Counted from the first letter of the whole stretch, positions 1 through 63,972 are shown. The stretch is 63,972 nt of DNA, filler included, from Circinaria calcarea (GCA_051942165.1; 5 parts of 5 records of this genome joined end to end with filler, not necessarily neighbours in it), one strand, 5' to 3'. Numbers and translations: made by a program. Notes: a model not told the origin generated them from the sequence alone.

Positions 1-3000
1 ATATTCCAATCGACTTGAAAACAATTGCCCTTGGGGCACTTGAAGCTCTTGCCAAACACAAGAGCAAGGCTGCGGATGTTAGTGCCGCACTGAGCATCAA
101 CGTCAATCATGGTGTGCTGTTGTACGTTCTTCGAAAAGCAGCAGCCGATCTAGCCGTTGAGGATCTCGAGGGCGAGTCAATGGAAGCCGATGAGTGGCGC
201 GACGCTTTGTTCTCCCTTCTCGAAGTTTTGCAACCATCTGGACCGCGAACAGCCGAGTCTCTTGTTGCTGCCGGGTTGCTCGATGTTCTTATCGAGATTC
301 TGACTCTTCGTACTGAGAAAGCAGAGCGCAACCACCCCAAGGTTTTGACTTTCTTGAATACTGTTCTCTTTTCTGTTCGAGATGCGTTTCAAACATTTGC
401 AAACTCGAAAGGTCTGGACGCTATATCCGACCTCACTGCTTGGGAAGTCTCATCGGCACTTGAACGCACCAAGGCAGGTCAAGGTATACCAGAGCAATAT
501 CGAAATCAAATCATGGATTATCGAATGCCCTACTTCCAGCAGCAAACCTTGCGGATGCTATTCAAAGTCATAAATCACATGATGTCGCATGGAAACGTCA
601 ATTTTGATAGGCTGCTGCGGAACCTGGTCGACTCCCCGCAATTACTCAATGGACTCCTCGTTGTTATCTCCAATGCGCCAATTTTTGGCTCTATTGTGTG
701 GAGCGGTGCTGTCAACATTCTCAGCAGTTTCATACATAACGAGCCTACTAGTTATGCAGTCATCGCAGAAGCTGGTTTGAGCAAGGGTTTCCTCGAAGCA
801 ATCACTCTGCAGAGTATCGATACCACCGACCCTAGTACAGCCCTCGTTCCAGTTGGTAATGGAGATTCAAACTTGGACATTATGGCACTTCCGAATAAAC
901 CAGCTCTGACGCGACAAGAATTATCGAAGCTAAAGTCATCTCGCAAAGCTAACAAGCGCCTGGCTGAGGGCATTCTTCCAGCATCCGATGCGATAGTACC
1001 TATACCCCATGCATTTGGAGCAATATGTTTAAATGCTGCCGGACTGGATCTTTTCCTAAAGTCTGGCGCTCTTGACAGCTTTTTCGAAATCTTTGAGAGC
1101 CCCGACCATCTCAAAACCCTAACAGCAGACACCGATCTGCCCAAAATGTTAGGTAGCTCGTTCGATGAACTCGTGAGGCATCATCCTCGGTTAAGATCAG
1201 CCGTCATGCGCGCAGTCATCTCGATGTTGGCTCGTGTTACCGACCATTGCAGAACTAGTTCGAAAGACTCTGGTGCTAAGCTTCTGGCCGTAGATAACGC
1301 AATGGATATATCTCAAGCTCCTATCTCCAATAAAGACGATGCAGACCAAAGCATGAGTGACGTTACTTCTATGCACGACGGTGCGGAACATGGAGCGGTT
1401 TGCGATGGGAGTGCCGAGACAAAGATAGGACCAGCGGACGAGAATACGCAATCAAGTATCTCAGCGCAAATTAATGTCGCCACCAAGTTCCTTGGTGGAT
1501 TTCTTGAGAACCCTGCGCAATGCTCAAGCTTCATTGAAGGAGGTGGTGTCTGGATTCTTCTTGGACTCGCTACTCTTCCTAATTTACCATACGACTTCAA
1601 CAGCGATATTGCCAGTCAGGAAATCGCTAGGGTCATGCACATACTTATCGAACAGAAACCTCATCTTGTGCTGCCTTCCTTGGTAAAACGTACCCAACTC
1701 ACACTTGATGAGCTGATGCCCCTCATTCAGCATAGCGGTAACTCTGCTCTTTTCTCAAATTTCGTAAGTGAAGGCGTGGCCGCAGGAAAGGGAAAGTCTC
1801 CAAGCATCGACCCACTGTCTCCTGATCAAGGCACTGCAATTGTCAAGAGCCTTGTTCAAGTTCACACCTTGTGCAATATCCTCTTCGAGACTTTCTTGAG
1901 TTCGAGCTATCACACTCCAACTCGATCAAACCATACACCTTTCACACAGCTGAATCTGACTGATATGTATATTCCTCTTGTGAAAAGTCTTGGCCGGTTG
2001 CATCGAGCTTGTGTATGGGAGGAAATCCTGTTACAGAAGAGTGTATCTGGCCAATTGAGAGAGTCTTTGGATCCCAATACCTCAAGTCTGACCGACACCG
2101 AAGTGGACGAAGCATCGAACTCGATTCTTCGGAGTGTAGCCAATGGAGAACCGGTGGCGGGTGCGGTTATAGATACTCTGAACTCCATGCGTTCGGCCGG
2201 TACATTGGATCCGTTTCCATCAGGATTGACCTCAGTACGAAGATCAGTCAAATCAGGCGCAGCGCAGGACGAAGAATCAGCCCAGTTTAGGAATATGCAG
2301 ACTCTCCGTTATCTTTTAAGCCAACTTCCATCATCTATTACACCCTTTCTCCAAGGCCTTGGAAAGTCCCTTGTATCAAAACGGAGACTTGAGCCCTATC
2401 CCCGCCAAAGCGCATATGCTGTCGCAGACGTAATTGCCGAAGCAACACTGGAACAACTACAATATGAAGCACCCAAAGTGTTCCCTTCTTCTCGAGATCG
2501 TTATGCATACTGGATCGTGGTCTTGACATCAATATCTCAATTGCTGATTGAAGCACCTATGGAGAAACCACATTCGCAATGCCTGACGTTGGTTCTACAA
2601 GCTTTTGCATCGAAAGGTGGACTGGGTGTCGTTAAGGATATCTTGGAAAGCTTCCTTGAGGAAGTCAGAGGAACCGGGAAAACTCCCGAACAAAGTATGG
2701 AAGAGGCAGGACGGTTGGCATCAGCATACGGAGGTGTCAAGATTATTCTTACATTTTTCACCCAGATTACCTCTTCCAGATGCATTGTGGATTCTACCCA
2801 AACTCAATATCTTATAGCATCTGGCGACCGCGACCGGGAACAACCCTATTATTTTCTCCCAGCCCAACTCCTCGTCGAACTACGAATGGCTGTTTTACCT
2901 GTCGTCAGATCTATGTGGGACAGCAATTTTGTCGATAAAGCATCAACCTCAATCTTAAAATGCTTAATCGAGATACTAAAGACCATTCTTGATGGCGAGC

Positions 3001-6000
3001 AAGAGCAGGGCGCGTTCAAGAGGTCAGATAAGGTTCCTGTCCGTAGTAAAGCTTCGTTTAGGGTTTTGAGTGCCTCGCCAGAGAAAGAGAACGCCCTAAA
3101 AGCAAAGGGGTATGAGCAATCTCTTGCTCGCGAAGCTCTCTATCGGTGCTTCAACAACAGAGAGATGGCAGACGAGTATTGCAGAGCCCATCGTAATTAT
3201 CAGGACCTTCCAAGGATCCCTCCGCCACTACATGACCAGGAAAAGCCAAGAAGTCCCTCGCCAGTCAGGACTCCACGGCGGCAAGACTCCGAAGCGACTA
3301 TTCCTGACACTGAACATGCGTCACTATCAGAGGAAATTTCGCAATGGGCGACGGCAACTGCAGACTCCCACAGTGGTACTCCTTATGGGGCTACTCCCAC
3401 CGGTGACGCTGGACGCGAGCCTCTCGCTTGGGATGAAGCTAACCAGGAAGCATCTGCATCTGATTCTGCGCCACTACCACCACCTGCCCCCGGTTGGCCG
3501 TCTGGCGCTGATATCGATGATGGGGATGATATGACGATGAGTATCGATCACATCCGAAACATTACCAACATACTCAACAACAGCTTGTCCGCCACCATGA
3601 CGCCTCCCAACCCACCCATCAATGTCGCTACCCCAACCGTTCGAGGTAATCAGACAGATGCGGTGGACTTGCCGGGTTTCATCACGATTGATGATCTCGA
3701 AGATGAACGATCAGCGGTCAGAAGGAATCTGATAGATCGTGCCCTAGACGTCCTAAACATCCATGGCGATATCACTTTCGAACTTGCTGATCTAATCACT
3801 GTTGGTGCTGCCAAGGCGCCCGATGCAGCAACGATGAGAAAGGAGATTGGCACTACTTTGGTGCAATCCTTGATATCTTTTCAAGATGAGGACTTCCGGC
3901 CCTCCGGTAAGAAGATCGCTGCCTACGCGAACCTACTAGCTCTTGTCATTCAGGAAAAGGACTTTTACGATGCTACTCTGGATGAGTTGAAGGATAATCT
4001 TCGCTCGCTTTTTGGATTTATCAAGGTCTTCCAAGATCAGACATCCGATGAAGCATCGCCATGGGTCGGCCAGATATTACTCATTGTCGAGAAGTTATTG
4101 GCAGAAGACGCTCAACCGCAGCAGATCAAGTGGACTCCACCAGGTAGTGAAAATACACAGGCTGACGATTCGATCGTCAGCATGGATGAACCCCTAATAC
4201 CTACCGACGAGAAAATCGAGCTTTTCGAGGCAGTCATAGAGATTCTACCTCGAATTGGAAAGGATGAATCGCTGGCACTATCCGTTGTTCGGGTACTTGT
4301 CATCTTATCAAGGAATCGTGAGATTGCAACCAGACTCGGCGAAAAGAAAAATATGCACCGGCTTTTCCTTGTGGTGAAACAATTATCTGGGACTGCGAAC
4401 GAAAAACTTCAGAGCTCGTTCATGCTTGTCCTTCGACACATAATCGAAGATCACGAGACCATGAAACAGATTATGAGTAGTGAAATAGCTGTGAACTTTG
4501 CTTCGAGGGCGACTCGACCTACAGATACTACTGGTTATGTGAGACAAATGTATCACTTAGTCCTTCGCTCGCCAGACATCTTTGTGGAAGTTACCAATGA
4601 GAAGCTCAAATTGCAAAAATTTGATCCAAACCAGCGACCTCAGGTTTTGAGCCTCAAGGTGGATCCCTCAGAAGCGTCAAAACAGGAAGAACCCAATGCT
4701 GTGGCGCAAACTATCGACGAGACCGCTGGGAGCGCGGAGGGCCAGTCGAATGAGGTGGTGGAACCATCTACCGAAGAACCAGGGGTCGCTTCTCTCGAGA
4801 ACTTGAAGAGCACAGACGCCAAGGCTCCTATAGTTGAGCATCCAGATGGCGTTATTCACTATCTGTTGAGCCAGCTTCTTTCTTACAAGGATGTTGAAGA
4901 TAAAGACCCAGATGTAGTATCCAGGGAGGGAATTAAAGAGTCTACGCCTACAATTACAAATGATGTGGAGATGACCAATGGTAGCACACCTAGCCCATCA
5001 GTGCCTGTCACGCCGTCAGAATCTATTCGAGATAAAAAAGTTGAAAAGCCAGAATTCAAGCTAGAGCAGCACCCAATCTTCGTCTACAGGTGCTTCTTGT
5101 TGCAGTGCTTAAGTGAGCTTCTGTCGTCGTACAATCGGACTAAGATTGAATTTATCAACTACTCTCGAAAGGCCGACCCGAAGGCGATGACACCCTCCAA
5201 GCCTCGCTCAGGCGTTCTCAATTATCTACTGAATGCTGTTATCCCTATCGGTACTCTCACCCAGGACGAATCTGTTCCCATTCGCAAAAAGTCCGCTACC
5301 TCACAGTGGGCGATATCAACAATCGTGGCACTATGCTCGAGAACGGGCGAAAAGGGCTATGATAAGAAACGCGATACGTCTGAGGATGAACCAGAGCCTG
5401 AGCTACTTTTTGTTCGCAAATTCGTTCTGGAGCACGCCTTGAAGGCGTACAAAGATGCCAATGCTTCAAACGAGCCTCTTGATATCAAGTATTCACGTAT
5501 GCTTTGCATCGCCGATCTATTCAACAAGATGCTCTCTGGGCGGGCGGTGCAGATTCAACTTCCCCACACAAATACGACCGACTTGGTGACTGCCTCCCAG
5601 AAGGAGATTGCCAGAATCATGTTTGAGAAAAACTTTATTTCTGCACTCACAAGTTCAATCGCCGATATTGATCTGAACTTTCCCAATTCTAAGCGGGCTA
5701 TCAAATACATCCTCAGGCCCTTAAAGGTGCTTACTCTGACTGCCATCAACTTAAGTGAGACTACAAGCATCTCCACTACCCCCGGACAGACAGACGAAGA
5801 CGAAATCTCAACAGCCTCATCAATATCTGATCTAAACGAGGAACGTGAAGAAACTCCAGACTTGTTTCGAAACTCCACACTTGGTATGCTTGAGCCCGGT
5901 CGTGATGCCGAGTCCAGCTCGGAATCATCTGATGGTGACGAAGACATGTACGATGACGAGTATGACGATGGAATGGAGTACGAAGAGGAAATTGAACGGG

Positions 6001-9000
6001 ATGGAGATGAGATTGTCAGTGACGAGGATGAAGAGATTGAAGGCGTTGGTCACTTGGAGGGCTTGCCAGGGGACGTGGCTATGGATGTCGAGGTTGTACT
6101 TGATGGCGAGGATGATGACCAAAGTGAAGATGATCCGGATGACTCCGAAGACATGGACGAAGACGAGGAGATCGAAATGATGGACGAGATCACTGGCGAT
6201 GATGGGCTCGATGTTGTGGCAGAGGGGGATGAAGATGAAGAAGAATGGCAGGATGAAGACGACGAGGCTGAGGGCTATGGTGCGGATGACGGCAATGACA
6301 ATGATTCCAGCCAGACACGAGACCATGATACCGCCGTACGAGACCTTGTCCGAGAGATGCAAAACGTTACCGGTACACTCCCACGACTCGACGGCGGCGG
6401 TCTCGAAATTGATATCGAGAATGAGGTTTACATGGACGATGTGGCCCGAGATGACGATGGTAGGTTCTAAATCCTGCTTCATTACGAAATGGCAACTGAT
6501 TTGTGGTAGATGCAGACGACGATGATGAAGAAGACGTGGACGATGAAGATGTCGTTTATGAACCTGACTATGAAGGTGAGTTCATCTTGGAGAACGACAC
6601 TAGCACGACGGTCCTGACTGTTGTAGCCGAGGATGGGATGACTGATCCGCCATGGGGTTGGGATACGGAGGACGACGGACCAATAACGCTGGCTAGAGGT
6701 CACCGTCACCACCACCATCATCCCGCACGCATACCAAGCCCCTGGACAATATTTCCGCCAGGGATGGATAGAGGGATGATTGGTAAGTCATTGTAGTCAT
6801 ACAGGTATGTCAAACTGACAGTGATAGTTCCTACGTATCGTTCGCATAGAGTTCCTGGTGCACCTCGTGGAGCGGACGACGGCACTAATCCATTGCTACA
6901 ACGAAATGACAGACCTGGCAATCCCGCAGGGCTTACGAGGAGAGATCGCGGGGGATTAATGGATCAAGCAGTAGGCATAAGCGACTGGGTTCATGGGATG
7001 GATCCGGGCTCTCATCGCGCTGGACCTGTGTCTTTTGTGAACAACATCATCTCGGCTATCGGACAAGGAGCGCCCGGATTCGGTACCATTGGTGGGCCTC
7101 ATGGAGCCTTGCATTTTCATATCGATGCCAACGGATCTCACGTTCAGCTCCCTCGGGAAATCCAGGCAGTCCTAGGTCTTCGCCGGCCACCTGAACCGGT
7201 CAGGGATTCCCGTGATGATCCCATGCGATCAGTAAGCTTTCTACCGGTATCTACCGTGACACGATGGCAGGAAGAGGCGCGACTACTCTTTGGCAACGCT
7301 TACAATGAAAAGACTCAGCGAGTAGTCAATTCGCTGCTCAAATTGCTTGTTCCCCCAGCAATAGAGGAGGAAAAGGTACGCAAAGAGAAAGAAGCCGAGG
7401 CCTTGAGAAAAGCAAAGGAAGAGCACGCGAAGGTAATGGAGGAAGAGCGTTTGGCGAAAGAAAGGGCGGAAAAGGAGAATCAGGAGACAAAGGAGCGAGA
7501 GGCTGCGGCCATCCAAGAGTCGGCTCCCACTGTCAGCCAGGAGCAAGCACAGGTGGAAGAACCCACTGCTATGGAAGGCGTAGAGTCGACCCAGGCTGAC
7601 GATACACCTGCTTCACTTCCGGATCTAGTGGTACCTGAAGCAAACCCTACAGAAGCTGGGCCTTCCGAACAAGCAGAGCGCGTACGTGCTACTTTCCGTG
7701 GGCGTGAAGTTGACATCACTGGACTTGGTATTGATCTGGAGTATCTCGATGCTCTACCTGAAGAGCTGCGGGAAGAGGTCTTGATGCAGCAGCTTGCCGA
7801 GCAGCGTTCTCAGGCCGCCGCCGCTGGGGAAGAGCCAACAGACATTAGTCGCGAATTTCTAGAGGCACTTCCGCCGGAGATCCGAGAGGAGCTTCTACAA
7901 CAGGAAGCGCAAGATCGCCGCCGTCGGGAGCGAGAAGAAAATCGCCGACGGGCCGCCGCAAGTGGTGGAGCGCCTGCCCCACGCGCCGAAGAGATGGATC
8001 CTGCAAGCTTTCTTGCTTCGCTCGATCCGCATTTGCGACAGGCCGTACTCATGGAACAAGATGAGGAGGTTCTTGCTCAGTTGCCCCAAGCAATCGCCGC
8101 CGAAGCCCGCGCCTTGGGCGGCGATCGTCTAATGCACCGTTGGGCTGACATGCCACGGCTCAATCGCACTCGTGGTCTTATTCGAGAAGGTCGCGTACCG
8201 GAGCATCTCATCAAGAAGCCTCCACGTCGACAAATCGTGCAGATGCTTGACAAAGCAGGCGTTGCAACATTGCTTCGCTTGATGTTTGTCCCGCAGCAAG
8301 GAAGCTCTCGGCAGAATCTTAATGACATCTTGCATAATGTATCACAGAATCGTCAAAACCGAGCAGAGGTGGTCAGCCTATTGCTTTCGATACTACAGGA
8401 TGGTAGCGCTGACGTAGGCGCCGTGGAGCGAAGTTTTCAGCACCTCTCACTCCGCGCAAAGCAGCAAGCCCCACAGAAAACTCCTCAACCCATCAAGCGG
8501 ACACTGACGGATCAAATGGCAACACCTACCAGTACAGAGATGACGCCGCTGATGGTCATCCAGCAGTGCTTGAGCACTCTGGTTCACCTTACAGAATCCA
8601 ATCCCCATATTCCTTCATTCTTCTTGACAGAGCACGAACCAGTGACAGGCTTCAAGAGCAAGTCCAGCAAAAAGGGCAAAAGCAAGGAGACACGAGCATC
8701 CAAGTTCGCCTTAAATGCTCTTCTCAGTCTGCTTGATCGTGAATTAATCATGGAAAGTTCAACGTGTATGGAGCAGCTCTCGGCTTTGTTGCAAAGCATC
8801 ACACACCCTCTCACAATGCTGCTTAGAAAGGAAAAGGACCAACCGGTCGGCAAATTGCCGAGTGGAGAGGCGTCACAAAATGCCGTTCAGCAAACTACAA
8901 GGACGGAGCAGGGTGACCAAACTTCGGAGGACACCCCTATGGTTGAGACTAACATATCTGCTACTGATATGAATGCTGAAGCGCCGTCGAATCCAACAGA

Positions 9001-11142
9001 TATCGGCAATGTCCCAGCAGAACAGATACCAGTGTCAGGACAGCCAGCGTCCACAGCGGCGGATATTCCAAAACCAGAGGACGATGACAAGCCGAAGAAA
9101 CAACGAAACCTGATGCCTCCTGTGGTCCCAGAATACAATCTCCGTTTAGTCATTAACATTCTCGCAGCAAGGGAATGTAGCGCGAAGACATTCCGTGATA
9201 CTTTGTCTACTATCAACAATCTATCAGCGATCCCAGATGCAAAAGAGACATTCGGCAGAGAGCTCATCAAACAAGCACAAGATCTTGGGGAATCTATTCT
9301 GCGCGACCTGGAGGATCTGGTTCCTCAGATCCATACTGCAGAAAGTGGCACAGATATTCAAGGCATGGCTCTAGCAAAATTCTCCCCTTCGTCTTCGGAT
9401 CAAGCCAAGCTCTTGCGAGTACTTACAGCTCTTGATTACTTGTTTGATCCAAAGCGTAATGGAGGCAAGACCAAGTCTGCCAGCGACAGTTCCTCTTTGG
9501 AGCATGATCCTTCAGTCATCAAAGACGATCTTCTAACCACGCTGTACGAAAACTCGACCTTCGGCCCTCTGTGGACCAAGCTAAGTGATTGTCTGAGCGC
9601 GATACGCCAACGTGAAAACATGCTCAACATTGCCACCATCTTGCTACCGCTCGTCGAGGCGCTGATGGTTGTCTGTAAAAACACTACGCTAAAGGAGACT
9701 CTTCTCAGTCGAGTGATTAAGGATTTTGCAGTCGCCAGTCCTCCACCCGAATCCCGGATGGAAAGCTTGTTCTTCAGGTTCACAGAAGATCATCGCAAGA
9801 TTCTCAATGATCTAGTCCGACACAATCCCAAACTCATGAGTGGTACGTTTTCGTTGCTGGTCAAGAATCCCAAAGTTTTGGAGTTCGACAACAAGCGCAA
9901 TTACTTTACGAGAAGCCTGCATGCCCGTGGTGCCGAAGTAAGACACGCCCAACCGCCATTGCAATTGTCCGTCAGCCGCAGCCAAGTCTTTGTGGATTCC
10001 TTCAGACAACTCTTCGGTAGGTCCGGTGACGAGATGAAATATGGCAAGTTGAGCATTCGATTTCGTGGCGAGGAAGGTGTCGATGCTGGGGGCGTCACCA
10101 GAGAGTGGTTTCAGGTCATGTCGAGGCAGATGTTCGATGCCAATTACGCCCTTTTCGTACCTGTTGCATCTGATCGGACAACGTTCCACCCAAACAAGCT
10201 GAGCCATGTCAATGAACATCATCTCCTATACTTCAAATTCATTGGTCGTGTAATTGGCAAAGCCCTTTACGAGGGGAGGGCACTGGACTGCCATTTCAGC
10301 AGGGCAGTTTACAAGCGAATGCTTGGCAAGCCGGTATCGATCAAGGACATGGAGACACTGGACCTGGACTACTATAAGTCGCTGCTGTGGATGCTTGAGA
10401 ATGACATAACGGACATCATTACGGAAACCTTCTCTATCGAGACAGACGATTTCGGTGTTCCCCAAATCGTTGACCTTATCGAGAACGGACGAAATGTGCC
10501 CGTTACTGAAGAAAACAAGCAAGAGTACGTTCAATCGGTGGTTGAGTATCGTCTGACTGGCTCGGTCAAAGTGCAACTAGAAGAGTTCCTCAAAGGTACG
10601 GTTTGAATATAACCCAACCGGTTGGCAACCGTGCTAACATCAGATAGGCTTCCACGACATTGTGCCTGCCGAACTGATTTCGATATTCGATGAGCAAGAA
10701 CTGGAATTACTAATCTCTGGTCTACCCGACATCGATGTTGACGACTGGAAGAATAATACTGAGTATCACAATTACTCTGCCTCATCGGCCCAAATCCAAT
10801 GGTTCTGGCGAGCAGTCCGGTCATTCGACAAGGAAGAACGAGCCAAACTCTTACAATTCGTCACAGGTACCAGTAAGGTTCCGCTCAATGGTTTCAAGGA
10901 ACTCGAAGGCATGAACGGCTTCAGCCGGTTCAATATCCATCGAGACTACGGCAATAAGGACAGACTGCCGAGTTCCCATACTTGCTTTAATCGTGAGTGC
11001 TTTGTGCATCGGCCGTGGTGTTGTGGATCATTGCTGACAGAAGGTAGAACTTGATCTTCCAGAGTATGACAGCTACGAAGCTCTCCGGCAACAAGTCTAC
11101 ATGGCCATGACGGCAGGAAGCGAGTACTTTGGTTTTGCCTAG
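1..11142 (+). CDS. TOM1: HECT-type E3 ubiquitin ligase TOM1/HUWE1/Ptr1-like, 5'-truncated, multi-exon
   Basis: ORFs 15-6470, 6821-10606 and 10662-11054 are joined by short GT-AG introns (~6460-6509, 6576-6627, 6783-6827, 10596-10647, 10993-11047). The protein has an N-terminal helical region ([15 protein letters not shown]), an acidic tract, UBM-like repeats ([15 protein letters not shown]), and a HECT domain ([30 protein letters not shown], catalytic LPSSHTCFN). It ends [11 protein letters not shown] at 11140-11142. Confidence 0.95.
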
Positions 11143-11685
11143 ATGTTTCTTGACGAAATTGCACGTAATCCGTTGGGCGGCATTTGCGGGCGCCTGGCTG
11201 TTGCATCTTAGCAAGCGATGGGCATAGCATACATACCATCTGAGCGACTTGCTGCCGTTCTCCACCGGATGATTTGATCTTAGCTTTTGGGTTGTACTTT
11301 ACTTGGCTGGACGTGTTCAGTATTCAGCCGATGGGACATGCAACGTGCAGGTTGCGTGCCCCATTTGCCTGCATGACAGAGGTCCTAGCTATTTCAATTC
11401 GCCTTGTAGATAGATAGCTTGAGAATGGAAAGTGGTTAAATTCAATCCATGCGTGTATCGTTAGTTCAATCGAGGGCATAAGTAATACAATCCGCGAGCT
11501 GTCATACCCAAGCTGTATACATATAGTACTCCCCAAAATACTTCCATGTGACGGTGAAAGTAACTTGAGTCCTGCGTGGTCCGTGCGTCCTCGTCCGCAA
11601 CCGACGCCATCATCTCTTCGCCGGGTGAGCAGAAGTTTCTTTCATTATCACCATGAAGCCGTGAACACCATTCTCGACGCCAATC

Positions 11686-12729
11686 ATGGCGACCAACTCC
11701 ATCAAATTGCTTACGGGCAACAGTCATCCACAGCTAGCCAAGCTGGTAGCCGATCAGTCGGTCTCACACATGCGCTTCAGCTCCAGTTGCAGGGCTAATA
11801 TGTCTAAAGCTTGGGCATCGAGCTGACCAAGATTATGGTCTTGCAGTACTCGAACCAAGAGACCTCAGTGACCATCGGCGAGTCGGTCCGAGATGAAGAT
11901 GGTACACTTTTGCGCCGTCCAACTGCTCTCGGTGTTAATCCACTAACCTTTTCCCCCGCCTCCCTCTCAGTCTTCGTGCTTCAGACCACCGCCCCCGGCG
12001 ACATCAATGACGGAATCATGGAACTCCTCATCATGATCTCCGCCTGCAAAACCGCCTCCGCGCGCCGCATCACCGCCGTCATCCCGAATTTCCCCTACGC
12101 CCGCCAGGACAAAAAGGACAAATCCCGCGCGCCCATTACGGCCAAGTTGATGGCCAATATGCTGCAGACGGCGGGGTGTAACCATGTGATCACCATGGAT
12201 TTACACGCGAGCCAGATCCAGGGGTTTTTTAACGTGCCGGTTGATAATTTGTATGCCGAACCGAGTACCTTGAGGTGGATTAGGGGGAACTTGGATGTGA
12301 AGGGGTGTGTGATTGTTAGTCCGGATGCTGGGGGAGCGAAGAGGTAGGTTCCCGTACCTTTACCTTGGAATATTTCCCACAGAAAACGAAGACTGGGTTG
12401 TGTATTCTTGGGGGGGCATTTGGCACAATCCTCAATCGATGTACTTACCCCTCCTCCCACCACAGAGCCACCTCCATCGCTGACCGCCTCGACCTCGGCT
12501 TCGCCCTCATCCACAAGGAGCGTCCCCGCCCCAACGAAGTCTCCCGCATGGTCCTCGTCGGCGACGTCCGCGGCAAAACCGCCATCCTCGTCGACGACAT
12601 GGCCGACACCTGCGGCACCCTGGTGAAAGCCGCCAACACGGTCATGGAGCACGGCGCGCGCGAGGTCGTCGCCATTGTCACGCACGGCATCCTCAGCGGG
12701 AACGCGCTCGAGGCCCTCAACGGCAGTCG
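11686..12729 (+). CDS. Ribose-phosphate pyrophosphokinase (PRPP synthetase), 3'-truncated at contig end
   Basis: Starts [18 protein letters not shown] and contains [33 protein letters not shown] and the PRPP-binding [13 protein letters not shown]. Several short introns; runs into the N linker. Confidence 0.95.
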
Positions 12730-12829
12730 NNNNNNNNNNNNNNNNNNNNNNNNNNNNNNNNNNNNNNNNNNNNTTAATTAATTAANNNNNNNNNNNNNNN
12801 NNNNNNNNNNNNNNNNNNNNNNNNNNNNN
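12730..12829. other. Artificial contig linker (N44-TTAATTAATTAA-N44)
   Basis: 100-nt spacer with a six-frame stop cassette; identical to the other three linkers. Confidence 0.99.
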
Positions 12830-13400
12830 GTATAGCACGTAGTATAATATAATACGTAGTATTATATGGAAATAACACGTAGTATAACACGCAGCATAAT
12901 TTAGCACGTAGTATAGCATAACACGTAGTATAATATAGCTCGCAGTATAGTTTGGAAAGAGTACGTAATATAGCATAATTCGCAGCATAGCATAGCACGC
13001 AGTATAGCATAGCTCATAGTATAGCATGGAAAGAGCACGTAGCATAGCATAGAAATAGCACTAGCACGCAGTATAGCATAGCTCGTAGCATAGCATAGCA
13101 CGTAGTATAATATAGCTCCCAGCATAGCATAGCTCGCAGCATAGCATAGCTCGCAGCATAGCATAGAGGATGGAAAGAGCACGTAATATAACATAACTCG
13201 CAGTATAGCATAGCTCGCAGCATAGCATAGAAATGGCACGTAGTATAGTACGCAGCATCGCATAGAAATGGCACGTAGTATAGTACGCAGCATAGTATAG
13301 CTGGCGGCATAGCATAGCTCGCAGCATAGCATGGAAAGAACACGCAGCATAGCATAGCTCGCAGTATAGCATAGCACGCAGCATAGCATAGTATAACAAG
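12830..13400. repeat. Degenerate satellite built from TAGCA pentamers with a ~17-bp higher-order unit (CGCAGCATAGCATAGCT)
   Basis: Dozens of TAGCA/TAGTA/TAATA pentamers, recurring CGCAG/CGTAG, and interspersed GGAAAGAGCACGTA. Variants are mostly C>T/G>A. Confidence 0.9.
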
Positions 13401-13473
13401 AAGCATAAAATAGTATAAGCTCAGCATAAAAGTTAGTACGCTACGCTGAATGTAGTAGATTTCTTTCCTATTC

Positions 13474-13545
13474 GAGCAAAAAACTAGGCTCAATTGAGTG
13501 AAAAACTAGGCTCGATTGAGCGAAAAACTAGGTCTGATCGAGCGA
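13474..13545. repeat. 22-bp tandem repeat, about 3.3 copies
   Basis: gagcaaaaaactaggctcaatt / gagtgaaaaactaggctcgatt / gagcgaaaaactaggtctgatc / gagcga. Confidence 0.9.
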
Positions 13546-14097
13546 TAAGCTAAACCTAATAAGGTAATTTCTGCGGCCCGAGTGAGAACACCGCAAAATT
13601 TTGGTTCGGTTCGGAAAACCTTGCGCCGAAGTTAAACCCTTCCACTCATTCTTCGTTTCAGGGCAATAACCACGTTATACTTACCACTCCGAGTTTCTAG
13701 TCGCTCTTCAGTACGGATTACTGTACCCGCATACTCCCGGTAATATAGGTTTAGTAACCATGTCATGCTCACCACGCCGAGTCAAAGGAATCCGAATCCC
13801 CCAACCTGTCGAAGCACCATTCACTCTTCCAACATGATAAAAATTATGCCAGCTACTCAGCTTTAACAGTCAAGCTCGCCCCAACACTATCGCTTCTCTC
13901 TCCAACATCTAGCACGTGTGTATGTCTGTTGTTGATCAAGCAATCTCGCCTCGCCGTTTCCTCACCGCCTGTCACTAGTCCCAGGCATCGCCAGCCATCC
14001 CTGCCCGTTTTCCGCAATCGGGCTTTTTTTATTCTTGCAAGCACAATTGGCCGTATATTCGTGGCAGTAGCGCTCGGCGTAACTTGTTTCTTTCAAA

Positions 14098-15082
14098 ATG
14101 CTATGCGCCTTCTGTGGCTTTTCAACGTCGACACAAGATTCCAGCTCCATTAGAGCAGAGGCGGCGGTGGTGGATCGCCGTCGTGTGCAGAATCGTCGGG
14201 CACAGCAGCGATTCAGACGTTAGTCAAGCGATCCACCATAAAACGTTGATAACATTGACTTTCCGTTCGCTCATGGGCTTTACAGAGAAACGTCGTCAAC
14301 AAAAAGCCGCGCCGGAGCAACATCATTCACATCCGCAAAACAGCGCCTCAGATGCCCTAGACGACAGTAGTCCAATGGCTTCCAGCGCGTTGACACCACC
14401 CAGTACACTGTGTACGAGTCGCAGGCAGTCCTCGATAGACCGTCTCGAGGAGAGCCGAGGAGATAATTTCATTGATTTGGATTTCTTTTTGGATCCCAAC
14501 GATCGCTACGGGATGGACAAAGGCGCTGACGACTTCTGGACAACGACACCGAAAGAGACGGCTCCCCTTGCTGCTACTACCCTTGTTCTCCCTTCGGAGC
14601 CGGAAGGCTGCCGAGGACATCCTACAACAAGGAACCCCGGTGATTCTGTCGATAACAACGAAAGTGGCAGAGTGCAAGCAGGCCCGACGGTGCTTCATCG
14701 AGCAGTGCAGACTGGAAACAGCAAGGTCGTACGCCTTTTACTCGAGCATAACGCAGATTGCAACTCGAAGGACAACGCTGGTCTGACACCTCTGTTGGGT
14801 GCAATAATCGAAGGCCATGATGAGGTATTTGAACTATTGCTATCACATGGGGCTGGTATAGGACATGTCGATAATGCTCATCGGTCGGCCTTTCACTGGG
14901 CTGTATTATACAATCGTCACAGGATACTGAGACGACTTCTGAGCTGTTGCGGCGGGGGCGCTACGTTGCTCAACAGACCGAACAAGGACGGAGAAACACC
15001 GTTGTCTGTCGCAGTTGGCGCGGGAAGCGAGGTGGCTGTGAGGCTGCTACTAGAATTTGGGGCCACGGTCAACGTAGAATGA
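14098..15082 (+). CDS. gsfG: Ankyrin-repeat protein with N-terminal bZIP-type basic region (GsfG-like, probable bANK transcription factor)
   Basis: ATG 14098, exon 1 to 14218, intron 14219-14285 (GTTAGT...TACAG). The spliced sequence reads VDRRRVQNRRAQQRFRQKRRQQK. The C-terminus has about 4 ankyrin repeats (GPTVLHRAV, GLTPLLGAI, SAFHWAV, GETPLSVAV). It occupies the gsfG position next to the gsfF-like P450. Confidence 0.85.
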
Positions 15083-15934
15083 CGATATTCGCATCTCCAC
15101 ATGTGGAACCCCAACCGGCATATAAAGATCCGGGCTGGTCGACGAACAGGTTTGACTAATCGCACACTACCATCATTTTGCCCATCGAATTTTGGAGGAC
15201 TCGCATCTGCTAGTATGGGAATTGTGCCGTGAGCTATGGAGATTGTGAAAGAAGCCAGTCCGATTTTTTATTTCTTTTGTTTCTTGGATTACTCTCAGAC
15301 AATATACTTACAGTGTATATAAGAACAAGGCAACATCACGACGTGACACTTTACTCTAGCATTTACCAAGGCCTATCTTGGCGAGAAGGATGCGTGCGTG
15401 TGTGCAGAGCCACATCGGCCGTTCGGGTGCTGACGTTAAAACTTCTCAACGAGCAACTAAGTATTAATTATTAATTCATATGCGGCGTTTTGTTGGCTGA
15501 ACAGCTGTCTGGCTGGAGGATGATTTTTCCAAGTGCTACTGCTGCGGGGGGGAAGACGATTTATGATAACAAGCCGCTAACTGAAATCGGAAGGTACGAG
15601 ATGCTCAATGACACTTCTCATATTGAGGCTCCCACAACGTCTTACCAGACAAGCCTTCCCGCTTCCCGAGACCTGGTTTACCGCGTCTTTTTTCCTTAGC
15701 CCCCATATTATCGTCCTGAGCACCTTATTTCTGTTGGAATTGCGAAAGTGTGACCGCACGACCACAGGTGCAAATTCCTTATTTGATTGTATTTCTCAAC
15801 AGTTTCGGCATTTATTAAATAGCGTTTAACGTATATAGTAGATAGCTTCTACGCGAATATAGAAAATGGTAGATGTTATAACCCCTTCGTGATATATCCT
15901 ATATCTACCATGATACTGGCGGTCTCGAACAGAC

Positions 15935-17625
15935 TTAGAGGCCCCGGACTTTGACCTGAACCTGAAGGCCACTCTGCTTATTGAAAAAGTAGTCATGGGT
16001 CGTCCAGCTCTTACTCGAGTCCACTAAAACAAAATCGAATTTGCGAATCAAGAGTGGTACGAATTTGTATATCTCGCTGAGAGCAATCTGTGACTATGTT
16101 AGTGCTCATACTCTGCCTTGTGGTCAAAACAGACTCACCTGCTTGCCAATGCAAGTCCTAGTGCCCGCCCCAAACACCAGGTTGTTGCATCTGTCCATGC
16201 TGGGATCAGTGCGTTCGATCCATCTTTCTGGACGGAACGTATCGGCATCTGGGCCGTATACGCCCACATCTCGTCCTACGACGGCCGCGTTCATGCCGAC
16301 TTTCCATCCTGGCGGGATGAACATTCCTGATAACTCAATGCCACTCTGACCAACGACTCGAGGCATAGTGAATCCCACGCCAGGATGCAACCGCAATGCC
16401 TCTTTGATCGTTGCCTTGAGAAGTGGGAGCTGGACGACTTCGGAATAACTGGGCAAGTCGGATAGCTTCCCGTTCTCCACGGCTTGGTCAACCTCCTTTC
16501 GAAGCTCTTCATATACAGAACGATCCTTTGCAAGGTAATAGAAGACTGCTTGCAGCTCAATCATAGTTGCGTCCGCGCCTGCTGTCCTACCAAGTCAAGC
16601 GTATCAGCAGATTGTATATGCGTGCGTAATATATGCAGCGGTCACTTACAGAGCTGCAAAGGCCTCGTTCTTGACGTCTTCGATGCCGAAGTCCAATTCG
16701 TTCCCTTTGGAATGGACAATAGTTAGTAGGTCATGCAAAAGATCCTTTCTCTCCCGTTTTTCAGGAGCTGCGACAGCGGAGACTCTGCTGTCCACACTCA
16801 TGCGTGCCGTTTCGATTATGTGATTCATTCCTTTGAGTCCTTTGCGTGCGGTAGAGCTGAGCGTGAATAAACCCATAATCAACCCACGGACCAGAGGCGA
16901 AGAAGCCGCCGCCGTTGTTAGTACGGGAAGCATTAATTCCAGAGATGCGAGGAACGCGCCCTGGTCACCACAATTCTCAATAAAGCCGAGGGAGCGACCA
17001 AAGAAGAGCTCTCCAATAACGTCGTAGGCGTACCTAGCGAACGCATTTTATTAATATGTAGCCGCTATAGATCAGGAAGAGATGAGTCTCACCATAGAAA
17101 CCAGTCCCCGAGATCAATCGCTTGATCGGGAACAGTACGCTCGATCATACATTTGATAAACAAGCGGCTGCAGTCATCAATGTAAGACTCAAAGGTCAAG
17201 ACAGATGACATACTGTACACGCTGTTCACGATGCGTCTTCGCTCAAAGTGCAGCTTTTCGTCGACAATGGCAAACGCATTGGGATATTTGGAGAAGGCTC
17301 CCACATCCCAAATATGATAGAAATCAGACTTGTTGAGTGGTGAGGTTGTGCTGTATATCTTGCGAATAGCTTCGGGATCTGCACAAGCGACCTCATCTGG
17401 CGCGATACGGACCAGTGGTCCGTATCTCTGGTGCAACTCCCGTTGCACCACATCCAAGTCTCCTCTTGAGACAGCATAGGTCAGCCATAGTCGGGTGAGG
17501 GACGGCCAAAACGGCCCAGGAACTTTGCTGAGAGGATGAAACGTCTGGCAGTAGATGCACCACGACACGAGATAAACAAAGGCGGCACACAAACCAGCAC
17601 CGAGAATTAAACCAATAGTCATCAT
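15935..17625 (-). CDS. gsfF: Cytochrome P450, GsfF-like (grisan-forming phenol-coupling P450)
   Basis: Four exons rebuilt from ORFs 17089-17625, 16646-16933 and 16124-16564 plus a last exon (IALSEIYKFVPLL...KVRGL-TAA at 15935). Motifs: N-terminal TM and HPLSKVPGP, I-helix AGADAT, EALR, PERW, heme FGAGTRTCIG. Recalled resemblance to Penicillium GsfF; gene order agrees. Confidence 0.88.
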
Positions 17626-18386
17626 CGTCTGTGTATGATTTTGGCCATTTGAGATTTGGGTCAGAGTTTGTGAAGCTCAACAGGGCTCAGCCTCTGTATA
17701 GACATATCACGGGAATGAGACGCAGGTTCAGGTAGGATTTATAAGTGAGTGTGCTGTAGCAATAATCAGGACCGTAATCTGGATCATGACCGGTACTTTG
17801 CATACTTGCTAGGATTACAGCAATGATTATGATCGCGAATTTTGTGGATTTTGGTGAGGATTGAGATGTATCTGGCCGATTACGCCAAGCCTCAAGATGT
17901 GGTGTGCTTACTATCTCTCGTCTGCCTCATCATGATGCAGACCACGGCAACAAAACACTCCCTTAATAAATAACTTATTTTATGACCGTTGGGGGGACTA
18001 AGGCAGCCTGCACTGAGACGTAATCACAGACAAAAATTACATCATATTACTATGCCGCTATTCGATTGATTAATTCGCACAGCTTACACGCACTCTAGGA
18101 TTCTGGGAGAGAAGGGTAGGCTTCTGCAGGCTAAGCTTACACTGCAAATCATGTCAGCTTGATGACAACCCCTTTGCCTTGTTCGTTCATTTCGTCGACA
18201 GGCGAGCTACACGGTTGTCCACAGTCGACCTGGTAGGAGGGGGGTTAGTCGGGTAGGACAATTAATATGACCGGCCCAGCTATCTATCAGGACTGTATAC
18301 CATACGTCCTCTGATGATCGGTATCCGCTCAGTAGTACTCAGCACTGGTTTTCACTCGGATCAGGTCACCACTTGCAGGTCACGAC

Positions 18387-19520
18387 ATGGCAAAAACGGC
18401 CTTTATCACCGGTGCCAATGGCATCAGCGGTAGCGCCGTTGTTGAGCATCTCTGCAACAAAACCACCTCTGACGACTGGGACTCCATTATCGTCACGTCG
18501 AGGAGTCCGTTCAATCCTACCGTCACGGACCCTCGTATCAAGTTCGTCGCTCTCGACTTCACACATGATGTCCCCTCCCTAGTGGAAAAGATGAAGGAGG
18601 CCTGTGGCCTCGTCAGCCATGCTTATTTCTGTTCCTACCTTCACAAGGACGATTTCGCAGAGTCGTATGCCGCCAACAAAACCCTCTTCGAGAACTTCCT
18701 AAGCGCTCTGGACAAGACAGCCCCCAAGCTGGAGAACGTTACGCTCCAGACTGGCGGGAAGTACTACAACCTCCATGTCGAACCCGTGCCGTCTCCGGCG
18801 CGAGAAGACGACCAGCGCCGCTATGGACCATTCGAAAACTTCTATTTTCCTCAAGAAGACAGACTGGCCGAGCTGCAGCGTGGCAAGACCTGGTCGTGGA
18901 ATGTCATCCGGCCCGAGGCCATCATCGGTGCCAACTCGCAGCCCTATGGCCTGAACGAGGCTCTGACCATTGCCATGTACTTCTTGATCTGCCGCGAACT
19001 GGGTACCGCCGCCCCAATGCCGACGAACCAGCGATACTGGGAGGGCACTGAGGACGTGTCGTACGCACCTTTGATCGCCGACCTGGCCATATTCGTTTCG
19101 ACCCGGAAGTCGTGCGCCAACGAGGCCTTCAACGTCACCAATGGAGACTATTTTTCCTGGCGCTACATGTGGCCGCGTCTCGCCGCAAGTCTCGGCGCCA
19201 AAGCCGACTCGCAGCAGCATTTCCAAAAAGCCGTGCCCCGAGAGGGCGAGTTGCAGCTCGACTGGAGCCTGGCCGAGCGGTGTCAGGACAAGCGCAAGGT
19301 CTGGGAGGACTTGTGCGATCGTCAAGGCTTGCCAGGTGCCAAAGCGACATTCGACCTTGCCGGCTGGGCGGTTGGAGATTTTCTCTTTCAGCGGACGTGG
19401 AGTGCTACACTGAGCGTGAACAAAGCGCGCCGTTTCGGATGGACCGGTCATATTGATTCCTACCAATCCTTCGTTGATACGTTCGATAAGTTTAGACGGC
19501 TCGGGTTGATACCTAAGTAG
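18387..19520 (+). CDS. gsfE: Atypical SDR / PRISE-like enone reductase, GsfE-like (dehydrogriseofulvin reductase)
   Basis: Single-exon 377 aa with TGANGISG Rossmann motif, LQTGGKYY, NFYF and WNVIRP. Recalled resemblance to GsfE; divergent from gsfF. Confidence 0.9.
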   Translation: MAKTAFITGANGISGSAVVEHLCNKTTSDDWDSIIVTSRSPFNPTVTDPRIKFVALDFTHDVPSLVEKMKEACGLVSHAYFCSYLHKDDFAESYAANKTLFENFLSALDKTAPKLENVTLQTGGKYYNLHVEPVPSPAREDDQRRYGPFENFYFPQEDRLAELQRGKTWSWNVIRPEAIIGANSQPYGLNEALTIAMYFLICRELGTAAPMPTNQRYWEGTEDVSYAPLIADLAIFVSTRKSCANEAFNVTNGDYFSWRYMWPRLAASLGAKADSQQHFQKAVPREGELQLDWSLAERCQDKRKVWEDLCDRQGLPGAKATFDLAGWAVGDFLFQRTWSATLSVNKARRFGWTGHIDSYQSFVDTFDKFRRLGLIPK

Positions 19521-19914
19521 TGCATAGAATGCCGTTTATCAGCTCATCAAAAACTCATTCTCTCCACACATCTACAAATGCCATTTCGCCCTCGAGACAA
19601 TGCTGACAAACGGACCCACCTGAGCCGCCCCGACTTGTCCATCAGATCATATAATCTCTTAATCAGGAGCGGCAGATTTGACTGATTCTCTCTCAAAACG
19701 GTCTTAGGAGAGTTACCATTGAGAATGTTCACCCCCAGCGCCATCAGCGCTTGCTAAGTCCTCGAATTACACACATCGCGTTTCAAACGCAGGCAGGTGG
19801 CTGGTAACTTGAACAAACAACGAGCGCATTCTATGAAGCAAATAGTAGAATCACTCTAGGGCCACACTCGATCTCTACAGGTCTGTGCGTACAAGCTAGT
19901 GAAACTACGCCTCT

Positions 19915-21234
19915 CTACTCCCTCTTCAACCTGGCCTCCATGATCGACCAGTCTCTCGGCGTACTCCTTGTCCCTAACACCTCCAACCCGACCTTCTCCA
20001 ATAACGCCTTCTGCTCCGCCTCAGACCTCTGCGCACCTCCACACGACGCGAACATACTTAAGTCGAACCTCGTGATATTCTTCGTCGGATTGAGATCCGT
20101 CGCTAGGGCCTCATGAATCAACAATCTCGATTCGGGACCCATGGCCGCGGCAAATCGTGAGAGAAACTGGGCGGACACGTGGTCGGCATGGTTGTGCAGG
20201 ACACCACGAAGGTAGTAGACGCGGGCGTTTTTGACCGGTTGGGGGTGCGCCATGTCGTGGTCCATGATTTCGACGTCGGGCAGTGACGCGGCCGTGATCT
20301 TGCTAGTGACTTGGGGAAGGTCTTGCAGAATGATGCGACCTCGAGAACATGGGAAGGCGCTGCGGACACGCATGGATTGGTGGCCGAGACCGCCGCCGCT
20401 GGGTGAGACAAGGTCAGTTTGATTTTTTCTTATTTTTCCTTTGTGGGTTTCACCCGAGGAGGAGGCCCTACATGTCGACGAAGATGATGTCGTCTGCGTT
20501 GGAGTTGGTGAAGGCAGTCTCGAAGGGGTAGAAGCTGACAAAATCTTCCTCCTGGGCGGTACGGGGGACTGCCATGTAATCGTTGAAGTATTTGCTTAGA
20601 CTTGGGTCCTTTGACATGCTCTCCCAAAACGTTTCGGTGGTATTGGCCCCGACCTGCCATGCACAGTGGTTGGCGTCAGGTAGCACCTTGCCATCGTTGG
20701 CCCGAAGCCAGGCTGGGAGAGCGAAATATGCGGGCATCAAGGCGATTCTGAGTTTTATCGCGATCAGCAGTGGTATTAGAGCTAGAAGAACGGAGGAAAT
20801 ACAGACTGCGTCATGACATTGCCTTTTCGGTAGGGTTGTACATAGTCCCTAGTGATTGCGTTTGCTGCATATTGACCTAAGGAGACTTGGTCGACCATAT
20901 AATGTGCATCCAACAGACGCAGGATTCGAGCAACCAAAGCTGGATCGGCATTGAGCCGTCCAGCAATATCGGCGGTGCTAAGGGACCCCGAGTGCTCGGA
21001 GAGGACGTCAAATATGCCCATCTCGCAAGCCACACCGGCGCCAAACAGCTCGAGCGGTCCCCATGTCTGCGCTTCCGCAAAAGTCATAGGAGTATGGAGC
21101 TGATGTACAGCCTTTTCAGCAAGACGCAATGCTCGAATGCGAACATTCTCATCGGCAGTGCCAGAAGTAATCAAGGTGGGAACTCGACTACAGAGAGCCT
21201 CGAATTGCTGAACCCATTCCTCGGTGGTAGACAT
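19915..21234 (-). CDS. gsfD: SAM-dependent O-methyltransferase, GsfD-like
   Basis: Introns 20748-20806 and 20399-20471 restore a single frame. FVDIGGGLGH SAM motif is split by intron 2; also ILQDLP and YYLRGVLHN. Confidence 0.85.
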
Positions 21235-21681
21235 AGTGATGTGGTGGATGAGATATGACGCTGCCTAGCCAAGAGGAGAAAGCCACGGGGAGACTCCACA
21301 TCTTATATACTCCGTACAGAGGACGCTGAACACGTCAAGGAGTTATGCATATCTATTGAAGTATTACATTTACATTTACATTTACAGATAGCCGGCATGC
21401 TGACATGCACCAAGCGACCATGACACCACGTGACCATGACAAGTTGTGACAGACGGCTTACATAGCTGACCGCATCCACAACATTGTATGCAGACGCTGG
21501 TGCGCAAACAACGACAACTCGGACCGAGAAGCCTACAGCGCGTCGGCAACCAACACGAATACATAAAGGCCTGTGAGTCCATGTTTGTAATCCTCATTAT
21601 TGGAAAAGCATCCACTCTCCACTTTGAGAACAACACTTCCTTGCCCTTCTCACTCCAGCTGCTTTCATTCAATCACGCATC

Positions 21682-22872
21682 ATGGCGGTTGATCAGCTCA
21701 GTCGTATCCAGGCCCTTGCGGCAGAAATCGCCGACTTGAGCAAAAGCTTTGAGGGTTCTTCCGAACTATTCATGGCCGACAGCCTGCCGTGCTTGAAGAA
21801 ATCTGAGGAACTTGTCGGTCTGGTGCAGTCCCCTGCCGAGCATGCCACGTCGTTCATTGTCAAAACCATGGAGACGGCTGTGATCAGGACGCTGTTATCG
21901 TTGAATGTCCTGCGGACCATTCCGGCTGCAGGTTCCATCTCTCTCCAAAGGCTTGCGGTGGCCACCGAGACCCAAGCGTCCCTGCTCGAGCGTCTCCTGA
22001 GGGTGGTGACAAGAACGGGGTTTCTTATCCGCGAGAATGGCGCATACCGCCACACGCACACATCCTTGGCCTATGCCGGACCGATTGGGGCACTTTTCGC
22101 GCCCTGCTACGACGAAGGAATTCGGGCCTTGATCAGGCTGCCCGAGTATCTGTCTGTGAAGGACAAGGAGGAGGCGAAAAGCGCTAGGCACAGTCCTTTC
22201 ACGTGGAATGAAGGCCAAGAGGGCAAGTCCACATTTGAGATTCTCTCCACGATGCCGGCAAGAATGGAAGGCATACACACTTTGGCAATGAACGTCCAGC
22301 ATTTGCGGCCATACACTGGCTTCTTTAACTATGCCAAACTGGTCTCGGAAGATCGCGAAAGACCCGTTTTTGTGGACGTGGGCGGGGGCAATGGACACGT
22401 TATCAAGGAGGTCCTGCAAGCATTCCCGCAGATCCGGCCTGAACAGTGCGTCTTGGAAGATCGTGCAGAGACCCTCGAGCTGGCCAGGACGACGGGCTTG
22501 CTTCCTGTTGGCGTGCAGCTTCTCGAGCACGACTACCTCACTCGTCAGCCAATCTTGAATGCGAAAGCATACCACATACGCGCGGTAGCTTATAATCTGG
22601 GCGATGCCGAACTCGTCCAACTGTTGAAGCAGATAGTGCCAGTGATGGGCCCAGATTCAAAAGTGTTGATCGCCGAGAATATCCTGTCTGACGACAACGG
22701 CACTGCCTTCAGCACAGTGTCAGACATGATCATGTTGTGCATCGGCGGCAAAGAAAGAACGGAGCGAAATTTTCGTGAAGTCCTCGATCAGGCCGGCCTG
22801 ACGATCGATAGTATTCATCGTGCGCCTGGATTGGAGTATGGGATCGTGGAGGCAAGCTTGAGGATGCCATGA
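21682..22872 (+). CDS. gsfC: SAM-dependent O-methyltransferase, GsfC-like
   Basis: Single-exon 396 aa with [15 protein letters not shown] and GGKERT; divergent from gsfD. Confidence 0.85.
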
Positions 22873-23006
22873 GCTCGCAGGAGCAAAAGCGAACAGAGCA
22901 AAATGAATGATCTTCTGCTCTTGCCCTCCCATGACATGTGACGAAGTGTGAAAATGTTTTGGGCATCCTTGACCTCCGCTTATTCCTCGGGCTTCGTCTA
23001 CCACAC

Positions 23007-23222
23007 TCAGGGAGAAAAGTGGAAGAAGACGCTGATGGCACGCCAGCACGACGGCACGCCGACGTTGAAGTTGCCGTTGGCCATGGTCTCGCTGGGCGGC
23101 TGCGCATATACGGCGTTGAGGATCAAGAAGGGAAGAGACTGGATAAGGGCTCAGACGGCGACGATTTTGAAGCAGACGAGCTTCATGAGCGCTTTGTGTT
23201 GCGCGAGCATCGAGAGCACTTG
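23007..23222 (-). pseudogene. Degenerate fragment resembling the C-terminal part of an Ost-alpha/TMEM184 (DUF300) membrane protein
   Basis: A minus frame reads QVLSMLAQHKALMKLVCFKIVAV*ALIQSLPFLILNAVYAQPPSETMANGNFNVGVPSCWRAISVFFHFSP*, with an in-frame TGA at 23151-23153. This resembles the HKxLxKxxxFKxV...Q...P...M...F.VG.P pattern of fungal DUF300 proteins (from memory). Confidence 0.45.
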
Positions 23223-23687
23223 ATATAGGTGTCACTGGAAATCGCTGCGCATGATCTGATATCCTTCCAGCTTCTCAATATCCTTCCAGATTTACTGGTC
23301 CTCGAGGGTTCTCTTTGCCCACGCTGCATCCCTAGGCCGCTCGCACTCTCGCACATATGTATCCTAGTCCGTAGCACAACTTTTAGTCGTAAGAACTTGC
23401 GTCAAATACCCATTTCGTCACATTGTGTATGGAAATAATCATGTTCCAAGACCCCGAGGTCATCATCTTGCATGCCCCAGCTATGCGTTGCTTACACCCC
23501 AGTAATCATGCGTTGCTTATATGCATTCACAAGCTATCACGAATCGAGTTGGCTCGAGTTGCTCAACTCCGTCCAAGACTTCGACGTATTACTCCCATTG
23601 GAGACGTCTTATATATATCATGTCCAGAGGCTCTCCGCAGCATGAGATGGACAGCATTTGTTTGCTTTCAAGTGCCACAGTATTACT

Positions 23688-25145
23688 ATGGCCTCCAACA
23701 CAAGTCGATCCGCTCACTTGGCGAAGATAATTAGTAACAACACTACCAAAATCGAGGCATACCGTCAGGAACAAGGATTACCGCCCCTCAGTCTAGGGCC
23801 CGATGCACCGCTTGACGTGAAATACCCACCTAATGTCGAACACTGTCGACGGGCCCTTATCGACGCCAGCCTGGAGTTGAGCGACCTGGCGACAGGTCCC
23901 GTCGAACTGCGTCTCGTACCCGGATGGGCGGTCATGACCATGTTTGCCGTGACCCAATTCATTTTCGACTTTGATATTCCCCACCGGGTGCCTCTCACAA
24001 GCGACGTGTCATACGATGAGCTCTCCAAGACTGTCAACGTCGGTGCGTCCGTCCTCCGCCAGGTCCTGCGTGCGGGCATGCCCTACCACATGTTCTATGA
24101 ACCACGGCCGGGCTACGTGGCACACACGGCGACGACCAAGGTCATGGCGCGGGAGGCACTGATCAAAGACTGGACCGGTTTATCCACGGACGTCCTGTTC
24201 CCCGGTGCAGCTGGGCTGACCAAAGCCTTGAGGGAGGAACCCGCGGCCAACGACCCCGCCAGAACCGGCTTCATGCTCGCCAAAGGAGGCGGCGAGTCCG
24301 GCATGTACGCGTACCTGGAGAAGCACCCGGAGCAGGCCCGCAGGTTCGCAGGCGTCATGGGGGCGTTCCAACAAGATGAGGCGTACGCGCCGCAACACCT
24401 CACCGGCAGCTGGCCGGACGATGTGCAGAGCGGCAAAGTGGTCGATCTGGGCGGATCCACGGGCACCGTGGCCTTTGCGCTGGCCGAGGAGTTCCCAGGG
24501 CTCGAGATCGTGGTCCAGGACTTGCCCGGGGCGCTCGAGGCAGCCCATGTCCGAGAGGGCAAGGATGTGTCGTTCATGCCTCATGACTTTTTCCACGAGC
24601 AGCCTGTCAGGGACGCCGACGTGTGCGTGAAGGCCAATATATCAGATCTCTCTCGGATGTGTGCTAACCGTTGGCCGTGTTGATCCCAGGTTTATGTTTC
24701 GCTGGGTCTTGCACAACTGGCCCGATGCTCATGTCCAACGCATCCTGAGAGCTTTGATCCCGGCGCTGAAGCCTGGCGCCAAGGTCATCATCTTTGACGA
24801 GATCATGCCTCCGGCTGGTACGATGACTTTGAGCGTCGAGCGAAATCAACGGTGAGCCAGTTCTACTCCACTCCTTGCGCCCTTTCCTTCTGGCAATGCT
24901 GATCGTTGGGGTGTTCCAGAAATATTGATTTCGGCATGTTGATCCTCTTCAACTCCAAGGTACACATACCCAGAGAGACCAATACCTTTTTCTCCATACT
25001 CACCTGGAAATCTTAATTGCAGATTCGTGACGTCGAGGAATGGAAAGAAGTCATTGCTCAGTCAGACCAGCGTTTCAAGGTCACGGATGTCAGGTATCCT
25101 GAGGATTCTCGACTTTCCCTCATTGAAATCGTATGGCAGCCATAA
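23688..25145 (+). CDS. gsfB: SAM-dependent O-methyltransferase, GsfB-like
   Basis: ATG 23688 (MASNTSRSAHLA); VVDLGGSTG, VVQDLP, HDFF, FRWVLHNWPD. Three GT-AG introns (24623-24689, ~24852-24919, ~24960-25022). Ends IEIVWQP-TAA. Confidence 0.88.
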
Positions 25146-25554
25146 AAGTCTGATATGCATCGCGGTCCATTGCGGGAAACGTCTCACATAAGACACTGGA
25201 TAGAAGGAGAATTCACACTCCTTATTCTCATCTAAAACGAGACTCTGTATATGAATCGCTCTCATCGTACCTCTATAACTACCGGCTACATATGTGTTTT
25301 TGGAAGCAACGTCCAGCCCACGTAACCGATACCTCTGAAATCTAATAACGCACGGCCAACGCTCCCAGTAGTGTGAACAGTGCAGTGTGGTAGTTCCACA
25401 CTACACCGGCAGTGTACACTGCCAAGACTTTTATAGATATAGCGTAGTGAGCTCCAAATGCACAGATATACTGTGTAGATAGTGCCCCCTCTTGCTATTC
25501 GTGAAACCTTGTGGCAATGTTCCTCCGCCCTCCCTCCCTCTGCCCGTATTACTC

Positions 25555-25654
25555 NNNNNNNNNNNNNNNNNNNNNNNNNNNNNNNNNNNNNNNNNNNNTT
25601 AATTAATTAANNNNNNNNNNNNNNNNNNNNNNNNNNNNNNNNNNNNNNNNNNNN
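25555..25654. other. Artificial contig linker
   Basis: N44-TTAATTAATTAA-N44. Confidence 0.99.
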
Positions 25655-28417
25655 GCCGCGGCGGCCACGGCGCCGGATCTGCCGAGCGAGTTCTTCTTCT
25701 GCACGTTGCCCGTGCCGTTCTCGCGGAGTTCGTCGATTTGGGAGGAGGGAGCTGGGATGGCGTGGTCGGGTGTTCCGTTCGCCGTTGGCTCTTCCGAGAG
25801 GGGTTTCTTCAGCAGGGTGTCGTTGGTGTGGGAAGAGGAGGGTTGTTCCGTCGTGTTTGGGCTTTCTGTGGAGTCTGGGACTTCGAGGCTGTGTCTCAAG
25901 CCTCTCCGGTGGGGATCCGGTATAGCGGTAGGACTCGTCTGGATGGGGAATCTAGTTTCCGCTCCGCCGGTGGACCTGTCTCTTCGATGACCTCTCCCGT
26001 TGACGCCAGCTGCTGACGGTGCGGGACTGGGTGCACGGGATTTGGATGCGATGGCTCGGTTACGAGCTTCCATATTCGCGCGACGATTGCTTTCGTCTGT
26101 GCTGCTGGGTGCCCGTGGACGATTTGGTGTTGGCGCCGTGAGCGAGTGGTTTTGGGAGCTGGCCCGTTTGAGTTCGCCGAAAATCTCCTCTTTGTGGTCG
26201 AAGAGGTCGCGTATTAGACGGTAGCTGTGACGTTCATGCATGGTAAGGGATGACTCGATGCGAGGACGGAGAATGCATGGAGCGAGGGTCTGGGCTAAGG
26301 AGGTGATGAAAGGCTCATCCGCGGAGGTAAGTTCAATGAGGCGTGTGAAGTGCGTAGTGATCGCATCGAGAGTGGCAATGTTGGCAAGGCGGAGCTGGCC
26401 CAACGTATTCTGGAGAACGGAAATGCGGGTTTCAGGGGATGCAGATGAGTCCGGACTCGAATATATAGTTTTTATGATCTCGTAGACTTGTGAGGAAACA
26501 AGAGAATCTATATTGGGTTAGAATTGTCTAAAGGTCATCTAGTTGACTTAACGAGGGATGTACCTGGTAATTCAAGAAGATATAATTTCAAAACGCTCGC
26601 AACAATGGGTATTTCGTATCTCTCAAGTATCTCACGTGGAATAGCCTTACCAGTATTTATCGAGTTTCGGAGATGATGTGTGGCGGCGAGAGGAACATCA
26701 ACAATCCATATGCCTCGACGAGCTTCATCGCCTTCAAGATCAGGATAATCTGTATATAGCACTTAGTTCCGAAATGACAGTAGAGAGGAAGAGACAACTT
26801 ACGATTATCGAGAAAGGTTAGTATCGTAGTAACAATGATTGGTACACGCTTTCGGTCGTGTCTGGCCCGAGCTTCTAGATCTACTCCAAACGTTTGTTCT
26901 GTCAAACTATTAGCGTTCACATCAAAGTCGTGAGAGCTTGATACGCTTGCCATCGACGTTGTTGTAATAATTGTCATATACTTGCACTTTAGGCACAAAT
27001 GGCCCCGTTCGGTAATTCTCTAGGAAATATCTTAGGTCGCCTAGGGGCTGGACGGTTTCCTGGTAGAGCATCATGTTGTCGACCGTGCTTTGCAAGCTTG
27101 GAATGACGTTGCTAATCGCACCAGAAAAGTCTAGCATGACAGCTTTGATAGCCTTGAGTCGATCTAGTTCACATCGCTCCATGAATCTTAAGTGATCTAT
27201 CATAGTTTCTTCAAGGTTGCAGCGTAATAGATCGAGCTTTCGTACCCCAACTTTGTACTTCTCATCCGCCTCTCTTGCCTCCCTCTGGAGCTTTTCTATG
27301 GGTGTTTCATTTGGGTGGGGATTGTTCAGGGGATTCCATCCCGAGAGCATCTCACCCATGGATCCGATAACTGGAGAATCTGCATTTTCAGCAACTGAGC
27401 CAATGGACGAAACACGGTCCAGTTTCTTTTTCTCAGGAATCCCTGTGATTTGAAAAACTCTTGGACGCCACTGGTAGTTGAGCTTTGAACTGTTCGCGAA
27501 CACGTTTCCGACATTTCCAACCAGCCTTAAGAAACCATTCGACACCAGATCTTGTCCTATTCTTTCGGCATAGCTGATACTAGAGGCACCCATCACTTTC
27601 TGAATATACTCAACAATATCTGCACCGGTGGAGACATTTTGATACGTCCCTAGAAAGGCTACTTTGGTTTCTCCCAACTTAATGGTGTTAAGCATACCCG
27701 TTAAGAGTTTCTTTACTCCCTCTGCATGGTAAGTTTCATCACCAAGCTCAATTGGCTCAGCATCCTCCGGATCTTCGCTGTCAGGTAACTTGATGATTGG
27801 TGTTTTAGGTGCCTTGCTGGCTGGGGAAGTGCTGGGTTCGGTCTTCTCGGGCTCTTGAAAGGCAAGCTTGTTCTCTTCTTCCAGATCCTCCACCTGGCGG
27901 CACTTGTTGAAATACGAGCTCCTCAATTTGCGTACCACTTCTGCCTGCCTGTCATGTGCCTTGATACGGGCCAGGAGGTCATCGCGGGAGTTGTGAACGC
28001 GTGCCGCGTGTGCATCACACCAGCGTGTGAAAGGAAGCACAACCAGCTCACCGATATTAGAAGCAATCTTTTTGTGATTTTTCGAAGCTTCCTCCATCTC
28101 GCCGCGAACGCCTTCATAAGCCTAAACGGTTGGAGGTCAGCTTTATGACATAGATACTCCCTGGTCTTCTTTTTGATTTGAGCAGATACCTTTCGTAGAC
28201 TTGCGCCATCATCCTTTGCAAATCCGCCTGTCATCTTGTCCGTCGTAGGTACGATGTCCCCCAATCGCCGCCCATACAGCTCTTCCGCTTCGGCGCGCAT
28301 TCTAGCTATAGTAAGGACCTGTTGGTTTTCCACAATGCCTTGCTCAAGCTTTCCAAAAAGAACGCCCAGGCCCCCAGCATAATCGCCAGACCAGAAAGAA
28401 TCCGCAAATCCGGGCAT
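25655..28417 (-). CDS. RGD2: Rho GTPase-activating protein with F-BAR, DEP and RhoGAP domains (Rgd2/Rga8-like), 3'-truncated
   Basis: Starts MPGFADSFWSGDYAGGLGVLF (FCH/F-BAR); DEP-like AERIGQDLVSNGFLRLVG; RhoGAP VASVLKLYLLELP and LAQTLAPCILRP. Several introns. Confidence 0.88.
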
Positions 28418-29328
28418 CTTCACTAACGATTCAGGTATTCTCTTTATGGGTAGTATGTGGTGCCGAGAAAGTGATTTTTCGACGAGAGCAAATGTTTGTG
28501 CCGGGTATGTTTGTGGGAAACATCAAGCAAGGCCGTCGGAGAATGGACGTTGGTCCGATTCTGCCCTCGTACCGGCCCTACGCAAAATCAGTCAACTGCG
28601 GCGAGGTGAGTGAAGTGAGTAAGGTACTGGACAGACTGGCGTTAACTGTTGAAGCGACTGAAAACACAATCCACAATCCGATAACGTCTCCGTAAGGCGC
28701 AGGATACCGCTACAGCAGATTACTCTATATACTCGGTGTAGCTTCTTTTGGCTAACTGAAGAATTAAGCGGCGGAAAGATCGACCGGACCCGAGAGCAAA
28801 TAGGCGCCTACGAATGGTACTCCGTAATTACTAGATGATTACTTGAGCGAAAAACATTCAGCTATTCGGAGGTATTGGAACTGCCGTATTAGGCTTAGCT
28901 TAGATGCAGGAAAATTGACCCATCTGTATTCTACTTTAAGTAGTAGTAGCATGAATACTACCAATTCGCACTACTATACGAGGCGGGTGACAAAAAGTCG
29001 TTGCTGACCCTCGAGCAATTTACCAAGCGGGGATGATCAACGAACACCATGCTATCTAATTTACATACAAATTACATAGGAATTAAATAATAATAAACAG
29101 ATCACTTTCTCAATTATATCTATAGAAAGTAGTGAATAACAACCATGGCTCAAGTTATGTCAATATGTACGATTTTCTGAAGTTTCCCTCGGTACTAGAA
29201 TTTCCGGAATCCGGCAAGGACTTTTGGCACCCGCCTCGATAGTATATATTCAACACGATAATTCGAGGATATTACCTTGCAAGATATTTCATCTCTAATA
29301 TAAATTTAAGGCCGATACGCATGCTACT

Positions 29329-30971
29329 ATGATGCCGACTGAGTTTGATCCTCTACTTCCACGAGCTAAACCAGCACCGGAGATATCTGGCGATGGCTAT
29401 TCAAAGACTCCCGGTGAGTCGGACCAGGAGCGTTGGGAGCAGCAGGAGGAGGTCGACGACAATGTAGCAAAGCAGGAATACCAAATGACCAAGTCTTCTC
29501 TCAGAGCTATCTTTGCGTCATTTACAATAATTGTTGTCTTCGCCATATTCATAGTTCTCCTTGTGCCTGGAGGGCTTGGTGCGTTATGGGAAGGATCTGC
29601 CAAGAACGAAACCCTCACCTTCAAGGCGCGGGCTGAGAAAATCATGTCTAAAACACCGTTAATAGGCCAGTCAAATCTCCTTACACAACCACGTACAATT
29701 TTGTGCCTGGTCTGACCCAGCATTAGACGGTCATAACGACCTTGGGATAGTCGTCCGCTATATCTATGGGAACAAGATCTATGATCAGGAGTTTACGACG
29801 CTCTTTGAGAAGGGCGGGCTAAAGCTCCATGTTGACATCCCTCGCCTTAAAGCTGGCATGTCTGGCGGTGCGTTCTGGAGCGCATTTGTCGGGTGTCCCA
29901 AAAATGGTACCGATTTCTCAGACGCCAACTATGCTGAAGGTTCGTAATCAGGATTCCTTCCGGCAACTGAAGATATGTAAATCCTGGGCTGCTGAGGGTT
30001 GACCATGCATTTCCGCAAAGCTAACTGGAGCAGCGGTCTCCCAAACGCTTTCCCAGCTAGATGTCCTCCGTCGTTTGGGAGTATCGTATCCAGAAATTCT
30101 CGGCAACCCCACGGCCAACAGTCGCATAGCGCTTGCCGATTTCCAACAGAAGGGCAAACTCATTTCACCGATTGGAATAGAAGGCCTCCATCAAATTGGA
30201 AATTCTTATTCGAATCTGCGTTTATTCGAATCCCTTGGAGCGCGTTATGCCACGCTAACTCACAATTGCCATAACGCTTTTGCGGATGCTGCCTTAATCA
30301 CAAACTCATCGGGTACAACCATTGCAGCACCACCACTCTGGGGTGGCGTGTCACAGACTGGGCAAGTCGTTGTCAAAGAGATGAACAGAATTGGCATGCT
30401 GGTCGATCTCTCACACGTGAGCAAAGACACGATGATAGATGTACTTGGTGGTCGCCCAGAGAAATGGAAAGGAAGTGTTGCTCCCGTTATATTCAGTCAC
30501 AGCTCCGCGTACTCGCTATGCCCGCACCCACGGAACATCCCAGACGAGGTGTTGGAAATGGTCAAAGCTACCAATTCAGTCGTGATGGTCAACTTTTCGC
30601 CTGATTTCATTTCGTGTGTGGCATCAAACTCCTCAACTGGCTTACCAGAGTTCTATCCCCCAAATTCCACGCTTCAACAGGTGGCAAGGCATATTACTTA
30701 CATCGGTGAGTTGATTGGGTATGATCATGTTGGAATCGGGAGCGATTTCAACGGCATCTTGAATACTCCAAAGGGCTTAGAAGATGTGAGCAAGTTCCTC
30801 GATCTTGTGACAGAGCTTTTAAGAATGGGCGTAACGGACCAAGACGCAGCGAAGGTGATTGGTAACAATGTACTAAGAGTATGGGGCGACGCCGAGAAAA
30901 CGTCGAGGCAGTTGGTGAAAGATGGCGTGTTGCCTGCAGAAGACTTTGTCCAGAAATATGAAGGCTTGTAG
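29329..30971 (+). CDS. Membrane dipeptidase (peptidase M19) with N-terminal TM anchor
   Basis: TM segment AIFASFTIIVVFAIFIVLLVP; spliced IDGHNDL, GIEGLH, TLTHNCHN, VDLSHVS, FSHSS, GIGSDFNG. Introns 29666-29726 (GC-AG) and ~29940-30033. Confidence 0.9.
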
Positions 30972-31433
30972 ATCTGAGAATTACATAGTTGTCTAGCTGT
31001 TATTTAAATGTAGCTTGACATATGATTTATCTCCGGAGACTATCTGTGATGCTCTGTGTAAAACTGGTTTGAACTTTGGATGTAAATCTGGAGTATGGCC
31101 AAAAGAAAGTCTATGCGTGTCTTGTTACCGGTATATTACCGTTGTATCGATATTTTGCAGCTGAGCATCTTATAGTCCGCCGTAGCTTTATGCGTTGCAC
31201 AATTTTAAAATAACCTCGAGAGCCACTTCGTATTATCGACTTCACTAAATAAACTTGTATTATATCAAATTGTGAGTCGTACGTCTGCGGCTGCCTCCAG
31301 TGACTACAACGCTACACCTGTGTAAATGTTCACATTTCCCTCTATCAACAAGTCTCTCTGGTATCCTTGTACTTAAAAGACTTGCAATGTGCAGGAAGAC
31401 GACTCCGAATCTCAAAGTATATTCTCACCCGCC

Positions 31434-34400
31434 ATGTCAACAGAGACGCCAGAAGCAAAGGAGGCAAAGGAATTGGCGTTAGTGGGTAAGGTCGAGTTGC
31501 GAATCGCTCTGACCGATGCGGACACAAAACTGGAGTCGATACTAAAAACTTACCTTGCTCCGCTTCTTCTCAAACTGGGGTCCGAATTTTTGAGCGTACG
31601 AAAGAAAGTATGTTGGTTGATTGCCGCTGCCCTGTCAAGTTATGCCGCCTTGTTTGGAAAATAATTACTCATGTCTATACTCATGAAAGAAGCTTCATGG
31701 CCAGAGATTTCTAGGTACGAAAACTGATCAATTATAGGTCATAGCCTTATGTCAACACCTCAATGAGCGAACAAAACCACCGTATGTAACTTGACTCTCA
31801 AAATGGTCGTACTCTATATCATGTCTCTCCTATCTAGCTGGAGGACCAGCTCAGTTCCTAAAGAAACGGATTCCACTCTAGTGGTACATGTGCTGTACTC
31901 GCGTTGTGTCTTGGAAGGGCACTTCATTTCATTTGCCCAGAGTTTTTTACTGCCTACGTTTAATATAAATCTAAAATGCTGACAGCTGCTAGGTCTATCA
32001 AATTACCAGTAGCTGCCTTGCTCAAGCAGTATAAAGACACGCAGAACACGCTTATCCGCCATTTCGACCTGGTATACATTCAGCAGGGCGTTGACAGGCT
32101 ATTAACTGAGGTACGTTATCTTCTCCGTTGAAGTGACTATAGCGATGGATAGGATTGCAGAGCTGAACTCCTATACCTGGTAGCTATGCCTTAAATACTT
32201 GGTGGCAGCTATGATCGAATACCAAACTGGGAGTCCTCAATACTAACGCAATGGCATATAGGATCGTCTGGAATTACTTCCCACGCTCATTCATGGTCTG
32301 GCTAGGAACTTTGAGGAGTCCACGGCTCAAACCGCTACACTCTTCTCGCTTCTACTAAAGTTGATAAATCACATGACGTTGCCTGCACGTGGGAGTAGTG
32401 AAGACTCCAACCTGCGGACTAAACTAGGCTTGAATGATAAGCCTGAAGACGCCAAGTTCGTTTCATTGTGGATTGGAAAGCTCCTCCTGTTCATTCCGGG
32501 GCCATCTGGCGCCAGGCGGTGTCCTGGTCTTAGCCTTGAAGAATGTACCTTTCTACAGCCCCATGGTAAGGATAGTCTCTGGACGCAAGGTAGTACTGTT
32601 GCTGGTGGCCTGAGTCTTCCCGAAACAAAGATTTCTGCTATTAGATTTCTCGCCAGTGGCGCTTTTACCGAGGTTGAAAGATTCGAACCAGCGTTGGCGA
32701 CATCTGCAGTTCCAGATGCTCGCGTATCGGACGTTGGAGATGATATCCTTAAACGTGCTACTCCGGCTGTTTCCTTGGAAGATCATGGATTAATCGAAAG
32801 ACTTTTTACTACATATCTTGGAACCGGAGGTGAACATGGGTCTCTTCCTGCTCCTGCACCACTCCAGATTAGAATACTAGCCCTCCTCTGCCGATCACAA
32901 GAAGCCACGACGTTTGTGTCTCAAATCATTCAGGTGGTTAAAGAAGGTCTTGTGCCTGATTCTCGGAATCCGCATAACGCAGGGACAGCCCCTAAACAGG
33001 GATTGGAAGCTGCAAAACTTCGAGGCCAGGTATTCTCCTTTATAAATTGGGTTGCACGTATCGGTTCTTCGGAGACCTTGGTCGCAGTTGCGCCTACACT
33101 GGTTAACGAGGTACGATCATACATTGAAAGCCAGGGCTGGCCACAGTTTAAGAACAATGATGCCCGCATTACCTCTGCGGAGTTGAGTTCGCGGAGCTAT
33201 GGGTATGAAACCATTGGCCTCCTTGCAAAATCATGTCCTAAAATGCTATTACTTGAGAGCGATCTTTACCTGTTGCGATGGTTATTTAGCTCCCTCAGTG
33301 GAGATGGTTCCGGTAAAGATATCATGATCAGTGTTGAACAGGCTTTGGCTAGTGTTCTTGGAGTGTTCGGAGGAGAAATCGGTACCGACATGGAGGCATC
33401 ACTTACAGATCTTCTCCTCCATCAGATGACGCTTCAAGCCGATGGATTGGATAGTAGTGGCCATAGGGTCATAAGAAGTACGCGGTATACTACAGTGCGC
33501 TTCGCTAATCGATGTCTACCTTACAGTAATACCAAAGCTCGCTACATCGACATCCTCGCTATTGGAGCTGGGTCTGACGAGCGAAGTGAAGTCATTGACG
33601 AAGGGAGAAAGGGGCTCGATCCATATTGGTATAGGATGCTTAATCCTCTTGAAGGTGCCGGCGGCATGGACCCGATCTCACTTGATATACTCAAGTATAC
33701 GCTGCCCAAGTTTCGGACATTGGTCGACCAGTTCTTCGGCCCTGGTACAACCGCCACGAAGCCAGAATGGCAAAGATCTGTTTCGGGGTCTAGTGCGGCG
33801 ATCGTGTTTTGTCGATACATCCTGCTTCATCAGGCCCTTGCGTCAATGAGCATTACGCCTCTAATAGATTCCGAGTGGAAGAGAAACATTGATGCCCTTG
33901 TCAAAAATGACGAGGTTGCCCGTGATCATGTCAGGCAATACCTTCACGAAAGGTCTCAACACGACACGAACGGTAAGAAAGCGTGGTTGAGGTACTTGAG
34001 CGCAATTTTCGATGCTCTAGTAGAAGGCTCCTATGAAAATAAGGATGATGTGGGTGACTGTCTTTTGGAGTTTTGCTCCCTCAGCCCAGACTCCGCCTTA
34101 GATAGCCTTGCCCCTAGGTGTCACGACTTGAGTGGAGCTATATTCGCAAACAGCCATACCATAAGGCTTACCGCCAGTCACGTCTTTGGTATTTTGGCCT
34201 CGCTCAAAGCCTGCCCCCCTGAAATCAGCGTAGGCATGGTGGAGAGATTCCGGTTGAAAATTGCAGCCTGGAAACACGCCGTTGGAATGGAGGTTCATCG
34301 AGTGCATGGGTCAATACTCGCAACATCATATTGGCTAAGCCGAGCTAATTACCGCGGCAATGAACAAAGCAAAGAGTCAAGTCTGGCGGTCGAATTTGTC

Positions 34401-37400
34401 ACCTCGCTCCTAGAGATTCTAGAAGTTAGCCGCGACAAAGAGCTCCTGGATGCAGCTATTGAAGGGATAGACCAGCTAAGTCTATATGGTGTTTTATCTC
34501 CCCATACTATCCCTGCTCCGTGGAATGCCTTGAAAGTGGTTATGAAATTGAAAGAGAGAGCACAGGTTGGCGACGAGAAAGCGATCTTTGCTCTGGGCCA
34601 CTTTGCCATGCAATGTAATGAAGGCGAACCCCAAAGCTCTCTTCTGGATAATATTACTACAATATTATACTCTTTGCACGAGCAGAAACAGCCAGAATTA
34701 CAGTTTGCTGTCGGAGCAGCTCTCAGCTGTGCAGTAAGTGGCTGGCAATCGAGATCACTGGTCGGAGCTTTGGACGTTGAAGGGCCACTCAGGCAGAAGC
34801 CCAGGGCAGCATCTCGCTCTTCGACTTTGCATGATGTTATCGATAAAGTCCTCGATGATTGCAGAAGTACGAAACCGGCCTTAAGGCAAGCTTCAGTCAT
34901 CTGGCTCTTGTGTCTTGTCCAATATTGTGGTCACCTGAACGACCTTCGAAGTCACCTGCGGGAATGCCAAGCGGCTTTCAAGGGATTTCTCGCCGATCGA
35001 GATAGTTTCAATCAAGAGTCTGCTTCTAGAGGTCTGACTTTGGTGTATGAGAAAGGTGATAGAGCGCTCAAGGATGACTTGGTACGAGACCTTGTTGGTT
35101 CTTTTACCGGCTCCGACACCAGAAATAGCTTGGCAGGAAGTGTCACAACGGAGACGACTCTCTTCGAGCCCAATGCTTTGCCGACAGGGGATGGTTCCGT
35201 TACGACTTATAAAGACATCGTAAGCCTTGCATCCGAAGTTGGAGACCCCAGCCTTGTTTATCGGTTCATGTCGTTGGCATCAAATAACGCGATATGGTCG
35301 AGTCGCGCTGCTTTTGGACGATTTGGCCTGAGCAACATTCTATCCGATTCCAGTATAGATGGCTACCTGGCGAAGAATCCAAAGCTATATCCAGCGCTGT
35401 ATCGCTATCGTTTCGATCCTAACACAAATGTTAGAAATTCGATGAATGATATATGGACGGCTTTAGTGAAAGATCCGGTTACTGTCATCAATTCTCACTT
35501 CGAACTCATCATGGATGATCTGCTCAAAAACATTCTGGCAAAGGAATGGCGTGTGCGTCAAGCCAGTTGCGCAGCAATCGCTGACCTGGTGCAAGGAAGG
35601 CCTTTGCAACGATACGAGAAGTATCTTACCCGGATATGGACATTAACGTTCAAAGTAGGTTGACAGCATTGATGTTAGCATATGGGAGATACTGATGGAT
35701 ACTCAGGTGTGCGATGATATTAAGGAGTCGGTACGTACTGCAGCGATGGCTCTTGCTAGAGTCTTAACGGCCATCTTGACCCGCAGTCTGGAAGCCGGTG
35801 ACTCTTCAGCTGCCAACGCAAATACTATGCTCAAGGAAGTCTTGCCATTCTTGCTCAGCCCTTCAGGCCTTGAATCTAGTGCTGAGGATGTTCAAGCTTT
35901 CGCCCTAAAAACACTATTACAGATTATTAAGAGCAGCAGAGGAGAAGTCCTCCGTCCCTTTATTGCAGACCTTATATGCCGGTTGCTTAGTCTTCTCAGT
36001 TCCCTGGAGCCTCAGGCCATCAACTATTTACACTTGAACGCAGAGAAATATGGTATGACGGGGGAGGAGATTGACGATGCACGCTTGAATAGCGTTAAAA
36101 GATCGCCCATGATGGAGGCTATTGAGCGCTGCCTTGATATCTTGGACGAGAGAAGCATGGAAGATCTCCAAGAAAGACTAAGCACTACCATAAGGAATGC
36201 AGTCGGCTTACCTACAAAAGGTACTAAAGTCAGGCTCCTTATTAAGATCACCACTGACTGTTGAGTTCAAGTTGGCGTTGCCCGCATATTAGTCTCACTT
36301 TCAACCAGACATAACTTCATCTTCCGACCACACGCAGATCGTTGCCTTAGGTTGCTGCGACGGCAAGTACTTGATCGAAATGACACGATCTCAACTTCAT
36401 TCGCGGTCGCATGTGGCTACCTTGCGAGATTGGCCTCGGATGAAGAAATCATGAAGCTGGTTGACTTCTGTTCTAAACTTTATTTTGACTCCGAGGATGA
36501 TCGACACCGAGCAATCTCTGGTGAGGTTATAATTGCGGTAGGCAAACACGCCACAGACCGTTTTGCTGCCCTGGCTGGCCATATCCTGCCGTTTGTATTT
36601 ATTGCAAAACATGATTCTTACGAGCGAGCCAAGGAACTCTTCTCAGATACTTGGAACCAGAATGTTGGGGGCTCCCGAGCGGTGATGTTGTATCTGAAAG
36701 AGATTTTAAAGACAGCCTCGTCACACCTGGACTCGCCCAGATGGTCTATCAAGCACACTACAGCGTTTGCCGTGGCAGATGTCGTTAAATCGCTAGGTCA
36801 TGGGACCTCTGCAGAAGATGCAGGCATAATATGGCCATCGTTGGAAAGAGCCATAGGCGGCAAGACCTGGGATGGGAAAGAGACTGTTTTGGAAGCTATG
36901 GTCGTATTGGCCAAGAATTCCACTGTGCTGACAAATGAGAAGATTGCAAATCAGATGCAGGTGTGTACGGCCATCCCCAGCAAACGTTTGGCGCGCAACT
37001 ATGATGTATTCTATACGCTATTCGTTCTAACTTTCTTTTCCATAGACAATTGTCATTCGGGAGAGTAAGCGTAACAACTCGAAGTATCGCCCTTATGCAC
37101 TGGCTTGCCTTGGGGACTTTATTGAGCTTCGAGGGACAGTGAACTGGTATGGACAGGTATATGCGGTCACGGAGCCTGTCATTCGAGACATCCTTGATGG
37201 TAGCAACGAGATGGACGTTGATTCGCAATCAGGAGGTCTATCGTCCAAGGAACGGTACGTTAGGCTTTTGTCCTTGGTCTGGTGGTGCAGAGGGAGCCCG
37301 CTGACGTGCACTATTCCTTGTCAAAATTTAGGTCAGACTTAACTTTGGCAAATGCCTTGAAAACGTTAGTGACGGCCATAAACCCTACAGTTCTACAGCA

Positions 37401-37826
37401 AACAGGTCAGTCGACTCATTGAGGTGTTGGTAGCATGCTGACCCGGGCGTAGAACTCGAAGAGAGCCTTTCCCAAACGCTCGAGCTCGTGAAGAAATCGA
37501 TATCCAGAAAGGTCAGGATTGTGCAAGACGCACTGCTCGATGCACAGAAGAGGCTATTTCAAAAGCTGGGGGTTATCGATAAATTGCCGGAGTCGGTTGA
37601 AAACATCCTACTGCAGTACGTACCAACAGTGTTTGATGAAGATGATAGCGCGGAGCAGACCCGCATTAAGGCCGCAGAGACGGCTCTGGTCATAGTGTCC
37701 ATCGCACAGAAGGGAGGGAAGCTCAGCTCGTTGCTCAAGCAAAAGGTCGAGTCAGCCAAAAGGCATGAGCGGAGTTCCTCGGTCGTGCGAATTTTAGAGC
37801 GAGTGCAGATTTCTTTGGACGTTTGA
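31434..37826 (+). CDS. ECM29: Proteasome adaptor Ecm29 (HEAT-repeat protein), multi-exon
   Basis: N-terminus ELALVGKVELRIAL...YLAPLLLKLGSE; conserved SLASEVGDPSLVYRFMSLASNNAIWSSRAAFGRFG, LYRYRFDPN, EWRVRQASCAAIADL, DDIKESVR, GKTWDGKE. Confidence 0.93.
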
Positions 37827-38367
37827 TCTTTGGTGCCTGCCAACTTGAAATGTGCAAGTGCCGCTGTTTGCGCAACACCAGTGCAGCTAGGGTGTCTTGG
37901 TGTGCGCCAACTCGATTGATATCACTGGCTACGCAAGCCCATCTCCGGTGTCCACCACAACGTAGGATAAGGGGAGGACCGGGGGTGATCACGAGCAGAT
38001 CGATCAGAGCTGCATGCATGAGATTGCATGATCTTACGGAGTAGTGGGGTATTATGCTGACGGGGAAATTGATCATATGCTGAGAAGTAATCGAAATGCC
38101 GGCCGAAAGGGAGTGAGTTCTCCTGGACATGTCATGTCACCTCGGAATCTTCGGACGTTAGAATAGGCAGGTAAAATAAAAAGTATGAGGCTGATGCCAT
38201 GTGCGCTGGACCTAGAATCCGTCAACAATCGCCCTTTAAGGTTTCTCCCGACTTGAGTGTTCCTTACATGAGATTGCGAGAGAAAGAGGAGAGAGGGGGC
38301 AGCCTCGAGATAGCAAAGAGTTCCCGCATCCTCGGAGATCGCTCCCACCCCCTCCATTCCCTATTTC

Positions 38368-38467
38368 NNNNNNNNNNNNNNNNNNNNNNNNNNNNNNNNN
38401 NNNNNNNNNNNTTAATTAATTAANNNNNNNNNNNNNNNNNNNNNNNNNNNNNNNNNNNNNNNNNNNN
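38368..38467. other. Artificial contig linker
   Basis: N44-TTAATTAATTAA-N44. Confidence 0.99.
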
Positions 38468-41400
38468 ACTGCGGATAGCTTCTTCAGAATTTTGAATGGT
38501 CCAATTTTCTTGAAGTCCAGTTTATCGCTTGGTCGTGTTGTTTTGATGTTTCTCCTAAGTAGGTATACTTTACCCCCCTCTTTTAGATCGGGTCCACTCC
38601 CGTGGGTCTTGTTGTAATAGATTGCTGATCTTGCACCTAGGAAAGCAATGTCCTGGCTCAATTCTTTGTGGAGGAACTGTATTTTCTCAACTTTCATGTT
38701 GGCTTGTTGCGCAATTGCTAGCACTTCTCTTGGTTCCTTCTGTATCGTTGGGTGATACCCATAGTTGGCAAAGAATGGCGATGTTTTGATCGTCTCTGAT
38801 TCAGCGCTATTGTATGCAAACTGTGCAATGGGAAGTAACGTTACCCAATTGGTTTGCTGATAATCGACATAGCAGCGTAGATACTGCTCCAGCGTCTGGT
38901 TAAGTCTTTCTGTCTGGCCATCAGTCTGTGGATGATAAGCTGTCGATAGCTTATGCTTCACCCCTAGTTGTGCAACTAGTGACTGCCAAAACTTCGATGT
39001 GAGTAGTTTGTCTCTGTCAGACACGAACTCGTCGGGTAACCCGTGGTTACTAACTATCACTCGCAGGACATTGTATGCCAAGTCCTCTGCGGAGGATGCC
39101 TCCAAGTATGGTAGGAAATATCCATACTTTGTGAGCCTATCCGTAATGACCAGAATCGAGTCATATACGATGTCTGTCATTGGTTCTTTTGACGCTGGCA
39201 ACTTAACGATCCAATCCATAGCCACTGAACCCCACGCACGATCCGGTGCCTTGGGTGATTTCAACTCCCCGTGTGGTTTGTGTCTTGCGGACTTCGTTTT
39301 GTTGCACACGTCGCAGCGAGATATGTATTTCTCGATATACCTGCGCATCCCTGGGAAGTAGTACGTCCTTGACAACTTCTCCAGTGTTCTTGCAACACCT
39401 TGGTGACCACTGATCTTAGCATCATGATAGTCCTCGACTATCTGCTTTCTGAGGGAGACTGGGATGTACACTAGGTTTTGGAAAACTAGTAATCCGTTTC
39501 GTATTTCGAAGTTCTCGTTCTTAGGTGTCTTCTCGATCATTTCCTTTGCAATGGGGTCATCCTGGTTTGCCTTCCTGATCCGTTCCTCAAAGTTGTCATT
39601 CTCGATCTGCATGGTTGCTGCCAATTGTGGGCGATTGTAAACCAATGCCTGCTGATCTTCTGCGAATATTGCATGTGAAACCTGTTTTTTATTTTCAAGG
39701 TAATCTGGCCTTCTACTCAGCGCATCGGCTTGAGTGTTTTCCGATCCTTTCCGGTAAGTGATCCGGAAGTTGTATCTTGACAAGGTCTCGGCCCATCGAA
39801 CCTGTCGCCTGTTCAATACCTTCGTGGTAGTGAAGTATAGCAAGTTTTTATGGTCAGTGAGTACCTTGACCTCATGTTTGGGTCCTTCCCGGTAAACTCT
39901 CCATTCTTCGAATGCTGCCACAACTGCTAACAGTTCTTTGTCGTGGATATCGTAGTTCAACTCGGCTGGGGATAGCTTTCTTGAATAGAATGCTACGGGG
40001 TGTAACCTCCCCTTCTCGTCCGCCTGACTAATCCGGGCTCCTATCGCATAGTCGGAGGAGTCGGTTTCCACGGTGATCTCTTTTTCTGGATCAAATTCAT
40101 AGAGTACGGGTTTTGCGGCGAACTTCTGCTTGAGTCCATCGAACACTTTTTGTTCCGTCTCTGCCCAGCGGAAGGTATAACCCTTTTTGGTCATATTCGT
40201 AAGCGGCGTTGCTTCCTTCGAATATCCGCTGATGTATCGTCGATAGAAATTGGCTAACCCTAAGAAGGATTGCACATCTTTGACGTTTGCTGGTGTCGGC
40301 CATTCCATGATTGCTGCGATCTTGGATGGATCCATTTCTATCTTTCCTGGTGTGATGATATGTCCTAGAAACTCAACTCGCTGAGAGTGAAACACACATT
40401 TCTCTAGCTTTACCTTGAGGTTCGCTCCTTCCAACTTCTCCAGGACAGAAGTGACGTGCCTGACGTGTTCTTCTTCTGTATCCGAGAAGATGAAGATATC
40501 ATCCAGGTAAGCAACCACAAACATATCCAGATACTCATGTAGTATCTCGTTCACTAACGCTTGGAATGTTGCGGGTGCATTCGTGAGTCCGAACGGCATG
40601 ACCATGTACTCGTAATGGCCATAACGGGTTCTGAACGCCGTTTTCCATTCCTCACCGTCTTTCATTCGTATCAAGTTGTAAGCTCCCAAGAGATCCAACT
40701 TGGTGAACCACTTCTTGCCCAATAATCGATCAACCAGCTCCGATATGAGTGGTAGTGCATATCGATTCTTGATGGTGATTTGATTCAGCTGTCGATAATC
40801 CACGCACAGTCTGAGTTTACCATCTTTCTTCGGGACGAACAGGATTGGGTAACCTGCTGGTGAGACTGAGGGTCGTATGTATCCCTTCTTCAAGTTCTCA
40901 TCCAGGTACTCCTTGAGTACTTCAAGTTCTTTTGCTGACAAGGCGTAAATAGGTCCATAGGTTGGTTTGGTACCTTCTTCCAAGGGTATTTCGTGATCCC
41001 AAGGTTTATGCTCTGGCAGAGCATTTGCTGTTTTGTCTTCTTCGAACAGTTTTGCGAACCGTTTGTATTGTTCTGGCGGTGAGAGTCCCTCTGTGGTTCT
41101 TACACACGCGTCCAGTTTGCACCATAAGCTGCGAATCGTCGCTTTCTTGCTTCTTCGGCTTAGTTGGCTGCGGTCAACTTCTTCGTAACTGCTCTGCATT
41201 CTTCCGAACTGCAGGCGGCCGGTATTCCAATCGATTTGCGGGTTCTGCTGTCTCAACCACGACATTCCCAAGATTACTTGGTGCTCACCCATTTCTGCAA
41301 TATCGAACTTGATCTTTTCTTGGTGCGTACCAATATTCATTGATACTTGGTGGGTTTCCTGGTGTACGCCGTGCTCGGCTGCATTGACCATGGTCCCGTT

Positions 41401-41631
41401 GATGGCTTCCAACTGGTAAGGATGCTCTTTTTCTTTAGTTGGGATTCGGTGACTTCTTGCACACTGCGGCGACATGTAGCTACCATTCGCTCCTGAGTCA
41501 ATCATTGCTTCGACGACTCTTCCATCAACCTTGATCATAATTTTGATCTGATCTGCTAGTGCCGTCGCACATAGAGACTTCTTTTGGCAAGCCTCCTCCC
41601 GTCTCTGTGGAGAGGTGCCGGTTAGTTTTTT
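38468..41631 (-). CDS. pol: Pol of copy A (PR-RT-RNaseH-IN), via -1 frameshift, 3'-truncated
   Basis: AMIDSGA protease, VAYLDDI RT, ETDSSDYAIG RNase H, HHCC and DDE integrase (MDWI, SDRD, QTDGQTER). Reads WRVYREG (CGG at 39889-39891) where copy B has WRVYLEG. Confidence 0.95.
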
Positions 41632-43427
41632 GAACCTGAACTCCCGGAGTCCCTGGCAAACTGGAATCTGGCCGGATTCACTGCCATTCTGGGATGCTCC
41701 TGTGGATCCTGTTTGCGGTAGAGGATCTTCAGACCTCTCACACGCTCTCGGAGTTCGTGAGAGATATAGCCATTGTTAGGCGTTACATATCCTCCGTTCC
41801 TGGTAAATCTGCTTCCTGGCGGAACAACTTCTTGTATGATGCCATAGAAACTGGTGCTAGGGGCTTCGCCTCTAGTTTCTGGAGTGAATCGGACGGTTTT
41901 GAGCTGATCAACTCTTTGCTTGAGTCGAGAAAACTGCTCAATTAAGTTCTTAATCCCTTCCGTCGCAGATTCAATCTCTTCGGTCAAGCTCTTTTCCTCG
42001 GCTTGAGACTGCTGCAAGTGGGTTTGTTCTAGTGCCTCGATCGTTTCTTCGTCGAGTGTATCTTCCTCGGAAGATTCCTCCTCAGAGGTTTCTGACTCCT
42101 CTTGCGCATTGGATGGTCCCTGTTGACCGTAGTCGACTTGCTTCCCTTTCCCAACTATTCGAGTGGCGCACAGAGACTGGGTCCGTCGTGGCTCCTTCGG
42201 CCACCATCCTGATCCCCGTTTCTCGCTCTCATGAGTGAAACAATTGTCATTGTAACACCATGTCCAGGAGCTTCCGTCATCACACGATGGTTTCGGTTCC
42301 GCTCCTGATTTCATTGTTGCGCCTAGTTGAGGGTACCATCCCGATCCTTTTTTCTCGGATAGGTGTACGTCACATGCATCTTCGTAGCATGTGGTCCAGG
42401 ACGTCGCTGCGTGATTACTGATAGCATTGGTAGCATTCAGTTGTGGCTTTCGCACAGTTTTGGTTGCGTTGAATTGCTTTTTCTGGCGGCAATTCCTAGC
42501 CTGATGTCCGGGCTTGTTACAATTAAAGCAAAGCTTCTTTGCTCTCTGCACGGCCTGGGAATCGCTCTTCCTGAACGGGCGTCGTGCCTGCATTGCATCA
42601 ATCTCCATGGGTTGTGGGCCATAGTACGTTTTTGTGATATTTTTTTGTTTCTTTGATGCGTACACCACTTCTCCGTGGTTGTTCTTCTTTTCCAATCGTC
42701 GTTCGAACTGGCGATTGTCGATTCTGATCGCAGCGGCAATCATGCCCTGCAAGTCATCTGGTCGATCGCCTCTGGCGATATCATCTTTGACCGCGTCCTT
42801 CAGTCCTCGGTAGAACTGGTTGGTCAGTGCTGCATCATCCCAATTGGTTCGGGATGCTAGCTGTTGGAAATCGGCTGCGTAGGCTGAGGCGGGTCCCTTT
42901 TGGACGAGCGCGCCTATCTGTCTTTCCGCAGTCCGTTCTTCATCAATGTCTCCGTACACCTGCTGTATTCTTTCCTTGAACACATCAAAATCCTTGAACA
43001 CTTCCTTAGTCTCATTGTCCTGAGTGCGTTCTGAATTGTTCAGTCGATCTTTGAGGGTAGGTTCGAACCATTCGAACGCAGTGTCCCTGAGATAGGTGGA
43101 CGCGAAGAATACCTTGCTTTCTTCGGTCTCGAAGTGTGCTTGATGGGTGTGGATCCACAGATCCAACTGAGTTACGAAGCTCTTGAGCTTCTTGCGATCT
43201 CCATGGAACGTCTGAGGTTCCTTGACTTTCATGTCCTTAGCTTTGCGGGCGGAGTCATACTTCTCTTTGATTTCGTTACACTCCCCCTGGAGGGTGACAT
43301 TCTGTTGGGATAATACCAACACCTGAGCCTGGAGTCCTTCGATCAGTTCTCTCAGCTGCATCGCTGTGTTCTGACCGGAACCACCTGCCACTGACGGAGT
43401 GGGGCTGGTTACTGGGTTCGGTGCCAT
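41622..43427 (-). CDS. gag: Gag of copy A (601 aa)
   Basis: Retrotrans_gag-like capsid region, PQPMEID, CCHC knuckle CFNCNKPGHQARNC, and two SWTxCYxDxCxxH modules. Confidence 0.93.
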   Translation of the reverse strand: MAPNPVTSPTPSVAGGSGQNTAMQLRELIEGLQAQVLVLSQQNVTLQGECNEIKEKYDSARKAKDMKVKEPQTFHGDRKKLKSFVTQLDLWIHTHQAHFETEESKVFFASTYLRDTAFEWFEPTLKDRLNNSERTQDNETKEVFKDFDVFKERIQQVYGDIDEERTAERQIGALVQKGPASAYAADFQQLASRTNWDDAALTNQFYRGLKDAVKDDIARGDRPDDLQGMIAAAIRIDNRQFERRLEKKNNHGEVVYASKKQKNITKTYYGPQPMEIDAMQARRPFRKSDSQAVQRAKKLCFNCNKPGHQARNCRQKKQFNATKTVRKPQLNATNAISNHAATSWTTCYEDACDVHLSEKKGSGWYPQLGATMKSGAEPKPSCDDGSSWTWCYNDNCFTHESEKRGSGWWPKEPRRTQSLCATRIVGKGKQVDYGQQGPSNAQEESETSEEESSEEDTLDEETIEALEQTHLQQSQAEEKSLTEEIESATEGIKNLIEQFSRLKQRVDQLKTVRFTPETRGEAPSTSFYGIIQEVVPPGSRFTRNGGYVTPNNGYISHELRERVRGLKILYRKQDPQEHPRMAVNPARFQFARDSGSSGSKN

Positions 43428-43541
43428 ATCTTTCGACAGAGTCGGTGCCTCGTAGGGTAGCGGTGGTCAACGTGTTACGTCCCTAAGCTTCTTAGGCAAA
43501 GGCAATGCTAGTCACTGGTATAAGGCAGGGGACGTAACACG

Positions 43542-43549
43542 TTGACCAC
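43542..43549 (+). promoter_or_regulatory. Primer-binding site, probably self-priming (TTGACCAC); mirrored for copy A at 43463-43470
   Basis: Separated from the LTR end by 2 nt and complementary to GTGGTCAA (49483-49490), about 32 nt downstream of the LTR TATA box. Confidence 0.65.
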
Positions 43550-43583
43550 CCGACCCTACGAGGCACCGACTCGGTCGAGAGAT

Positions 43584-45257
43584 ATGGCACCGAATCCAGT
43601 AACCAGCCCCACTCCGTCAGTGGCGGGCGGTTCCGGTCAGAATACAGCAATGCAGCTGAGGGAACTGATCGAAGGACTCCAGGCTCAGGTGTTGGTGTTA
43701 TCCCAACAGAATGTCACCCTCCAGGGGGAGTGCAACGAAATCAAAGAAAAGTATGACTCCGCCCGCAAAGCAAAAGACATGAAAGTCAAGGAACCTCAGA
43801 CGTTCCATGGAGATCGCAAGAAGCTCAAGAGCTTCGTGACTCAGTTGGATTTGTGGATCCACACCCATCAAGCGCACTTCGAGACCGAAGAAAGCAAGGT
43901 TTTCTTCGCGTCCACCTATCTCAGGGACACTGCGTTCGAGTGGTTTGAACCCACTCTCAAAGATCGACTGAATAATTCAGAACGCACCCAGGACAACGAG
44001 ACCAAGGAAGTGTTCAAGGATTTTGATGTGTTCAAGGAAAGAATACAGCAGGTGTACGGAGACATCGATGAAGAACGGACTGCCGAGAGACAAATAGGCG
44101 CGCTCGTCCAAAAGGGACCTGCCTCCGCCTATGCAGCCGATTTCCAACAGCTAGCATCCCGAACCAATTGGGATGATGCAGCACTGACAAACCAGTTCTA
44201 TCGAGGACTGAAGGATGCAGTCAAAGACGATATCGCCAGAGGCGATCGACCAGACGACTTGCAGGGCATGATCGCCGCTGCGATCAGGATCGACAATCGC
44301 CAGTTCGAACGACGATTGGAAAAGAAAAACAACCACGGAGAAGTGGTATATGCATCAAAGAAACAGAAAAATACCGCGAAAACGTACTATGGCCCACAAC
44401 CCATGGAGATTGATGCAATGCAGGCGCGAAGGCCTTTTGTCAAACGAAAGTCGCAGGCTGCTCAGCGAGCAAACAGACTATGTTTCAACTGCAACAAACC
44501 AGGACATCAGGCTAGGAATTGTCGGCAGCCAAAACAATTCAACGCTACGAAAACAGTGCGGAGGCCCCAGCTGAACGCAGCACAACCTAGGGACGATCAC
44601 GCAGGGATGTCATGGACAGGATGCTACCAGGACGATTGTAGCATACATCGATCCGAGAAAGACGGATCCGGATGGTTCCCCAAGCAGCCAAAAGGGCGTG
44701 CAAGCCTTTGCGCAACTCGGGTAATTGAAAAAGGGAAACAGGTTGACTACGGTCAACAAGGACCATCCAAAGCGCAAGAAGAGTTAGAAATCTCTGGGGA
44801 GGAATCTTCCGAAGAAGATACGCTCGACGAGGATACGATCGAAGCACTAGAACGAACCCACTTGCAACAGTCTCAAGCCGAAGAAAAGAGCTTGACAGAA
44901 GAGATTGAATCCGCGACGGAAGGGATTAAGAACTTGATTGAGCAGTTTTCTCGACTCAAGCAAAGAGTCGATCAGCTCAAAACCGTCCGATTCACTCCAG
45001 AAACTAGAGGCGAAGCCCCTAGCACCAGTTTCTATGGCATCATACAGGAAGTTGTGCCGCCAGGAAGCAGGTTTACCAGGAACGGAGGATACGTAACGCC
45101 TAACAATGGCTATATCTCTCACGAACTCCGAGAGCGTGTAAGAGGTCTGAAGATCCTCTACCGCAAACAGGATCCACAAGAGTATCCCAGAATGGCAGTG
45201 AATCCGGCCAGATTCCAGTTTGCCAGGGACTCAGGGAGTTCAGGTTCAAAAAACTAA
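43584..45257 (+). CDS. gag: Gag of copy B (557 aa)
   Basis: ATG at 43584 matches the copy A start (MAPNPVTSP); CCHC knuckle; one SWTGCYQDDCSIH module. Confidence 0.93.
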   Translation: MAPNPVTSPTPSVAGGSGQNTAMQLRELIEGLQAQVLVLSQQNVTLQGECNEIKEKYDSARKAKDMKVKEPQTFHGDRKKLKSFVTQLDLWIHTHQAHFETEESKVFFASTYLRDTAFEWFEPTLKDRLNNSERTQDNETKEVFKDFDVFKERIQQVYGDIDEERTAERQIGALVQKGPASAYAADFQQLASRTNWDDAALTNQFYRGLKDAVKDDIARGDRPDDLQGMIAAAIRIDNRQFERRLEKKNNHGEVVYASKKQKNTAKTYYGPQPMEIDAMQARRPFVKRKSQAAQRANRLCFNCNKPGHQARNCRQPKQFNATKTVRRPQLNAAQPRDDHAGMSWTGCYQDDCSIHRSEKDGSGWFPKQPKGRASLCATRVIEKGKQVDYGQQGPSKAQEELEISGEESSEEDTLDEDTIEALERTHLQQSQAEEKSLTEEIESATEGIKNLIEQFSRLKQRVDQLKTVRFTPETRGEAPSTSFYGIIQEVVPPGSRFTRNGGYVTPNNGYISHELRERVRGLKILYRKQDPQEYPRMAVNPARFQFARDSGSSGSKN

Positions 45258-48200
45258 CAGGCACCTCTCCAAAGAGACAGGAGGAGGCTTGCCAAAAGAA
45301 GTCTCTATGTGCGACGGCACTAACAGATCAGATCAAAATTATGATCAAGGTTGATGGAAGAGTCATTGAAGCAATGATTGACTCAGGAGCGAATGGTAGC
45401 TACATGTCGCCACAGTGTGCAAGAAGTCACAAAATCCCAACTAAAGAAAAGAAGCATCCTTACCAGTTGGAAGCCATCAACGGGACCATGGTCAATGCAG
45501 CCGAGCATGGCGTACACCAGGAAACCCACCCAGTATCAATGAAGATTGGTACGCACCAAGAAAAGATCAGTTTCGATATTGCAGAAATGGGAGAGCACCA
45601 AGTAATCTTGGGAATGTCTTGGTTGAGACGGCAGAACCCGCAAATCGATTGGAATACCGGCCGCCTGCAGTTCGGAAGAATACAGAGCAATTACGAAGAG
45701 GTCGACCGCAGTCAACTTAGCCGAAGAAGCAAAAAGACGTCGATACGCAGCTTATGGTGCAAACTGGACGCGTGTGCAAGAACCGCAGAGGGTCTCTCAC
45801 CGCCAGAACAATACAAGCAGTTCGCAAAACTGTTCGAAGAAGACAAAACAGCAAGTGCTTTACCAGAGCATAAGCCATGGGATCACGAAATTCCATTAGA
45901 AGAAGGTACCAAACCAACCTACGGACCTATTTACGCCTTGTCAGCAAAAGAGTTAGAAGTACTCAAAGAATACCTGGACGAGAACCTAAAAAAGGGATAT
46001 ATACGACCCTCGGTCTCACCAGCAGGATACCCGATCCTATTCGTCCCGAAGAAGAATGGTAAGCTCAGACTGTGCGTGGACTATCGACAGCTGAATCAGA
46101 TCACCATTAAAAATCGATACGCATTGCCACTCATATCGGAGTTGGTTGATCGATTACTGGGCAAGAAGTGGTTCACTAAGTTAGATCTCTTAGGGGCTTA
46201 CAACTTGATACGAATGAAAGACGGCGAAGAATGGAAAACGGCGTTCAGGACCCGTTACGGCCATTACGAATATATGGTCATGCCATTCGGACTTACAAAT
46301 GCACCAGCAACATTCCAAGCGTTAGTGAACGAGATACTACATGAGTATCTGGATTTGTTTGTGGTTGCTTACCTAGATGATATCTTCATCTTCTCAGATA
46401 CAGAGGAGGAACACGTCAGGCACGTCACTTCCGTCCTGGAGAAGCTGGAGGAAGCCAAACTCAAGGTACAGCTAGAGAAGTGTGTGTTTCACTCTCAGCG
46501 GGTCGAGTTTGTAGGGCATATCATCACACCTGGAAAGATAGAGATGGACCCATCCAAAGTCGTAGCCATCATGGAATGGCCCACACCAAAGAGTGTAAAG
46601 GATGTGCAATCCTTTCTGGGATTAGCCAATTTCTATCGACGATATATCAGTGGTTACTCAAAGATAGCTACACCACTGACGAACATGACCAAAAAGGGTT
46701 ATGCCTTCCGTTGGACGGAAGAAGAACAAAGAGTATTCGACGAACTCAAGCAGAAGTTCGCCGCGGAGCCAGTACTCTATGAGTTTGATCCAGAGAAAGA
46801 GATCACAGTGGAAACCGACTCCTCAGACTATGCGATAGGAGCCCGGATTAGTCAAGCGGACGAGAAAGGGAGGTTACACCCCATAGCATTCTATTCAAGG
46901 AAGCTATCTCCAGCCGAGTTGAACTATGATATCCACGACAAAGAACTGTTAGCAGTTGTGGCAGCATTCGAAGAATGGAGAGTTTACCTAGAAGGACCCA
47001 AGCATGAGGTCAAGGTACTCACTGACCATAAGAACTTGCTATACTTCACTACCACGAAAGTATTGAACAGACGACAGGTTCGATGGGCCGAAACCTTGTC
47101 AAGATATAATTTCCGGATCACTTATAGGAAGGGATCGGAAAACACTCAGGCAGACGCACTGAGTAGGAGGCCAGATTACCTTGATAACAAAAAACAAGTC
47201 TCACATGCGATATTCGCAGAAGATCAACAGGCATTGATATATAATCGCCCACAATTGGCAGCAACCATGCAGATCGAGAATGACAATTTCGAAGAACAGA
47301 TCAAGAAGGCAAACCAGGATGACCCCATTGCAAAAGAAATGATCGAGAAGACACCCGAAAACAAAAACTTCGAGGTGCGAAACGGATTACTAGTATTCCA
47401 AAACCTAGTATACATCCCAGTCTCTCTCAGAAAGCAGATAGTCGAGGACTATCACGATGCTAAAATCAGCGGTCACCAAGGTGTTGCGAGAACGCTGGAG
47501 AAGTTATCAAGAACGTACTACTTCCCAGGCATGCGAAGGTATATCGAGAAGTACATATCTCGCTGCGATGTGTGCAACAAAACGAAGTCCGCGAGACACA
47601 AACCACACGGGGAGTTGAAATCACCCAAAGCACCAGATCGTGCGTGGGGTTCAGTGGCTATGGACTGGATCGTTAAATTACCAGCATCAAAAGAACCGAT
47701 GACAGAAGTCGTATACGATTCGATTCTGGTCATCACGGATAGACTCACAAAGTACGGATATTTCCTACCATACTTGGAGGCATCCTCAGCAGAGGACTTG
47801 GCATACAATGTCCTACGAGTGATAGTTAGCAACCACGGATTACCCGACGAGTTCATGTCTGACAGAGACAAACTACTCACATCAAAGTTTTGGCAGTCAC
47901 TAGTTGCACAACTAGGGGTGAAACATAAGCTATCAACAGCTTACCATCCACAAACTGATGGCCAGACAGAAAGACTTAACCAGACGCTGGAGCAGTATCT
48001 ACGCTGCTATGTCGATTACCAGCAAACTAACTGGGTCACGTTATTGCCCATTGCACAGTTTGCGTACAATAGCGCTGAATCAGAGACGACCAAAACGTCA
48101 CCATTCTTTGCCAACTATGGGTATCATCCAACGATACAAAAGGAACCACGAGAAGTGCTAGCAATTGCACAACAAGCCAACATGAAGATTGAGAAAATCC

Positions 48201-48763
48201 AGTTCCTCCACAAAGAATTGAGCCAAGACATTGCATTCCTAAGTGCAAGATCAGCGATCTATTACAACAGGACCCACGGGAGTGGACCCGATCTAAAAGA
48301 GGGGGGTAAAGTATACCTACTTAGGAGAAACATTAAAACAACTCGCCCAAGCGACAAACTGGACTTCAAGAAAATAGGACCATTCAAAATCCTGAAGAAG
48401 ATTTCCGCGGTCAACTACAAACTAGGACTACCGGAAAAAATGAAGATCCACCCAGTGTTTCATGTTTCCTTGCTCGAAGCAGCAGACCCAGAAACCCCCA
48501 TAGATGATAACCCACCAGAGGTCGCAGCCGAATCAAAAGAAGAATTCGAGGTCGAAGACATCCTAGATGCAGGTAAGATTGGAAGAACAATGCATTATTT
48601 GGTAAAGTGGAAAGGGTGTGATACCTCCGAGAACACATGGGAACCACCCAAACACCTCAAGCATTGTTGGCCGAAGGTTGAGGAGTTCCACCGCCGGAAC
48701 CCAGAGGTCCCAAGGACTCGTCAACCAGGTCAGACCAAGGGAAAGAAGAACCAGGAACCGTGA
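45248..48763 (+). CDS. pol: Pol of copy B (PR-RT-RNaseH-IN-chromodomain), via -1 frameshift
   Basis: Slippery A AAA AAC at 45248-45254; the -1 frame is open into DSG protease, YLDD RT, RNase H, integrase, GPF motif and chromodomain EFEVEDIL...YLVKWKG...NTWEP. Confidence 0.96.
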   Translation, partial: KKLTGTSPKRQEEACQKKSLCATALTDQIKIMIKVDGRVIEAMIDSGANGSYMSPQCARSHKIPTKEKKHPYQLEAINGTMVNAAEHGVHQETHPVSMKIGTHQEKISFDIAEMGEHQVILGMSWLRRQNPQIDWNTGRLQFGRIQSNYEEVDRSQLSRRSKKTSIRSLWCKLDACARTAEGLSPPEQYKQFAKLFEEDKTASALPEHKPWDHEIPLEEGTKPTYGPIYALSAKELEVLKEYLDENLKKGYIRPSVSPAGYPILFVPKKNGKLRLCVDYRQLNQITIKNRYALPLISELVDRLLGKKWFTKLDLLGAYNLIRMKDGEEWKTAFRTRYGHYEYMVMPFGLTNAPATFQALVNEILHEYLDLFVVAYLDDIFIFSDTEEEHVRHVTSVLEKLEEAKLKVQLEKCVFHSQRVEFVGHIITPGKIEMDPSKVVAIMEWPTPKSVKDVQSFLGLANFYRRYISGYSKIATPLTNMTKKGYAFRWTEEEQRVFDELKQKFAAEPVLYEFDPEKEITVETDSSDYAIGARISQADEKGRLHPIAFYSRKLSPAELNYDIHDKELLAVVAAFEEWRVYLEGPKHEVKVLTDHKNLLYFTTTKVLNRRQVRWAETLSRYNFRITYRKGSENTQADALSRRPDYLDNKKQVSHAIFAEDQQALIYNRPQLAATMQIENDNFEEQIKKANQDDPIAKEMIEKTPENKNFEVRNGLLVFQNLVYIPVSLRKQIVEDYHDAKISGHQGVARTLEKLSRTYYFPGMRRYIEKYISRCDVCNKTKSARHKPHGELKSPKAPDRAWGSVAMDWIVKLPASKEPMTEVVYDSILVITDRLTKYGYFLPYLEASSAEDLAYNVLRVIVSNHGLPDEFMSDRDKLLTSKFWQSLVAQLGVKHKLSTAYHPQTDGQTERLNQTLEQYLRCYVDYQQTNWVTLLPIAQFAYNSAESETTKTSPFFANYGYHPTIQKEPREVLAIAQQANMKIEKIQFLHKELSQDIAFLSARSAIYYNRTHGSGPDLKEGGKVYLLRRNIKTTRPSDKLDFKKIGPFKILKKISAVNYKLGLPEKMKIHPVFHVSLLEAADPETPIDDNPPEVAAESKEEFEVEDILDAGKIGRTMHYLVKWKGCDTSENTWEPPKHLKHCWPKVEEFHRRNPEVPRTRQPGQTKGKKNQEP

Positions 48764-49202
48764 GGGAAGGATCGAGGGAGAAGTCGTCATCGGGATTCGA
48801 GGACAATAAAGAATCCACCACCTCATCCATTTCAAGTTCCCGAATATTACGATCCTCGCGCGTTGCCAGTTCTTTCAATCGTTTTACAAGCAGACGTTTC
48901 TGCTTACGGACCCTTAGGGTCGTGGCCCGAGCCTTAGCTCGAGCATCATGCTCCTCTTGCTCAAGACGATCGATCGTGTTGTATAAACGATCCATCTCAG
49001 CATCTGGAGGCGCTAGGTCGCAATCTCTTTTATTGCGATAGCACTCGGCACACGAGGTCGAGTCGTCGGAACTGACACACGGAATTTTGCGCTCAGCGCA
49101 ATGGTGACAAGAACGCATGTTAACGAGACCTCTACGAGCAATCTTATCCGCTCGCCTGTATCGACGAAATTGGGAAGGTTCCTTCGTTTTGGTATTTGGC
49201 AT
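48657..49202 (-). CDS. Retrotransposon-borne antisense ORF: Zn(II)2Cys6-type cluster, coiled coil and acidic tail (181 aa)
   Basis: MPNTKTK...CHHC-AERKIP-C-VSSDDSTS-CAEC-YRNKRD-C matches CX2CX6CX8CX2CX6C. It is followed by a heptad-like helix and a D/E/S/P-rich end, lies between pol and the PPT, and overlaps the pol 3' end. Confidence 0.75.
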   Translation of the reverse strand: MPNTKTKEPSQFRRYRRADKIARRGLVNMRSCHHCAERKIPCVSSDDSTSCAECYRNKRDCDLAPPDAEMDRLYNTIDRLEQEEHDARAKARATTLRVRKQKRLLVKRLKELATREDRNIRELEMDEVVDSLLSSNPDDDFSLDPSLTVPGSSFPWSDLVDESLGPLGSGGGTPQPSANNA

Positions 49203-49244
49203 GATGAAAAGGATGGAAGGTTTGATGTTCGAGACGAAATCCTT

Positions 49245-49253
49245 AGAGGGGGA
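49245..49253 (+). promoter_or_regulatory. Polypurine tract
   Basis: AGAGGGGGA, 5 nt before the TG start of the 3' LTR. Confidence 0.7.
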
Positions 49254-49258
49254 CCTCG

Positions 49259-49634
49259 TGTAATGACACCACCAGCCGTGACCAGTACTACGCGTACCAA
49301 GGGTATTCAGGAGGATGATCCGAGTGATCCCTTGTGTAACGTATGGGATCAATGGGAGCACTAGTGATCTAAGTGATCCGGTTGATCTGGCTATGGAGCA
49401 GTGGGATCATAGGGATCACCTCTGTGACCCCTGTCAGGGAAAGGGTATATAGGCACAGTCCTTTCCATAGTATTTGACCTGTGTGGTCAAGACCTTACAA
49501 GTGTAGCAATATACTTCTATTGTCACTTATTACTTGCCAAGTGATTGGTATAGAACCCGTGCGCATATTACCGAGCCCCTGCCTTATACCAGTGACTAGC
49601 ATTGCCTTTGCCTAAGAAGCTTAGGGACGTAACA
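49259..49634 (+). repeat. 3' LTR of copy B (376 bp)
   Basis: TGTAATG...CGTAACA termini; TATATA at 49446-49451. Its 3' end recurs in both orientations at the 43473-43539 junction. Confidence 0.88.
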
Positions 49635-50406
49635 AGGGGGTGGAATGCGGGGAAAATGCGGTATCGGTCCGGATGCGGCATAGCTCAGGGATATCTGGTA
49701 CCTTTCAAACGAGCAACGTATCTTTATCTAACGCACGGACATGCCGTAGACCGCGGGAGATTCAGGGTCCAACAGTATAATAAGAGCCGCCTTTCTCTTT
49801 ATCTTCTGCCAAATGCTAGAGACCATCGAGTTACGAGTACCTGCGGCGTGTTTCATTTTCTGCATGTGAACCTGATCACCAGACTGCTTATGATAGCATG
49901 TAGCTCAAAGTACCTATCCTATACCCTATACTAAACCGAAAGCTTTACATTAATTCACAATATCAGGACGACCATAAATAACAGGGATAGTAATTGTAAT
50001 CTCTGCACAAGGCTACGTGATATATTCTGTATCGTCATAGCATAGGTAAGGAATCGAGAACCATCAAACACGTGACCATCGGACCCTAGGTCAAAATGGA
50101 TATATGAAGGTTAGGGTTCAATCCCTTGGACCTTGTCGGCGATATGGAAGGGATAAAATCCTCATCAAGTATTCATTGACTCTTACTGTGCTGTGGTAGT
50201 CAGCCACAATGCCCAAAGGGGGCTTTCTCAAGATCGTCGCTGTAGAACGGACTGTGAAGCATGGCCGTTAAATACATAAAAAGGATCCTCAAATCCTAGC
50301 TGCATCCATCCATGATTTTGCCGTTTTCCCTTGCCAACACCGCGCTTGCTGATAACAATGCCCCTAAATATTCCCACAGAAACGCGCGTCGTCGCAAAAG
50401 AACGCG

Positions 50407-51171
50407 TCAAGTCGTTTGGCCCCGAGGGCCCCGTAATACATCACCCCAAACCACTTTTTTACCTTCACCGTTGGGTCCAGGGGCTCGGTTATCCTCTTGT
50501 ATCTCCCGTTCCCGCTTCGCCTTGGCCTCCTTGATCATCCGCTCCCTCTGCTCCTCGCCGATCTCATACAACGCGGCGCGATCCCCGCTCCCGCCTCGAG
50601 AATGCTTACCACTCAGGGATTTGGAAGACCCAGCTCGTCTAAGAGCACTTGTCGATTTCATTTTCTTCAGCGAGCGCTCCTCAGATTCGGGCTTAGGGTC
50701 CCGTTGCTTGCTCTCGCGTTCTTTGCTATCTTGTTCTTTGCTCTCGCCACTGCGTGACTTCATCTTCCGGATCTCGCGCGTGATTCGCTCGAGCGTACTT
50801 CCTACTTTCTTGAGGGATGGCTCAACGGTTGGGCTTGGAGATGACGGAAGGGGCTTGTTGAGAGATTTGTTGCTAGTTTTGAGTAAACTGTCGCTACTGC
50901 TCCGTGACGTTCCAAAGCTGATGCCCGAATCGGCTCTCCTCTCCGCTTTCCTCACTTCTGCAATTTCCTTCTTAAATATGTCCACCGTAATCGCGAAGCA
51001 CTCCTCTATCACGCTATTCGCGGTTCTCAGATACTTATCTACGATCTCCCGTACAACTGACCAGCCATTCTCATCGTGGGCCCGACGGCTTTGATTCTCA
51101 AGGTTCGTCAGTACGTTCTTGCCGTTCTTCTCTACCGCTTGGATGTAGCGAAAGAACGCACTCCGTTGGGA
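50407..51171 (-). CDS. 3' fragment of an uncharacterised fungal protein (K/S/E-rich C-terminus), 5' part beyond contig end
   Basis: The frame is open from the contig end (SQRSAFFRYIQAVEKNGKNVL...GWSVVREIVDKYL) to a stop at 50407. No recognised domain. Confidence 0.6.
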   Translation of the reverse strand, partial: SQRSAFFRYIQAVEKNGKNVLTNLENQSRRAHDENGWSVVREIVDKYLRTANSVIEECFAITVDIFKKEIAEVRKAERRADSGISFGTSRSSSDSLLKTSNKSLNKPLPSSPSPTVEPSLKKVGSTLERITREIRKMKSRSGESKEQDSKERESKQRDPKPESEERSLKKMKSTSALRRAGSSKSLSGKHSRGGSGDRAALYEIGEEQRERMIKEAKAKREREIQEDNRAPGPNGEGKKVVWGDVLRGPRGQTT

Positions 51172-51271
51172 NNNNNNNNNNNNNNNNNNNNNNNNNNNNN
51201 NNNNNNNNNNNNNNNTTAATTAATTAANNNNNNNNNNNNNNNNNNNNNNNNNNNNNNNNNNNNNNNNNNNN
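51172..51271. other. Artificial contig linker
   Basis: N44-TTAATTAATTAA-N44. Confidence 0.99.
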
Positions 51272-51427
51272 AATTTAAACTTGTATTTTAATTATTAAAT
51301 TTTTTTTTGGGAAATAAAACGGAGGTTTTGAAATTTTAAAAATATTTTATTTCCATTCCGAATTTATTTTATTATATCGGGTGTATTTCGTATAGACTGT
51401 GACGTTTATTATTTATTATTAACCACG

Positions 51428-53383
51428 CTACAACCCCGCCATCCTATCCCGTTCACGAAATCGTACCACCGGGCCACTTTTCGCCCCTGTGACATGATCC
51501 AGCAACAGAAACTCCTCATCCCCGTCCCCCTCTGTCCCACTAATCTCAAACCGCCACAGCAAAACCGCCATCGTCAACATCAATTCCGCCATTGCAAGGG
51601 ACTTCCCCACACATCCCCTCGGCCCGATCGAGAACGGCATGTGCGCGGTCCTCTGCTCGCCCGCCTTCCCCTCCTCTCCCTCGGCCTTCATCCACCTTTC
51701 CGGGACAAAAACGCCCGGCCGTGGGTGATATGCCGGATTGTGATGGATGGCGTAGATACCGACACCGACATCACAACCCTGAGGGATAAATTGCCCATCG
51801 ATCACCGCGCCGCCGTGCAGGACTTCCCGCCAGAGAGGGCCACCTCCGGGGGGCGAGATGCGGAGGGTTTCCTCGATGCAGGCGCGGAGGTAGGTGCACG
51901 CGTTCAATTTCGAGCCAAGGCGGATGGAAGAGAGGGAGGGGAAGGTGGAGTGGATTTCGGCCGTGAGGCGATTGTAGATGGCGGAGCGGCGGGTGAGGTA
52001 GTAGAGGAGAGCAGACATGGAGGTGGAGGTTGTATCGGACCCTGTGGGGGAGGGTGTGTAAGCGGGTTAGGCTTTTGGGACTTAGCTATCCTTGAGGCTA
52101 GATGGGGGGAAAGGAGAGGGGTGAAAAGAATTTACCGGCGACGATGAGAGTAGCAGTCTCGGTGCTCAGCTCCTTTACACTTAGTCCTCTGTCTGTGGCT
52201 GGATCTTTGGCGTTTTGCAGGTAGGAGAAAATGTCCTTGAATTCGCCTGTGGTGGGCTTCAAACGATCGCTCAGCATGTTCCGCACGAACGTGACAAACT
52301 CGTTCCTCGCCGTGATGGCTTTGGGAAATAGCTTGGCGTCGAGTTTCTTGAAGCCGACTTCCGGTGCCTGCATCAGCACGCTGAGTCGGACATTGGATTC
52401 CTCGACGGAGCCAATCACATAGCGGTAGTCCTTGCTGCCAAGGGCATTGAAGGAGGCACTGAAGGTGATGCTAGTCATGATATCGAACGTAAGACAATCA
52501 ACTGCTGCGTTTTCAGCCGTATGACATACAGGTGTGTGGAGGGAGCTGCCTACACCATCGCGACATGTCTTGAGGTACAGACCATCCACTACGTCTTGCG
52601 AGCTCCGTAACTTTCTTCCTGCCATCCTCAGGTTCGAGCAGACTCGAACATAACTGCTCAATCTTTGCAAGGATATTGGGTTCGAAGATACGCAAAGCGG
52701 CATCTGAAAAGCCTTGACCCATCACCCGTCGTCTTCTTCCATGCTCCGCCTTATCTCGCAGCGTTAAAGTATTCGGAGCTTGGTGAGCTAAAGCCGTGTA
52801 GACGGCCGATTTTGTGACGTTGCTGCGGTGACCGTAGATATCTTCACAAAAATCACACTCAGTAGTATATCGGTGAGTGGACAGCATAAATAGATTTTAC
52901 CATTCACGCCCTCTGCGCTGTAGAACAAAAGCCTGTTCGGAGCATAACGAAGATGCTTGCCTGGTAAATATCCTCAGTGATGACAATATTCTCACCGCAA
53001 CGCCGAGAGCTTGCGTACCGTATTTCTCATGACACCGCCAAATGTCACGGTGGATATCACCCCGCCAAGCATAATACCCAGCGTACAGGTTGGTCACCTT
53101 CGCGAGTGCGGGACCTGGATAACTGGCCAAGGGATGGAAAAAGAGTCGGTACGTACAAATGCCAGTCAGCTAGCCAGGGAAACAAAGAAAAGTTAGTAAT
53201 GGTGGGAAAAGCTTGTCATTGCACGGACAGGTGAGAAATCCAAAAAGTGTATGCAGCATAGTATCCAAAACATACATATAGAAGCACGGCTGATAGAGAA
53301 ATGATACTTAGTAATTTCACTGCGACTGCGGCACTGTGAATAATAGATATAACCGTCTCCATAATGACTAGCAGCGCGCTCAT
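51428..53383 (-). CDS. Cytochrome P450 (benzoate-4-monooxygenase-like, secondary-metabolism type), 6 exons
   Basis: TM N-terminus, [16 protein letters not shown], spliced AGSDTT, EETLR, PERW, heme [10 protein letters not shown]. All five introns are GT-AG and frame-consistent. Confidence 0.92.
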
Positions 53384-53692
53384 CCGTTAATCTACAGCAA
53401 TGAAAGCCTCCTGTATAACTGCACTTTCATTGCGAACAGTTAGAAGGCATTTTGATGCTAGCGCAGTCGCCAATATCAACAAATCGCAATTAAGGAGATT
53501 GAGACCGATGCCGACGCCGTGGCCGATTCCGAACCTCCGAATCCGATTTCCGACCCGGTATTTTGACTTACTAGACACCAGAAATTGAGATATGTTACAT
53601 TAGCTCTATTGCTTCCTTTGTTGGAGCAGCAGCATCAAGATCGGAGGAACCGCGCCCTCAGGAGCGACCATCCCCATTAATCTCCAGACACG

Positions 53693-55107
53693 ATGGCGTT
53701 TCCGCCCTTGCCTGTAGACCATCTCGGTACGTTAATCCGTTACTACCCCCCAAAGCATCGAACATGCTGTTGACGTCTAACATCTCCTAGACTGGGATAA
53801 TCTTGGCTTCGCTGTCAGAGAAGGGAAGCTTGAAATTTATAATAACTTAATCATGAAAATTATCCAGTCTAACATCATTCCCGCATAGTCAATGGACATA
53901 TCGAAAGCCGATATCGTATCCAAACAGGACATTGGACTGAGCCAGAATTCATTAAAGATCCTACTTTAAAGGTCAATGGGCTAGCTCCGGGTCTTAATTA
54001 TGGTTTTGCAACACCGTCTGCAATTCAGGAAGACGCATTGTGGCTAAGCAGTGCCAAGGTCAACAAGCTTATGAAGGAATGAAAGGTGACTGAAATAAAC
54101 TTCTCATTATCGCTCTACTTCCACCACGAAGAGGCTAACAAGGCCCTATAGCATTCCGTGATTCGCAAGGACAAATCCGTGTTTTCCGTTCACAGCGCCA
54201 CGCAGCTCGGATGGCCAATTCTTGCGATTTTGTCTCAATTCCACGAGTCCCGATAAGCCATTTCGTCCGCTGCGTATCTTTAGCCGTTTCTCTTAATGCA
54301 GCCTTCGTCCCACCTCATGATTCAAACTCAGCTCTGTACATTCGTCCACTCGTATTTGGTTCAGGCGCACAGCTGAACTTGGCGCCCCCAGACGAGTACA
54401 CGTTCTGTGTGTTTGTCAACCCAATTAGTGCACTTCACGGCCATAAGCCAGTTGATGCCCTGATCCTCGAGAGTTTCGATCGCGCAGCGCCGTGTGGAAC
54501 AGGATCTGCGAAAATAGGTGGCAACTATGCGCCTGTGCTTCGATGGTCAGCAAAGGCCAAGGCAGAAGGATATGGCATCACTTTGCATTTGGATAGTAAA
54601 ACGAGGGGCGAAATCGAAGAATTCTCGACCTCCGGCTTCATCGGACTAAAGAAAATCGACCACAGGATAATTCTTGTAGCGCCGGATAGTAATAACGTGA
54701 TAAAAAGCGTGATGAGTGATTCCTGCTTGGAACTCGCAAAAACATTCGGTTGGGATGTTGAAAGAAGATCGGTAAGACTGGCAATCTGCCCCCAGTCTGA
54801 TTGCCACCGTACTAATTATCTGGCTCGGTAGGTTAAGTACGAAGAACTTCCAAGCTTTCTTGAAATCTGGGCTGTAGGCACAGCAGCTGTAATTGTGGCT
54901 ATTAAATCTATTACGCGGCGATCTAGCTCTGATAAGTTCGTATATTCTGAGAACGATGAGCTTACGCCCTATCTCGCAAAGGTTTTCGATACCCTTCAGG
55001 GTATGCAACAAGGAATAGTGACAGATGTTTTTGGCTGGTTTGAATTGATCCGAGAGCCGCAGAGCTATATGGGGGCAATATCGAATGAAAAAAAGGGTTT
55101 TATCTGA
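53693..55107 (+). CDS. Class IV PLP aminotransferase (branched-chain aminotransferase-like; ToxF/Aps4/AtnH type); intron 2 has a GG donor
   Basis: Spliced MAFPPLPVDHLDWDNLGF-AVREVNGH, LNYGQQAYEGMKAFR, LYIRP, catalytic AKIGGNY, EEFSTS, GTAA. No mitochondrial presequence. Confidence 0.88.
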
Positions 55108-56516
55108 CTGGTGAAATTGCACCACGAGTCCACAGATGGAAAGGAGGTGCATTAGAGGGAGGGCGCTACGTCTTCAATAGGCTCCACGGCATAATCGGAA
55201 TGCATGTATTGATAAAAGCTACTGCAAGTACTATGTGGTACTATGTGTGTAGAGAGTAAAGATCCAAGAAAAAAAAAATACATGTTCCGTGTATATAACG
55301 TGTGGAGGAGAATGCTCGGGGGATCGCTGAGATATAGAGCGAAAGGCACGCCTAATTAGCGCTGTTTCCCGCTATTTTCTCTATGCACTCGAATTATAAC
55401 ATTCGCTTATTTTTGGCTAGTTCGGTTTTCACTGAGCAGAAATCTAAATTATGCACGTGATGACTCCTCGGATTCCCCAGCTTCAATCATTTGAGATGTT
55501 TTCACACAAAGACATACAGACAAGATTATATTGCTTGGCTCATTCAGTGTATCCAAAAGCACTTTCATTCGCCAGATTCTATAGTGTCGGGAAATTTACA
55601 TTCAACCGCGAAAGGATTTCAAGATTTATGGTGGAATGCATTGCTTGCTTGCGAAAATCCACAATAACCTTCCAGGCATGCTTTTAACTCAATCTACTCC
55701 GTAATTACTCTGTGAAAAGCGCTTCGAGGTTCAAAGGTAAAACGACGATCTTATCGGTGCACTCCGGTCCATCTAAATGCCGTTTTAGCATCCAAAATTT
55801 GTCGGTGGCGCATAAAGTGACATTACTACGAAGGGGGCGGGTGGCAACGGTTTTAAGTAAGTTTCTTATATAACTGCTATTTCTCGTCTACTGTACGTGT
55901 CGATTTTCGATTGATTTTTGTTTTATCGCTACTTTCAATACCGGACGACTTCCCCCCCCGGCGCCTTTCCCCCAAGTGCCTTGTAGATATGTTATGGCGT
56001 CAACACTATGACATGTACTAGGGCCCGATTGGGACTAGCGACGGAACGGAGCCACCCTCGGACCGTTTGCTCAGTGTGCTCAGTGTGCTCAGGGGATGAG
56101 CAGAGGTGAGCAGTATGAGCAAAGATGTATATAAGCAGGCTGTTCGGCACTCTTTAGAATAGGATGCTTATAGAACCATAACGAGTTCAATATACTCCTT
56201 TTATATTGAGCCTAGGGCAACAGTTCAACTACACCCTATGTAATCGTGCTAGTACCGATCGGGACTTGTCATATTCCTCAATAGGCCCCAAGGATCCCAG
56301 CGCCCCTTACGAGATAGTCTATCTTTGATAGCCGTAGCAAAAATTTAGTGCGCTCAAAGGCCTCGCAAGTTTTTATATTACCGGCGTTTCTTAAGCTCCC
56401 TGACACTTGTTTCCCATCGAGGATAGATATCCTGAAGACTACTAGCTGAAACGCCGCGAATATAATACTTGGACTTTGCACGATGCTGTTGGTGATTTGC
56501 CAATGCGCCAATTCTA

Positions 56517-58406
56517 TCAAATGTTTTGTTTACCACTCGTCCTCAAGACTGCCCGAATGTTATCCATCGTCTGCCTTACGAGCATTGCTCTTGTTCCGTC
56601 ACTTTTGGAACACCCCGTGTCCTTCTGCTTATACATGGCGTCCAGGAGCGCGGCTGTCGAGAGACTGTCCAAAATTCCTCCACAATGACTACTACCTCGA
56701 TCCGAATCTTGCGTATCGTTTGGAAGTCCAATCCCGAGCGCTAGCTCAATCCGTTCGAGCATTGTTGCACTAATGTGGATGAGAACTTCAATTTGTAGAT
56801 CTTTGTAGCTGTCGAGATCAAATCCGCCAAGGCGGAGACCAGGTAGAACGGAGGGAACTACCAATAACCTACCTGAATCGGAGGCCTCAATAAGAGAAGT
56901 GTAGATTTGTGAGAAGATAACATCGTAGGTTTGCAGGAGGCAGATATAACAACTAAGCATTGCGAGGGTGGTGGGAAAGTCTGGTCGCGGAGCACTAGAT
57001 GATAGTCGTTGAGCGTCTGGCAATGTAGAACCTGAAGTAGAAGTGAGAAGTCGAGCAGGAAAATCGCTGCTCGATGGCAGTGATGTCTCGCCGTAAGCCG
57101 TATACCTTGCATCATGATGGTAAAGTGGCTCAGTGATCATTGATGTCTCGTCCTCCTCGTTCCAGGTGTCGGAATATGAACACTCTGATACAGCGCGCTC
57201 AGGAACTGCGCAGGACGGCGCTATGAAGTACTGTAGGATATCGAGGAATGTCTGGGAGCTATTCAGAACTCTACCAATAATATTTGTAAAATCTGACATT
57301 TTATTTCTAGGATTAGAATCAATTGGAGCTTCTAAGATAGGAGAATGAGAAAGTAAAAGAATGTCGGCTAATTTCGCAGACCTGCTGCGGCTAAAATGTT
57401 TTAGGAGCGTTGAACTGAGTTCCGAAAGCCTCAGTATATATTCTTCCGTCAGATTTGCTGCAGGTTCAGGACAATTTGGGTCTCCATGAGCCACGGAAGT
57501 GTTTAAACACGGCGGCGGCTGTGTGTCTGATACCGGGGCAACCATATCCATAAAACCGCCGGCATTGGTATTATAAGCATGAGTATTGAGTTTTTCCGGA
57601 ATAGCCATAGCACCGGGATCCAATAACATATCGAAATCGAAATGGTCGAGGTCAGATGGAGAGCTTGTTCGAGCAGCGGTATCACGGTGGGTATTGAAGC
57701 CAGCAGTGTTAGATGTGGTCATTGCAGCTACTGGAGCTACGTTTAAACTGCAATTTCCTGCGTTCTGCGTCGAGCTGCGTTGTCGAAAGTCGAACCAATC
57801 AGCAGACTCCGTAGTACTTTGATTACCGTTGGTTCCGCTACTGCCGCCGCCGATGTTGAGATGATTTTCGGTTGAACTGTCGGCTACTAGTGCTGATGAC
57901 GTGATTTCCTTCGTGCTGTTGGACTCCTCCCGTAATCTTGATTGGGACGTTGCTGCTGTGTGCTCCAGACCCATCTCCCTTCCCGCTGCCTGGAGATTGT
58001 CACGGGTCGTCTGTTGATGTCCAATTGCAGAAAGCGGTTTTTCCCTCGGCGGTTCCCTTCCATTGCCTCCAGAATTGCGGCGCGAGGCTGTATCGAGTCC
58101 ATATTGCTGTGGACATGAGTCTGGGTGAGAGTGTGACTGTGTTCGCGTCCTTTCGGATGGAGGTGGAGGTGAAGAAGAAGATCGCATTTGTGGCTTTTTA
58201 GCCCACAGCAGTTTCCGTGTGAGTGAGACAGTATTGACACAAACCGCCCGAGCTTTCAGGCAGCGTTCACACGTTCCCAAGGTGTTTGTGTTACCTCTCG
58301 AGGCATCGCTTCCCCCGTGTGAAATTGCGGCACGGACACAACGAAGTTTCTGACTGCGACACCGATCACAGGCACTTCGTCGTGTATTTTCGAGGTTCTG
58401 GCTCAT
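56517..58406 (-). CDS. Zn(II)2Cys6 pathway-specific transcription factor
   Basis: RSACDRCRSQKLRC...CERCLKARAVC; cluster-regulator-like C-terminal region (LAMLSCYICLLQTY, LPGLRLGGF). Confidence 0.9.
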   Translation of the reverse strand: MSQNLENTRRSACDRCRSQKLRCVRAAISHGGSDASRGNTNTLGTCERCLKARAVCVNTVSLTRKLLWAKKPQMRSSSSPPPPSERTRTQSHSHPDSCPQQYGLDTASRRNSGGNGREPPREKPLSAIGHQQTTRDNLQAAGREMGLEHTAATSQSRLREESNSTKEITSSALVADSSTENHLNIGGGSSGTNGNQSTTESADWFDFRQRSSTQNAGNCSLNVAPVAAMTTSNTAGFNTHRDTAARTSSPSDLDHFDFDMLLDPGAMAIPEKLNTHAYNTNAGGFMDMVAPVSDTQPPPCLNTSVAHGDPNCPEPAANLTEEYILRLSELSSTLLKHFSRSRSAKLADILLLSHSPILEAPIDSNPRNKMSDFTNIIGRVLNSSQTFLDILQYFIAPSCAVPERAVSECSYSDTWNEEDETSMITEPLYHHDARYTAYGETSLPSSSDFPARLLTSTSGSTLPDAQRLSSSAPRPDFPTTLAMLSCYICLLQTYDVIFSQIYTSLIEASDSGRLLVVPSVLPGLRLGGFDLDSYKDLQIEVLIHISATMLERIELALGIGLPNDTQDSDRGSSHCGGILDSLSTAALLDAMYKQKDTGCSKSDGTRAMLVRQTMDNIRAVLRTSGKQNI

Positions 58407-59852
58407 TGCTGTGATTGGATAATCAAGGGTCCGAAGTCGGATGCTGGAATTACTGTGTCATAGAAAAGAAGGAATGTGGTGTGTATGACAGCACCGTGTT
58501 ATATAATACTTTTAAAAAGAAGTATAGCTTAATAGCCGAGACTGCAGCGATTCCGCGTAAGACAGTGGGGATAACCAAGATATGCAGGGCTCGGTCTATC
58601 AGAGCAATAAAATAACTTAAGTGACAATAGCAGCCTCGCTAATGCCATCGTGATTTCACCGTGATAAATAACGCACGTTTATGGATTACTAAGCCCACCG
58701 CAACGGCTACACGGCGTGGCGTAAGTCCAGAAGTGTGTTCGTCCTCACGCTAATTAGCCTTCCGGCTTTAGCGGAAGTGGGGCCGCCTTTCCTAAGGATT
58801 CCGCTACTGTTAACTTTATTTTGTACTACCTTAAACCCACAACACAGGCTAGAATCCTTCGTGGCATTCATAAGTCCTTATACAACCCCCGCTTTTATGA
58901 TCAACAGAGTGTATTACACTCAGTGGCAGAAATATAACCTTGATCCAACTGATGATTCCTGCTTAAGCGCATTATCTTCACGAGACCCTTTTTTTTCTTC
59001 TCCATGCGGTACTGTGGCAAAGACTCGGAAAAAGCATTATAACGCAATTGAGAAATCGAGCAAATAGCTTTGTGCTCAACCAGATATATTACGTGCATTA
59101 GTGAAGGATTCTGGCCCGTGTTGTCTGTACTCTATATCTATTCTCTGCAGCGTCAGCTTACCTGCATAATAGCGTCGTGTATTCCTCGCCTAGTGTCGAC
59201 CAACCAGCAAAAGGGCGGTGTGGGATAATATATGCCCAGCCTCCAAACCACTCACCCCAGCTAACTTCAGCTTCCTTCGAACACAGAAAAGTTGCATGCG
59301 GATCCTCGTTGTACCCAATGATACTCGGAGCCGCCGCTTGGTCTTTGACATTCACTGATCCTTTGAAGGATGGGATTAAGGAAAGACGTGATTAGTAATT
59401 TACCAGGGGTCTCGGCAGTTCTCGTCCGCAGTGGATATCAGACATGGAGTGGGTTTGGTTATTCAAACACTTGATAGAGCATCGGGATTCTTCGTGCAAG
59501 GCTAATCGCGGGTAATCCAACTGGAGAACTTTGAGCCCTCACACTTGTGAGAACGCAAGATCTTATTTGTGATGGAATTTTAATCGGTGCAGGGAGTCGT
59601 CAGGCTGTGGGAAATATTCCTATTAGCAGAGCATAAGGACTTTAATAAAGCTTAAAACAAACGATTGGACGATGTAAAAGCTAATGGGGAAAGGACACTG
59701 AACTGCGGAATACTGAAGTACCAGATTTTTGAGTTTATTTTAAACCAATCCTTATTACGATCTACGATAATCTCAATGCATATCGCAGTGCGTAATAGAT
59801 AAGGCGAGTAATCTTATATTCATATGCAGCAGAATAGGCTCCAATTTAGTAA

Positions 59853-60966
59853 TTATTTACCGCAGATCGCTCTGACAGTGGGGGCTTGTTTCTGGAGGAC
59901 GTCAAGAATCTCATTCCATGCCTTGGCTTGCATCCGTTTGCCCTCGGTGCTGGTACACATAACCCCCGGCCTACCAATGAAGTCAACAAGAATTCCCTTT
60001 TCTTCAATCGAATGCAATAACTTACTCTGTGAATACATCGTTTGTCCAAAACTTGCCATGACCATCCTTGCCTAGGAGTGTTGCACTGACTAATGACCGA
60101 CTTCCTTCTTCTGCTGATCGGCCGTAGTACATTTGCATTACTTTGGTAGGCCAGACGATGTACCAGGGCCATTCCCGCCCAAGGTCGCTTTTACAAAATC
60201 CTGGGCATGCGACATTGACAGCGACCTTCAGAATTCCAGCTGGGTCCATAGAGCTTTCGAGTAGACCTTGCATAATATACATACCCAGGAGCTTGATAAC
60301 ACCATACGACTTTCGTTGGTCGAAAAATTCTGGCTTGTTAATCTTCTCTAACAGCCCCTCACCCGTATCAAGTATTAAATCTGTAGACTCGATCTCTTGG
60401 TGCGCAATGCTCCCCGTAAATGTCAGTTGTGAGGGTCTTTTGATCGCAGCAGCTGTCTGTCGGAGCTTAGGCATGAGTAGGATCGCAAGCAACGCGGTTG
60501 AAAGAACATTAACCTGCAAGGCCATTTCCCAGCCTTCGGAGCTGAGGACATATTGATAGGCAGCGATACCGGCATTCAGAAGAGCAATATCGAGCCGGTC
60601 GACTTCGATCTCAAGCGCAGCGACGAACGTTTTAACCGAAGCATAGCTGGTCATGTCAACTTGCATGACCGTGATGCTCTCCGGCTTACATTCCGTGGCC
60701 TGGACAATTTGGTCCTTGGCAGCCTCACCCTTCGAAACTGTACGCACGGCAAGAATCAACTTTTGCGCCCCAAGGGCTGCAAACTTAAGAGCAGCTTGGA
60801 ATCCGAGACCAGTGTTCGATCCCGTCACCAAGACCACCTTTCCGGCAATGGATATCTTAGGATCCATTGGGGGATTTTTGGCTGCCCAGCGGGCCTTTGC
60901 CATCTTTTCAACCCCAGGCGGAGGCCCAGAACCTATCAGGCTCGATACCTCGTGGGCTGTAGCCAT
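59853..60966 (-). CDS. Short-chain dehydrogenase/reductase (retinol-dehydrogenase-like)
   Basis: TGSNTGLG, LNAG, YGVIK (YxxxK), CPGFCKSDL. One 3' intron; ends RAICGK-TAA at 59853. Confidence 0.92.
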
Positions 60967-61120
60967 TTTATTTCCCGAGGTTGTTGGAATCAATTCGAAT
61001 GTAGGTGGAGGAATTTTGATCCCTGGAAAAGTAGTCAGAAATAGTCGTTTTGTCTTCGTGACGGCGATAGTGCTTTTTTTGCTTAATAGTTTGTTACTTT
61101 GTTATATGAGGCTGGTGGAG

Positions 61121-61200
61121 GAGAGGAGCGTAGAGGGGGGAAGACACGAGCGTAAAGGGGGGGAAGAGATGAGCGTAAAGGGGTGGAAGAGATGAGCGTA
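61121..61200. repeat. Purine-rich ~22-bp tandem repeat (GAGCGTAAAGGGGGGGAAGAGAT), about 3.5 copies
   Basis: GAGCGTA recurs at 61126, 61148, 61171 and 61194. Confidence 0.8.
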
Positions 61201-61788
61201 GGTCGAACTGATCGCTGTCGTGCTACGCGGCCTTTTTACCCTAAAATGCTTACTCTACCTTCGTGTTGCCGGAGACATGTTAGGCACATGGCCCCTGAAA
61301 GCGGACATGGAGGGAATATCATCAGAATTAGGTTCCAATCCTTTTTCGGGAGCTTAATATCCGAATTCCGAAGGCGCTGGCTGGCATGGCTGACAGCTTA
61401 CGTAAAGGGTCACGGTATAGTTAGGCGATGAGCGATGGTTGCGGGAGATCTGACCACCCGGTCCGACTTACTCCTTGAGGCCAAGCCATAGCGTCTAAAG
61501 CTAGTACCCAGTACCGGGTGGTCAGAATGCCCGAGTGGCCAAAATGCTAGCACGTGGCTGCTTCTACCTTTGTTTGGACCGCAGCGGGTACGCGTACTCT
61601 CGGGTACCACGTTGCATGTGGCGTTAAAATCCCTCACCATTCCTCCGTACTAATGCACCGTGGCTGCAGGGAAATTGTTGTTGACAGGCTTCGCAGAGTC
61701 GATTAAATTATCACGTATGGAAACCAGTCAACTCCCGAGAATCTGCAGATCGTAATAACAGCACCTTCCCCTGCGACCATGGTACAAT

Positions 61789-63543
61789 CTATTGGACATC
61801 GCTTCCCCCGTCTACAGCACCCATGCACTCGAATGTACCCCCACGCACCTGCAAACTCTCCGTCCATCCTACGCAGCGCCAACAACTGAGCAACGAGTGT
61901 GGATCGTATTGCTTTTTCAAGCTTAACAGTGCCGGATAATTATCACCCCACCATGCATCTTGCCAATCCACCGTCCATGGATCCGCCTCGTTTGCATACG
62001 CGCCGCTCCGTGGTGCCAGCTCCTCCAGCCTCGAGGTCAGGCCTTTGACTGTCTGGACAGCAGCCTGCTTTTCCTTCACTGTACTGTTCCACGCCCATTC
62101 GGTGCTCGTCACGATAAGCCAAGGGCTATCGCGCCAAGCCGTTGTTGCGGAGGTAGAGTTGACGGTGTATTTATGAAGAAAGGGTGCGGTTGCAAATATC
62201 GTGGGCGCGAAACCTGCAGCGACAAGGTCGACAAGGTATTTTCGTACCGCCGCTTGGCCGGTTGTGGTGTTCAAGAGACTTGTTTGAATAAGGCGATTAG
62301 TAGGTAAACTGGCAATACCGACACCGACGTTGCCAGTGGGTACGATATACTTCTCGTAGAGTGTGTACCAGTTGGGTTGGGCTTCGATAATGACGGTGCC
62401 GTTTTGGGATGTGGCATAAGCGGCGACGGTAGCCATCGACGATCTAGCAGCTGTGAGGTTTAGGTAAGGATTAACGCTGGCGATGAAATTTGGACTCATC
62501 GGCCCACCCCATCCCTCTGCAGCCCAAGTGATTGAGTTTTTGGTAAGCAGTTCAGAGAATGCAGCCGTGTTGCTAGACGTTGCTGGGAAGGAGATGTATG
62601 CGAGAATGACAGGAAGCACAGGCTCGACTTTACTCGTCGATTCGAGTACAACACCATAAGTACCGCCACCGCCACCACGCAAAGCCCAGAAAAGTTCTTG
62701 GTTGGTGCAAGCATTTGCTGTGCGGAGAACACCATCCGGCGTGACGATTCTGAATTCGAGGACTCGATCAATTCCGAGGCCGTACTGAGACGTAAGGAGA
62801 CCATGCCCTCCATTCATCACCCAACCACCAGAAGCACCAACTGTCGGGGAAGAGCCGCCGACGTATGTAACATTGTTATCATTAGCGAAGCGATAGACTT
62901 CGTCAAAATTGACACCTGCGCCCATCGTGATAGCATTATACTTATCATGAGCGCTGCAGCCGGCGGGAACAAATGCAGTATCATGGCGGAGATCCCTCAA
63001 TTGGCGTGTCCAAAGAGCGAGGGAATTTCGGAGGCTACTTCGAGTTTGATAATCATGGCCGCTGTTCTTGATGCTAAGCGTGGTACCAGTTTCCCTGGCC
63101 CATGTAAAAGCGGCCCGGACATCACGCGCTTCTTTGATTTCGATGTAGTACGAGGATACACTGCCTTGACTGCAGGTCGTATTGGTGAACGCCTCCGCAT
63201 TGGTGGGGTTCGCAGGGTCAAGTAAGCATTGTTCGGTCGCTGCAGGTTGTATCGAGGGGCACACTTCGTCCTGATTGTGCATGAAGCCGCTGTAGAACTC
63301 CGTACGGTATTTGCCCGACCCGTAATTACTCTGGACTGCAGCACAGATCTCGGGACTAGGCTGTATAAACTGGCCATGATAATTCGAGAAACATGGCAGA
63401 GAGAACGGTCGTGCCTTGTAAAGACGACCTTGGACGGTGCGATTTAGAGATTGCCAGCTGGCAGCTGTAGGATAACCTGCGATAACGTTCATGAAATAAA
63501 GGAAACATGTTAAACGAACGCAAAGTAGCTTCCAAACGAGCAT
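61789..63543 (-). CDS. FAD-linked oxidoreductase, berberine-bridge-enzyme/VAO family, with signal peptide
   Basis: KNSGHDY (flavinylated His), VGASGGWVMNGGHG, LFWALRGGGG, BBE tail GAYANEAD...GDNYPALLSLKKQYDP. Confidence 0.93.
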   Translation of the reverse strand: MLVWKLLCVRLTCFLYFMNVIAGYPTAASWQSLNRTVQGRLYKARPFSLPCFSNYHGQFIQPSPEICAAVQSNYGSGKYRTEFYSGFMHNQDEVCPSIQPAATEQCLLDPANPTNAEAFTNTTCSQGSVSSYYIEIKEARDVRAAFTWARETGTTLSIKNSGHDYQTRSSLRNSLALWTRQLRDLRHDTAFVPAGCSAHDKYNAITMGAGVNFDEVYRFANDNNVTYVGGSSPTVGASGGWVMNGGHGLLTSQYGLGIDRVLEFRIVTPDGVLRTANACTNQELFWALRGGGGGTYGVVLESTSKVEPVLPVILAYISFPATSSNTAAFSELLTKNSITWAAEGWGGPMSPNFIASVNPYLNLTAARSSMATVAAYATSQNGTVIIEAQPNWYTLYEKYIVPTGNVGVGIASLPTNRLIQTSLLNTTTGQAAVRKYLVDLVAAGFAPTIFATAPFLHKYTVNSTSATTAWRDSPWLIVTSTEWAWNSTVKEKQAAVQTVKGLTSRLEELAPRSGAYANEADPWTVDWQDAWWGDNYPALLSLKKQYDPHSLLSCWRCVGWTESLQVRGGTFECMGAVDGGSDVQ

Positions 63544-63765
63544 GTTGATAGAAATATTATGTATTTATTTATAAAATCTCTAGTTCCAGGAATAAAATTT
63601 TTGAATGACAGACATATATGTTTGAGGAGAACGGCTGAAGATGTTCGGAGAGCTTGGCTTATTTCTTGTCCTCGTGGCTTATTATTATAATCCTTCATCT
63701 ATTAATAAGGGTAAGGATTTGGAACGGGAATGCCGATCGGCTCGGCGATAACCTCTTTGAACTCG

Positions 63766-63821
63766 TCCAGCACAAAGCGGCAGAGACCTCAGCTCCAGCA
63801 CGAAGCGGCAAAGACCTCAGC
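63766..63821. repeat. 28-bp tandem duplication (26/28 identical)
   Basis: tccagcacaaagcggcagagacctcagc / tccagcacgaagcggcaaagacctcagc. Confidence 0.85.
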
Positions 63822-63972
63822 TGTCAGCATTAAATTGGAAGAGGGTGGAGTGATAGGTCCTATTATCCCGGACTTGGCAGGTAAGAAACTCAGATAATTC
63901 TTCATCGGGCCACGCGACAGAGAGATCAATAACGTGGCTGATCTGCTTTCTCACCTCCATCCCTCCCCCGGC

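What the first reader, a model, noticed from the sequence alone, without database searches (positions are those of the whole stretch)
14098..25145. Intact griseofulvin tailoring block (gsfG-F-E-D-C-B), possibly in an unreported producer
Seen: ankyrin protein, P450, PRISE-like reductase and three O-methyltransferases in a row, all with intact frames and canonical introns. Known: in the griseofulvin pathway GsfB and GsfC methylate the GsfA benzophenone, GsfI chlorinates, GsfF couples the rings to the grisan, GsfD methylates and GsfE reduces. Content and alphabetical order match, and the proteins look very close to the Penicillium ones as I recall them. Inference: the organism can make griseofulvin or dechlorogriseofulvin if gsfA (and gsfI) lie beyond the contig end 400 bp after gsfB. 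If housekeeping genes such as TOM1 and ECM29 are far more distant from Penicillium than these are, the cluster moved horizontally.
Basis: partly seen in the sequence, partly recalled or inferred. Interest (0 to 1): 0.75.

Follow-up and report, generated by a model that had tools for sequence, protein, structure and literature searches.

The report
Griseofulvin gene block beside lichen-fungus contigs
One 12.7-kb contig carries six intact genes of the known pathway for the antifungal drug griseofulvin, but the neighbouring contigs come from a lichen-forming fungus, so the block either moved between distant fungi or belongs to a second fungus in the sample.

Summary
Window 14098-25145 holds six intact genes in the order gsfG-F-E-D-C-B, with nine GT-AG introns and no internal stops.

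- **Identity:** GsfE is 88% and GsfC 87% identical to the named Penicillium aethiopicum proteins. GsfB is 88-91% identical to its Xylaria/Penicillium counterparts and GsfF about 80% to one unnamed representative. No GsfD orthologue was retrieved.
- **Window structure:** the window is five separate contigs of about 12.7 kb joined by N spacers. The gsf block fills contig 2 and shares it with no other gene.
- **Host signal:** ECM29 on contig 3 finds only Lecanoromycetes among its 14 named hits, at 59% identity or less.
- **Codon usage:** gsf third-position GC is 0.63, against 0.49-0.51 on the other gene-bearing contigs.

The block therefore did not descend with the neighbouring genes. It is either a cross-class transfer into a lichen fungus or a contig from a co-assembled fungus, and the window cannot separate these.

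gsfA and gsfI are absent from the window. gsfG reads as a basic-region plus ankyrin (bANK, ToxE-like) regulator. Griseofulvin has been reported from a lichen.

The parts
12830..25554 (.). Contig 2 of five, the whole gsf-bearing contig, bounded by N44-TTAATTAATTAA-N44 spacers
12831..13420 (.). Degenerate minisatellite (17/34-bp unit) at the left contig end. It is the likely cause of the assembly break and is not found on the other contigs.
13472..13552 (.). 22-bp tandem repeat, 3.7 copies, upstream of gsfG
14098..15082 (+). gsfG, 305 aa. Exons 14098-14218 and 14286-15082; intron 14219-14285 (GTTAGT..TTACAG). It has an N-terminal bZIP-type basic region split by the intron, no leucine heptads after it, and then four ankyrin repeats. 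This is the bANK (ToxE/Aps2/Apf2-like) regulator architecture.
   Evidence: bANK definition from PMC4109984
15935..17625 (-). gsfF, cytochrome P450, 505 aa. Exons 17625-17093, 17033-16650, 16586-16139 and 16087-15935. It has the heme loop FGAGTRTCIG, EALR and PERW motifs. Proposed role: phenol coupling of griseophenone B to the grisan.
17626..18386 (.). Divergent gsfF<>gsfE intergenic region, a putative shared promoter. No motif shared with the other promoters was found beyond chance.
18387..19520 (+). gsfE, PRISE-family NAD(P)H enone reductase, 377 aa, single exon, with a GANGISG Rossmann motif. It is 88% identical to GSFE_PENAE.
19915..21234 (-). gsfD candidate, O-methyltransferase, 395 aa. 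Exons 21234-20807, 20747-20472 and 20398-19915. It has the SAM motif VDIGGGLG and an LHN catalytic region. It is assigned by position only.
   Evidence: no orthologue retrieved
21235..21681 (.). Divergent gsfD<>gsfC intergenic region
21682..22872 (+). gsfC, O-methyltransferase, 396 aa, single exon. It is 93% identical to Aspergillus alliaceus and 87% to GSFC_PENAE.
23688..25145 (+). gsfB, O-methyltransferase, 419 aa. Exons 23688-24622, 24690-24851, 24920-24959 and 25023-25145. It is 91% identical to Xylariales sp. AK1849, 89% to X. flabelliformis and 88% to P. canescens. Exon 1 is 96% identical to the unnamed P0241.
25146..25554 (.). 409-bp right flank running to the contig end. No Pfam family was found in the end-open minus-strand frame and there is no sign of gsfA.

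Best explanation
The block is a genuine, intact half of a griseofulvin (gsf) biosynthetic cluster. It does not share the evolutionary history of the lecanoromycete genes on the contigs joined to it in this window.

**How it works.** The pathway is taken from the papers read and mapped onto these genes by orthology and position. It is not assayed here.
1. An NR-PKS, GsfA, makes the heptaketide benzophenone. It is not in the window.
2. GsfB and GsfC O-methylate it to griseophenone C.
3. The halogenase GsfI chlorinates it. GsfI is not in the window.
4. The P450 GsfF couples the two rings oxidatively to the spiro-grisan.
5. GsfD methylates the 5-OH.
6. The PRISE reductase GsfE reduces the enone to griseofulvin.

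gsfG most likely encodes a cluster-linked bANK-type DNA-binding regulator. This is inferred from its basic region plus four ankyrin repeats.

**Provenance.** The Gsf proteins form their own lineage of the cluster. That lineage lies outside the sequenced Penicillium and Xylaria clades and is nearest to Aspergillus alliaceus and to two unnamed proteins. Their codon usage is unlike that of the other contigs. I put roughly even odds on two routes:
- (a) The cluster sits in the lichen fungus after a cross-class transfer.
- (b) The contig comes from a second fungus co-assembled from the same material.

The stated confidence covers identity, intactness and non-vertical history, not the choice between (a) and (b).
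For: **Identity**
- GsfE: 491 hits, 120 listed. The top ones are 93% (unnamed P0001), 90% (three Xylaria species), 88% (GSFE_PENAE) and 87% (P. coprophilum). Identity then falls to 76% (Apiospora) and 68% or less.
- The GsfE clade has 100/100 support on a 0.31 branch.
- GsfC: 93% to A. alliaceus and 87% to GSFC_PENAE.
- GsfB: 88-91% over the full 419 aa.
- GsfF: all four exons align to representative P0362, 76% over 505 columns including a 27-residue gap. The next full-length representative is 40% identical.
- GsfE matches solved progesterone 5-beta-reductases and iridoid synthases at E 1.6e-39 to 3.4e-34.

**Intactness**
- Six complete reading frames and 9 of 9 GT-AG introns. Cofactor and catalytic motifs are present.
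- Private changes at columns invariant in all other orthologues are few. They number 2 of 217 (GsfE), 2 of 203 (GsfC) and 8 of 216 (GsfB), within the range of the other rows.

**Non-vertical history**
- ECM29 is 82% and 79% identical to unnamed proteins. It is 59% or less to every named hit, and all 14 named hits are Lecanoromycetes (lineages).
- The window falls on the Ostropomycetidae side of a 100* split in the ECM29 tree.
- The nearest lecanoromycete homologues of GsfE and GsfC are only 61% (Hypocenomyce) and 38% (Xylographa) identical.
- Third-position GC is 0.629 for the gsf genes (bootstrap 0.608-0.648). It is 0.488, 0.495 and 0.505 on contigs 1, 3 and 5.
- Codon-usage (RSCU) correlation is 0.28-0.39 between gsf and the others, against 0.46-0.61 among the others.
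- The window lies outside the Penicillium clade (99/98*) and the Xylaria clade (100/100) in the concatenated tree.

**gsfG**
- The basic-region pattern occurs once in six frames of the window and 0 times in 100 shuffles.
- There are four Ank stretches.
Against: - GsfD has no orthologue evidence. None of the three exon fragments found a hit of 50% or more among the 120 proteins fetched. The best hit for the spliced protein is 28-31% identical.
- The GsfF relative is unnamed. Its name could not be looked up.
- gsfA and gsfI are not in the window. None of the 19 long ORFs scanned on the other four contigs is a PKS or a halogenase. Production therefore cannot be inferred.
- Inside the Gsf clade the trees are star-like, with 9 of 21 and 12 of 26 forks unresolved. 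The nearest lineage is not settled.
- Tetranucleotide correlations of contig 2 with the others are 0.62-0.80, against 0.63-0.83 among the others. Non-coding GC is 0.471, against 0.454-0.503. Neither marks the contig as foreign.
- The host placement rests on one gene on one other contig.
- The bANK reading of gsfG rests on a motif and a predicted intron. No GsfG orthologue or bANK protein was compared.
Confidence: 0.85

Rival explanations
1. Route (b): the gsf contig belongs to a different fungus present in the sequenced material. This could be an endolichenic, lichenicolous or culture contaminant from Eurotiales, Xylariales or an unsequenced relative. It was then assembled or binned together with the lichen fungus. 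The lichen fungus itself would have no gsf cluster.
For: - No host gene lies on the contig, and one end stops in a minisatellite.
- Codon usage differs from contigs 1, 3 and 5. Contig 5 is itself made of secondary-metabolism-type genes.
- No named lecanoromycete appears among the Gsf-level hits.
- No DNA is shared with the other contigs.
- Xylaria endophytes occur in lichens and make griseofulvin (passages seen; listing).
Against: - The proteins are at most 93-96% identical to anything in the collection. They lie outside the sequenced Penicillium and Xylaria clades, so this is not a common sequenced contaminant.
- The contig is as long as the host contigs in a fragmented assembly. One host contig breaks inside the TOM1 coding sequence. 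That argues for comparable read depth, which is an inference.
- Tetranucleotide profile and non-coding GC are within the host range.
Confidence: 0.45
2. Route (a): the cluster is resident in the lecanoromycete genome after a fairly recent cross-class horizontal transfer. This would fit the patchy, transfer-prone distribution of gsf clusters.
For:
- Transfer of this cluster into Xylaria has already been argued (preprint 10.1101/2021.06.01.446356, passages seen).
- Griseofulvin is reported as a major substance of the lichen Lecanora griseofulva (PMC7398404, passage seen).
- The Gsf lineage is distinct and shows purifying selection.
Against: - There is no physical linkage to a host gene in the window.
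- Third-position GC is unameliorated at 0.63, against 0.49-0.51.
- Four full-text searches found no paper reporting a gsf cluster in a lichen-forming fungus (for endolichenic fungi).
Confidence: 0.45
3. The block is a stranded or re-purposed remnant. Either there is no gsfA or gsfI in the genome, or the enzymes make a related product such as dechlorogriseofulvin or another grisan rather than griseofulvin.
For: Only the tailoring half is visible. gsfI is not within 1.2 kb of gsfG and gsfA is not within 409 bp of gsfB.
Against: - All frames are intact and there are few private changes at invariant sites. This argues for continued selection, which needs a substrate-supplying PKS.
- Both contig ends are assembly breaks, not cluster ends.
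Confidence: 0.1
4. The cluster was inherited vertically from an ancient ascomycete ancestor and kept in this lineage.
For: None specific. The short terminal branches of the window's proteins (0.032 and 0.052) would be compatible with slow evolution.
Against: - Identity of 84-93% across three classes stands against 59% or less within the host's own class for ECM29.
- No lecanoromycete orthologue appears among the named hits.
- Codon usage is foreign.
Confidence: 0.02

Closest known systems
Griseofulvin cluster of Penicillium aethiopicum (the reference gsf cluster, MIBiG BGC0000070 as cited in PMC9210304)
   Same: The gene families and the G-F-E-D-C-B order are the same. GsfE is 88% and GsfC 87% identical to the source-named proteins. 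In GsfC the Tyr in place of the usual catalytic-region His is shared with GSFC_PENAE and all 14 other orthologues aligned.
   Different: Only 6 of the 13 reference genes are visible. gsfA, gsfH-K, gsfR1 and gsfR2 are not on the contig. The window's proteins lie outside the Penicillium clade. The genomic company is lecanoromycete.
gsf clusters of Aspergillus alliaceus and of Xylaria flabelliformis/cubensis and X. curta
   Same: These are the highest named identities. GsfC is 93% identical to A. alliaceus. GsfE is 90% identical to three Xylaria species. GsfB is 89% identical to X. flabelliformis. Xylaria keeps gsfA-G and gsfI only and still makes griseofulvin.
   Different: The window is outside the Xylaria clade (100/100). 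It is unresolved relative to A. alliaceus, for which only GsfC was retrieved.
bANK transcription factors (ToxE of Cochliobolus carbonum, Aps2/Apf2 of Fusarium)
   Same: The architecture matches: an N-terminal bZIP-type basic region, no leucine zipper, four C-terminal ankyrin repeats, and a gene embedded in a metabolite cluster.
   Different: The known members regulate NRPS clusters. No sequence comparison with them was made. Neither the ToxE nor the Apf2 binding motif occurs in the four gsf promoter regions.
PRISE enone reductases (progesterone 5-beta-reductase, iridoid synthase)
   Same: GsfE matches 10 solved sequences over residues 4-376 at E 1.6e-39 to 3.4e-34, and it matches Pfam PF22917.
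   Different: Those are plant enzymes acting on steroid and iridoid substrates. GsfE acts on dehydrogriseofulvin, according to the papers read.

Membership tests
griseofulvin (gsf) biosynthetic gene cluster | GsfE-type PRISE enoyl reductase orthologous to the characterised P. aethiopicum enzyme | tested here: met
   88% identity over 377 aa to the protein a source names GSFE_PENAE. It falls inside a 17-row clade with 100/100 support.
griseofulvin (gsf) biosynthetic gene cluster | GsfC O-methyltransferase orthologue | tested here: met
   87% identity to GSFC_PENAE and 93% to A. alliaceus. The clade has SH-aLRT 99.
griseofulvin (gsf) biosynthetic gene cluster | GsfB O-methyltransferase orthologue | tested here: met
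   83-91% identity over the full 419 aa to proteins of X. flabelliformis, Xylariales sp. AK1849, P. canescens and P. coprophilum. No hit carries the name GsfB. The assignment rests on these species' published clusters and on position next to gsfC.
griseofulvin (gsf) biosynthetic gene cluster | GsfF grisan-forming P450 orthologue | tested here: inconclusive
   About 80% identity over the aligned residues to one unnamed representative, P0362. The next full-length representative is 40% identical. Position between gsfG and gsfE fits.
griseofulvin (gsf) biosynthetic gene cluster | GsfD O-methyltransferase orthologue | tested here: inconclusive
   Pfam O-methyltransferase and dimerisation domains are present with intact motifs. 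No orthologue was retrieved. It is assigned by position only.
griseofulvin (gsf) biosynthetic gene cluster | Colinear gene order G-F-E-D-C-B | tested here: met
   The order was read from the gene models. Genes are named by position in the reference cluster (PMC4700700 Fig. 6 legend). No rearrangements were seen in 12 genomes (PMC9210304 abstract). Gene orientations in the reference were not seen.
griseofulvin (gsf) biosynthetic gene cluster | GsfA non-reducing PKS and GsfI halogenase present | not testable with these tools
   Neither is in the window.
bANK transcription factors | N-terminal bZIP-type basic region without a leucine zipper | tested here: met
   The pattern is found once in the spliced GsfG, at residues 27-43. 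Its core occurs once in the window's six frames and 0 times in 100 shuffles. No heptad leucines follow it, read directly. Pfam on exon 1 alone gave no bZIP hit. The spliced protein could not be sent to Pfam.
bANK transcription factors | Four C-terminal ankyrin repeats | tested here: met
   PF00023 and PF13606 each report 4 stretches in exon 2.
bANK transcription factors | Sequence homology to ToxE/Aps2/Apf2, and DNA binding | not tested
The known ToxE and Apf2 motifs are absent from four gsf promoter regions.

The most novel reading that the evidence does not exclude
A lichen-forming lecanoromycete, on the Ostropomycetidae side of the class, carries a working griseofulvin cluster acquired by transfer from a distant ascomycete class. 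This would be the first genomic basis for griseofulvin as a lichen substance. In this lineage the conserved cluster regulator would be the bANK-type GsfG rather than the zinc-cluster factors GsfR1 and GsfR2.
Probability: 0.4. Interest if true: 0.7.

Novelty: new member of a known kind. Interest (0 to 1): 0.5.

Why it matters
Griseofulvin is a long-used antifungal drug. Its cluster is a textbook fungal polyketide pathway with a strikingly patchy distribution.

- **If the block is resident in a lichen fungus,** the known range of the cluster would extend to a third or fourth ascomycete class. That would be a clean case of whole-pathway transfer into a slow-growing symbiont. It would also explain the chemical report of griseofulvin in a Lecanora species.
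- **If the contig comes from a co-assembled fungus,** it is a concrete warning. Biosynthetic clusters mined from lichen assemblies can be credited to the wrong partner.
- **Either way,** the gsfG reading gives a testable candidate regulator for producers that lack gsfR1 and gsfR2, such as Xylaria.

Tried and rejected
- **GsfD orthologues.** I sent a profile of the window's three O-methyltransferase paralogues, with GsfD as three exon rows. It retrieved GsfC and GsfB orthologues but none of GsfD. The Atlas search on GsfD exon 3 gave only generic O-methyltransferase clusters.
- **gsfG in the Atlas.** Exon 2 gave only generic ankyrin clusters.
- **Name look-ups** for unnamed hits were unavailable.
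- **Reference papers.** Chooi 2010 and Cacho 2013 are not held. Reference gene sizes and orientations were therefore not seen.
- **Linking contig 2 to the others.**
  - The minisatellite and the 22-bp repeat occur only on contig 2.
  - blastn between contigs found nothing except the two retrotransposon copies within contig 4.
  - Tetranucleotide correlations do not discriminate.
- **Promoter motifs.** The ToxE box and the Apf2 motif are absent from four promoter regions. The only 7-mer present in all four is within the shuffle expectation (observed 1; mean 0.24, maximum 3). No 8-mer or 9-mer is shared.
- **Right flank.** The 88-aa end-open frame has no Pfam family.
- **Not used or not available.**
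  - Genome contigs holds bacteria and archaea only and was not used.
  - The phage, plasmid and E. coli collections are irrelevant here.
  - I ran no structure or complex prediction, because none would bear on the open question.
  - The supplements of PMC9210304 were not read.
  - Those of the bioRxiv preprint are closed. They may hold per-gene identities and orientations.

Full report
**1. What the window is.** The 63,972-base window is not one locus. Four 100-base spacers (N44-TTAATTAATTAA-N44) split it into five contigs of 12729, 12725, 12713, 12704 and 12701 bp. They look like neighbours in a length-sorted, fragmented assembly.

| contig | coordinates | content (Pfam) |
|---|---|---|
| 1 | 1-12729 | TOM1-like HECT ligase, open at the contig start |
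| 2 | 12830-25554 | the finding |
| 3 | 25655-38367 | RhoGAP/DEP gene, M19 dipeptidase, ECM29 |
| 4 | 38468-51171 | two Ty3/gypsy elements |
| 5 | 51272-63972 | P450, class IV aminotransferase, SDR, FAD/BBE oxidase |

TOM1 and ECM29 are therefore in the same assembly as the gsf block but not physically linked to it.

**2. Checking the observation.**
- Pfam finds ankyrin repeats, P450, a PRISE Rossmann domain and three O-methyltransferases at the stated places.
- I placed the introns in gsfB and gsfF from orthologue alignments. For gsfD and gsfG I used frame logic at the junctions.
- The six models have 9 of 9 GT-AG introns of 51-73 nt, no internal stop, and terminal stops.
- Orientation is G(+), F(-), E(+), D(-), C(+), B(+).
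- Expected motifs are present: the heme loop, EXXR and PERW in the P450; the SAM motif in all three methyltransferases; and GxxGxxG in the reductase.

**3. Are these the gsf genes?**
- **GsfE.** The search listed 120 of 491 hits. Identities were 93% (unnamed P0001), 90% (Xylaria scruposa, X. flabelliformis, X. curta), 88% (the source-named GSFE_PENAE), 87% (P. coprophilum) and 86% (P. atrosanguineum). They then drop to 76-72% (Apiospora) and 68% or less. In a maximum-likelihood tree the window lies in a 17-row clade with 100/100 support on a 0.31 branch.
- **GsfC.** It is 93% identical to A. alliaceus, 88% to P. coprophilum, 87% to GSFC_PENAE and 87% to X. curta and X. cubensis.
- **GsfB.** The spliced 419-aa protein is 91%, 89%, 88% and 83% identical to 419-aa proteins of Xylariales sp. 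AK1849, X. flabelliformis, P. canescens and P. coprophilum. Exon 1 is 96% identical to the unnamed P0241.
- **GsfF.** The exhaustive representative search listed 150 of 7202 hits. It gave one close representative, P0362, which aligns over all four exons. Identity is 76% over 505 columns, including a 27-residue gap where P0362 looks mis-modelled. The next full-length representative is 40% identical.
- **GsfD.** No orthologue was retrieved. Its label rests on family and position.
- **Order.** It agrees with the literature. Genes are named by position in the reference cluster (PMC4700700, Fig. 6 legend). No rearrangements were seen in 12 genomes (PMC9210304, abstract and Results).
- **Decay.** The window's proteins show none. 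At columns invariant in all other orthologues they carry 2 of 217 (GsfE), 2 of 203 (GsfC) and 8 of 216 (GsfB) private changes. The other rows range 0-10, 0-9 and 4-34.

**4. Mechanism.** I took the pathway from PMC9210304 (Introduction) and PMC9610072 (figure legend).
1. GsfA builds the benzophenone.
2. GsfB and GsfC methylate it to griseophenone C.
3. GsfI chlorinates it.
4. GsfF forms the grisan by phenol coupling.
5. GsfD methylates the 5-OH.
6. GsfE reduces the enone.

The mapping onto this block is by orthology for E, C and B. It is by near-orthology for F and by position for D. GsfE's match to solved progesterone 5-beta-reductases and iridoid synthases (10 sequences, E 1.6e-39 to 3.4e-34) fits an enone reductase. 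gsfA and gsfI are not in the window, so production is not shown.

**5. gsfG is more than an ankyrin protein.**
- Its core pattern occurs once in six frames of the window and in none of 100 shuffles.
- No leucine heptads follow it. Four ankyrin repeats then follow.
- This is the architecture defined for bANK regulators, ToxE, Aps2 and Apf2 (PMC4109984, passages).
- No paper in the library links griseofulvin with ToxE-type factors: two hits, both irrelevant. PMC9210304 treats gsfG as a protein-interaction ankyrin gene.
- Xylaria clusters lack gsfR1 and gsfR2 but keep the remaining gsf genes (preprint). That makes a regulatory role for gsfG attractive.
- It remains an inference. No GsfG orthologue or bANK sequence was compared, and no shared promoter motif was found.

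**6. Whose genes are these?**
- **ECM29.** The 1133-aa exon on contig 3 found 120 listed hits. The best are unnamed, at 82% and 79%. All 14 named ones are Lecanoromycetes at 51-59%: Xylographa (4 species), Lambiella, Alectoria, Puttea, Psora (2 species), Blastenia, cf. Caloplaca, Agyrium, Heterodermia and Haloplaca.
- **Lineages.** I checked 13 of the 14. Caloplaca is placed from recall.
- **ECM29 tree.** In an unrooted tree the window sits with Xylographa, Lambiella and Agyrium (Ostropomycetidae). A 100* branch separates them from eight Lecanoromycetidae rows.
- **Contrast with the Gsf proteins.** These are 84-93% identical to Eurotiales and Xylariales proteins. The nearest lecanoromycete homologues are 61% (a Hypocenomyce PRISE protein) and 38% (a Xylographa methyltransferase).
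- **Codon usage.** Third-position GC is 0.629 for the six gsf genes (bootstrap 0.608-0.648). It is 0.488, 0.495 and 0.505 for contigs 1, 3 and 5. Contig 5 is a fair control because it carries secondary-metabolism-type genes. RSCU correlations are 0.28-0.39 against 0.46-0.61.

The block therefore does not share the history of its neighbours in the file.

**7. Transfer or second organism?** The trees place the window outside the Penicillium clade. Support is SH-aLRT 96 for GsfC and 99/98 in the concatenated E+C+B tree, which has much missing data. The window is also outside the Xylaria clade (100/100) and pairs only with the unnamed P0241. The rest is a polytomy with A. alliaceus. So this is a distinct gsf lineage and not a sequenced common contaminant.

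Everything else I could compute is expected under both routes.
- No host gene lies on the contig.
- No DNA is shared with the other contigs.
- The tetranucleotide profile and non-coding GC are within the host range.

Two pieces of background pull in opposite directions.
- Xylaria endophytes of lichens exist and Xylaria makes griseofulvin.
- Griseofulvin is reported as a major substance of the lichen Lecanora griseofulva (Elix and Ovstedal 2004, as cited in PMC7398404; passage seen). Transfer of this cluster into Xylaria has also been argued.

Searches for a gsf cluster in a lichen-forming fungus found no such report.
- 7 papers. I read the griseofulvin passage of one and only the titles and abstract openings of the rest.
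- 8 papers.
- 5 papers.

I leave the two routes at about even odds.

**8. Verdict.** This is a known pathway, a new lineage of it, and possibly a new kind of host. Its identification is right for at least E, C and B. Its transfer criterion is met. Its own refuting alternative, that the contig belongs to another organism, stays open and needs coverage and linkage data from the full assembly.

Noticed in passing
window 12730-12829, 25555-25654, 38368-38467, 51172-51271: Four spacers of N44-TTAATTAATTAA-N44 show that the window is five length-sorted contigs of about 12.7 kb. Adjacency in the window says nothing about linkage.
   Followed up: yes
window 38468-42269 and 44610-48411 (contig 4): Two Ty3/gypsy retrotransposon copies lie head to head. 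They are 91% identical over 3.8 kb with no gaps. Differences are 252 transitions against 88 transversions, and C/T differences (173) outnumber A/G (79). This may be a RIP-like bias. Both copies keep long gag and pol reading frames.
   Followed up: partly
window 51449-63564 (contig 5): A second group of genes looks like secondary metabolism: a P450 (51449-52721, minus strand), a class IV aminotransferase, a 646-aa ORF with no Pfam family, an SDR and a FAD/BBE oxidase. Their codon usage is host-like, with third-position GC of 0.505.
   Followed up: partly
window 12831-13552: A degenerate 17/34-bp minisatellite runs from the contig end, followed by a 22-bp tandem repeat. Both are confined to contig 2.
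   Followed up: yes
window 21682-22872 (GsfC residue 301 region): GsfC has Tyr where GsfB and GsfD have the His of the usual methyltransferase catalytic region. The Tyr is shared by all 15 orthologues aligned, including the characterised P. aethiopicum enzyme.
   Followed up: partly
proteins P0005, P0006, P0009: GsfE proteins of different Penicillium species are only 83-85% identical to one another. That is no closer than Penicillium is to Xylaria (84-85%). The window's protein is closer to all of them (86-90%) and has one of the shortest branches. The GsfE tree is star-like.
   Followed up: partly
window 61117-61200 and 63766-63822: Two short tandem repeats, of 23 bp (3.7 copies) and 28 bp (2 copies), lie on contig 5.
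   Followed up: no
window 3-10606 (contig 1): The TOM1-like gene runs off the start of contig 1 inside its coding sequence. The assembly therefore breaks in unique sequence, which suggests modest read depth.
   Followed up: no
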